A stretch of DNA of 63,799 nt, counting the filler, from Folioceros fuciformis (taxonomy: Eukaryota): assembly GCA_049999805.1 (NCBI GenBank). It is 6 parts of 6 records of this genome, joined end to end, with 100 filler letters (N's around TTAATTAATTAA, not from the genome) between each part and the next. Parts side by side here need not be neighbours in the genome. Positions count along the whole stretch, not along the records: positions 9,026 to 25,391 come from JBNGIO010004571.1; 5 more parts are not named here. One strand, given 5' to 3'. The notes under the pieces were generated by a model. The model did no database searches and was not told where the DNA came from. It worked only from the letters and a program-made list of their open reading frames with translations. Positions 1 through 63,799 of the stretch are shown piece after piece. The translations under genes and the position numbers were made by a program. Within the stretch, counting starts at the first letter, position 1, and every line of letters starts with the position of its first letter.

Positions 1-603
1 TTCAGTGAGCATTGCTGAAATAACTCGGTTTACTGATATTGGCCTCATGTCTTGCAGCCCTTGGACCACACTTGTCCATGTCTCCAGCAGTGTGGTGAGA
101 AGGATCACTGCTAGTAGCTCCTCCTCGAGATTAAAACCTGCCGACACCAGCTTGGCTCTGCAGTTGCAAAAATCCAAGACATGCTTGTCGACGGGGTCAG
201 ACTCCTTCATCTTGAGTCCTATAAATTGTTTAAGTACATATGTCTGCAGCATGAGGTCCCATGAGTCGTAGAGTAGCTTCACTTCTTTCCACCAGGCTGC
301 TGCGCTCTCGTCAACTCCCTGGAACACTCCAATGTGGGAGCTCTTCACGCTGAAGTGAAGGAGGGTACGGGCCAGTTGGTCGGCCTCCTCCCACCTAGTA
401 ACTACATCAGGGTCAGTGACCGGAGGTCTGGGTGTGGGAACTGTCGGATTTCCCACACCATGAACATGCGCCTAGAGTTTCCTGGATTTCAGGATTTCTT
501 CCATGCTTTTCTTCCATACAAGGTAATTCTCTCCATCAAACTTGTCTTCCTTAGGAATGTTGATGGGGGCAATTGATGCAGCTTGCTGTTGTTGTGCCAT
601 CAT
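1..603 (-). pseudogene. Ty1/copia gag N-terminus (UBN2-type), disrupted, runs off the window start
   Basis: Minus strand from ATG at 603/600 reads MMAQQQQAASIAPINIPKEDKFDGENYLVWKKSMEEILKSRKL*AHVHG, the copia gag FDGxNYxxW motif with TAG where Trp is expected. Further on: LKMKESDPVDKHVLDF...LLTTLLETWTSVVQGL. Confidence 0.85.
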
Positions 604-1688
604 ACTCCACGCTCTCACTTTTGCACAGGTGCAAAGTCCACCTCGCAGGAAACGTGTTGACCAGGTTCTTTGCAGGGTTCCAGTTTGACCTTGAGGGTTA
701 CGACTTCACTCAGAGAGTACTCCAGCAGGATATGGTGCAGGGTATGTGATGCATAATGCCTGACTATGTAAGTAGGTTGCTCCTCATCTTGTCTTAAAAA
801 CAATTGCTTCAAGTGGTGATTCAAATGTTGAGTGGCTGAATCTGCTATAGTGGGAAAATGCAGAAAAAGAAGTTCCTGACTGGAAGGGAGCAGCATTTTA
901 GTCAAAGAAGATCAGAAACATCAATGTGGCTCCAATCGTAACCGTCTACTGCTGGATAGCCTTGAATTATGTTTGTTGCCATCAGTTCACATATAATGCA
1001 GATTTTTATCCAAACCTACTGCCAGTGTGTGGGTGCGAGGGTTCGCAGGTAGGCTTCCTCCCGCTCAGACTCCCACGCATGCACCTCCTGAAGTTTTCTG
1101 GCTCGCCTTGCAAGGCGTTCTCGTTTCCTTTGGCCAGGCATAGCTGCTAATCGTCGCGTGTTGCTGTTGACATTCTCCAGAACCGAAGCCCAAGAGGCAT
1201 TTGTAGCAGCAACACAGCAGGATCGCAACGATCAGGTTAGAGGGAAAGAAACACCAAGCACCACCGCCATTCAAAATGTGACCGTGGCTAGGAGCCAGAT
1301 GTAACTTCAAGAGAGCACCACCGCGTCTTAGAAAACCACCGTAGAGTTAGGAAATTCCAGGCGCCGTGAAGCGCACGCTGACACGAACATCTCAAACCAG
1401 GAATCACGGCGATTCCTGCTCTGATACCATGACAAGTATCGAGTACGCTGGTGAGCGATAGGCGTAGAAAAGATAGATTGATGAACACGTTACACGCCGT
1501 TGTCTTGTGCACACGGCAGATGGTTACTAATCGATAGGGTATTCCACTAACCTATGACCTGGACACCTAACCTACCTTAGGGTTAGATGCCCCTATATTA
1601 ACACATGTGTCCCAATGGCTACGCCTACACATGTATTGATACATGGCTACATATGCATTGATATGCTATTTTAATATTCTTACTCTCA
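1..1688 (-). mobile_element. 5' part of a Ty1/copia LTR retrotransposon (LTR about 1430-1688, PBS 1418-1429, long leader, gag)
   Basis: gctctgatacca at 1418-1429 is the reverse complement of TGGTATCAGAGC (tRNA-iMet PBS). It directly follows a TG...CA bounded segment of about 259 bp containing a TATA-like motif. The outer LTR boundary at 1688 is inferred. Confidence 0.8.
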
Positions 1689-2435
1689 TAATATTGAGTA
1701 AGTAAATGGAGATATGGGAAAGTCCAAATTCCAAGCATTAAGATACATACATCTTAGGTATATTGTGGATCCATTTCAATGAAAACATCCATTCAATTGA
1801 ACTGTGTTTTTTTATATCTTGTCATCGCATATGCATATTCTATTTTCCCATTGGGTTTTTAATGTGTTTCTTCATTATTTTTTCAGTAATTATATTTGCA
1901 TGTCCTCTATTCCTCACTAATTCATGTAAATTCATGATTTTTCAAAAAAATGACTATTTTTTTCCCACCAAAAAGTAGAAGACTGGGAGCCATCCCTTCC
2001 ACTTCTATGACACCTTGTTATAAGCTCTTCCTATCCCCAAAGTTAGGTTGCCCTCACCCACTTATTTGCACATCCTTGTAGAGGGTCTAGAGATTTCAAC
2101 CCTAACCAAGAGGCAGCACAACTCCTCAATACCATCTTTGAAGAAGGGTTCACGATGAGTTTCAGAGCTTTGGCATTTAAATCATTGTCTTAAAGATGCT
2201 TTAATCATCATGAGTTTCTAAAGGTAGACCTCTACCCTTCAAACCAAGTCACCCTCCATGGCTTCCTACAAAAGCTTTGCCCTTTAGTTTCAAATTTCAT
2301 AGCCTTGTCCTTTAGTTTCATATTTCATACATTCCTATTGCTCTTTAGTTTCATAGCTACCTACAAAAACTTTGCTCTTTAGTTTTAGAGCTATGCTCTT
2401 CAAACCAAATCGCTATCGACAGCTTCCTACAGAGC

Positions 2436-2545
2436 TCTCCCCTTTAAAGGAAGTCACTAAGTCTCCCCTTCAGAGTAATTTACTAAGTCTCCCTCTTCAA
2501 AGTAAGTCACTAAGTCTCCCCTTTAAAGCGAGTCACTAAGTCACT
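2436..2545. repeat. Imperfect minisatellite, about 26-27 bp unit (aagtcactaagtctcccctttaaag)
   Basis: About four degenerate consecutive copies. Confidence 0.7.
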
Positions 2546-2559
2546 CTTGTCAGCTTCCT

Positions 2560-2890
2560 ATGGAAACTGTCACCCAACAATCTACTAGCAAAGAATTCAC
2601 ATAATGGAAATTGTNNNNNNNNNNAATGGAAATTGTCACCCAACAATCTACTAGCAAAGAATTCACATAATGGAAACTGTCACCCAATAATCTACTAGCA
2701 AAGAATTCACATAGTAGAAATTGTCACCCAACAATCTACTAGCAAAGAATTCACATAGTGGAAATTGTCACCCAATAATCTACTAGTAAAGAATTCATAT
2801 AATGGAAATTGTCACCCAACAATCTACTAGTAAAGAATTCATATAATGGAAATTGTCACCTAACAATCTACTAGCAAAGAATTCACATAA
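2560..2890. repeat. 44-bp tandem repeat (atggaaattgtcacccaacaatctactagcaaagaattcacata), about 7-8 copies with an internal gap
   Basis: Units start at 2560, 2604 (gap), 2626, 2670, 2714, 2758, 2802 and 2846. Confidence 0.95.
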
Positions 2891-2930
2891 CTAGAAATGA
2901 GCTTAAGCCCAAAGGCTAGTAAACCCTATT

Positions 2931-3378
2931 ATTGACTTCATTAATCAGAGAAGGACATCTGTTGACTTCATCAATCAGAGGAGGACATCTGTTAACTTCA
3001 TCAATCAGAGGAGGACATCTGTTGACTTCATCAATCAAAGAGAGGACATGTAGTAAACCATGTTCACTTCATTAATCGGAGGAGGACAGGTGAATGAAGT
3101 GAAACTTGACTTCATCAATCAGAGGAGAACATCTGTTGACTTCATCAATCAGAGGAGGACATCTATTGACTTCATCAATCAGAGGAGGACATCTGTTGAC
3201 TTCATCAATTAGAGGAGGACATCTGTTGACTTCATCAATCAAAGAGAGGACATGTAGNNNNNNNNNNTCATTAATCGGAGGAGGACAGGTGAATGAAGTG
3301 AAACTTGACTTCATTTATTAGAGGAGGACATGTGAATGAAGTGAAACTTGCCGACTTCATCAATTAGAGGAAGACATG
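2931..3378. repeat. 30-bp tandem repeat (gttgacttcatcaatcagaggaggacatct) with higher-order duplication
   Basis: More than ten near-identical units. The block ending aaagagaggacatgtag and the segment ggacaggtgaatgaagtgaaacttg each recur. Confidence 0.95.
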
Positions 3379-3791
3379 CTCATTCAAGCTGCCTGCAGAT
3401 TACAAGAAGAACAAAGAAGTTATACTAAAGTCCACTAACAATTAGCAGTTTTCCACAATCTTAGTGCAAGACCCAAACAAGGCATAAATTGTGTTGCCTG
3501 TCATCAAAAGGTGCTCGATTGTTACCCAATTGAAGTTCAGGCAGGCAATACTCCTAATAGGTTGCTTTGCAGTCAGTGTACGGATTGGGCCCACATTCCC
3601 GACCCTCATCGATTTTTACCGCAAGACATTGTCTGCCAGGTATACCAATCACCAGTTGCCACAAACGTTTGAGTTTAGTCTCTGCTTCTCTCTACGGAGG
3701 ATCGCCACCTTGCAGGACAACCGTCGAAGTCGTAAGGTTGTAAGAGGATGTTGCATCCTTGTTGAGGAGGTGCGAGAAATGGAAGCTGTTT

Positions 3792-6700
3792 TCACATCAG
3801 ATGAATTTCAAGTGAGCGCCTTCTCTTCCGGTGAAGGTGCTCCGAAGGTTCTACGTCCTGCGGTGGTGATTCCTTGCCATCTTCTTTGTCCTTCGAGTTA
3901 GCTTCTCCAAGATCGAGAACATCGCTTAGTTCTTTCCGCAGTGTATTTGTGACTACAGCTTTGGAGCCAATACCTTTTCTTCTGATGCCGGAACTGTTAT
4001 CTTCTAGGGCTTGACGGCCTACAGTGTCTGACGAAAGTATTGAAAGTTTCTGTTCATCAGGGTCCTCCGGGCTGAGGGTCTTCTGCTTGCCCTTCTGTGA
4101 TGATTTGGCAATGTTTGTGACTTCGCACGTTGAGGTGCCTGTCCTGTCGGATGTAGGACAATTTGGTCCAGTGGTCCTCATGACGAGAGTTTCGGTGGGG
4201 AACTCTGTGTCCCTGCAGCCTAGACTGCTGTCTCCAAGGCCGCGCTGGTCTTCAAACGTGCAGGCATTTTCATCCTGTGCACATCGATTATCATCCTCGT
4301 CTCTCTTCTCATCAATAGCTGGTTCCATCTGCCTTCTCAGTTTCTCTGTCACTGAAGTCACGACTCCCGCGTCATTACCCAACTTTTGTTTCTGTTTCAG
4401 GAGTTCCAGTCTCTCCTTGTCCAGAGCTTTCCTTTCGAGCTTGATTTCCCTCATTGCTTGCATGACGGTCACCCTAGATGCACGAATCTGCTCCTTCTCT
4501 TCTTGTACTTCCCTCAGTAGCTTTGTTTCCATCTCTAAATAGTACGTTCTAATGCCCTCTCTTTCTTTCTCTAGTCTCCATTCGAGCTCCTGTTCTCTGG
4601 ATTGTGGGCTGGTTTGAAGGTCCTGCCTGTCGTGTTGTTGCTCGCAGAGTAGTTGGGAGCGTTTGCGTGCAATGTCTAGGTCATACTGGTCCTTTTCATG
4701 CTTGAGAGTATCTATGTCTATTTGAAACTTGGCAAGAGCTTGTTGTTTTTCTCTCTTCAATCTCTCCCCTTCATTCTGCAACCAGATTGCCATTGATTTC
4801 CTCTCTTCCTGATGTACCTCCAGCTCCAATTTCATTTTGTTTGTTTTGGCCTCAAGTGCATCCCTCTCTTTGGCATTCTTTGCTCGCTCTGCACGGAGTT
4901 CTTGAATATTGGCTACAGTTGTCTGTCTTTGTGCTCTGAGTGCTTCAATCTCATCTTGTAGCTGCTGGTGTATGTTGCTTGCTCTCTGCAACTTTTGCCG
5001 CTGCCTGACAATCTTCAGCTTCCCGTGCTCTATTGCGTCCACCATCTTCTGAAGGTCCTCCCTTGCTGATCTCACCCTGTCATCCACGTGCCTACTCTCT
5101 GTGGCTAGCTGCTTCTGTTTTGTTATCATTTCAGTCTTCTTCTCATGCTCTTTCATGGCCTCTCTCTTGGCTGCTTCTTGTTCTCTCTTGGATATTGTTT
5201 GTGAGCGATGTTCCAGTGCATCAACGGTGGCCTGGATTTTTCCTCGTTCCTCTGTGCAAGCTTCTCTCTCAGTTTCAAGGTAGCAGTGAAGTTCTTGTAG
5301 CTCGGCAGCAGTGTCTTCATATCGTTTTCTCTTCTCCTCCAATTTGCTCTGTTCCCCCTCGAGCTTTTTGCTAAGCAGATTCTGATATTGAAATTTCTCA
5401 ACTTCATTAACGTGTTCTATGTCTACCCGTTTGAACTCAAGTGGTAGACTTGGCCGATATCGCTAAGAGAAAGCAGTTAGTTGGGCAACATACCAGATCC
5501 TTTCTCTGTTTGGTGATATCTTCTTGCTTGATGTTCATTGTCATCTGCAGGGCTTGTAGTTGTTTATTCGTATCCGTCAAGTCTCTGTCTCGCCTTTCAA
5601 ACTCCTTTCAAATGTCACCAACATGCTTGAGGCGGTTTAATCAGTAAGCTCATTGGCATAAGTCTTTGAGCTGCTTAAAAGGTGAGGCAAATTACTTTCT
5701 CTTTGCTGGCCAGTTGCTCCTGACGCACCAATCCCTCTTGTTCCTTCTGGATCACTTTGACCTCCCGTTCCACCAAAGCCTGTCGCCCAAGCAAAACCCG
5801 CGGATCCCATCGGAAGACGCGGAGGAAAGTTGGACAGCGTCAACTCTTCAAGCATTGTTTTTTACCACAGCTTTTTGTAGGGGATTCTACAACTAGTACC
5901 TGTTCTCTTGACCTTTCAGAGGTCACCTTTGCTTTCAGTTCCTCTTCCTCCCGGTGCAAGGACCCTTGCTGCTCTTCTAGAAGCTTTCTTCGATCTGACA
6001 AATCTATCTCCGCGTCTCTTAATGAGTCATCTCTGTCACTCAAGCAGCATTCACGAGAGTTTAAGAGTCTCTCCCCCTGCAGCAACCGTTCTTGGCCTTC
6101 CTGTAGTCCCTTTTGCCATTTATGCAGACTCTGCTCTTGGCGAACTACCTCAGCCGTTCGTGCCTCCAGTCTGAAACATGACCAGCAAATCAGGGGATAT
6201 CGATCTACAGACGGTAAATGTTCTGTACACGAGGTTTGTCACGGAATGATCTAAATGGCAGCTTACTGAAGATCAAGAGTTTGCCGATCCCTTCTCAGAG
6301 CCCCTTCACGAGCTTCAATGTCGTGCAGCCTTGTTTCCAGCTGCGCGTTTTTGCGATTGGCTTCAGCACAAAAGGCTTCAGCAGAATGCAGCTTGGATTT
6401 TGCCAAAAGTTCTTTCTGTTCGGCTTGGAATATGGCCTCATCCACTTGCGCAAGTTTCCTATCGGCAGATGCTTGATCTTCACCCGCCTTCTCTATTGCC
6501 GCTCGCAAAGCTCTCTCCAGCTGTGGGCAAACAACCACCGAACCGCCGTAAGCAAACCGAAGCCTCTACAACCTTCAGGAAGACTGAAATCTCCTGAATC
6601 CCTACATCTGCTGAGCATTGTCTCTCCACATCCAACGCTTTCTTCAGCAGGCTCTCCCGATTTCTAGCATCGGACAACTCGCGGGCATGCACTTCATCTT

Positions 6701-7252
6701 CTCTGCTCAATTTCTCTTCGGCCTCTGCGACTGCGATTCTCAAATTCGCGCATTCGGTAGTCAAAGACTTCCGTTCCAATAGGAGGAGCCCCATGTTGTA
6801 CTGGTAGTCGTGCAGCTGAAACAAAACAACAAAGCCAAAGCCAAAGGCAAAGTTGAAGAAAATATCCATCCAGACCTGACACGCCTGCAATTTCACGGAG
6901 GCGAACGCGCCATTGAAGTTGTGACTGCCTGCAGAACAGAGCCTACCTCAGCCTCTAAGGCGGCCAAGCCAGCGACCAGTACAGCACGATCCTTCTCTCT
7001 CAGCGAACACTCACTCAGGGCACCGGCATTTGCAAACCGGGTCCAAATCCTTGCCTCATCAGCGTCCGGCTGCTTCTGATCTGGGAGCCCCAGCATGCAA
7101 TCGGTCGGCGGAGGCACGACGCTGAGTGGACTACTGAATTGTAGACCGATGTTTCGTGAATCGGAAACATTTCTCTTGTCCGCCTGCTGGCTGGCTGAGG
7201 GCAGCGGCGACGATCTCCAGCCAACGGAGAGCGGAGCAGTACATTTCGGCAT
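3792..7252 (-). CDS. NMCP/CRWN: Nuclear matrix constituent protein (NMCP/CRWN-like coiled-coil lamina protein), 7 exons, about 940 aa
   Basis: Phase-consistent GT-AG exons 7252-6947, 6815-6606, 6520-6267, 6170-5900, 5779-5696, 5604-5494, 5381-3792. Family motifs IWTRFANAGALSECSLREKDRAVL and LEAE|LHDYQYNMGLLLLERK, a long coiled-coil rod, and a basic NLS-like RKRRR near the C-terminus. Confidence 0.88.
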
Positions 7253-7631
7253 TGCGCTGATGAGCGGGTCGGAATCCTGTTCAGAAAACTCTGATCTGTG
7301 CTCTGTTGCACGCCAGGACCCCTCCTAAGGCAGCACAGGAAGAACAATTGCTCAATCTTGATGTGATAGCTTGCATTGCTACATCACCAAATGGCGTTTG
7401 GCTCGACCCACACGCAGATCAGACGACAGTTGCTGGCGAACCAGGGAAGAAGGGACAGGTCTTAGCCTTCCTTCAGGTTACCTACAAATAACGCCGGGAC
7501 GGCTAACGTTCATCTTGAAGTTAGCCGAACTGATGAAGGACTGGAGTTCTTCAAAGAAAGAAGAACGGTCGAGAAATGATGTATGTACAGAGCTCTGCTG
7601 ACCGCGAAGCGAAGGCAGACGCCAAAATCGA

Positions 7632-8925
7632 TCAGGACGGCACCCAGGTGGAAATTTCAAGGGCATCTCCTACGGCCACGGAAGGTAGTTCATCCAGCGC
7701 GCTTTTCTTCAGATGCGTTGTGCGGTCGCAAACGAAATAGGTACCGAAGAAAACCTGGCAGGAGAGAAGCCGACTTGCCTGCTGAATAAGGAAGGAAGGT
7801 TCGAGGTTGCGTTGCTGCCAGGAGCAGCAGGAAGCAAGGGCAGTGAATCTGTGAGGAAATCAGTGCGCACCTGCTTCGCATCCCTGGCATCCATACCCAG
7901 TAACTTTCCAGATCGATAAGTGGCCAGAGTCTGCGCAGTTGTCGACGCACGGCCAATGATGTCAGATGGTACAGATGGCGTTCTTTTCATTTTCTGAAGA
8001 AAAGCGCAAAGATAGAGGAAGTAGCATGTAGGTAAAATTTGCAGTAGCTTCTGACCTTCCCAGGCTCGGAACCAGGGCCTTCGGCAGTCTCCTGGTTGAT
8101 GCTTGGAACCTGCGAGTTCGGACAAAGGATGAGCCTGGCGGGCTCCCGTCTTTATTTGAGCCTACGGTGGAGGTCGCATAGGGATGGAGTGAGCGTACGT
8201 ACCTTGCACCTAGCGCAGCGCATGACGTATGAGAAGTGGAGCTTCTGACCACCACGCACAGTTGCAAAGGTGCGCCATTCGTCCTCTTCAAATGGCCTTG
8301 GACCTCGAATCACCACACTGCCGCAAGAATCCACGACTGGAGGTTAGGAAAACCAGAACGTATTTCTGGACGGCAGCCGGGACATGCATCTGTTGTAGGT
8401 TTGTGTATTCATCTTCAAGGAGGAGAGAGCACGGGGCAGACTTTGGCCTGAAGCGGTTCATCTGGATTGGATGCTCCAAACGCTGGTTCAGATCTTCCAG
8501 TGAGGACTGCACAAGACTGATTCTATTAAGTGAGAAGATTTGAAAGATAGGCCGACCTGACACCATCATGCACGTGGTTCAAAGGAGCAGCACCTCCGAT
8601 GCAAACAGGAACTGTCCTGTGTTGGTGAACCCGGTCACAAATCCATCTGGAGCAGACTCCACTTGGCGGTCCATCAGGTCTGTATCATGTGGCACGTCCG
8701 GGTCCCCGTTGTCGTTCAAGGAGTTAAGGTAGGAACAAGATGGATCAAGAGTGGTAGGACTTGACCTCACCTTCAGGAACCCGGACAAGACGAGCAGGCA
8801 TGCCCAGGTACTCAGTCCACCAGCTGCTGGCCTCCGGACCTTCATCTATGCCGTGGCCAGACCAAGTCCATACCACGACATCCACAATGGCTCCTCGCTG
8901 CCCTTTTTCCAGGGCAGAGCTTGGG
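7632..8925 (-). CDS. mARC: MOSC-domain molybdoenzyme (mARC/amidoxime-reducing component-like), 5' truncated by the contig end
   Basis: Exons 8925-8771, 8679-8594, 8506-8442, 8317-8203, 8109-8056, 7930-7871, 7754-7632 splice to VVVWTWSGHGIDEGPEASSWWTEYLGMPARLVR...SSLEDLNQRLEHPIQMNRFRPNVVIRGPRPFEEDEW...RCARCKVPSINQETAEG...EPGKTLATYRS...VFFG...VAVGD. Confidence 0.9.
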
Positions 8926-9025
8926 NNNNNNNNNNNNNNNNNNNNNNNNNNNNNNNNNNNNNNNNNNNNTTAATTAATTAANNNNNNNNNNNNNNNNNNN
9001 NNNNNNNNNNNNNNNNNNNNNNNNN
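8926..9025. other. Artificial contig-joining spacer N44-TTAATTAATTAA-N44 (also at 25392-25491, 37869-37968, 48417-48516, 61701-61800)
   Basis: The same 12-mer, a stop in all six frames, is centred in 100-bp N blocks five times. Confidence 0.97.
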
Positions 9026-9048
9026 AAGGCCGAATAGCCACTAGGCTT

Positions 9049-9136
9049 GGCCGCAAGGGAGGGGGAGACGCAACTAGGGAGTGAGGAGTGACGGCCGCAA
9101 GGGAGGGGGAGACGCAACTAGGGAGTGAGGAGTGAC
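9049..9136. repeat. 44-bp direct duplication (ggccgcaagggagggggagacgcaactagggagtgaggagtgac x2)
   Basis: Two adjacent identical copies. Confidence 0.9.
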
Positions 9137-9312
9137 TCTGCTTGGCTTGGGGAACAACTTCGGTAAGGAGGGAGGGGGTAGAGGTTTGTGCATGAGGCCG
9201 AGGGTGGAGCGGAGGGATACGGATGTACATACGGGAATCTACATATAGCCTAAAATACGAACCAAAAGAACCCAAACTATAAACCCTAAACTAGATATTA
9301 CAACCCGCACTT

Positions 9313-9516
9313 CCTTCCACCACGAAGGCTCAACTGAAAACCCTAAGCTGGTAGAATGGTACCTCATGTAGAATAAACCCTAACGATATTTCAACCTCTT
9401 GAAAAAAACCCAAACCGGCCATTCGCACATTCGGTTGAAATATTGTCAAGGTCTATTCTACCCGAGGCACTATTCTACCAGCTTAGGGTTTTCAATTTAG
9501 CCTTCGTGGAGGAAGG
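9313..9516. repeat. Long inverted repeat / foldback (84-bp arms, 36-bp loop)
   Basis: 9313-9396 matches the reverse complement of 9433-9516 without gaps and with scattered substitutions. Confidence 0.9.
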
Positions 9517-9519
9517 TAT

Positions 9520-11000
9520 GGAATATCGATATGGAGACCATCGTATACTAAATGATCCCGTTTTTCGAAGCTAATCAACCTGTCTGTTTCGGTAATGGGT
9601 TGCTTTCAGGGCATCCCGATCCGGCCACCACCAATAGACAAGTTTTTTTTTTTTCTCACCTACACACACAATAAATCAATGCTTCCCTCACACAATCCCC
9701 CTAAGGGTTTCAGGGTTCCACGACATCACACTGAACACAAGATGCTCTTTGTCTGCTTCTTCACCCGAACCCAATCCATTCTCCCTTTAGGAAAGGCTCA
9801 TAACCAACCATGTCTTTCTCCCTCCACGTAACGCAACGATCGTATGTACGAGGGGGGCAATGAACCATATAGTAGGGAGAATGGGTTTAGATAGTCTTTA
9901 TTCCAAGCCTTTAAGGGGTACATGTCCCAACATATGATCACGGGCAAAAAGAACAGACTCCATGGGCCTCTATATAGAGACCATACACTACTGCAAAGAC
10001 AAGAGAAGGCACATGCCGCTCCATGCCCATGGAGTGGCCTCCTCCTCTGTCCATGCCTGCAGGTACACCTCCAATGGATCAATCCTACTCCTGCACTCTC
10101 TACACAGAGTCGTTAAAGCCAAGTAAAGTCGATACATGTCGTGGAGGAAGTTCATGCCCTCCAATCCTTGTGCATATACATTATCTCGAACAACCTGCAA
10201 GGCCTGCACTACACGCACAACGCTGTGAAAGGCTTAGGTTTGTGACTACGATACATACATGCAACCTACAAAGCACTTGTAAGTTACAAGTGCCTTAGTA
10301 CTAGACACACAAGATAGAGGCATTCTGCAAGGGCTTCTCGAGTTTCTTGCATCCCGACATCTACAACGCAGTGTCCAAGGGTTCTACAGGCCCTCTACTA
10401 AGGAAATCCTCAACCTACACCTGCAAGGCTATGTCCAGCGTCGAGTATGTAATACATACAGCAACGCAAACCACTGCCACACCCTTCAGGACAACCTACA
10501 TTTGCAATCGTCATATTCAGCTTCCACCTATTACTTACATATGCATGGTGCATTTGCAATCGTCATATTCAGCTTCCACCTATTACTTACATATGCATGG
10601 TGCAAGCTACCGCACACATTACACCTACCATTTGCAACGACACTTATAATTACAGTCACAACGTGTACACTACTCTTCCAACCCCTTCCGATAATTCAAG
10701 CCTTACTACACTTTGTGTGTGCCATCTGCAACATAGTGTGCCACCCACTTTGCAAAGACAATTCCCATGGTCACCACAGTCCACAAGAACAATCTATAAG
10801 GTCAACTCCCTCTATTGGTCCATTTTGCAAGTGCGACACAATATGCAAAGTGATTGCTGTACAATAGCACCGCATCTTGCCATTGCAATCTATAAGGTTT
10901 GCTCTACCTACAAGGGTTTAGGATGCCTTCACCCTCCAAGGCTACTACCTTGCTATCCTCAAATACCCTTTACACCTCCTGTTGCACTAGCAACACCAGC
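9520..11000. mobile_element. Dispersed repeat of unknown family, copy 1 (probable non-autonomous transposon)
   Basis: Shares collinear blocks with 45410-47000: cagggcatcc, tagtctttattccaagcct, cagactccatgggcct, atgccgctccatgcccatggagtgg, gtacacctccaa, then TGCAA-rich repeats. Internal 52-bp duplication at 10499-10602. Boundaries approximate. Confidence 0.65.
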
Positions 11001-11357
11001 TGCAAGGCAATCTCGACCCATCACCATCCATGCAATTTCACACTATCATCAGCATTGTGCCTGCGCAGTTGTGGAGTGAAATTCTGTGTCCAGGGACACA
11101 ACGAGGCCCACATTTACCCTCTATGTTGTTATAGTCATAGGATTCAATCCTAAGGGAATGGTTTGTGTCAAGTTGTTCTAAATCTACAACTTCTAGACTC
11201 TCCATTATTAGTTTCTACCCTTTCTACCCTGACGTACCCCACCAATATGCCTAAGTTCACCACCGTCGTTCCTAACTTCGCTGCTGTAGGAACTTCTACC
11301 ACACCATGTAGTGGATTCAACCACAGCGGTAGTGGATTGGCATGTGTGTTACGGCTC

Positions 11358-11482
11358 CTGGATGAGGCTGGCCACACCTCTGACCTGGATGAGGCTGGCC
11401 ACGNNNNNNNNNNTGGCCACAGCCTGTGACCTGGATGAGGCTGGCCACACCTGTGACCTGAATGAGGCTGGCCACGCCTGTG
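11358..11482. repeat. Tandem repeat, about 27-29 bp unit (tgacctggatgaggctggccacacc), about 4 copies with a gap
   Basis: Directly visible repeated units. Confidence 0.9.
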
Positions 11483-11980
11483 AAGAACTATGGCCTGTGG
11501 AGACTCGCTTCTCATGCACATCAAGAATGAATAAATGAATAAAAGAATGAATAAAACTCAAGAAAAGGGTGAAACATGTCCAAAGTGAGACAGACGTTGG
11601 AGTATGAGGGACACATGAGTCCTGAAGGTAACGTTGAAGCAAAGACATTGAGCCGTCTAGCTAACATTTCAAGCACACGTCAGCGTGACAGCACAGGCCT
11701 TCGTGTAGCTTGGAATCCGAGGGTGGGACAACAGGCCCAGACCCTGGCGCTGGCCCTTGCTCGACTCGGCCCGGCTTGGGACCCCGACCGGGGCTCACTC
11801 AAAGTGCAACTCGCCGCGTAGCTGTGCCGCTTCTCTAGAGGGGATGAGAAGGGGATTATTCCAATTCGAGTTTGGGTTTGGACCGGGATGGATGGACCCA
11901 CACCTTAGGAAGTAAGCCCAGGAAGGAGAAGGAAAGAAGGAAAGCAAAGAACAGGAAGGAGGGAACGAGGGCGTGCCGAG

Positions 11981-13599
11981 ATGAAGGGCAAAGGAGGGAG
12001 ATCCAAATTCTGGGCAAGAGTGTTGCCGTCCCCGCTTATCGTTCTGCTGTGCACGGGCTTCTTTTTTCTGGGATGCTTTGCCTTCTTCTTCACATCTGGT
12101 GAAAAGGTTGGTGCCCATCAGCTCGGTCCTGTTGGGATGTCAGAACCAGGATGATGCCTTCTTGCTTCATGCTGATCGAGAAGCGGGACAATCAGGGGCA
12201 TCCTCAAGGCTTGCAACCGGCCAAAAGCCTTCTTCAGCTCGATCAGGAGGGTGGTGTTGGTGTTGGGGAGCATGGAAGTACGGGTGACGACGTTGTCACC
12301 ACAATTCCGTTTCAGGTACGTGTTGAACTGATCCTGCGTGTGTCTCAGAGTGTGGGTGGAGATCTGCGATTCCGGTGCGCTTCCACTCATGTCTTTGTCC
12401 TCCTATGTCCGGTGACAAGGTTTTGAGCTGGAAACCCAGGGCATTGCTGTTCCCGAAGTTTGCTAGTCCAGAGCAGTGTGAGCATATCGTCTCCCTGGCA
12501 AGAAGTAGGTTGTCACCGTCTGGGTTGGCGTTACGGAAAGGGGAGTCAGCGTCTGGTACTAAGGACGTGAGAACGAGGTAGGCAGGGCACGGTGATCCCA
12601 TCGTTGTGCCCGTGACCTTCTTCAGGTGTGTTGCATGTATTCTTGACTCACCTGTCTCCTCCATCTTGCATGCTTTTCAGTTCGGGCACATTCCTGAGCG
12701 CAAAGCAAGATAAGTCTGGGGTACTGGCTTGGGTGGAAGCGAAAATGGCCAGAGCCACCATGATCCCGAGGCATCACGGGGAGGTGTGATCCAGTGCTTG
12801 AGATTCCCCCCCCCCCCTTTTTTGTTTCTCCTTCTATCGGATCGATTGCCAGAGTAACTTAGGCACGGTATTATCTCGTCAACAACTTGTGACGCCCCTC
12901 TCACCATGTCTGCAACTCACAGCCCTTCAATGTTTTGAGATACGAGCTAGGACAGAAGTATAATAGTCACTACGACGTCTTCAATCCGGCTGAGTATGGG
13001 CCACAGAAGACCCAAAGGGTTTGTGAATTGCATGTTTGTATTCCTATTGCTTCCTCTTACATGGAAGCTTGACTATTGACCTCGCAGCTCTTTTCTACTT
13101 GTCCTCCTAGATGGCATCATTTCTTCTGTACCTCTCTGACGTGGAAGAAGGTGGAGAGACCATGTTTCCATTCGAGGTAACAGGAGAACAGAGGGTTTGT
13201 TCATTTCTGAAAGGAGTAGTGGCTGTTGTTCATCTCTTGGAAGGTAGCGAACAGTAGAAGCCTGTCATTTCAGCTTGTAAGAGTGTTCTTCTGTGTGGTT
13301 TGCAGAACGGACAGAACATGAACATCAACTACGACTACAAGCAATGCATTGGCTTGAAAGTGAAGCCAAGACGGGGTGATGCTCTCTTATTTTACTCCCA
13401 GCACCCTAACGGCACCATTGACAAGGTATATTGCGAGACATCAATCGGCATTCTCTTCTGGTGAAGACCCGTGACTAACGTTCTCATCCTGTATCGCTGT
13501 CAGACTGCCTTGCATGGGAGTTGCCCGGTGATCAGAGGGGAGAAGTGGGTAGCAACTAAGTGGATCAGGGATAGCCCAGAGGAGCGGCCAAGGCGCTAG
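11981..13599 (+). CDS. P4H: Prolyl 4-hydroxylase (type II membrane-anchored, P4H9/P4H13-like)
   Basis: N-terminal anchor MKGKGGRSKFWARVLPSPLIVLLCTGFFFLGCFAFFF. Spliced motifs IPFQ|VLSWKPRA, VRTSSGTF, FNVLRYELGQKYNSHYDVF, LYLSDVEEGGETMFP, ALHGSCPVIRGEKWVATKW. Fe ligands (H, D, H) and the 2-oxoglutarate Lys are intact. Stop at 13597-13599. Confidence 0.96.
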
Positions 13600-13654
13600 A
13601 TGGGGTTATAACACGAGTACTTACCTCTTGTAACCGCCATGGATGATTGCAATC

Positions 13655-16600
13655 TCATTTGGCTACCAACCTCCTGACGATACGAGTCTTTACCGTCCAC
13701 TTTCCAGGTGATCCTCTAATAGCAACTGCCCTTCTAGGTTTGAAGCCTGGGGCGGGCTGCAGCAATGCTGAGGAGTTGGGCCGGTAATCTGGCCCGGCTC
13801 TCACCATATTTGCAGGTTGGACGGACTTGGCGGGCAAACTTGGTTCTGTGTTCCTGGGTATTTCCACAGGACAAATCTGCCTTCTTTTACTGCCACCACT
13901 GGCAGAGGGTGAGTCAAATATATCTCGTATCTTCTCTGGACTCCACAGGGAGAAGTCAATAGAGCCAGTCAGGAGGGACTCGCCTCCGTCTAGTAGGTCC
14001 AGAGACGACAGGGAAGCCACAACTGCTGTACAAACGGCCGCTGGAAGCTTTGCCGTCCTTCGCCTGGGCCTTGTGGGCAGAAAAACCACTGTTGATGCCA
14101 TGTCGGAATCCTCTGCAGATGTAGCGTTGTTGGGAGGAAGCTGGCTAGCCCCTTCCCGCGATTTTGTGAACGTGGTATGTTGAATCGCTTGAGCAGCCTC
14201 CTGGGAGCTTTGCAATCTGGCATCATCCCTGCGTCGCTGATGTAGGTCCTGCAGGGTTTCGAAGCAGAGGCCGATTGGGGAGACGGGGCTGCCCGTCTCG
14301 CTGCTCATGTTCCCGGACTTCTGCGTGCCCTCCACCATGTACGCCGTTGCTCGCCTTACTTGCACCCTGGGCATCATTGTGCTGCTTTCTTCCAACATCG
14401 ATGGCAATGATTCGTCCTGTTGGGATGTTTCTTCTCGCTTCCCGAGAGCGTTTCCCTCAAGTTGGGTGCTCACGACGTCCTCTCTTGACATGGTGAACCT
14501 TGATCGACGTGAACTTTCGCTCAGTGCCCAAGACGATGCTGCTGCTGAAGAAGTAGCTGTTAACAATCTTTCGTCCAGCTCTTTCACCTGCTCAGACAGA
14601 TAGCCAAGAATGGAGTCCATGGAAGGCGCATCTGTTTCATAAGGAGACGGGTTTGCTCTTCTTCCACTTTGGCTCCTCGAAGGGGAATAGGAATGCCTGC
14701 CTTCCTCAACCATGTCACTGCATGTCAGTTTCGGTTTGGGAAAATTCACCGCCTGCTCCCGAAGCTGCTTCAGGAGTCTGACTGACGACATTCCGGATGA
14801 GCTTTGCACTTCCTCCAGTGCCTTTAACGAGTCTGCTCCAGCTAAACGCTCCAGCTCATCGTCTATACTCTCGCAAACCTCCTCCCAGATTCTTTCCCAA
14901 CTCGAGCCAGATCTCCTGGGGAACTGTGGAGCCGTGAGGGGTAATGGTAGTACGGCTGCAGTGTTCCTGCATGTGTCAGCTTGGCTGCTCCTGGATCCCG
15001 CTCCTCGTTCCCTGCTCTTGGCACTTTCCCAGTCCAGATCTGGGCTCTCGACCTGAACTGCAATGGAGAGGAAATGTTTCTCCCCCTCAACTCCGGACCC
15101 TTCCTCATGCTGCCTGTCACTGCTACTTGGCCAGTCCAGATCTGGACCATCTACCTGAATTGCAACGGATTGTTTCCCTCTCGCCTCGTCGCAACCTTCC
15201 CTACCCTTCACTTCCTGGCTAGAATGCACGAACTGATCCAAGGGCACTGCGGCACGTACTGGCTGAAGGTGAAGTGCCCTTCTCAATGCCAAATCGATAT
15301 CATTCATTTCGTTGGAAGAGCTCGTGTGCTGCATCATGTTGAGAGAATCATGTTCAAATTCTGCAGATGCGGATTTGGCCTCAGTTGGGACAGGTCTAGG
15401 TCTTCCTACGCCCAGCTGCTCGGGCCAAGACAGCCCCTCCTCGCTGAAGATGTCTGAACTCACACTTTCTATCCTTCGACATGTTCCTTCAAGATTACGG
15501 GTGCGTCGCCGGCCGTTGCGTATATGCCTCCCAAGATTCCCACTTAACTTGCCTTGCCTGCCCTGGTTACTCCACATTTTTCTACCTGTCTGGGGGTTTC
15601 TGGTACCTGTTGTAGGTTGCGGACGGCTCTCTACATGCACGACGGCGTGTCTGCTCTTTGCTTTCTGAGAAGCCTCGATCGTCAGCGGATCCTTCTCATT
15701 ATTCCAAGGACCAAGATCGGTAACAGAGGTTCGATTATTTCTCGTGTCAGGGAACACCACACCTTCTCCCAATTCACTCGTTTGAGAGAGCCAGGGACTG
15801 ATCCGGCATCTCCTTTCACTTGCGGCGGCTTTTCTTCTTGCTCTCTGACTAGCAGCACTTCCCTTCCGTGCAACTTTATCCCCTTTCATCAGGACTTCAT
15901 AGTTCCTGGAGACCTTGTCCATAAATGCATGGTCGCCTTCGTGTCTTTTGGTAGGTTCCTTCAGCTTCTGCAAAGAGGCTTGCAGCTGTTTAAGGAAATG
16001 AATATCTTCAATTTGCTCAGAGAAGAGGGACTTTCCCTTCGGTGCTCGTGTGGTTGGCCAGTCACTTTCGTCCCGCTCGATTCCCACTTTCGTTCTCTCC
16101 TCTCCTTTTGAGCTTCGTCTAGCAGTTTTCATAGTTTTCTGCTGGGAAGCAGATTTTACTGTACCGACTTCAGAGTCGGCACAATGCTCACCCCTTCCTA
16201 GTACATTCCACAAGTTCTGACCAACCTGGTCCATCTTGTTTCTCTTGTCCATCCGCCTCTTGTGCATCTCTAGCTCCTTCTTTCTCCTTTCTTCGATGAG
16301 CCTGCAGTCCATCGGAATGCCAAGCGGAAGTTTGGTTTCTTTGTGGTCCAATAGGGTTCTTTGCCTGTGGCTTTCCCTCGCACCTTCTTCCCTCCTCTGC
16401 CCTTGCCTGCCTTTCTGCCCTCCGTACAGCTCAGCTTCGAGGGCTTCTAACTGCTTCTGAGCTCTGACTTTCAAGGAAGAAGGCAACTTCTCTAGCTTAC
16501 TGCTCTTTATTTTCGCTTCCCTAAGTCTGTCTAGAAATTCAGCAGTACCCCAGATTTCACCCAATAGGGACACAGCCGAGCCCAGCGTTCCGTCTGATTC

Positions 16601-19600
16601 AGGACCTGCAGATCTGCTCAAGCGCAATCCATATCTCTTCTTCTGGACGGCAAAGCTGTTTTTCCCTTTGCTGTCATTGGCTTGTACAGCGTCTTCAATG
16701 GGTTGTGCACATCCAGCGCATTTTCTGCACTTTGTCTTCTTTGACTCTTTATTCCTGGAAGCCAAGTCATACGCACGCGTCTGCTTTTCATCTTTCGTTG
16801 CCCTCCTCTGCTTATCTGTCACCCTTCTAGTGGCCAACTCGTCTGCTTCCCTCTCATGACCTCTTGCGTGAACTGATCTTGCCACCACTGACTTCGTGTG
16901 GTCAGTACGAACCTTTGAACTGAGTCTGCATCTTGGTGAAACTTTGGTTCCAAAGGCAACGACTCTTGCAGTCTTAAGTGGCTCCGTACGTAAACTCCTC
17001 TGTACTACAGACCTTTTGGCCTTGTTGCAGACTACAGGTTCACAATTCCCTGTCTGATCGCCTGAGAACGACCCCGAACCAGCCAAGACTTCCCCACGTG
17101 TTGAATCTCTTTTCGAGTCTGCATGGCTCTGATGAAGAACATCGCCACCCTTCACATCCACTGTTAAAGTGATGGTCGAAGAATGTGGACCTGACTTGAC
17201 AAGTATCTTGATGGGAGAAACCACTTTTGTTTGTTGTGCCTCCACGATGGCACCAGAGTTATTCCTGCCATCCACCAAGGATTGATCTACGCATGGAGGA
17301 GACTCAACCGCAGCTCCATTGGAAGGGGTGCCGTGTATGTTCACAGCACCACCTTTGTCATCTGTTAAGGGAGCAACTGTCTATCAGACCAAACAGGCAA
17401 CGAATAGCATTGCAGCAGCATTCTAGACTCTACGCAATATGACCTCAATATGGTGACGCAGTCAAGAGGACCCAGTCAAGAGCATAGATGGTGCAGAAGG
17501 GTCAAAAAGTTACCAGGCATGAATTGTGGATCTCTCCCCTTCTCTATCAAGACAAGACCTTTACCTACCACGTCAGAGCACACAAGACTGCGTAAGGTAG
17601 ACAGGGTTTAGGGCATTTACATTTTGCTGTATTCTCACAGTTTCATTCTTTGACGATGCTCAAACCAGGCACTAATGTAAACGGCCAGCCCAACCAGACA
17701 AAGCAGGATCTCTCTTCCTTAGTCCTTTGTTCTTAGAGCTCTTTCTCTTTGCAACAAACTGATCTTCTAAATAACAGCATATGGCACCTGCAGAAATCCT
17801 CCCAAAAAGAGTTGTCGAGAAGAGAGACCTTCCTTCAACCCGGACTATGTGTACATGGGTCACATCGCTGACTCAAGAGACAATTATCTTTAGATGGGGG
17901 CGGGCCAAAGGGAGTTCATCCACCATATTGGTCTCAGTTGTGATGCTGGCAAGGTTCCCGTTTCTGGGCTCTGTACCACAGACATATTGGAGACTTGTTT
18001 GACAAGAGTACAAAAGAGTTAGCTGGAATACCATTTGGAAGACCTTGATCGCCAGAAAACATAGCTGCCACCTTTCGTTCCCTCTCTTCCTTCTCAGCTT
18101 TCTTCAGCTGGCCCTCCAAACGTCGTACTTCCTTAAAGGACAACGTGTCAGAATGGATAGCTCCTCTACAGAGCGGGACCAAAACCAGCATGCTCGGGAA
18201 GAAGGGCACCTTCTCTTTGGCGAGTTGAGCCTCGGCTGCGTGTCCTCTTTGAGAGATACGCTTCTTCGCAACGTTGATTATCTGCGCATGTCTTATCCTT
18301 ACATGCTCGTGATGGGACCTGTGTTTGTCAGCAGCTTCCCAAGCATTCATATCTGGCTCCTTGGCATTTGTTCTATCCGTCAATGCAGCCCAGTGGGTAT
18401 GCATGAATGTGTACTTATAGTCCCCTAGCTTGGAGACTTCACAATCGGGCTTGCATTCTGCGCATACAGGCAACGCGTGTACCAGATGGTTACATCTCAG
18501 TGAACGAGGTTGATGAGCTTGATTAAGATTGTCCTTTATCCAGTGAAGCCTACGCTGCATGTACCAGGTTGGAAAACTTCCTTGATTTGTTTCAGTTTGG
18601 ATTTGATCTTCACACCGTAAGCTGATACCCTTGCCAGATTTCTGTCCATTTCGGCAGCGTTCTCTATTTGCTTCCTTCGTTCTGTCGCCAATCTCATCTT
18701 ACTTTGCATTTCCTCTCGTTTTGCGATTTCCTTTACAGACGTGCATGGTGATGGTTGTGGGCTACGGACTCTACTTGGCAGCTAGTGCGGCGAGACAGGA
18801 AAGCAAGGGACGGGACTGCCTGGGTTACGCATACCTTCTGAAGGGCGTCCGCATACCTCAGCGCCGCACAGCATCGCCTCTCCTCATTCTGCAACGCTCC
18901 AGTCGCCTCTTTCATCTCCTGTCAATGAAAACGAGCAAACCAAGACACCCACGCATGTAACGCAATACCTTCCCAAACTGGCACCCACCACCAGATTCTG
19001 AAGCTTAAACCATTGTGGGTGACCTTGAAACGCTCCACTTGTGCCGCAGCCTTGTGCGCATGCCCGATGCTTTGCAGCGCAGTGGCACATTCAAGCTCAA
19101 GATCTTCCAGCCTCCGCCTCCGATCAGCCCGCCATTCCGCCTGCCCAAGGACACCAGTTCAGCATCTTCCAACAGCCGAAACAAAGAGTGTCTAGAGCCG
19201 CATGCCTCAAGCTGCCGCAGCAATTGCTGTTTGGCAGCACGTCGGTGATCTCGAAAGCGTTGAACCCGCTGCGCTGCCAACAGCATCTCCTGAGCCCTGA
19301 CCTGCCGCAGATGAGACACCCCGTCAGCTCTGTGGTAGCGCATTCATGAAGTCATAGGGCAAACGCTTAATTGCGAGCAAGACCTGAACCAATCTTGCCC
19401 TGCGCATCTTCTCTCGGGCCTGCTTCATCATGGCTTCCTGCTGGGTCGCCGTGAGAACGTAGGTTCCATGCACGCTGTCCTGCATGATCCCGAAACCACG
19501 TCGGCCGGCGGATCCAAAGCCTGAAAGTCTGGTGTGCGGCTGAAGGTACCTCAGGACAAGCTTGGGGGAAAGAAGGAGGAGTTTCGGCCAGCGTGTCGGC

Positions 19601-19648
19601 CACCCTCTGCTCCAGGATGCGGTGGCGAAGCATCCGCGGATCCGCCAT
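13655..19648 (-). CDS. Large multi-exon protein with a CEP295/KIAA1731/Ana1-like N-terminal coiled-coil domain and a terminal exon of about 3.7 kb encoding a disordered region
   Basis: Exons 19648-19550, 19479-19384, 19301-19206, 19140-19024, 18918-18835, 18730-18629 splice in phase 0 to ...VLTATQQEAMMKQAREKMRRARLVQVRAQEMLLAAQRVQRFRDHRRAAKQQLLRQLEAEWRADRRRRLEDLELECATALQSIGHAHKAA.... The 1229-aa ORF 13655-17344 has an acceptor at 17361. The middle exons (about 18550-17510) are only partly resolved, so the link to the long ORF is inferred. Confidence 0.72.
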
Positions 19649-19956
19649 GGCCAGAGTCGTGCCTTCCCGGTCGGGAGGCATCAAGCCCACATTTTGAATT
19701 TCACATGCTGCCGAGCCATCCTCTCGGCTTCCACAGGATCGCGCCCAGCCCTGGAGCCGTAACTCGGGAGCTAACCTCTTCTTCCCTGGTTTGAACCCAC
19801 GAAGCCCGGCAAACCATGTCCGTCTCAGTCTCGTCATTCGCCGGCATTGATGCGAACGAGGTGGGCAGGCCGTGTGTCTGCTGGATACAAAAAAAGGAAC
19901 CCGTGACCTCTGTACATGCAATTCCCTGCTACCCGGCTCTCCACATCTCAGAAGTA

Positions 19957-22687
19957 ATGAAGCCCAGTAAATTGCTTCACGGCCTGGTTCTGTACCAAGG
20001 TAGACAGCAGTTGGTGCTTCGAAACGTGTGAACCATAGGAACTTGTCTCAGACTCTCGCAACCTGAATGCAGATCCTGGAGGTGCAAGTGAGGTACAGGT
20101 TTTGGATCTGAACGATCTTGAGCCGCCGCCTGTGGCAGTGAAGTATTCGCAGCTTCTCATAGATGGAAAATTCGTGAATGCGGTTTCAGGTAGACTGTAG
20201 AACACGAAATGAGCATCACGTGGTTTCTTGTGGCGAATTCCATATTTTGAAGCCGCAGCTTGAGTCGTGACGGTGATGAATCTTCTTTGGATGCTGTCTG
20301 GTGCAGGAAGGCAATTTTCTTCCATTGATCCCCGGTCGGGAGACGTAATCGCCCGTGTTGCAGAGGCGAATAAAGCAGATGTCGATCTGGCAGTGAAAGC
20401 CGCTCGCAGGGCTTTTGATAGCGGCCCGTGGCCACGAATGAGCGGGGCGGTAAGGGCATGGAATTGGGACTGTCTTGAACTTTGCCGGCGTGCTCAGCGT
20501 CCGACTGCATCCAGGTTGTGATAACTCCTAGGCCTTTATCTGGATGGCGCTTCTTGGCAGGATAGAGCGCGGACTTTGCATAAATTCGCTGATCTCCTTG
20601 AAAAGCACTCAGGCGAACTGGCGATTCTGGAAGCTCTTGATGCGGGGAAGCCTATCGACAACACAATGTTCCTCGAAATGCCGACGGTGATAAAGTTTGT
20701 CCGCTACTATGCAGGTACTAGCAAGAACAGGCACATCCCTGAGGCTCTCACAATTTGCAAACTCAGTCTGCTCATCTTTGACTACATAGACACTTGGGAG
20801 TCTCAGGCTGGGCTGACAAACTGGATGGGAAGACGTTGAACGTGGACGGGCCGTATTTCGCATACACTCATCACGAGCCTATTGGCGTGGTGGGTCAGAT
20901 ACTGTCATGGAACTTCCCTTTGACCATTTTTGTCACCAAGGTGTGCCCTGCCTTGATCTGCGGGTGCACGATAGTTTTGAAACCGGCTGAACAAACACCC
21001 TTGACAGCACTTTTTGCTGCTAAGCTTGCACTGGATGTAAGTATGTCTGTTGCCTGCCTTCGCCGCCGTGAGAGTGCAGCGACATTTCAAGTATGAGCTC
21101 AAGTACTATAGGCTGCTTGTCAGACTAATAGAAACAGTGCAGGCATCCAAGCTTCTGAAAAATTAATATTCATGACTTTGTTGGTTGTTCGGCTCCTCAC
21201 TTGATCTGTTCTTACATAAATCCTCAGGCGGGTCTACCACCTGGTGTGCTGAACGTGGTTCCTGGGTATGGGACCATTGCGGGCGCTGCTGTGGCAAGTC
21301 ATATGGGTATTGACAAGGTAGTGCACTGACTGACTGTCTGACTATCCCGTCACCACGGCTGTCGCTGCCATGCAGTGCAAGCGGGGCTATAACACGTCTC
21401 TAATGTCCTCCAGTGGGCATCATATCAGGTGTCGTTCACAGGTTCGACAGAGGTAGGACGAGCTGTTCTGCGAGCTGCTGCCGACAGTAATCTCAAGCCC
21501 GTCACGTTGGAGCTGGGTGGGAAGTCTCCCTTAATCATTTGCAACGATGCGGACTTGGATATGGCTGTAGAGCTTGCCCACTTTGCTCTCTTTTTCAATC
21601 AGGTACGTAGTGTCCTGAGTTTCCCCATTGCTCGCAACTATGCCTTAGTCATCATGTCGGGGCTTGTGTAGTGATGGCAGACTCTCAAAGTGGCAGCCCG
21701 TAGGATCAGGGGTAGCCAATGTCACTGTCTGCTTCCCTTAGATAATCCATTTCCAACTCACTCTCTTCAATCTTGATCTGGGTACTCACAACTCAACGCT
21801 GGCCACAGGGGCAAGTTTACTTTGCAGGTTCTCGCACATTTGTGCAGGAGGGTGTGTACGATGAATTCCTCAGACGGTCAAAAAAGCGAGCGTTGCAACG
21901 TGTTGTGGGCGATCCTTTGAAGTCAGGAGTGGAGCAAGGCCCGCAGGTAGATGACCGCAGCGAGGTCATTTGAAGGTTCCCGTACCAAAATCGTCACTGA
22001 AGTCGTTTACAGCGTGGATCAACTTCATATTTGGCTACCTGGCTTAGGTCGATGAAGCGCATTTCGATACAGTGATGAGCTACATCTATCAAGGAAAGCG
22101 GGATGGAGCAAAGCTGCTAACAGGAGGAAGCCAATTCGGGAGTAAAGGGTACTTCATAGAGCCAACCATATTTGCAGACGTTGAGGTACCGGCAACAGAG
22201 ACAGCTTGTTTTTGCAAAACAGGTGCCTGCACGAACACTCCTTTGTGGTAACGCACCCTGTCTGCAGGATTGGATGAGCATAGCGAAAGAGGAAATCTTT
22301 GGTCCTGTCATGTCGGTTTTAAAGTTCCGGTGAGTTGCTGTACCCTACTACTGTAGATTCCTATGATGTTGACGCGACAAGGGGTTCATGGTGTGGTTGG
22401 TTTCGCTGGACAGCACGATTGACGAGGTGATTCGTCGAGCCAACAACACAAGATACGGGCTGGCTGCGGGGATCTTTACCAAGGACCTGGAGACCGCGAT
22501 GACGCTCTCCCGAGCTATCAAGGCGGGCATAATCTGGGTGAATTGCTACGACATTGTGGACTGTAATGTCCCTTTCGGAGGTTACAAACAAAGTGGCTTA
22601 GGAAGAGAGCATGGCTTGTATGGCATCCAACAGTACCTGCAAGTAAAAGCCGTGGTGGTGCCTCTGGAGAAACCGACATGGCTTTGA
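19957..22687 (+). CDS. ALDH2: Aldehyde dehydrogenase family 2 (ALDH2B/2C-like) with the catalytic Cys replaced by Tyr
   Basis: Spliced motifs [105 protein letters not shown]. The reading frame is intact to TGA at 22687. The first exon (19957-19999) is less certain. Confidence 0.95.
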
Positions 22688-23043
22688 AAGCTGGCAGGCA
22701 GCCTTGCCAGATGTTGCACTCCTCGTTTCACTCTTGGTTCTCTACACCGGGCTCCAAGCCTCCAGATGCTTCGGCATGGGTCACGTCCGCTTAGTCTCCT
22801 CCGCGGACACTTGTCTTCATTGCTCCGGCATTTCCTGTAGCTGCAGGTACAAAGCCGTCCCGACGGCCTTCTTCCTCCAGTCAGCCTTCTGACATGAGCC
22901 GCAGCGAACTAACGGAAAAGCGCACTTTTGAAAACATCCTCGCAACCATCGAAGGACAGACAGCTGTCAATCACGACCGATCTCGTCATTCCCGATGAAT
23001 GGAGTCAGGGCCGATGCTGCGCTTTCACATCTCTTTCGCTGTA

Positions 23044-25391
23044 CAGTCCACCCTCCCTAAATGTTACCTGTTGGGAGTAGGGCATTGGGTAACATTTAAG
23101 GAGGTGTAACATATAGAGAATTTAAATATTTATCAAAAATAAAATTATTAAATATATTGAAAATATTTTAAATATAAAATACAATATATTATTATATATT
23201 ATTATATATAATAATATATAATAATATATAATATGTTTAATAATACTATAAATTTATAGTAAATAAAATAAAAAATGAACTCCTAAATGGCTTAAAAAAA
23301 CGGGTTATTTCCTAACTTGCTTTAAAACTTCTTNNNNNNNNNNNNNNNNNNNNNNNNNNNNNNNNNNNNNNNNNNNNNNNNNNNNNNNNNNNNNNNNNNN
23401 NNNNNNNNNNNNNNNNNNNNNNNNNNNNNNNNNCCCATATATCATCTCTATCCGGAGTAGAAAAGATAGCACATGCATTTGTCACCTCATAATCAACAAA
23501 TTCTTGTGCAGACATAGTAGGGGTCAATCCTGTTGTGCCAAGTCCTAAATCCCTTAGCTGACAAAGAAGCATTTCTATTTCTACGTAATCTCTATTGAAC
23601 AAATCTTCACGTGTTGCTTGGTTGTCTTGTTATTGCTCATCATCACTGTTAGCATTCCATTTCTCAAAACTAAGTTGATTCAAGTCTATATCCGACACGC
23701 TAGCACTTGCTCTCTCCTGCCATAACCCAGAGTGTTTCCAACAATTTCTAATGATTTTCCCTTTAACATCGATACGCCAAGCTTTTTCCAACATAGTCAC
23801 AGCATGGTATACATCAATAAGAGGAGAATTACCAACCATTTTGAATCTCTTGGATTTGATGCTAGTACGGCCCCTAACTCGGCCTTTTCCTGTAATTGGC
23901 CTTAAAAGACTGTATAATGCCAACCATAGGTTGGTAACCCATAGGTTGGTAACGAGTCGTAATATTAGGAGGAAAAAATTCAACCCTTGTAATTTGAAGC
24001 TTACTTTGTGTCTTAGCTTATAGTTTATGAACAGGAGCATTATCCAAAAGAAGCAAGACATTAGTACGGCCCCTAACTCTCATACTCGCATCAAAAAAGA
24101 GAATAAATTGCTCAAATAAAGCCACCGACATACAAGCATTTGAGTTTGCTGACCAATGAATACCCAAATTCTCCACTTGTCCAATGTTGCGACTGGTAAA
24201 AGCTCTGGGCCTCAGGAATTTGTTGATCACAAAGGGTGGTAATTTATAACTACCATCCATACTGGTTGTCAAAGCAATAGTTATCCTTTCCTTTGGAGTT
24301 TTCTTCTCGCTCAACCTCTTCCTTGCCAATGTTTTGTTCGGTTCCAATCTGTAGAACAACCATGTTTCATCCATGTTAAAAATATCCTGAGGCTCGTATT
24401 CTCGCATGATACTTTTAATGTCTTCCATTCTATCTTGGACCATCTGCGATGTATCAGCACTTGCAGCTTCTCTATGCTTCACAAAACCTTTGATGCCATG
24501 TTAATGTTTAAACTTTGCTACCCAACCATGAGAAAATGTTAGTGGTTTTTCCAACCTTTCTGCTTATGGTAACCTATCAAAGAACTGTTTTTCCATTTCA
24601 CACAACATATCGTCAGAGATAGTGACATTTCCTTCCATCGTCACAAACCATGAAAACAAAGCCTCCTCAACCTTGGGATGAAATGTATCCTTACTTCGTT
24701 TAGAGCTAGCTTCATGATCCTTTACGTTTCGAAACTCATCTCCCTTCTTGAAAATTCGACTTATGGTCATAGCAGAAACTGGCATGCTGAATTGATGAGA
24801 AGCCCAAGCACTAACCTCTCGATTAGTAGCTCCACTATAAGCATCTTTGTATAATATTATTTCTTTCTTTTGCCTCATCGTCAAAGATAATTTCTTCTTA
24901 CTACTTGGTTCTCGCGGCATATTGAATTCACCTTAAGAAAAGCAAAAGTTACAAACATACAATTTAATAATTGAGTACTCAAAATAATGAAATACAAAGT
25001 ATCCCAAATCTAATATAGAAACATACCTCCAAATATGTGATTTTAGAAGCTTTTTTGTGTAAGGCTATCCTAGCGCATTTCACCTTAACAAGCAGAACGT
25101 ACGTGGATGGAGAATAGATGTTAGATCAAAAGCCTTCAACAATAAATACAAGAGTTACTAAAACCTATTACAATTTGAATGTGCTAACATGCTCCTTCCC
25201 AAGCTACATGAAAGCGTTAAACTGCCAAGATAGATAGTTATAGGATTTCGGGGCTTAAAACCATCGTGAAATAAGAAAAAATAATGAAAAATAATGCATG
25301 AAATAATAAATATTAAATCAAGTTAAAAAGAAAATATAATAATTAATTTTTACTTCATACACTCCTATATACATAAATACTTACTTACTTC
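23044..25391 (-). mobile_element. Decayed pogo/Tigger-type (Tc1/mariner superfamily) DNA transposon
   Basis: TA followed by CAGT at 23042-23047, with a subterminal inverted repeat (cctccctaaatgttacc/ggtaacatttaaggagg) and AT-rich subterminal DNA. The other end is lost at the contig boundary. Confidence 0.8.
23434..24920 (-). pseudogene. CENP-B/Tigger-like DDE_1 transposase pseudogene
   Basis: HTH region (LSLTMRQKKEII...VEEALFSWF, FSHGWVAKFK), IFNMDET, KERITIAL, LLLLDNAPVH, FFPPNITT, IRNCWKHSGL. Several in-frame stops, and a short duplication at about 23923-23953 (YQPMGYQPMVGII) replaces the third-Asp QPxDxG motif. Confidence 0.92.
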
Positions 25392-25818
25392 NNNNNNNNN
25401 NNNNNNNNNNNNNNNNNNNNNNNNNNNNNNNNNNNTTAATTAATTAANNNNNNNNNNNNNNNNNNNNNNNNNNNNNNNNNNNNNNNNNNNNACTGTATAT
25501 AGTTTATATATTAATAATCAATTTATTATTAAAAATAACCAACTTTGGACCCGGCCCTTTTCATGCGCCGACCCGGCCCGTCCTACCCGCTGACACGGAA
25601 CTGCGTCGGACCGCGCCGTGAGCCACAGTTTTCAGCAGGTTTCCTTTAGGACTCGGGAAAGTCCAAAACGAAATGCGAAGTCCCGTCCTCGGTGTCGTTT
25701 GCATTGTGCAAGGCCCTTCAGTCACATCCGTGCCGTGTCATAGAACAGAATTGATGTACCGGCAATGCGTAGGTTATACGAGTGCGATTAGAATCAGGGT
25801 TATAATCGTTGTTTTCGA

Positions 25819-28800
25819 CTATGCGAGATCCAAGTGCGGTAGCAGAGTATCCAGGAAAGAGTACAGAAATCTCTCCTGCTGGGGCTTGGCGCCGTCTCCC
25901 GCCGAGAAAGTACGCCTCTCTAGTCCATGGTCGACCCAGCTCAGGCCGGGCTGTATCCATGCTCCTGAAGCATCCCTCATCTTCTGGATCTCCTTGGCAC
26001 AGTCAAACATGCCAGCGTGAGCGTAAACGTTCGACATCAGCAAATAAGCTGCCCCATGCTTAGGCTCTAAGCCGACTACAATATCGAAGGTCTTCCTTCC
26101 CAGATCTACTTTCCCATGCTTTCGGCAGGACCCGAGCAGTGACAACCACATGTTCAGATTAGGCTCCATTGGCATTGTCAACAGCAGCTCTTCCGTCTGT
26201 CTGAACAGTCCAGCGCGACCACAAAGGTCAATCATGCTGCCGTAGTGCTGAATCGTTGCAGGGATGCCATGGTCTTTGACCATGGACTCAAAGTACTCCA
26301 GGCCTTCATCTACCATGCCAGCATGACTGCAAGCAGAGAGAAGAGAGCAGAACGTTACACCGTTCGGGTTTATTCCTGCTAGACGCATGTCCCTGAAGCA
26401 CTGCACGCTCATTTCATACTGTCCCTGACTAGCGTATCCCGCAATCAGTGAATTCCATGACCACAGATTGTCCTGGGGCAGAGAGTCAAACACAAACCTT
26501 GCATCCACCATACTCCCACACTTGCCGAAAGCTTGGATGAGAGCTGTTGCCACGCAAGGACGGCGCTCTAATCCTCTATCTACAACATCTCGGTAAACCT
26601 GATGGCAGATGCTTAGCGCGCCCAACTGGCAACATGATTTTAAGACGCACAAATACGTTACTTCATCTACTTCTGCACACTCCTGTTGCATTTGAGAATA
26701 CAATTTCAGGCCTCTGTCCGCTTCACCAAAATGTGCGTAACCTGCCAGAAGAACATTCCAAGAAACCACGTCTTTTGTCTCCATTCCTGTGAATGAATCT
26801 TCAGCGTCCCTGACGCTGCCACACTTCACGTAAAGACTGGCAAGTACGTTGCAGTAGAAGGTGTCCCGCTTGGATAGCCTGCATACAGCTTGAGCATGAA
26901 TTGCCTTCCCAAGTTGCAACGCTTCGGCTTTGATATACTGCCCATCCACAAAGATACTCTCTTCCTGCTGGGCAAGACTGCCACATGCTTGAAACAAAGA
27001 GACAAATGTATCATAGTCAGGAGGAACAGATGCCTCCAGCATATGATGATACAAGTCCAGGGCCTTTCCCCCTTCCTTCAGCTGGACATATGCTGTTATC
27101 ATCACATTCCATAAATCAACCTTTCGTTCACACACGTTGTCAAAAACATGCCTTGCCTGTGAAATGCTGCCACATTTGACATAAGCACCAACAAGCGCTT
27201 TAGGTAGAAAGTTAGAAGACTCAAGACCATTCAAAGCAACCTCGAAATGTATCGCCTTCACACTACGTAATGCATCAACTTTCAAACATTCCATTTCGAC
27301 ACTAGTGCTTTCCTCTTGCCCTGCCAGCACTTTACATGCCTTGAGGGCGGTAACAAAGGTCTGATCATCTGGCTTGACACCTGCCTCCTGCATTCCCCAA
27401 AACAGCTCCAAAGCCTTCTCTCCTTGATTCTGTTGTACATATCCTACAATCATGGCTGTCCAGGAGACTACATCCCGCTGAGACAACCTACTGAACGCAA
27501 GATGTGCATCAACGAGGCTCCCACACGCCGCGTACAGGCTAACAAGGCTGTTGGACACAAAAACATTGGATTCGTAACCACTTTGAATGGCCTCAGAGTG
27601 CAAGACCTTGCCTTTATGCAGGGCTTCCACTGTCACACCTAGACCTGGTATGGCATTCTCTTCCTTTTCAGCAATGCTGCTGCATGCTTGAAATAAACTA
27701 GCAAACGTCCAACCATCTGGTTGGATATTTTCCCCTTTCATGTGGTCATACAACTCTAACGCTTTGTATCCTTGCCCATGCTGTGCATAGCCTGCAAGCA
27801 TTGCATTCCATGATGCCACAGACCGCTGGCACATCATGCGGAACGCAAATTCTGCATCAACTAAACTTCCGCAATTGGCATACAAATTCACAAGAGTAGT
27901 ACCCACAAAGACATCTGCGCCATGTCCACTAAAGGCAGCTGCAGCATGTAATGCTTTGATCTTTGTCAATGAGGTCACTTTCACTGCATTGCCATCCACA
28001 AGCAGACCTTCTTCATATTCTGAGAGAACACTGCATGCTTGTAGCACAGTGGCGAAGGTCCATTCATTTGGACTAGTATCTTCCTCCTGCATCTTACGAA
28101 ACATCTTGAGAACCTCCTCAACCTCCCCCTGTTGTGCAAATCCTGCCATCATTGCTGTCCACGAGACTACGTTTCGCCTGGGCAGAGTATCAAACACACG
28201 TTGGGCATCCAATGTACTCCCACATTTTACATACATGCTGACGAGACTGGTGTTGACAAATACATCAGACTCATACCCGCTCAGAACTGCTTGAGCATGT
28301 AAAGACTTGCCATGATGCAATGCTGTGACTTTCCCACACGGCGTACCAATGCCTTGAAATTCTGCAGAGTAACTACAGGTTTGGAGCAGAATGGCAAAGG
28401 TTCGCTGATTTGGTCTGAAGCCGTAATCTAACATTTGGCCATAAACTTCCCAAACTCTTTTCTTCTTATCTGGCTCCTTCTGTTGTGAGTATCCTGAGAG
28501 TAACGAATTCCAGGAAACTACATCACGTTCCGGCAATCTGTCAAACACAACTTGAGCATCCACAATGCTGCCACACTTCGCATACATTGTCATGAGCGTG
28601 TGAGCAACACAAGGGACTAAGTCACAGCTGCAGACCACAGCATCAGCATGAATTTCCTTACCCTTCCTCAGGGAGACTATTTTGACAAATTTTCCATCCA
28701 AGACAACACTCTCCTCAGTATCAGCAAGGCTACTACACGCTTGAAATGCACAAGCTGTCATCCAAACGTCTGAAGTTATGCCCTTCTCTCGTACCTGTCT

Positions 28801-30086
28801 GTAAATCTCCAACGCCTTATGTCCTTTCCCCCGCTGGACATATGCTGAGATCATTACACTCCATGACACCACATTTCGGTGCAACAAACTGTCAAACACG
28901 AATTCTGCATCCCTGATACTCCCACACTTGGCATACATTACAATGAGCGTGTTCACCACAAAAACATCAGACCCAAAACCCTCAAGAGCGGTTTCAGCAT
29001 GCAGTGCTTTCCCCTTCTGTAGTGAATCCAGCCTCAACGTCTCTCCATCAATAACCATGCCCTCTTCATTATCTGCAAGGTACCCGCAAGCTTGCAGCAC
29101 GCTCACAAAGGTTCGGTTGCTTGGCCTAACATCTTTGTTTCGCATTATGGCGAAGAACCGCAAGGCCTCCTGTGCATCATGCCGAGCGTACCCTGCAAGC
29201 ATGGCGTTCCAGGAGGCTCCGTCGCGCTGAGCCAGATAGTTAAAAACATCCCGTGCATCAGCAACGTTTCCACACTTAGCATACATATCAATCAGAGACG
29301 TTCCGACAAACACGTCAGCCTCACACCTTTGTCTCAAAATGTCACCGTGGATACGCTTCCCCTCCATCAAAATCGCTAAGCTGGCAACAGCTTTGAGTAC
29401 AGCGACAAATGTGTACTTGTTCGGCTCCACACCGTCACCTTGCATCTGCCGGTACATTTCTAGAGCCTGCCGCCACTGCCCCAACTTGCAGTGACCTGAA
29501 ATTATTGTCGTCCACATGAAAACAGATCGGTACGACAATCTTCCCATCACTTCCAGAGCACCTTCAAGGCTGTCACACTTCACCAGAGTCTCTACAACAC
29601 AATCACCCAAATACCTGTTCGACTCCAGCCCATTCTTTGCCATGAGGGCGTGTACTCGCCTCGCCTCAGGGAGAGCCTTCTTCTTGGCACACGCTTGCAA
29701 CACCATCCTGTACAACTGCGCAGAAGGCACACTCCCATGCTGCTCCACTGCGATGCAGGCCTCCACGGCCTTTTCCAGCTCTCCCTCCTCACACAAGCGT
29801 CGCAATTCAAAGATATGCGGAAAATTCGACTCCGTCCTGCAAAACCAGAACCTCATCCTCACACGGTGCCATCCCTGCAAACACCCAAACAACACTTCCT
29901 CTTCCGCATTCCCCCTTGGTGAGCTTGCAAGTCACTCAGTGCAGGAGCCCATTACCATTCACGTCCCGCGCTTCCAGTTGCCAGGGTCCGCCTCGACACA
30001 GATCCACACGTCACCATCAACCTGGCACGCCGAGAGGACAACCAAGGGGGCTTCCAAGGAAGATGCAGCAAAATTGGCCCCGCCAT
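25819..30086 (-). CDS. PLS-class PPR protein (E/E+, no DYW), organellar RNA-editing factor type, 7 long-L triplets
   Basis: 1358-aa ORF of P-L-S repeats ending in E motifs and a PG box (WIQPGLSWVDH...TFSAGD). A likely first exon 30086-29956 (MAGPILLHLPWKPPWLSSRRARLMVTCGSVSRRTLAT, targeting-peptide-like) joins in phase to 29836 via a 119-bp GT-AG intron. Confidence 0.95.
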
Positions 30087-30692
30087 TCTCTTGAACCTGA
30101 AGTCGGCATGCTGGGAACCTTCATGACCCACACTAAACAGCTCGCGCTGAATCTGGAAGCTGCGTACATCGCACATGGCTCGGGCTCTCACCCCCTCCTA
30201 CGCAAACCTTCTCGGGCGCAGCGCACTGATCAGGCGCAGTTTTAACTGCCCACGAAGCCCACAACCAAGTCACACCAAAAGTGCGCAGTCCAAGGTCGCA
30301 CCGTGCACCATGGTGGAACAGCAGATCGACAGCATCCCGCCTTCAGGCACAAGAGAATGGATATGAGCTGGTTGGACGACATGAGCCTTCAAAAGATTGC
30401 GAATGGGCCCCGCCCTTTTCGCAATCGAACATAGCGCTGATCTCGCGCTCTCTGTCGCCTTCTTTTCGAATGACAGACACAACCCTAGCTTTCCACGTTA
30501 AATAGCCTACCCATACGAGCTTTCATCGTGCGACGTGATGGAACGTGAGGAAGATGGTTGACTGTGTGCCCGGCATCTCATAGATATATTCCTCAGTCGA
30601 CCTAGGACAGATATGCATGGTGAGGAGAAGCCACCCTATGCAGCCATCGGAGTTTCTGGTGCACTATCTGCAATGCATGGAGCAGCACTACT

Positions 30693-33029
30693 GTGCTGGC
30701 ATGTGTGGCACTAACAGGAAAACGTGTGCTGGTATGCTGGCTCTGCCTGGACTCAAGAGTAGCCCTACTTGGCCAGATGGCAGCCAGTCTGGGATGGCTG
30801 GAGAAGGCTCTGGAGGTCATGGAGCAACCAGGCAGCATGCCGTCAGTGCAAGTGTACGACAAGCTACTGAAGGTGTGCTTGCAGAACAAGTCCCTGGCTG
30901 GGGCAAAGCGGGTCCATGCCCACTTGGTGAAAAGTGGGCTGGAATCGGACATGTGTCTGGCTGAATCGGTGGTGGAGGCAATGGTAAGGTGCGGAAGCCT
31001 TGCAGATGGGCTGCAGTTGTTTGAGAAATTGTCTCGCAGAACTGGTTACACTTGGACGGTCATAATTTCGGGATACTGCAAGGCTGGGAGATGGATGGAG
31101 GCCCTGAAAGGGTATCAGCGAATGCAGCAGGAAGGTGTGGAGGCCAACAAGTATACTTTCACGAGCTTGCTCAGAGCGTGTGGAGGCTTGGCAGACCCGG
31201 AAGAAGCGAAGCGAATCCATGCGGACATGGTGAGGCAGGGATGTGAGGTTGATTTGTTTGTGGGTGCAGCGCTGGTCGACATGTACGTCAAGTGTGGAAG
31301 CTTATCTGACGCTCGACATGTCTTTGACAGGTTGCCTGAGAGGAATGTGGTTTCATGGACTGCAATGCTTGCAGGATACGCCCAGCAAAACCAAGGAGAC
31401 GAGGCTATCGTGCTGTATGAGCGAATGCAGCAGGCAGGAATCACTCCTGATCATCGGACCTTTGTGATTGTGCTTCAAGCATGCGGCAGCATTGCCGAGA
31501 AGGAGGAAAGCATCCTGGTGGACGGTGAGGTGATTGAGGTGGATGGTCTGCAGAAGCTGAAAACATTACACGCCGAAGCTGCTCGGAAAGGGCATGAGTC
31601 GAATGTGTTCGTTGGTACCACGCTCGTCAGTGTTTACACCAAATGTGGGAGCGTCAGAGATGCAGAATATGTTTTTGAAAGGTCCTCCCAGCGCAATGTG
31701 GTGTCGTGGAATGCAATGGTTGCAGGATACGCCCAGCAGGGCCGCGCAGAGAAGGCCATCGAACTTTACGGTCGGATGAGAAGGGAAGGCGTTTCTCCTG
31801 ATGTGCACACTTTCGCTAGTGTGCTTCAAGCATGTGGTCTCCTTGCAGAGAAGGAAGAAAGTAGTCTTGTTGATGGGCAAGCCATCAAAGTGCGGAGTCT
31901 CCGCATGGGGGAAGGGATACACGCTGAAGCTTGTTTGAAGGGGTTCAACTCAGATCTATTTCTCTGCAACTCTGTAGTTAGTATGTATGCTAAAACTGGG
32001 AGCATCAGAACTGCAGAGGATGTGTTTTTCAGGCTGCCCGAGCGAGATTTGGTATCATGGAATGCGATGCTTGCGGGCTATGCCCAGCATGAAGAGGGGG
32101 AGAAGGCGTTGCGACTTTATGCCCTGATGCGTGCGCAAGGCGTCAAACCAGACGAAATCACCTTCTTGTGCATGTTAGAAGCATGCAGCAACATCGGAGC
32201 TTTGAGTAACTGTTATCAGATCCACCGCCATGTCGTAAGCAGTGGTCTTGACCGTAGCTGCTTGGTGGGAACTGCTCTTATTCATGCCTACAGCAAATGT
32301 GGGAGCATGTTAGATGCTCGCTATGTTTTTGACTCACTACCCGAGAAGAGCCTGCGGGCCTGGAGTGCATTGATCGCAGGGTACGCCCGTCAGGGACACT
32401 ACACCATGAGTGTAGAACTGTTTGAAGACATGTGTCTGACAGGCGTAGAGCCGAGCGGAGTGACTTTTCTCTCGCTCCTATCCGCATGCAGCCATGCTGG
32501 TATGGTGGATAAGGGCCTGGCGTACTTTGAAGCCATGACCAGAGATTATGGTATCTCGCCCTCAGTCGAGCATTACGGCACTCTGGCTGACCTCTTCGGT
32601 CGCGCAGGACTTTTGAGTTTGGCAGAAGGTTTACTGTTGAAAATGCCGGTGGACCCTAATCTGACCATGTGGTTGTCATTGCTTGGGGCCTGTCGGAAAC
32701 ATGGAAATGTAACACTGGGAAGAAGAGCCTTTGATCGAGCAGTCTACCTGCAGCCAAAACATTGTGCAGCATATGTGCTCATGTCAAATACCTATTCACA
32801 GGCTGGCATGTGGATGTCGGCGCGGGAGATAGATGACCTCAGATTGAGAACAGGAGCTTGGAAGGAACCTGGCCAGAGTTGGATCGAGCACGATATGAAA
32901 GTCCACACGTTCGTAGCAGGAGACCAAAGGCACCCGCAGTCCAAAGCGTTGTATGGACTTTTAACCAAACTCCAAAGAGAACTTGAGGAGCGGACAGCCA
33001 TGTCACGTCCAACACAACAACTTCCCTGA
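30693..33029 (+). CDS. PLS-class PPR protein (E+, no DYW), 2 long-L triplets
   Basis: 778-aa ORF of P-L-S repeats ending WKEPGQSWIEHDMKVHTFVAGDQRHPQSKALY. The true start is uncertain (first in-frame ATG at 30777, or an upstream exon). Confidence 0.95.
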   Translation: MLACVALTGKRVLVCWLCLDSRVALLGQMAASLGWLEKALEVMEQPGSMPSVQVYDKLLKVCLQNKSLAGAKRVHAHLVKSGLESDMCLAESVVEAMVRCGSLADGLQLFEKLSRRTGYTWTVIISGYCKAGRWMEALKGYQRMQQEGVEANKYTFTSLLRACGGLADPEEAKRIHADMVRQGCEVDLFVGAALVDMYVKCGSLSDARHVFDRLPERNVVSWTAMLAGYAQQNQGDEAIVLYERMQQAGITPDHRTFVIVLQACGSIAEKEESILVDGEVIEVDGLQKLKTLHAEAARKGHESNVFVGTTLVSVYTKCGSVRDAEYVFERSSQRNVVSWNAMVAGYAQQGRAEKAIELYGRMRREGVSPDVHTFASVLQACGLLAEKEESSLVDGQAIKVRSLRMGEGIHAEACLKGFNSDLFLCNSVVSMYAKTGSIRTAEDVFFRLPERDLVSWNAMLAGYAQHEEGEKALRLYALMRAQGVKPDEITFLCMLEACSNIGALSNCYQIHRHVVSSGLDRSCLVGTALIHAYSKCGSMLDARYVFDSLPEKSLRAWSALIAGYARQGHYTMSVELFEDMCLTGVEPSGVTFLSLLSACSHAGMVDKGLAYFEAMTRDYGISPSVEHYGTLADLFGRAGLLSLAEGLLLKMPVDPNLTMWLSLLGACRKHGNVTLGRRAFDRAVYLQPKHCAAYVLMSNTYSQAGMWMSAREIDDLRLRTGAWKEPGQSWIEHDMKVHTFVAGDQRHPQSKALYGLLTKLQRELEERTAMSRPTQQLP

Positions 33030-33799
33030 CTGGTTGCTGGGGGAAGCATAACACAACTTTCTCTCTCGAACGACCACACAGTCGAAGCATAATGGACAAG
33101 AAGCTAGCCAGCCAGCCTTCTGGATCATAGATTGCAAGAACGTATCCCAGCTACACGCCTACCACGCATGCATGAGAGCTTCCAGTCGAACGTCCATATT
33201 CTGCAGTGTAACTGTCCTTCGGCGTCGGCAGAAGGAGAATCACGTCTTCTACCAGACCCATATGTCGGAGGTACGAACTTGTGCGTAACCCGGCTGGCGC
33301 CATGGCATGCAAAGAAGGATGATCACTACTCTCCGTCGTGCAAAAGCAAAATCCCAAAGATCCGCAGCTGCGCTGTAGGAAGATCCGCACTCGAACACGA
33401 GATGACACAAAGGCGCAACGGAAATCGACAGGATGTACTTGGTGCAAATGTGATGCAGCGTTTCGAGACAAGAAAAAATGGAGACTGGGCTGTGTTGCGG
33501 GCAGGGGCCAGCATGCTGCTATTGTACTGAACGGGCACTAGCACCTGTTGGAAGTGCCGGCAGCTGTTGAAAATGACGGTGAAAAATCCTAGTCCTTCGG
33601 GCGGGTCGTGAACGTTACGAACCCCACTGTAAACATCTGATCAGTTATTTACTACCAGAATAGAAATGATATCTTAAGGGAATCCGATAACAAGAAATAT
33701 GTTATTAACAAAAAGAAAACGTACGAACAATTCTTCTTCATCCAATGCAGCCACAGAAAACATTCTTCCACTGTCTAACGTCATGTTATACTTGCACCA

Positions 33800-33995
33800 C
33801 AAAACCCTAGTACAAACGTACAAAACCCTAGTACAAACGTACAAAACCCTAGTACACAATTGCACACGCTAAACCTACCTTTATTCACATGCTAGACCCA
33901 CCTTTATTCTCCATGCCATTAAGACCCACCTTTATTCCCCATTCCATGGAGACCCACCTTTATTCCCCATGCCATGGAGACCCACCTTTATTCCA
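33800..33995. repeat. Two adjacent minisatellites: 21-bp caaaaccctagtacaaacgta x3 and about 28-bp gacccacctttattccccatgccatgga x4
   Basis: Directly visible units. Confidence 0.85.
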
Positions 33996-34070
33996 TTGAG
34001 ACCAACGGGGGCCATTCACTAGGCTTCAAGGGGTTAGCTCCTAGCGTTCCTATCATGGACGAACCATGAC

Positions 34071-34091
34071 AGGGTTTAGGGTTTAGGGTTT
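34071..34091. repeat. Short interstitial plant-type telomere repeat (TTTAGGG register, 3 units)
   Basis: agggtttagggtttagggttt. Confidence 0.75.
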
Positions 34092-35048
34092 ATGAACTAT
34101 GACAGGAACACTATGGGCTAACCCCCTGAATGAAGATGGGTTTTTGTCAAATAAATAAATTACTTCTTATACTATATGATGTCCATATTCAAGTCCATCT
34201 TACTAAAAAGAAGTACCCAAAACCCTAAACATTATGAATATGTTCAACGAAATCAAAGTTTGTCAAGCTGAAATCTTAGCTCCATACCTTCTGTTGAAAT
34301 GGTGGATTCAAGAATGTTTGGTCTATGAATTATGATTATAGTCTATATTTATTCATAGTCTATTATTACTATAATCATTTCATTACTTTGGGTCTTGTTT
34401 TAGTCTTGCCATCTCACAATGGGTGTTACATAATCCATTCCTTAATGAAAGGATTTTGTAGAGTTTATCGTAATGCCCAGAAACATACTGTCTTGTCTGG
34501 CATACAATAATCAAATAAGATTTGTACGTATATTATTCAACTATTACATATTAAAATATGGAACTAAGTGTTTATATAGGTATCTTATTCCATGTACCAT
34601 TCTTTTAAACAACTATTCATCAATAAATGAACATTACAAATAATCATGAAACTTTCCCAAACCTAACACACCTTTGTAAAAAGNNNNNNNNNNNNNNNNN
34701 NNNNNNNNNNNNNNNNNNNNNNNNNNNNNNNNNNNNNNNNNNNNNNNNNNNNNNNNNNNNNNNNNNNNNNNNNNNNNNNNNNNCAATGAAGTAAAATCAT
34801 TTGTATCTTATGTTCAAGTTAAGAGTAGAAGATCGTATTTAATCATGAATTACTTAAATTATTTATATATTATCTATTAATTTATATAAAATTTATATAA
34901 TGTAATAAACTAATAACTTGTTTTTTTGTACATATTATATGGATTATTTTATGCAATAATTGAAAAAGAAAATACTTGTTAAGGTAGGTAGGTCATATTC
35001 AATTTTCACTTTGCTTGAAAAGCTTCCGATGAAACTCATATTTGGAGA

Positions 35049-36758
35049 CTAGATTGTAGCTAGTTTTGCAATGTTCATTGGACTAATCTCGTCATCTGAT
35101 CCATAAACAAAGGAATTTGCAAGTAATAAATTGGCTCGATCTGTTGGGTGGTATCTGTCAAGCCCAACTTGTTTCAAAGATCAGTGATTGCTAAATGTAA
35201 GTTGCGTAATGGAAGATTCTGGAAGAAGATGATGAACTCTCACCTGTCCCAAAACACATATCCAGCTCGATCCTTACAATATGGAGTGGTAGGTAAGCAA
35301 GGGGATTCAGCTCCATATACTCCTACTCCACAACAAGATAAGTTACCGTGTACAAATCCTGTAGGAAGGTTGAATGGATTGATTAAGGTAAATATGTTAC
35401 TGTAGTACATCACAATGAATCTTGAAAGGTTGAATGGTCTTACCGAATTGGGCAGGCTTGTTTGCGTAAGCAAAAGTGGTGTCAAAGGCATTTGCATACA
35501 AAAAGTTTGCTCCTGGTAGTTCCAAGGTAAGGTTCACCAACAATTGTTTCAAAGCCCCATTAAATCCTCTCACAAGTTTGTTGATGGGCTCCTCTATACA
35601 CTCGCCATGGACACTGTGAAATTGAATCATGAGGTAAGGAATGCAACCGAGGGGTCCAACTGCCGCCACCACGATCTTACGAGCACCAATGGCATATAGA
35701 GTCTGAAGAGGATGTGGAGGAGGAGAATGAAGAACATTAGAACAATACAATAGCATTGAGTTCAAACAGCTGGAGTTATGTTGATTCAACAACAGCTAGC
35801 TAACCTGGAGCTGCATTTTGAAAGTCTGGATCAACATGTCTTGATAGTCTTTGGGGTTATATTTTAAAGCATCTGGTGAATTAGGTAGAAGATAGTTGTT
35901 GAGGTAGTCATTGCTCCCCATAACAATGAAATAGAGAGACTTCTGGATGAGATCATTTGCCTGAGCGGCTCCAACAGAGCTACATAGATTACGTTTCACA
36001 TCTTTGAAATACTCCACTTGAACGGACATGGGGATTCGTTGCAGCTGCATCAATGGCCAAATGGTTCTAGTGAGTGGAACTTGAAGTTGAGTACTGCAAA
36101 GTAGAGCTATGTAACACATGCTACTCTACTGCTTCTTCATGGGTGTTACTATGNNNNNNNNNNCTATGTAACACATGCTACTCTACTGCTTCTTCATGGG
36201 TGTTACTATGTAACACATGCTACTCTACTGCTTCTTCAAGGGTGTTAACTATCTGTAGATAGATCGTTCAGAAGATCACATAGTTTGCTCCTGATTCATC
36301 CAGTATGCCTGCAGCACCAGACCCAAAGTTGACCCCATGAAAGAAATTGTTTTGATTGAAGTCTAGGTAAGGAGGAGCTGAGGTGATGCCCATCAAGTAG
36401 CCTGTTTTGTGGACATGCACAAAACAAGTGTTAGTTGAGGTGATGCTGAAGCTAGCTTAGTGTAGGGCAGTTCAGTCCAAACTATGTCACTTGTTTCCTT
36501 ACTAATATAGTCAGCCACAGTTCTTCCATTGCAAAATCTGCCAGATGGCATCACAGCCTCGTAGTCAATGCCATTGGGAGGGTAATTTGCCCTCGCAAGA
36601 GATGCTATGAAGTTGTTGTTTCCGTTATCCACTAAGGAGTCTCCGAATGTGAACAATGCAGGGAAAAAGCTTTGTGCTGCAACCTTCCCAATGCGAATCT
36701 GAGAGTTGTACATAAGAAGCAGAATAAACCTTGCAAAACAACTCAATAAGATATCCAT
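35049..36758 (-). CDS. GDSL esterase/lipase, secreted
   Basis: Signal-peptide-like N-terminus, PALFTFGDSLVDNGNN, GRFCNGRTVADYI, GVNFGSGAAGI, MGSNDYLNNY, GARKIVVAAVGPLGCIP and spliced FWDRYHPT. Stop TAG at 35049-35051. Confidence 0.96.
36107..36250. repeat. Intronic 42-bp tandem repeat (ctatgtaacacatgctactctactgcttcttcatgggtgtta), at least 3 copies with a gap
   Basis: Lies in GDSL intron 2, units directly visible. Confidence 0.9.
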
Positions 36759-38199
36759 TTTGGTGTCAAACTAGTAGCAAGTTCCGCCTTGCAAGCTCAA
36801 GACACACTCTCAGCTAGCTTCCAAAAATCTATTGCATCACTCAATACAACTCATCCTTCGTAGTTAGTTCACCTTCCTACCATTTATGGAACAAGCATGA
36901 GAAAGAAAGCTAGTAGCTAGATCTAGCTGAAGGCTGTCAAGCAAGTGCATAAGTGTCCCTTTATAACCGCCAAAAGTGGAAGCTGACCTGGACATGTGGG
37001 TTGGTTGAGCAAGTGTTGTCCATGTGTGGGTTGGTTAAGCAAGTGTTGTTCAGTAGACTTAAAATACTAAATTAATCAAGTATCTAGTAATTAACTACAA
37101 AGCCACTTCATTTTCTATGTTAAATATAGTTTCACATATCCTCATATTTGAGCACTCCTTGAACATCATGTTTTTTATTTCATTTTATTTCAATTATTTT
37201 ATAATATTATTAAAAATATTATTCATAATTTAGGTCTGTGAATTATGAAAGGTTCCTACGACATTATAGAAGCAGGAAGCATGTTTTACCATATGATATC
37301 ATTTTTCACATTCATTTCACAATTTTGAAGAAATGCTAACAAGCTAAGAAATTCTTGATAAATTCATGAATTCCTATCAAAATTAGATGCTATCACCTCC
37401 TTGGTGCTACATGTCCTTCCAAATATCTAAAAAAGTGCAACAACCATCTTCACACATACTACTTTAAAATGTAGATTTTTTTAATAAAATATTCTCAAAA
37501 TAAGATTAAAAATAACAATCAAGAATGTTTGGATTGTTAGTGAGTTTTATTTTCAATGCAGATAATACATTGCATATATCTGTTTGTTTTGTTAGATAAG
37601 TAGAAATTTTACTCCAAAACTGCATTAAAACTGGTGGGAGACAAATATTTTTATTCTGTTCTTGCACGATTAATAAAAAATGTAAATAAATATTATATAT
37701 ATACAAATATAATTACATATTTATAGTGAATTGAAGTACAGAGGTAGATACGTTGATGTCGTGGCTGGTTCTCGGAAGCCAGAAAAGAGAGTAGGTAAAG
37801 GAAAGAAGAGAGTGGAATGGGCGGTTGGTTTTTGACGGAATTAATGAGGAAGAAAAGGTGGGTAAAACNNNNNNNNNNNNNNNNNNNNNNNNNNNNNNNN
37901 NNNNNNNNNNNNTTAATTAATTAANNNNNNNNNNNNNNNNNNNNNNNNNNNNNNNNNNNNNNNNNNNNGCGCCCTCGTACCCACTATGCCTCGCTACCAA
38001 CCCCGGGGGTCTTCCAATTCTCATCTCTCTCTCATGACACCCATCCCCCTCGATGGAGTCGCCTGCTGGTACAATGCGTCCGCCGAGACGGTGAGTCGTC
38101 CAGTCGGCCTCAAGGTCCGCTCATTACTCTGGTGAAGCGGAGTCCTCGTACTCTGACTAGATTACCTCCTCGGTGCCTTGATAGATGTCAAAGGCTCCG

Positions 38200-39760
38200 C
38201 CTTCTGGGAGCGCGACAACTGTCTCTCAGTTCTTGGAGATTCCTTGATAGACCCATTGGACTGCAAATAACAGAATATTTCAATACCTACGAGGAACCAT
38301 GCGTGTGTTATAAAGGTAGCGGGCAATCAAATCTTACCTTGAAAGGGTTCACCAACGCCAACTAGGCTTCAGACAAAGACACTCAACGTAGCATGTCCAC
38401 ATACTACTTTACTCTTGTATCTTTTAATTGGAGTTGTACAAAATAGTCATCTATAGCCTCTCGTCCACACAGGCAGAATACAAATCCCTCACAGAGGCAG
38501 TTAAGGAGGCTGTTTGGGAAAGGAGTTTCCTCAATGGCTTAGGCCAGGCTCAACTTGAAGCCACACTTATCCTCTGTGACAACACATCAGCCTTGGATTT
38601 AGTATCACATCCAAAATTCCATGCCAAAACAAAACACATCGAGATACAACATCACTTCATATGGGACATAGTGGAATAAGGTGTGATCTAGGTTGAGAAT
38701 ATCAGTATAGAGGATAACCCAATAGACATTCTTACCAAGGGACTTCCAAGAAACAAACACTATTTGCATATGAAAAGGCTTAGACTACAAGAGTTTTCAG
38801 CCTATGCCTAGACACAGCCTACCTATCTGATGCTAAAGGATAGATCCTAATGTTGCTCCAAGCATGTTCGCCTCAGCATTGAGTTCGTTGTCAGCTGTGA
38901 GTGGATGAAGCTAGTTGAAAACCTAATCACTTGATGGTTGACTGCAGGACCCCTAAAAAACTTTTGTGCTTTCCCATCTTTCAGTAGTGGGATCACTACT
39001 CTTGCTCTCCACCTCTTCAAGCACATGGGGTTCAGAGTCTGTTGTCGACATGGAGCCTTCCCAATTGGCGGACAAGTTGATGTTGAGGCGAAAGTCCCCA
39101 AGCTATATGAACATGCTGAGGTTGAATCCCTTAGTCTAGTCGCACTCCTCTACATCAAGCTACTCAGCAATGCAGCATCACTTATTCCCTTCAAATGTAG
39201 ATCCCAGGTTTGTTGTCTCCTTTCTCTCCTCCTTCGTGTTGCACAACTTGCCACTCCTAGTCTTTATCGCAATCATGCAGGTGATGATCTTTGCAACCAA
39301 ATACAGGATCAGCTCGATTAGGGCAACCTTATTGAGTGTCAACCTTGCTACCATGTTTAAGTAGTCAGGGGGGATTTTGTGGAACTTGTGTTTGCACTAC
39401 ACATCAAGACCTTGTGTTTTTTGTAGGATCTGGGCGTGAAGCTCGTTGCGCCCAAGAGGGAGTGTAAAGAATAAAGGCAATTGTATAGAATTAAGTATAG
39501 CGTCCTTTATTATTTAGGCTCACTTACTCGCAGAATATTTGTGAGTACATGGATATGAAACGTTCTTAGTACGAGAGGGTGCTAGGGCAGGTGTTACTTA
39601 ATGGACTATTTTTGAATGAATAAATTAATTAGTTTCTAGCATCTTGCTCCGTATACTTGCAGTTTTGCTTCTACTCAAATGATGTAGTTCGGGATGTCTT
39701 GTTTTCAATGGTTAGAGAATGTTGGTTTCTTCCGTATAGGGAGTGTCCATATACTTTACA
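38200..39760 (+). mobile_element. 3' part of a Ty1/copia retrotransposon: degenerate RT C-terminus/RNase H, 3' spacer, PPT and 3' LTR (39463-39760)
   Basis: SLSSTQAEYKSL...LCDNTSAL...FHAKTKHIEIQHHFI...DILTKGL with stops. The purine run aagagggag precedes TGTAAAG at 39463, and the matching CTTTACA ends at 39760 (7-bp perfect terminal inverted repeat). Confidence 0.9.
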
Positions 39761-39959
39761 GAATAGGGTTTCACTTGTAGTCCATCTTTTTATACTAGGG
39801 GTGAACAAGTTTGCTTTGTTGATGTGGTTGTAATATATCTCACTAGGAATTCGATTTGTGAGCATGTCGTCATCAACAGACTTGGATGGGTAACGAAGGG
39901 TTGTGCAAATGCTAAAGTCCATAAGTATTCTTCCCTATAGGAAGAGCATGTTTTGGCGC

Positions 39960-40124
39960 CTCTTGCTCTTGAGACCCATGGGGCTATGGGCAAGACCTTG
40001 GGGCTATGGGCTAGACCTTGAAGTTTTCGTCCTTCTTGCTCTTGAGACCCATGGGGCTATGGGCAAGACCTTGAAGTTTTCGTCCCTCTTGCTCTTGAGA
40101 CCCATGGGGCTATGGGCAAGACCT
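39960..40124. repeat. Tandem repeat, about 53-bp unit (cttgctcttgagacccatggggctatgggcaagaccttgaagttttcgtccct), 3 copies
   Basis: Directly visible units. Confidence 0.9.
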
Positions 40125-40201
40125 TTTCAAGGTTCATTAAAGAGTGTGCAAAGTATATCATAATCATAAGAACGAGGGTTTTCCTCTGTTCTTAGGGGTG
40201 A

Positions 40202-40485
40202 CCTTTTGATAATGCGTATCCATTGCCTTTTCATAATGCGTATCCATTGCTTTTTGATAATGCGTATCCATTGCTTTTTGATAATGCGTATCCTTTGCCT
40301 TTTGATAATGCGTATCCATTGCCTTTTGATAATGTGTATCCATTGCCTTTTGATAATGCATATCCATGGCCTTTTGATAATGCATATCATTACCTTTTGA
40401 TAATGCATATTTATTGTCATATCATAATGCATATTTATTGCCTTATGTAAGACATATTTATTGCTTTATCGTAATGCATATTCAT
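40202..40485. repeat. 24-bp tandem repeat (ttttgataatgcgtatccattgcc), about 10 copies degenerating rightwards
   Basis: Directly visible, and explains the repetitive spurious ORFs here. Confidence 0.95.
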
Positions 40486-40873
40486 TACTTCGCTTCATGA
40501 CCTTCTCATTATTGCTTCATGACCTTCATTATATGGACAAGGTTATTAATCTCCAAATATGAGATTATCGAACCTATATGGTTATCAAACAACCTAACAT
40601 ATACCTAGACAGATGAGGAGGTTGTCAAACAACCTGTAGATATGACGCTATCAACCAACAAAGAGATCTGAGGTTATCAAACCTATTTCGGCATCTGGTT
40701 CATTGCGGAACCTCATGTTTGAGCTCCCCTAAAAGTCCATGCCATGCCAAACCGTGTGCACCTAGTGCTGGCTAATACACAAGTCCGCCTATCACCGTTC
40801 TCGTACCTGACCTATACGCAGCTGCCTCGTAACCCTCAGCTGTGTCCACTGATCGGAATCTAACAAACATCTT

Positions 40874-43800
40874 TCACAATTCAAACTCGCTCAAAAGCTG
40901 CTCTACACACGGCTTTACGCCTCCGCATGAAGACCGTATAAGCACATCCGATCCAACACAGTCTGAAAGCATCTCTGCAGGATTCCTGGCACCGCCATGC
41001 TCCAAAAATCCTCGTCGTAGTTTCTCCCCGGTCTCGCCGTTCAGCGGGTCGCTGGCGCAAAGCCGGTGCCAGATGCTGGCCGACAGACATCGAGCATACA
41101 AATAGCTGTAATAGCCTGCGTACACAGTGCCACGTCCATCACATCACTGAGACACCCGACCACACTAACACTGCTCCTCAACAGCAACCCTCTACATACC
41201 CGCCCCGTAGCTCACAAGGTGACTGAATCTCGTATGCCAGTGAGTCCCCTTGACATGCTTCCAGCTTGTATACTTGTTCTTCATTTCAGCCACCACAGCT
41301 GTCGTATCGCTCGTTGGCAGCGGTTGCACCCCGTACAGTGTCTGGTCAACCATGGCGTAGTACACCTGCAAGCCACACCCCGTTTCTTTAGAACATCACG
41401 TCCCACAAACAACCTTACGTCTACAGAACACGCTTGTCACCTGGCGTTGGATCTCAGTAGCAGCCAACATTTTCCTTGAAGCTTTCAGGGAATTCACCAT
41501 CTTTTCAGGGATTGCTTCTCCTGAAGAGTAGTGCTTTGCAAACCTACTCAGCACACGATAGTCCCAGGCATAGTATCTGCACATACAAACCACAACTGCT
41601 CCACAGACCGGTCTAACCCACACGCACAAGACCCTCACTTTTCGCCATGCTCTACCACACACTTACTCAAGGAGATGAGCAGGCGTTTCGGAGAAGTCCA
41701 ACACTGTTCTTGTCCCTGAGAAATGCTGGTATTCCTGATTCCGCAAACTTAATCAGTAAGCGTACATCATAACCTGGTGTTTCATCTCCATACATGACAA
41801 GCTTTACAACTTACCGTGCGGGACAGAAGAGAATGTAGAGCATGCCCATACTCATGGAAAAGAGTCTCCACTTCCCAGTGATTAAGCACAAACGAACTGT
41901 CCCCGCCTGAGTTACAGAAGTTACAAACCAACGCCACCACCTGTAGGAACAACAGCCGCAAGTATGAATCATTCTGGAATCAAATCCTCCCACACAAATA
42001 CACTCGTTCCTTACTGGAAGTTGGTAAGCCGTTTCTGACGTACGGCGGCCTCCTCGTAAGGTGAAATGTGCACAATTAGGATACTTCCCCGGACGAGAAT
42101 AGAGATCAAGATACATGTAGCCCAAAGGTCCCTGCGAAAACAGACTTTGAAAAACATTGTGAAAAATTCATACATGACAACATGATTCTCGAAGAAAGAG
42201 CTACCCAACGCACCTCAGAGGGATGTTCAAACACCAATTTCTTAACGTCAGGGTGCCAAGCTTCACCACCGCCTACTGGCACTTCCCTGAATGTTGCCCC
42301 AAAGAGTGACTGACTGATCAATTTGATGCCTTCGAGGCATTGGACAAGGGGAAAATAGGCAGCAACTGTCTGCAATGTGCCACACATGTTTACGAACCTG
42401 TCATGCCAGCCCATGAACTGACCTACAACGTGCAGTTGCAAACACTTGTATGTGGAGGCGAGGGTGTACGCCCACAACGTGCGGAGAAATGCAGGTCAAG
42501 AGTGACAAACATAAAAGCTTTCAATAGTGCCATCCAGTAAAGCTCACTCACTCTGGCATCCAGATTTTGTGTTGTGGACCTCATCAATCCAGAATAGTAC
42601 AATTCATCCCAAGGATTGACTGTTCCATATCCACCATTCTCTACCTGCTTCTGAAAATCTTCGAGCATCCTCAATTCCTGTTGTGTCATTGTCTCATACA
42701 TCTTGATTCTTGTCATTGAGTATTGGACATCTACCATGCATCCACATGTGGCATCATTCCTCAAATACATTCAAAGTACCTCATCTGCTTTCCTCTTCAA
42801 TCTCGTGTTTAACTCAATTAAGAATGAAACCACAGATTCTGGCGATCCTGCCATTGCTGGAGCCACCGCAAATGCTGCATATGATTTATATCCTAGAATC
42901 TGCAAATTCGTCAAAACGAAATCAGAAACCTCAAAAGACACCATACTCAGAAAGGAACACAACTCAGAGTCATTACAAAGCCAGTGCAGATGAAGGAATG
43001 CTTGAATCACCTCTGCCAGCTCGTGACGAGCACCTATCAGGTGATCAATAATTCGCAGATTACTTTTCGGCACACTGTGCCCAACCATGTACACCTGCTT
43101 CCTGACCTGCACCGCACTCCCATCAGATGTAAGTGGGAGGCTCTTCATGCATATTCTGTAGGACCCAATGCGAACTCAAAGACCAGTGGACAGGTTGTCA
43201 GACAGATGATATACAAGAGGCTGGACAATCAACACGTGCACTGCCATCTGCGAAAGGGACAAGAAAACCTCTGCATCTGGTAGCCACTTTAGTACTGCAG
43301 ATAGAACTCCTGGTTCTGTTGTCACACGCATGCCCTTCATAGAGCCTTCGAGATCGTCTTGCTTCCTTCTCCCAGCTCTCCGAAGCCCATCCGGATGATG
43401 AGAGATTGGCTGAAGCATGTGCCGAATACTGTTAGGAACTTTAGAGGCTGGAAAAATGTCAACTTGCCCTTGATCGTGCAAAATGTTTTCGCCAAATCTG
43501 ATTCGCAATTCGACCAAAATAACAATAATAAGACCCATGCCACACACACCTAGCACAACTCCCTCTGCAAACCGAAATTTGAAACAGCAGAAAATTTTGC
43601 ACTTTTTCACAGATTGCAGCTTATCCCAGTTTCAAAACATTAAATGTGAATATTTCACTAATTAGCCGCAGATGCTGCACTAAAAGAGCATCGCTCATCC
43701 CTTTGGCCGTTGACGAACAAGAGAGACAAGGATGTCACTTACTCCCTCCCTAACCGAGTGATTTCCAAGTTGAGGTCATTCACACGCTTCACTTTCTCTG

Positions 43801-45151
43801 CAACAAAGAAAATGCAACTTCAGCACATCTGCTCAAGGTAATGGAAGAGTGGAGTTCGAACCAGAACCGACTATATGACCATTGAGACTGACCAGGAGAA
43901 AGGTGAATGCCGCCTCTCTCAAAATCAGAACGAAGGGCCCTTGCTGCTCTTCGAGCCTCCTCTGTGGTAAGCTTCCCTGATTTCTCAGCATCCACCACAG
44001 CTTTGTAAAGCACAGGGTGCGTGTTGAGGTACTGAACACAGCCCGATGTTGCACATCAGAGGAGGGAAACAGACATAAGTCGAGAGATCTAGGGTGCAGC
44101 CTCCCCACACGAAACCCCGTTGCCCAGTTTTACCTGCAGGTACTCATACAGTCGCATAGAAGCATGATTTGCTTCAGCAACAAAGTCCCTATCCAAAGGA
44201 AACCAAGGAAGTCAAACAACCAGTGAAGACAGAGCACAGGAGTATATACGTGCAGTAAAGACCTCAAAATGGCACCTAAACAACACAAGTACCTAGACTA
44301 TGTAGACAGACAAAGAGCACCAGTGGCTGTTCGAAATCCACCTTACTTGTCAGGATGAGTACTGCGGCAAAGCTCTGCTGCATCCACTACAGTACAGACC
44401 TGTTCAATATGAAGCGGGAAAACTGGATCGTCATTAATTCAGTGGTCAAACAGCCGTCGTCGCGCTACAAAAGAGATGCCTAGCGAAGTGCGGATTGAAT
44501 TTTGTGGCGATGACTGCACGGTGAATGGGTCCCCTACTTCTTCCTCAGAAGCCAATGAAGACAATCAAGAAAAACACTTCGCACAACTATAAAGTTCAAA
44601 AGCGCATTAAGGATGGAAAAGACAACCCACTGAATCGGAAATATCATCCATGGCTCGAATGGTGTCCATGGAAGGAGGCAACTCCTTCAGACGTGCAATC
44701 AATTCCTCGGATCTGTCGGAACCAAATTCATCAGGTTGAGGCCTTTCATAAGTTCAGAGAGATCCCAATTTCACTGATCATATGCCGACCTTTCTATTGC
44801 ATCCTGAGCAAAAGCCTGAAACCCTTTGGCCACCTTCAGTTGCTCGTACCCATACAGGCCCACAGCTTCCACATTGGAAGAAGCATCCAGGCGTGGTCGG
44901 TAGCCCCGACGTGAATCTGCAGTTGGCGCAGAGACAGCCCCCTCCGACTTCTTCGGCCACACGCAACCAGGGATTGTCCGGCAAGGCATTCCGCTGCGAA
45001 GTGACTGGAAAACTGATCGAACAGGCGTGCAAGTAGCCAGGTTCTCTGAAAGCACATCACGACCTTGACGAGCCTCCAATCTACGGTAGGAGCAGCCAAA
45101 GCTGAAAGACGCCTTCGCAACAACCCGTTTGGCAACTTCACGAGACTGCAT
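40874..45151 (-). CDS. OCT1: Mitochondrial intermediate peptidase (peptidase M3A, MIP/OCT1), about 15 exons
   Basis: Arg/Ser-rich presequence, VCTVVDAAELCRSTHPD, GYMYLDLYSRPGKYPNCAHFTLRGG, zinc motif LFHEYGHALHSLLSRT, EYQHFSGTRTVLDFSETP and YAGYYSYLYAR...FLEHGG. Confidence 0.95.
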
Positions 45152-45409
45152 TTCTGCTTACAGATGCCTCAACACCGAAAGTATTACCCTTCCGCCCGTT
45201 TAGAAAAGTCACGACATTGATGGGAGGGAAAGGGCGCGATAACGCCTTGAAAGGTGAGCAATCGTGCAAGTAAAAACGTCGAGCGTCCTTGAACTGGGCC
45301 CGTGCACAAACTCTCCAACTCCATGGACCGCGGTAAGGGATTTAATTATGAGTACCTTTTGCTATATGCTGTAGGTGCGTAGGAGGCTGGTATTCGTGGG
45401 GCTAGTCCA

Positions 45410-47000
45410 TAGGGAATATCCATAGGATACCCATATAGTATATGGTCCCATATTTTTAACCTAATGGACATACCACATCGGGCAATATGCGGCTATCAGG
45501 GCATCCGGACTGGCCATCGTCCAATAAAGATTTTTCTTTTTTTTTGGACGTATAGTGGAGTACATAACATTTTTTTACTTGAGATCTCATTATGGTTTTT
45601 AGGGTTATAGGGCTCAAGATGAGAACGAAGTCACTATGCTCGATGTCACCTTCTTTTAGCAAACCAAGTCAATCTCCCTCGAGGCAACAATTGCATTGCA
45701 ACGCCTTCGGCTAGAGAAAGGTAAGTACCTTCGCATGGAACCATATAGTCTTTATTCCAAGCCTCTAAGGGCAACATGACCCAACAAAGGTATACATACA
45801 AAATCACAGACTCCATGGGCCTTCATAAGAAGACCCCATACTACTACAAAGGCCGGAGAAGACAAATAAGANNNNNNNNNNACAAATAAGAAGACCCCAT
45901 ACTACTACAAAGGCCGGAGAAGACAAATGCCGCTCCATGCCCATGGAGTGGTCTCCTCCTTCATCCATGGTTGCACGTACACCTCCAAGGGCTCCACCAC
46001 AATGTCCAAGGGTTGTACCAAGGGAATCTGCACTCTAAACCTGCAAGGATATTTGCAGCGTGAAATTTGCAATGTAAACCTCAAGGTAAATTGCAGCCAC
46101 AACCTTTAAGGCAACCTACATATGCAATCTTCACATACAAGTTGCGATTGTTCTTTACAATTGCATAGTGCAAGGCCATCTACGAGACAATAGGGACGTG
46201 CTATCTATAAGGAAATGTACAAGTAGGGTAAGCATCTCAACACTACTCTTGCAATCCCTAAGGCCATCTGCAAGCCCAATTGTGCGGCACCCTTAGCTCA
46301 AATCAAACCCTCCAATCCCTCCCTATAGTTGACCACCCTAGGCTGTGTGAGAGAGTGACACCCACAATAATTTGAAATTTGCAAGGTGATATGGGGGCAA
46401 GTTGCAGGACAATTCTGTAAGGACATTGTGCAATGTAGTGCACATAGACCATCTACAATACATTTTGCATGGGCCATTTGCAATGTAGTGTGCTGGGACA
46501 ATCTACAAGGTCATTGCACTGTACAAGGACAATCCGCCAACTCAATGCAATCTATTGGGACAATCTACTAGTTCAACGCAATTTATTGGAACAATATGCT
46601 AGTTCAATGCAATATATTGGGACAATTTGCAAGTTTGACACGGTCTGCAGGGTCAATCTACAAGGGCAATGCAGTTTGTAATGACACTATACAAGTTCTA
46701 CTCAGTNNNNNNNNNNTTGTAATGACACTATACAAGTTCTACTCAGTGCAAGGCTTTAGGGTCATACAATCTTCAATGCAACACCCACAACAATTGGCAA
46801 TTTGCACGCAAATCTATGGGGCAAGCTACAGGGACACTATGCCATGTAGTGTGTATGGACCATTTGCAATGCAGTATGATGGGACAATTGGCAACCCATT
46901 GTGTAGGGACAATATGCAAGTTCTACCCACTCTGTAAGGCAAGCTGCAAACTCAAGCAATGTGGTGGGACAATTTCCAAGTGTGAATCAAGGTACAAGGG
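45410..47000. mobile_element. Dispersed repeat of unknown family, copy 2
   Basis: Collinear similarity with 9520-11000. The spurious peptides PLEVYxQxWxxEExTPWAWSGxCLL appear in both copies. Boundaries approximate. Confidence 0.65.
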
Positions 47001-48516
47001 TTCCCCACATGATATGGGGAGAAGACTAACATCACCAAGCTTGTGACCTAAGAAGAAAGAAAGTTATGGACCATAAAAGAATGTTCATTATTCCTAATGA
47101 GTTTGAAAGTTTGAACTGTAGGGTAGTACATAATGTGACGTGGAACCCTAAAAGCTGTATGTACGCGAGAGATACCATAGAATATTTATGTACAACATAT
47201 GGTTGAGAAAAAAAAACCTAATCATGCATCTTATGCCGTATTAGTATTCCATACATACAACCCGTTGCTTATGACTACTTGGTGTGCATGGGAATATTTA
47301 TTGCACCCATTGTCTTTGCATCCCTACTAGCTCAAACACCATGCCTTCCAATCACTGTGCATCTCTCGTCCCAACCAGGGTTTTATCTCTTGCGCCTCTA
47401 TGTTGCATCGTGCTACAGGTTTCATCAATGTAGCGGACACACAATAGCCAATTTGTATGTTCAAATGAGTTGAATGGTGTTTATAGTAAATTAATTGCAA
47501 AAGTTGCTTTAATGGGATGTTCAATGCGTACCTCAAATGTTGCTTTTCACAGGTGGAATCTCGTTCCAATCCACTAAATTACCGTCACCTCCGTTTATCA
47601 CCATGTAAACTCACAATCTTGACACCTTGGGTTTGCAAACTGTGAGCCCATAAGGGACACATGTGGCAATCATGCAAGGTGGGTGGGGCTTTTGAACAAG
47701 CGCCTTTGGATTCAATTGATGTATAGCCACCGATATGAGTGGTTATTTGCTTGATTAGAGGTTACATCGATATCAATGGGGTTAGCACCGTATAGGCATA
47801 CATAAAAAACATTAGGCGAGTGACTCCATCAGCAGTTTGCATTTTTTCTGTTCACCTTTGATTACACATTCATGTCTTATATTGGTAATGTTGTGATAAC
47901 GGGCATAAGCCTTGTGTGGAAACCTGAAAATGGACACCTAACTAGCAATATGCTTGAAAGGACCATTCCACCGCTGGCTCTTCCATGCATGAAGCCCATT
48001 ACCAGTGGGCTCTTCATCTTGATAAGGTCACACAAGTCGACATGTCACTGGAAGAAGGCAATTGCTCTGCAACCTGCTTGCTGAAGTACATTGGGGCAAG
48101 GTAGATGCCTGAACAATGTGGGTTTGGACCTTGAGTAGCTTGATAATCTCCTGCAACATATGCACGCTAAGTGAATGGCATCACTCGCTGATTCTAGCAA
48201 GGGTGATTATCGAGGTAGTTTTTCCCCACAACCAACACTCACTTAATCTAGTTGTAGTATTCTCCCATTCCAAGTTCACACAAATGCATTGTTGTTATCC
48301 TCCCCACAACTGCCCATGGTATTCGTATAAATCCCCTCACGATTGTCCCCACACAACAGCAACCTTCGAGGAGAGAGGGTAGCCCAACTCTCCTTGCCTT
48401 GCAACCACATTTGTCTNNNNNNNNNNNNNNNNNNNNNNNNNNNNNNNNNNNNNNNNNNNNTTAATTAATTAANNNNNNNNNNNNNNNNNNNNNNNNNNNN
48501 NNNNNNNNNNNNNNNN

Positions 48517-49170
48517 TACAAGCGATGGAACCCGGTGCATCCCACATGCGGGGCCTTTTGGGGTATCGGGGTGGGCTTGGGATGCGGCGTGGGCTGGGGG
48601 CCAGGGTTCGGCCCGGAGGTGATCGGCTACACTGGAGCGGGCTGCGGAGTTGGATTCAGCGTGGGCGTAACCCTGGTGGGGTGCGGGGTGGGGCTGCCAG
48701 CCAGCGGTCTCACCTGCCTGCCCTGCGACACCATGGTGCTCGCCTCCGGGTGCCTGCTTGATGTGACCAAGGCGCGGGTGCTGCCCGCCATGCTTGTGGC
48801 GGCCCGGCAGAGCTGGGCGTCACTCACCCACCAGGCGGCGTCGCTGGAGGAGCGGCTGCGAGTGGAGCACGCGCATCTCCTCACCAACGTCAGGTTCCCG
48901 CCGGCCAAGATGCCCTTCCTCCACCTTTGGCTGCGTCGACACTACTCCCGCAAATCCGTCCTGCTGCAAGGAGGAGGAGCTAGGAAGGCGACGCCATCAT
49001 CGGCAGTGGAGCAGGAGCAAGAACAAGAGCAGGCCGCGGCGGAAGAGTTCCACCTCCCTCCTCGTAACCCCGTTTCGTGCCCATCTTCCGCTCTCTTCTC
49101 CTCATCCCTTCCCTCCTCTCCTCGGGACGCGGCAGATGCTACTCCTCAGACTCCTCGATCTCCTCCTTAA
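48517..49170 (+). CDS. Gly-rich membrane protein, cadmium-induced protein AS8-like, 5' truncated
   Basis: YKRWNPVHPTCGAFWGIGVGLGCGVGWGPGFGPEVIGYTGAGCGVGFSVGVTL matches my recollection of the AS8 family N-terminal domain. Confidence 0.85.
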   Translation, partial: YKRWNPVHPTCGAFWGIGVGLGCGVGWGPGFGPEVIGYTGAGCGVGFSVGVTLVGCGVGLPASGLTCLPCDTMVLASGCLLDVTKARVLPAMLVAARQSWASLTHQAASLEERLRVEHAHLLTNVRFPPAKMPFLHLWLRRHYSRKSVLLQGGGARKATPSSAVEQEQEQEQAAAEEFHLPPRNPVSCPSSALFSSSLPSSPRDAADATPQTPRSPP

Positions 49171-49694
49171 TCGTATTGCTCATATTCTGCAGCTATCTCC
49201 GTCTCCAAAACTCACCACCTTTTCTTGAATTCAGGTCTGCGCCAACTGCATTGTATATCGTCCTGTTGTCAGCCGTTGGAGCAGCCATCGCCTTTATCTT
49301 TTGTTGCTACCTACTACACCTCATAATCTGAGGACCGAGTTGCACGGACCTCTCCTAGCTTTGAAGTTTCATTAGGAGGTAGGAGGTTTCAGCATCTGGC
49401 TTGGAGATAGACAAACGTAGCCGGAGCTTCTTTACACGGACCTGACAAAAAATTGTTCTTCACGACGGAATCGAAAGCAGATCAAGCCCCGCTTAGCACG
49501 TAACTTTGCCCTCCTCCGAATGACCTGATGTCAGGCCTTTCGGCAAACCTACTTCCTAAAATCTGAGTTATACGTTCAAACGACAACGAATAAACAGAAA
49601 CTTCGCCCTTCGGAACGATAGATAAGCAATTAACAAAATTGATATCAAAACTGTGTTTCAGCCACAACAACACAACTGCAGAGTGGCTGAACAC

Positions 49695-50520
<826 letters not shown>

Positions 50521-50576
50521 GGCTCCCGTTAGACCGCTTCGTCCGCAAGGCGCCGTAATTGAAAGGTGGTACTCAG

Positions 50577-50619
50577 AACCCTAAGCGTCTTTATATGCCC
50601 TTCGGAACATATTAGGGTT
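50577..50619. promoter_or_regulatory. Opposed telo-box-like motifs (aaccctaa / ttagggtt) around a TATA-like tract in the RPL11-RPS21 divergent promoter
   Basis: aaccctaa at 50577-50584, ttagggtt at 50612-50619, tttatat between them. Telo-boxes are characteristic of plant ribosomal-protein promoters. Confidence 0.6.
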
Positions 50620-50784
50620 GTGTATCGGGGACATACTGGCCTACCTTCAGTTTAGTATATTAGGGCATGCCGGGATTATATCTGTCTCCTGTCTCAGTTT
50701 GTTCTCCCTCCCCCACCACGCTGGTTTGCTTGCGCTTATCTCCCCTTTCGCTTGTTGTCTGGGTATTCGGATCCGCTTGCTACC

Positions 50785-51330
<546 letters not shown>

Positions 51331-52000
51331 GGGTCTCCATGCAGGCTAGGAAGTCCATGGGCTAGCTAACGTTTAGTTGGGCTGGCCCCGGAATTGAGTT
51401 GGGCTTTGCCCCAGAGTTGTGGGAACTGCAAGAGCGTGTCGCACTCCCAATTAGCGCGTTCTGTATTTTGATTTTGCAGATTCATCTAAAAATCTCTTTT
51501 CTCCGATTGACTTGTGTCCCTCCGTCTGAGGATGATTTAGGAGTCGTACAGAATTTTGTTCCCCACCTTGGGACTAGTTGTCAACTAATTCTCAACAATC
51601 GTCAGGAGTAGAAGAACGCAGGTTTACCTGCCGCCCCACGAGACCAAATCAGAGCTTTCTTCGGGGACTCATTCGGGGTCACCAAAATCAAGACGGGAGA
51701 CGCGGTGTCACTGATTTGATACCTCCGATTCCTTAGAAATCCTAGACCCCCATGTGTGTTGCAAATCCCCATTACTCAGCACGCCAACTGCCGGCTAGAA
51801 AGACCCAACGCACACATGATTGTGTGCATCTTCAGAATTGCCATGTCTTTTCGTTACCAATCACAAAAAATCGATGGAATGAAAGAATGTGTCCACTTGG
51901 CGTGAACAAGAGAAATATTGGATTCGCCAGTGCACAGAGAGAGCCAGCCACTGCAAAGAGAGAGCCAGCAACCGAAGAGCAAACATCCTCAAGTCTCGTC

Positions 52001-55000
52001 TCAGATCATTAATTGTGATCCAGAAGAAAGCTCGGAGCCAGCTGGTGCACTGTTACTTGCGTGGTCCGAATCAAAATAGCAGTCCACAATAGAGAGGTGC
52101 TCCAAAGCATCAAAATCTGCCCGTAAACCGACGAACGCACTGCCCATACGAGAGCATGCCGTCTGCGGCCACCTACAGCTATCACCATTTTCGTGACCCC
52201 AAGAACTACAGCTGCTGCTGTACTCGGCTCCAAAAGTTTTCCTTAGACTGTCAGCATCACGATCGCCCTCCGGAGTCATGGAGACGGACACAGACAATTG
52301 TGCCGAATTCACACCTTTCTCTGCAACCTGCTCCCGTCGCTGCATTCTAGGCTCCAGATCAGCATTCTGCTGGAAGTAGTCAGCCCGCTCCTCCGCATCA
52401 GAATCAAAGTCCAACCCGCTCTCAGAAGGAACGCTTGTTATCTGAACTTTGCATCCCATGGCCGCCATCACGCGCTCCATAGCTACGTACTTCCTTCGTA
52501 ATGCCTCTTTCTCATTAATGGCGGCATCCTTCGCTACCCGTTCATTTTGCAGTTGCTCGTCCAAAATAGCTACCTTAGCTGCTGTCTCTTTCACCGCTTC
52601 CTCAACGTTCTCCCTTGCCTGGAAGGATCAACACACAGACATTAGAAACAAGCCGCAAGGTGCTCGGAGATGCACAGCAAAACTGTAGGTATCCTAACTG
52701 ACTGGTCAGAGAGGACAACACCCCACACAAGAGCAAATTACCATTTGCAGGGCGGAGAATTTCTGGGCCAGCCTTCGAGCTTCAGCTTCAAGTCCCCCGC
52801 CCTGACACCACCCCGGTGGCAGTGAACCCCCTGGAACGGCGGTGGAATCCTGTGGCCATGCCCAGCGCAGATAGAAATGTGGCCAAAGAGTTGGAGACAA
52901 TGCCGCAGGAGGTGGCAAAAGGGATCCAGAATACTCAGACGCATTATAGAAAACATTGAAGTGGTCATGCTCTGACCCTACACCCGAACGCAGCTGCTCC
53001 AGATATGACCACATGCAACCACATACGGCTACTCCGGCTTGTTGTCTTTCCTTTTCACTACAGTACATAGATCCAAACACATTGGACATCAAACGAATGA
53101 ACCCACAATGGAAGGCAGGTACTGGCTCCGAGAGCACCCAACATCACCAAAAAAAAAAATGGAACCACCGGGTCCTACAGATACCTGTTACAGAGGAAAT
53201 TCCCGAACCGCGCTGATAGTATGCAGTCCATCACTTCAACCAGAAAAGCCTAATTCTCGACCCAAGAGAGAGCACCAATCAGCAAAACCTTTTGAATCCC
53301 CAATTAATGTACAAAAAACAAAAACAACCTAGCAATGGATAACAGGGATCTAATATGAGTCTAACAAAGTCCATGCGTAAACATGACAAGTTACAACTTA
53401 CAGAGGAGAATTCAAAAGCTCGAGGATAAAGACGCAATAATTGAGCCACACAGTCTACCCACTGCATATCATTGAGTGAAAAGTTGAAGAACGTTTCACA
53501 GTTGATACAGCACAAGGCTAAAATCACAAAGGCCAGCAACTGTGGAGTGACTAACCTGTGTAATAATAGGTGAACTATTGTTAGTAGCCTGTCCGGGGGA
53601 GTTAGGTACTGGGGGATTGATCGCAGACCCAGAAGTCATGCGGACACTTGTGATTCCAGCAGCAGTAATTGAAGATTGCTGCCTCTGGCTTTCCACTGGC
53701 ATCAGGCCACTAGCATACGTGGGCATTCCTAGCCGGTCAGCAAATGGGTGCCCAAATGCAAGCCAATCTTTTTCCACAAGTGCCTGTTACCACCACACTA
53801 GTTTCAGTCAAGACCAGATAGCGAGACCAGTGAACACCCTAATACGTGGGCGAATATCTACCTGGAAGCCTTGAAATGTTCTGTAGTAGGGGTCGAGCAT
53901 AATGCCTGCCAATGAAACCAACTGTGTCGTCCGATCCCATCCATCACTGCAAATATGGTAAGATAGAAACGTCACAAATGAGACAATAAAGTAGGGCACG
54001 AACTTCTCAACTATGCTGAAAAGTCTACCCTGAAACTGAAAGTGGGGAACAGAGTATACCTGCAGTGCACAAGAACTGATGCACCCTCAATATCAATACG
54101 TGCTGCTACCCAGGCCGCACCAGCTAAAATTGCATGGACGTGCATCAACCATTCACTATCACCAAGTGCTGATACTGCTGCTGCGACACTGCTCACATTA
54201 CCACCTCCCCAAGCCCAGGGGCCACTCCTCTATTACCACCCACAAGCGAAGCACAATCACAATTAAATACATGAAAAATCCAATCAACTGCCAGTAAATC
54301 TGACATTAACTTGGAACACTTACAAGAAGCGAAGGGGACCCATCAGATGATGCACCTCCATGCAAATCCAGAAATTCACGTAGCCGACCTAGACTGTCTC
54401 TCATCGCATGTATGTTTTCAATGTTCATGAAGACTACCTGCCAGACGTGCACACCAGGATTACACTCCCTGTAACTTGTAATTTTGAAGCATCTGCAATC
54501 ATGAACAGAAGCAAATTCCTTTTTTCCTTAACACTGGAAGAACACCCTAGCCTTGTAAAGCAAACATACTGACCTCAGACTGCGCATAGTTAGCCGAAGA
54601 CTCTGAACCTCCACCCATCGCTCCATTTGCTAGAGCATTCTTCCTAGGCCTTGCATCGGCTATGTACAGCTTTCTGGATATAAACACAACTACAGCTCAG
54701 AATGTGGATCACAAGGGCCTAATCTTCCATCTGCCATCTGATCACTGATGACCATACCTTCGGTGCAAGAGGGTCTTGGATGGAGGAGCACAGAGAGCAG
54801 CAACTAGTTTTTCATCTGTATTGCTGGACACAAGAGTGCACAAGGTGGAATTGCAAGATATTCCATGATCTCCAAGACATTTTGGCCAACGATTCAGACA
54901 GCATACATGGACCTTGAAGACAAAACTACCATAGACGAGCTGCCTACCTTCTAGAGTTCATCATAATACCAATCAATGGCTGAGAGGAGCGGGCAAGTAC

Positions 55001-56805
55001 GGCTCCATTTTCTGTATTTGAACCAAAAACAAAAAATTAAGAAAGCTATAGAACTCATCAGGCTAGCGTACAAAGTGAATGCAAACACAGATTGAGCACC
55101 TGGATGCCGCCAGCACAGAGCTGGCAAACGGCCTCGAGCACGAAAAGTAGCAGCCTGCTGAATATCTTCATCGCTGCACCAGACACATAACAATCTAAGT
55201 TCAGACATCTGAACCAGAAGCACTACATTTGGCAGAATCTGGAAACAAACGTCTGCAGCAAAGCCTGGAACTTTAAGCAGTTTCCCACACCGGGATCAGG
55301 CCATCACCTGACTGATGAAGGCATGACCAAGAGAGATGGGTAGGTTGGACACAAAGCGTAATCCTTATTCACTTCGCTTAGGCGCCACCACTTGTCTTCC
55401 AATACTGGCAAATTTATACTCTGTCTTCTTGCAGAGCTCCTTCCCATTATTGAAGTGTTCATACTAGTTGAAGGTGATGATATCAGTCGCAAATACTCGG
55501 CACGCAATCGTTGACGGGCATCCCCATTGATGGATGCCGAAGGCAACCCAGAAACGAAGGCATAAAGATCCCAAAGTCTGGCAGGCCTCATTAGCTTTGA
55601 CAGAGCATCATGCACGTTACGTCTCTGCACAAGATGCCAAAGTTTCACCCTAGCTTCTAAGAAGCTTTCAAAAAATGTCAAGGAAACTAGCACAATTGCA
55701 GGACAACCAGAGACAGCATGCACATTGCTACCTGCTTAGTGTGTGGGCGAAAACTGAAGGCGATTGTCCGCATGTCCTTACCTGTGATTCGAACAGGTGT
55801 ACTAGTTAGCACCTAGAATAAGAAACAAGGGAGTGAAGCGAGTTGTGTAGTTTCAGGCCTACCTTTTCCCAACTGGCCTATTATGCATCAACCACTACGG
55901 TATGACAGATTTCCATAGACAACCTACCAAACATCCTCTATTTATCTCAGCCAGCACCGAGCACACTGCAATGAAGCGACAACAGACCCACAACTTGGAG
56001 AAGACGTCGAGAGGGCCCACGTTCACGTGCACGGGAAGCTGGGGCTGATCGGGGAGGTTGCTATCGTCAAGTACGAAATTGCCAAGCCAAGGACGAACAC
56101 CCATTAGTTTCAAACCAAAGTAGGATGGGGGCAATGTGACATTTGCTTCTGTCCAACATCTGCCTTAAATCAGAAGCAGCATCTCCCGACGGACCAACTC
56201 AAGATGTACATCAAAGAGTAAAAGTGTACTACCTTGAGGATTTTCTCAATTGCTGCTACAGGTATGGTTCCAAGCGGAATCATTGCCTTCAGCTTCTCAC
56301 CCTGTCAAGCCACCAACCCAATATCTGATTATATGCTTTCGACGTTCAGAACATTTGTCACAGAGACGCAGTAGCTTAGCTGTATGGCTAGCTAGTTGAT
56401 AAACCGAATGCTTGCACCAAGGTTGCAAGAGACCTCACCATGAAGATTAGTCTGTAATTGGTGACAAAAAGAGCGCCATCAATGTTACTGTTGACCAATA
56501 ACACACTGGCCCCCTGTTTGAAGCAATACTCGTGTCAGACCCAGCTCAAATCCCACGACATCTGCAGCAGCTCTCAGACCTAGAATGCAAATATCACCTC
56601 CGTAATAATATTCTCAGACGTCCACAACAGCCCATCCAAGTTATAAGCCAGTGAACGACCCATTTCCTGCCCATGAACATAGTCATGTTCTCCGTCAGAT
56701 TCAAGATAATCTCAAGAAACTTCAGGGTCTAGATTCAGAGACAGCAAAGCAAACCTCCACGGCTGTCCATTCGAATCCACCTAGCCAACTCTCTACTCCG
56801 TCCAT
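52001..56805 (-). CDS. MTM: Myotubularin phosphoinositide 3-phosphatase (MTM1/MTM2-like), many exons, start possibly further upstream (about 57189)
   Basis: GRAM region ([26 protein letters not shown]), [23 protein letters not shown], spliced catalytic [29 protein letters not shown], a C-terminal coiled coil and the plant-type tail [10 protein letters not shown]. Confidence 0.95.
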
Positions 56806-58372
56806 ATTCGATAAGTGAATGTTCCCGCTACATGTGTCAGAAATGCCCTACTCATATCAGAGGCAACGAATGAGGCTCCTGCAACCAACAGAGTCTCGAC
56901 CACCTGCACACCAGCCAGCTTGTGCGTTGGCCCCGCGACAGATGAGGGTTTCAATAATTCAGATCACCCCAACGCAATTCAAACACAAGCCGTCCCTCGG
57001 ATCACTCAGCACTTGCACTCATTGGGCGATCCAGCCGGAATCACGAGTACCTGTCGACCCAGGCCTCTGAGCAGTTCGGCACCGGAGCACGAGCTGCGAG
57101 GCTACTGGAGGGTCATCTGCCCTCCCCTTGACAAGCCAATTCGAGGTCAATTTCGTGCCTACCAAAGCCGCCTCAGCAGGATACACCATGAGCGCACTTC
57201 CTGCAACGTTTCCGATTAGCTTTCATGCACTGTTGCACACATTCCCCAGCTCATGGTAAGTGACTAGAGGATCACCCCACAGCCCCTGCCCAAACTTCCC
57301 CTCCGAACTGCACACGCAATGGTCCCCGCTTCACAGACATCTCAGATCCAGCGTATTGAAAAAACTTGGTGACGCCAGATCGGAGGCATTGCTTGCTTGT
57401 CCTCACCTGGCTTTCCTCTCCAAAGACAAGTTAGGGCTCGTCATGAGATAGCGAGACGTGTCGTCAGCACGCATCAATCTGACTTGGATAAGTCTGGCAC
57501 AAACACTCGCGCGTTTTTAATACCAGTCCGGGCAACTTCGCATTCGCGTGTTAGGTTTCAGAGTCGGGGTACACATTTGCCATCTGGTTCGATGTGATGA
57601 GGCATGCCAGCGTGTGAGAATCAGATCATGAAAATGTTGTCAGCTGTCGAGAGCGCCTCGGTTATTGCTTTCAGGACGGTGGCCTGTACTTGTGTGGAAC
57701 AATCAACACCATCAGTCTACTTCTCCCTGTCGTGAAGAAGAACCGATGGATCACTTGACAGACGAGCGTAGAAGGATCACGCGTCAGTGCCAAGGTGAGA
57801 AAGGCTGAAGCTCTGATCAGCCAGGATCGGCCTCGGGAGGGTTCAGGCTTCAAGCCGCAAAAGACTGTTCCGGCATGCTCTGCTCTGGGGGTTCGCTCGA
57901 GGTTTCCATGGGCTGCACAAGATGAGAAGTGATCTTTTCCATCACTTCATACTGCAGGATGCAAACCTCGTTCTCGTTTATGCTTGTGCTTCCTAGATCC
58001 AACCAATCCTCTGCTAGTACGTCCTACTTCAAACTTTCGTTTCCGCTTACGCTTCCAGGCCACGGACAGGCTTCGGAAGTTCAGGATTCTAGAACATCTC
58101 TGTGAGCAGACCTTTTCGCATATGAAACTGTTCAGGAAACAAACGTACTTTTTTATTTGTATATATATAATATACATACTTTACATCTTTTAGGGTTATT
58201 GACTCATACAATGTTATGAAATGTAACTTACGCCTATTATCAACCAAGTGAGGCAATGGTATGGTAGTGTGAGTTGGCCACCAATGTCTATGCAAAGGCT
58301 TGCAATTCACAAACTTGACAAACTTTGCTACTCTATGGCATCTAGTTTGTGATAATTAGGCGTTGTCTAGGA

Positions 58373-58713
58373 TACTACTTTTTCAGGCTAGGCCAACAAG
58401 CACCATATGTTTGCAACTCAAAGAGCAACATTCCATTCTAGAAGTGGTTCTCCAGTATAGTACTTTTTCAGGCTAGGCCAGCAAGCACCATATGTTTGCA
58501 ACTCAAAGTGTGACATTCCATTCTAGGAGTGGCCACAAGTGAGGTAATCTCTATTGCTTTTAGGGCAACAATCCACATGTTGTGTTTCCTATTTGGCAGT
58601 GTCTTCTTGAACCTAGCAATCCACATGCTGTGTTTCCTATTTGGCAGTGTCTTCTTGAACCTAGCAATCCACATGTTGTGTTTCGTATTTGGCAGTGTCT
58701 TCTTGAACCTAGC
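58373..58713. repeat. Direct duplication of about 70 bp (58373-58445 / 58461-58530) and a 48-bp tandem repeat x3 (58568-58713)
   Basis: tactttttcaggctaggcca...catatgtttgcaactcaaag occurs twice. caatccacatgttgtgtttcctatttggcagtgtcttcttgaacctag occurs three times. Confidence 0.9.
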
Positions 58714-59967
58714 TTCTTACATCCACTGCTTACACTTACAATGGTAACCAATAATATTCCTATGCTTGCAGGAATTTTTAGCCGTTGGCCCTAGTCTTCA
58801 TTACTGTAGCAACATACCTTTTCAGGATCAAGTCCTTCCACGGGATCCTACTCCCTGCACCACAAGTTCGGTGCCACAACTATGGCAACATGGCTCTAAC
58901 TAGCTGGCAAGATGACAACTATCATGTGGCCCCTACACCAACAAGAGTTTTTCTTGTTAATGTGCGGATAGTATAGGATGATTTAGAAACAGAAGGTGAC
59001 AAGAAAACACCTTAACTAAATTCTCTGAATATATAATGCTATCAACCCACTCGCCCGATCGTAACGTGTCTAAGAATAGGATATTGTGTAGCTCAGGTGC
59101 TGTGAGTGCCGCCAGGGATGGTCAGAAAAAAAAGGTTTTCACACATGTACTCATGGACAGAGTGTGTAGTGACACTGCATGAGCAGGCTGCAGCACAGGC
59201 CCAGCGGGCTCAGCGCCGGGGGGCCGGTTCCATTGTTTCCCACGGCGAGCAACTGGACATTGCCACATTTGTACGTACATAAATACTGTGCAGGAAGTGG
59301 TGCGGGATTGGGGACGNNNNNNNNNNNNNNNNNNNNNNNNNNNNNNNNNNNNNNNNNNNNNNNNNNNNNNNNNNNNNNNNNNNNNNNNNNNNNNNNNNNN
59401 NNNNNNNNNNNNNNNNTAATGGCGTGCAAAGCACAGAGCTCAAGGCGTCAAGCCACAGCGACTGCGTGTTGCGTGCAGCCAGCTTGGAACCCGAGCTTGA
59501 CAGGCCGCACATGTCGCACCGCGTACGACAGCGTGCCAGACGCAGCCACTCCGTCTTCCTCCGCCTGCCTGGGTAAGCGCGAACAAACCCTGATGGCCAT
59601 CGCATCACCGACAGCCACCCCCTGCTCTACAAACACCAGCAAGCAGCACCGAAAGGGAGAGGCGAGCAATCCCCTGCCGTGCCGTGTCGTGGCATGCTGT
59701 GCTAGTTGAACAGTCGCCACACTGCCCGAGTCTCCGAGGAGAGTTCTCATCAGAGCACGCCCATCGGCCGCAGCGCAGCTCCTCCGTCCCACCGCTTTGA
59801 CAGCCTAGGCGCACAAACCGGCATCACATCACCACGAGCTGGACCCTGCCGTCGCCCGGGTACATCCATCCTACCGCACATCTGTGCCTCCTGCGCCTGC
59901 ATTCATTCAGTGCGCTGCCGCTGCCAGCCATAATCGCCGACAGCAACCTCCCCTTCCGGGTCCTCCA

Positions 59968-59999
59968 AACCCTAACCCTAACCCTAACCCTAACCCTAA
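59968..59999. repeat. (AACCCT)5 hexamer tract, TTAGGG-type
   Basis: Five perfect units. Confidence 0.9.
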
Positions 60000-61209
60000 T
60001 CCCGGGAAAGCAAGTATGTAGTGTAGTTGTAGACGTTGCCAGCATCGTCCCGTTGGGCCCTAACGGCCGGGCACGTGCCTGGCTGGCTCCAATTCCTGTC
60101 TTCCATCTTCTCGGCTCCGACAAGCCGGTACGGAGAGCAACGTGCATCCCGTCGCCGCCTGGGGTCCGGGAGGAGTTACATAGACGTGAGTTCATGGGAC
60201 TGTTCGTGCTGCTATATTCGCGCGGTTTCCCGTTACTACAGAAACTAAGATATGGAATGCAAATCCGACGAACGTTGAGCCCTGTACGTGCATGTGGTTT
60301 GCCCCTAACCACGGCAACATGTGGACAAGGCCCGCCCGTCGCCGGTCGGACGGACCCGCAGAATCAGCAGACCCAGGTCAACCGGTACACAGGAAAGAAA
60401 CGTTTCGAGCAGCATTATTCACTTAGGCTTCAGGAATCAGTGAGTACAAGCAACAGCAACCGCAACCCGGGACGGCCTCGGGAGCCAGAGCTCAATGTGT
60501 ACGTTGGGCGAAACAGGGTTTCGCCGTCCTGCCTCTCTGTACAGAGGCCTCTCCTCCTCTCGGGAACGGCAGCCGGGGCCCCCAAGCCTCTCGCCGGCCT
60601 GGCGGCTTCCCTCCCAATCGCACCACCCGGCGCCCGCCTGCGGCTCCTGCTCCTTCTGGCTCCTGCTCCTTCTGGCTCCTGCTCGTCCTGGTCCGGCTCC
60701 TGGTCCTGCAGGCTCTTGAGACGGGATTCGTGCCCCCGCCTTTGCCTCGAGTTCTCCCATCTCGTCTCTTCTTCTTCTGACACAATTCCTTTCCCCCGGG
60801 CGGGACGGAGCCCGCTCGCTCGCTCGGGCGTGGACTGATCGCATTGTGGCCCCCGAGCTCCGTGGTGCGTCGACTCGTCTCAGCCAGCGCTCGGCGCGCT
60901 CGCCCTTTGCCCGCCCGAGGCAGGCCGTTCTGCGGTCTCGCCTTTTCAGGAGAGCTTTTTCTTGTGCTCCCCGGCCTCGTGTCTGAAGGCGCCCGTTAAC
61001 GTTGCGGCCTTCTGGCGGGAGGAAAGAAATCGTGTTGGTTCGGTCGGCCGCGCTCCGGAGCACGGGAGAGAGCCAGAAGCCAGAAGCCGTGTTGTGTGTT
61101 CTGGAGGAACTGCAGGGGAGGCGAGCAATGTGGGATACTTGACGACTTCTTTGCACCGACCGAGCAAGATGCGTTCGGGCTGATCAGGAGGAGTAGGGGA
61201 GAAGAGGAA

Positions 61210-61700
61210 ATGAGGAAGATGAGGAAGGAGGAGACGCTTGTCGCGGCTGTGGCGGCCGCGATGATCGTGTGCAGCATTGCCATCGGCGCTGGCACTGCCG
61301 CTGCAGATGCTGCGGATGCGGATGCTTTGCGCGCGTTCCAGGGCACGGCGGATGTCGAGAATGTGCTGGGGTGGAACAGCACGGGGGGGCCGTGCGATGC
61401 CGGGGCGCATTGGACGGGGGTCACCTGCGAGCATGGCAGAGTTTACAAGTTGATCCTGGTTGGGATGGGGCTGGAGGGCCCCGTGACGGCCTTGTCGGGG
61501 CTGGAGCAGCTGCGGGTGCTCTATCTCGCCGGAAACTTGCTCAACGGAAGCATCCCGGACCTGGGAAGCTGGAGATTTCTAAGGCACCTACATTTGGAGG
61601 AGAATCGGCTGTCGGGGAGCATTCCTGAGAGTATCGGGAATCTGACGTACCTCTGGCGGGTGTATCTGTCCGGGAACGAGCTCACGGGGGGGATTCCGGC
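61210..61700 (+). CDS. LRR receptor-like kinase/protein ectodomain (LRR-III-like), 3' truncated
   Basis: Signal peptide, LRRNT cap (DADALRAF...W...PC...WTGVTC) and plant LRRs (LRVLYLAGNLLNGSIP, LHLEENRLSGSIPESIGNLTYL). No kinase domain is visible before the gap. Confidence 0.92.
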
Positions 61701-61800
61701 NNNNNNNNNNNNNNNNNNNNNNNNNNNNNNNNNNNNNNNNNNNNTTAATTAATTAANNNNNNNNNNNNNNNNNNNNNNNNNNNNNNNNNNNNNNNNNNNN

Positions 61801-63600
61801 TTTCTTTTCTTTGGGGTTAGTCTAGTGACTCTTGCCGGGTAGGAGGAGTCAGTAGGGAAGTGTAGAAGGTAGTGGTGTCATTCTTAGTTGCTGGTGTTGG
61901 TGCTGGAGTGAAAGAGTGAGTGAAGTGAGTGAGGGAAGTTGCAGATCTAAGAGGTTAGGGTCATTGAAGTGACTGGAGTGAGTTTGTGGGCACCGAGAGG
62001 TGCAGCTGACCGCCGGACAGCGAGGCCTGTCCTACGCCTGATCGGAGCTGGAGGGGAGCCCTCGAATCCATCATCGAGTTGATCAAGTCCGACCCTCCAT
62101 CCATAGCAGCAAGGAACCCCATCGCTCCTTCGTGGGAACGAAACCCAATGTCTCAACGACAGTGGGATAAGTGTGGCCACTAAAAGTGGAACCCGTTGGC
62201 AATCAGTGCCCGGGGTTTTGCCTCCACATGTAGGTACTGCAGATTCCTTTGAGACTGGCCGTGGGGGTTCCAAGAAGGTGACACTATGGGCCAGGGTGAT
62301 GCTGTGGTCATCGGGGTTAAACAGCTTGTAGTCTTTTGCATTCTCGCCGTATCCGATAAGCATAAGCTTAAGAGACCTATCCTCCAACTTCCGGCGCTTG
62401 GTCTTTGGTATATAAGCGTAAGCTATGGACCCAAAGACTCGAAGGTGAAGGAGGCTAGGTTTTTGGTTCCAAAATACCTCGTAGGGCATATGCCTAGGGA
62501 TTGCATTGGTGATAACGCGATTGAGGATATAAGTGGCAGTGACGATGGCCTCTGCCCAGAAGCTTTGAGGAAGGCCTGCCCATAGTAGCATGCTCTGGCT
62601 CATGGATAACAGGGTCTGGTTTTTGCACTCCAAGACCCCGTTTTGCTGTGGGGTATTAGGGATAGTTAGCTAAGCTGCCTTTCAATATGTTGCTCTCGCA
62701 AAAAATCGTCGAAGGCATTATTTACAAACTCTGTTCTATTTATCGCTTCTCAGGAATTTGAGTTGGTTGCCTGTCTGTCTCTCGGCAACTGACAGCCACT
62801 CTTGGTAGTAGGTGAACATGTTGCTCTTCATGTGCATAGGATAAGTCCAGGAGTACCTGCTGAAGTCATATGTGAGGGTGAGATAGTAGCATGCTTCTCC
62901 TAGTGACGGTTCGTGAATCTTTTCGGAGATATCAGCATGGACAAGTTCCAGTGTGGAGGTTGCCCTGTGAGCATGCTTCGGAAAAGGGGACTCCTTCTGC
63001 TTTACGAGTACACAGGACTCGCACACAGGGAGATGCCGAAAGCACTTGGGTAGGGGCTCTTTATACAAGTCTTGTAATGCCATAGATATAAGCTTGTTCT
63101 TATTGATGTGTCCGAGCTTGGCATGCCATAAGGACGCTAGATCATCTGGGGGTATCCTCTGTAGTCCAGCTACGAGGGTGGACAGCTCGCTCTCCTTGGC
63201 AAAGGATAGCTTACAGAGACTGTCCTGAGGGTCAGTGGTGAAGAGGCATTGCTTAGGGTTGGTAGGCCGAAAGAAACGGCATGACCCCTTTTGACAAGCA
63301 TCTCAAGATCGCCGTGCTTGAAAAGCTGAGTCATGGAGACGAGATTTTTGGCCTCGCGGGGGACGAGGAGCATAGGCTCCAATGTAAGCACCAAACCATC
63401 CTTAAGGGAGAATTCACAAGTGCCTTGTTCCTCGATAGGCAAACTAGATTTACTTTGTTCATATCCAAGTAGCACCCTTTCTCTGAGGGGACGAGTGTTG
63501 AACTTGGTGAGTAGAGTATGATCATTACAAATGTGGGCGGTGGCTCCGCTATCTAGATACCACCCCGAAGCCTGGTTGTGGAACGGAAAAGTTTGGTAAT
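61801..63600 (-). mobile_element. Degenerate Ty1/copia pol fragment (protease, GAG-pre-integrase, integrase)
   Basis: WYLDSGATAHIC, LWHAKLGH, CESCVLVKQ, LELVHADI, FLRSD, TPQQNGV, LPQSFWAEAIVTATYILNR, LRVFGSIAY, with stops and frameshifts. Confidence 0.93.
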
Positions 63601-63799
63601 CGGTCTAGGAAAGTCTAACTTGGTTTCTTTTTGTTCAGAATAGTTTGAAGGGAGGCATGTGGAAGGTAGGTTTCTGGGCAAGTACCCATGGTAGGTAGTG
63701 AGCGACTAGTGAAGGTTTTAATGGAGTTTTTTTAGTTCTATTCTGGTAGGTTAGAATACGAAGATACCTACATAGTAGGATGTCTACCTACATACGTAG

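Follow-up and report, generated by a model that had tools for sequence, protein, structure and literature searches.

A transcribed nine-exon gene of Folioceros fuciformis encodes a large basic protein that may be a very divergent relative of the centriole scaffold CEP295/Ana1

The stretch of DNA analyzed here (the window, 63,799 nucleotides joined from six records of the Folioceros fuciformis assembly GCA_049999805.1) holds a spliced minus-strand gene of nine exons running from 19648 to 13655, as delimited with contigs of two public runs, X1 and X2. The spliced reading frame of this nine-exon model is open over 1,570 aa, with seven of its eight introns being GT..AG and one GC..AG. PLS-class PPR genes with E/E+ motifs also lie in the window, and an Rfam search of the window gave 0 matches. 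The exons are listed below.

19550..19648, minus strand: exon 1, 99 nt, aa 1-33, phase 0; ATG at 19648-19646; joint 19478/19549 in X1 and X2.
19384..19479, minus strand: exon 2, 96 nt, aa 34-65, phase 0; joints 19478/19549 and 19298/19381, each in both runs.
19206..19301, minus strand: exon 3, 96 nt, aa 66-97, phase 0, GC donor; joint 19298/19381 in both runs, joint 19138/19204 in X2 alone.
19024..19140, minus strand: exon 4, 117 nt, aa 98-136, phase 0; joints 19138/19204 (X2) and 18917/19023 (X1).
18835..18918, minus strand: exon 5, 84 nt, aa 137-164, phase 0; X1 joints 18917/19023 (side of 84 nt) and 18729/18834 (side of 26 nt).
18565..18730, minus strand: exon 6, 166 nt, aa 165-219 plus 1 nt, phase 1 end; X1 joints 18729/18834 and 18457/18565; GT..AG borders.
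18210..18457, minus strand: exon 7, 248 nt, aa 220-302; X1 joints 18457/18565 and 18130/18209.
18032..18131, minus strand: exon 8, 100 nt, aa 303-335 plus 1 nt; X1 joints 18130/18209 (side of 99 nt) and 17361/18032 (side of 29 nt).
13655..17361, minus strand: exon 9, 3,707 nt, aa 336-1570, stop at 13657-13655; basic and S/R/E/K-rich; a single unbroken X1 contig covers 13502-17362.

All eight introns are bridged by contigs of X1, X2 or both, at the exon borders 19550|19479, 19384|19301, 19206|19140, 19024|18918, 18835|18730, 18565|18457, 18210|18131 and 18032|17361; the border of the GC..AG intron (19206|19140) is bridged in X2 only. Nine X1 contigs align at the gene, each 99+% alike to the window, and X2, which comes from a relative, contributes two, one 95-99% and the other 90-95% alike. 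Two further runs, X3 and X4, gave no contigs aligning at the gene, and all four were classed as "RNA?", the type being a guess. Three joints have overhangs below the 31-nt rule used for bridging: 18729/18834 (26 nt), 18457/18565 (29 nt) and 17361/18032 (29 nt). Unspliced forms of introns 3, 5, 6 and 8 are also present in X1, and the 65-nt GC..AG intron is retained in an X1 contig. This is a real spliced nine-exon land-plant gene, and its land-plant origin holds up.

An initial annotation, made without database searches, had proposed six phase-0 exons of 84-117 bp at the start of this gene and had let the proposal depend on transcript support for the junctions, which the RNA-type contigs (type guessed) supply by bridging the exon borders. 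The peptides it quoted all lie on the minus strand, keep their stated order and belong to one spliced gene. Exons 1-5 (99, 96, 96, 117 and 84 nt) were exact, but the sixth, drawn as ~102 nt ending in "...AEMDR", is actually 18730..18565, 166 nt long and phase 1. The segment NAWEAA...QRGHAA was rightly placed after these exons in order, and is located within the 248-nt exon 7 (18457..18210); LEGQLKKAEKEERERK is encoded by exon 8 (18131..18032). As for the start of translation, an upstream in-frame ATG at 19681 would add a 33-nt 5′ extension, where three of four differences from X2 change a residue, as opposed to three of nine downstream. Since the extension is mostly residue-changing against X2, unlike the downstream sequence, we favour 19648 as the start.

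The N-terminal region of about 300 aa (aa 34-335) is charged and helical and is encoded by the short exons, with K+R making up 21% of it and a pI of 9.62 for the whole protein. Against the X2 relative, six of the nine coding differences listed are synonymous, including five of six in exons 2-4, a small sample given that 18 of the 32 differences of both X2 contigs are listed. Among those listed, exon 2 has three (two synonymous, one M>V), exon 3 has two, both synonymous, and exon 4 has a single synonymous one. The N-terminus (~aa 34-335) is apparently under purifying selection. For exon 7, a single-sequence AlphaFold2 model has a mean pLDDT of 73.3, with helices at residues 5-28 and 36-81 of 82. 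We considered a generic sticky coiled coil for this region and ruled it out by the missing heptad signal and low decoy scores: a crude and uncalibrated Fourier scan of aa 34-335 lacked a peak at 3.5 and gave powers of just ~0.5 at 7.2-7.7, and in blastp comparisons with P0001 (described below) and 565 decoy ORFs from the window, the neighbouring coiled-coil gene among them, the region scored at most 23.5 bits (26.2 bits when composition correction was off).

Exon 9 encodes a body of 1,235 aa that is predicted to be mostly disordered, with isolated helices only and a mean AlphaFold2 pLDDT of 37.5. Its sole detectable relative is P0001, a 1,174-aa ORF from a Logan contig. A search for homologous proteins with the 1,241-aa ORF containing exon 9 scored 7,999 candidates of 682-2,172 aa, and P0001 matched at E=5e-60, with 76% of exon 9 aligned at 29% identity (37% in the phmmer search); P0001 is an ORF-level call that spans only the large exon. 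When the last 1,002 aa (aa 569-1570) were compared by phmmer to 1.84 billion representative proteins, a library drawn from public genomes in which animal CEP295 is expected, P0001 alone appeared at E<=0.001. An S.A.QV..DLD unit occurs once in P0001 and twice in the window protein. Three blocks stand out in the comparison.

14843..14902, minus strand: conserved block SWE.IWEEVC.SID.ELE, aa 1156-1175; nearly invariant against P0001; predicted helix at model residues 588-608.
14498..14626, minus strand: conserved 43-aa block, aa 1248-1290; strong conservation in P0001; predicted helix at 682-707, pLDDT 64-73.
13913..14014, minus strand: conserved block SLSSLDLLD.GESLLT.S.DFSLWS, aa 1452-1485, near the C-terminus; 27 of 34 columns identical with P0001; without a Pfam match.

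Searches for a known family were empty. None of the seven N-terminal exon peptides matched Pfam at E<=10, and no Pfam family scored above its cut-off on the 1,241-aa ORF; the only hmmscan match of that ORF was pRN1_helical, at 16.2 bits and below its 27-bit cut-off. The ALMS motif (PF15309) was not found in an hmmscan of the same ORF, C-terminus included, at E<=1. Longer proteins were sought with exon 7 (82 aa; 7 candidates) and with exon 4 extended by a codon at either end (41 aa; 22 candidates), and neither returned any at E<=10; these searches required shared 5-residue words and were limited to proteins of <=2,000 aa, so a CEP295 of vertebrate size could not show up. A PDB sequence search with exons 7 and 4 returned chance rows only (E=1.7 and 1.4), the ESM Atlas gave no usable match to exon 7 or exon 9, and none of 594 pattern matches at metagenome loci was confirmed (alignment A1). 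The initial annotation had expected the gene to be missing from angiosperms; no angiosperm orthologue was detected in the searches, and likewise none from any named plant.

The protein had been proposed as a homologue of the centriole scaffold CEP295/Ana1, and the human CEP295 N-terminus would align to aa 42-130 without a gap, rare residues included, in agreement with the fragments quoted in the initial annotation. This agreement is not independent evidence. Like CEP295 (human KIAA1731) and Drosophila Ana1, the window protein is large, basic and helical or disordered with a conserved region near its N-terminus; its 1,570 aa and pI of 9.62 agree with this description, which is generic to many scaffolds.

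In Ana1, a conserved region, CR1, "found in all CEP295/Ana1 homologs", is described at aa 19-134 within a DDC8-like domain (PMC13422256). The candidate region in the window protein, aa 42-164, is similar in position and size to CR1 as described there. The same source, together with PMC5007451, describes the proteins as "largely helical", "less well conserved" outside CR1 and bearing basic microtubule-binding patches, and the latter places a 43-aa PICA motif near the C-terminus of CEP295/Ana1. Family members sit on the centriole wall, are needed for centriole elongation and stability, and bind CEP135/BLD10, CEP152/Asl, CEP192, Polo and microtubules. Toward the C-terminus of the window protein lie conserved blocks of 34 and 43 aa, in which a PICA motif is not identifiable. 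An ALMS motif is described for the C-terminus of human CEP295, though it is not stated to be universal, and unlike human CEP295 the window protein has none. Also unlike CEP295/Ana1, its body has no match to any animal protein in the phmmer search of 1.84 billion representatives. This lack of a match is weak evidence, because conservation in the family is described as poor beyond short motifs (PMC13422256).

The N-terminus is possibly homologous to the CR1/DDC8-like region of CEP295/Ana1, making the protein a very divergent member of that family, a tentative reading to which we give a probability of roughly 0.45. Against it, no search result ties the protein to CEP295/Ana1, and the testable evidence leans neutral to slightly negative. 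A charged, R/E/K/Q/A-rich composition also makes helical proteins look more alike by chance. The gene could instead encode a fast-evolving protein, helical and disordered, that is confined to its lineage and has no relation to CEP295, its likeness due to that composition and to an inexact version of the human sequence, which we consider plausible at somewhat below an even chance. Such a protein could have any of the scaffold, nucleic-acid-binding or microtubule-binding roles typical of basic disordered proteins. The empty searches, with P0001 as the single exception, and the basic, predicted disordered body are in keeping with an unrelated protein, and a resemblance of this kind is a lead rather than a test. 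Weighing the other way, the putative match is gap-free and takes in rare residues, the N-terminus is conserved against X2 (five of the six differences listed in exons 2-4 being silent), and it is not sticky toward the local coiled-coil decoys. From the literature, published searches did not turn up CEP295 in plants or Chlamydomonas (PMC5371999; PMC5007451), which favours an unrelated protein, while the fit to the position and size of CR1 (PMC13422256) speaks for CEP295. In more detail, a survey table of spindle factors marks Ana1/CEP295 in two columns only and gives no plant gene id (PMC5371999), and one group states that its searches of Chlamydomonas gave no CEP295 homologue (PMC5007451). We found no report of a plant CEP295 in the papers searched, where the family is described as an animal factor.

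A third reading is that the short exons and the 3.7-kb exon do not form one transcript, being two separate genes or an annotation artefact, or that the locus is a pseudogene. For it, the joint between exons 8 and 9 has an overhang of only 29 nt; the unspliced X1 contigs and the retention of the GC..AG intron in an X1 contig point the same way. We find this very improbable: joint 17361/18032 coincides to the nucleotide with a frame-preserving GT..AG pair, the long X1 contig ends 1 nt past the exon 9 acceptor, and the model of nine exons reads through 1,570 codons uninterrupted. Exon 9 is moreover conserved in P0001 (E=5e-60), and the differences from the X2 relative have a synonymous bias.

If the CEP295/Ana1 reading is correct, aa 42-164 (from ~19455 in exon 2 to the end of exon 5) would be the candidate CR1, inside a DDC8-like domain. 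A centriolar location and function are inferred by analogy with Ana1/CEP295: in cells that form sperm, the protein may act as an elongated scaffold along the wall of newly made centrioles or basal bodies, its N-terminus directed at the cartwheel/BLD10 (CEP135) side. The protein may bind microtubules through basic stretches and may promote wall stability and elongation. In flies, BLD10/CEP135 binds Ana1 (PMC13422256). Land-plant BLD10/CEP135, a different protein family and not in the window, is a precedent for a fast-evolving scaffold of the animal centriole type, having evolved fast enough for orthology pipelines to miss it (10.1101/2021.07.25.453666) and acting in spermatozoid basal-body assembly (10.1101/2021.07.25.453666; 10.1101/2020.12.21.423647). 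It is possible, at just under an even chance, that the gene is a true CEP295/Ana1 orthologue and that the CR1 module and scaffold are older than the plant-animal split. The scaffold would then have been retained for the land plant's only centrioles, built de novo in sperm-forming cells, where the protein would work alongside an equally fast-evolving BLD10/CEP135.

Even without a link to CEP295, the locus is transcribed and encodes a protein of 1,570 aa for which hardly any relatives can be detected, from a gene that would be split by ORF-based annotation. If the link is true, a plant member would date the CEP295/Ana1 family back to the ancestor that plants and animals share, and a wall and elongation factor would join the short list of studied plant basal-body proteins (SAS6, BLD10, POC1). 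It would also open the de novo assembly of bicentrioles to genetic study.

When nine minus-strand exons between 19648 and 13655 are joined, the reading frame stays open for 4,713 nt and encodes 1,570 amino acids. The GT..AG borders were first predicted by eye and then checked against contigs of two public sequencing runs, X1 and X2, the latter from a relative. X1 contains 88% of the sampled words from 13600-19700, and the nine X1 contigs used are all 99+% alike to the window; two contigs came from X2, one 95-99% and the other 90-95% alike. The introns skipped in these contigs are exactly those predicted, with overhangs of just 26-29 nt at three of the joints.

Exon borders of the gene (all minus strand) and the runs whose contigs join them
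19550 to 19479, minus strand: joined in X1 and X2
19384 to 19301, minus strand: joined in X1 and X2
19206 to 19140, minus strand: joined in X2 only; a GC..AG intron, kept in the X1 contig
19024 to 18918, minus strand: joined in X1
18835 to 18730, minus strand: joined in X1
18565 to 18457, minus strand: joined in X1
18210 to 18131, minus strand: joined in X1
18032 to 17361, minus strand: joined in X1

Unspliced forms of introns 3, 5, 6 and 8 are also present in X1. Intron 3 (19141-19205, minus strand) has a GC donor, and its retention, as in the X1 contig, would shift the frame. The spliced contigs are taken to represent processed transcripts, although X1 and X2 are classed as "RNA?" by guess only. 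The peptides quoted in the initial annotation all lie on the minus strand within 17934-19648, across three frames, and the sizes and phase it gave for exons 1-5 hold; its sixth exon, put at no more than 117 bp, is in truth 166 nt. The "NAWEAA" and "QRGHAA" blocks it had placed after these exons are present, but they belong within a 248-nt exon 7 (18210-18457).

A single unbroken X1 contig covers exon 9 from 17362 to 13502, beyond which it enters a convergent gene on the plus strand (12300-13500 and 13304-13655), whose final exons it carries in spliced form. The convergent gene is spliced at 13424-13501 (GT..AG) and has a peptide that may resemble a prolyl-4-hydroxylase. Since both genes share one 4,899-nt X1 contig, their 3′ ends abut or overlap.

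The two X2 contigs show 32 differences from the window, of which 18 were listed and used to examine the coding signal. Of these 18, nine fall within the coding model, six being silent third-position changes and the remaining three I>V, E>G and M>V; in exons 2-4, five of six are silent. Three of four differences in the 33-nt in-frame extension 5′ of the ATG at 19648 alter a residue, and on this small sample the start was therefore set at 19648.

The gene lies wholly between the first two of five identical 100-nt joins, each of the form N44-TTAATTAATTAA-N44 (a six-frame stop linker), and the window has further gaps of 100 N (three) and 10 N (six). The joins make the window a contig chain, or pseudo-scaffold, in which adjacency across joins is not guaranteed.

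Joins, neighbouring genes and transposon remains
8926-9025, 25392-25491, 37869-37968, 48417-48516 and 61701-61800: identical 100-nt linkers
25819-29931, minus strand: long, intron-less PLS-class PPR gene, 1,370 aa
30624-33029, plus strand: long, intron-less PLS-class PPR gene, 801 aa
24018-24500 within 24018-24932, minus strand: DDE_1 (pogo/Tigger-type) transposase fragment, E=5e-15
61947-62669, minus strand: retrotransposon SH3_retrovirus domain, E=2e-22

As read from ORF peptides, a multi-exon aldehyde-dehydrogenase-like gene (20040-22700, plus strand) stands head to head with the nine-exon gene, whose ATG is about 400 nt away. The two PPR genes terminate in E and E/E+ motifs, and a Pfam search reported no DYW domain in either; PPR genes of this class, ending in such motifs, are a land-plant signature. 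A multi-exon coiled-coil gene lies at about 3792-7000 (minus strand), and one of its exons carries "...YQYNMGLLLLE..", presumably typical of plant NMCP/CRWN lamin-like proteins. Two of its ORFs had no Pfam match.

The full 1,570-aa protein has a pI of 9.62. Residues 34-335 are 21% K+R and 15% D+E, with four prolines and nine glycines, and a crude Fourier scan of them found no hydrophobic periodicity of 3.5 or 7 residues. AlphaFold2 predicts two helices for exon 7 alone (mean pLDDT 73.3); for the C-terminal 1,002 aa, modelled from an alignment of two rows, mean pLDDT is 37.5 and the helices are isolated, coinciding with the blocks conserved in P0001, a 1,174-aa ORF from a Logan contig. S-[ST] pairs are unremarkable (29 observed, 22.9 ± 4.2 in shuffles). 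At aa 1066-1113 (about 14980-15130, minus strand) the unit "S.A.QV..PDLDW" is tandemly duplicated; P0001 has a single copy.

P0001 was the only match of the 1,241-aa exon 9 ORF among 7,999 scored candidates (E=5e-60, 29% identity), and again the sole match when HMMER compared the last 1,002 aa with 1.84 billion representatives. It is an ORF-level call and spans the big exon alone. No longer protein matching the exon 7 or exon 4 (19024-19140) peptides was found among candidates up to 2,000 aa. Pfam gave no family match for the exon 9 ORF or the N-terminal exon peptides, nor did PDB (exons 7 and 4) or the ESM Atlas (exons 7 and 9) give a match, and metagenome contigs yielded no confirmed relative. 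Orthologues were detected neither in angiosperms nor in any named plant, so the phylogenetic profile is uninformative.

Does the gene encode a plant CEP295/Ana1, as initially proposed? We put this at roughly 0.45. According to the available parts of PMC5007451 and PMC13422256, the family is marked by a conserved N-terminal CR1 inside a DDC8-like domain (Ana1 aa 19-134) and a 43-aa PICA motif, human CEP295 additionally having a C-terminal ALMS motif, with poor conservation elsewhere. The candidate CR1-like region of the plant protein, residues 42-164, fits in position and size. A Pfam search of the 1,241-aa ORF, which includes exon 9 and the C-terminus, found no ALMS motif. An unrelated, lineage-restricted scaffold ranks next and is nearly as likely. 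Against 565 decoy ORFs and P0001, the noise level of the N-terminus is 23.5-26.2 bits. The human CEP295 N-terminus would presumably align gap-free with that of the plant, well above this local noise; this agrees with the initial annotation but is not independent of it and does not count as evidence.

In the parts of the literature on CEP295/Ana1, bryophytes and Chlamydomonas that were available, we found no report of a plant CEP295. PMC5371999, in the portion available, marks Ana1/CEP295 in just two columns, without a plant gene id; in that of PMC5007451, a Chlamydomonas homologue of CEP295 was sought and none found; and the accessible text of 10.1101/2020.12.21.423647 mentions neither Ana1 nor CEP295. 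Fast evolution concealed BLD10/CEP135 in land plants, according to the available part of 10.1101/2021.07.25.453666. The gene is real and unusual, with nearly no detectable relatives, large, and apparently transcribed.
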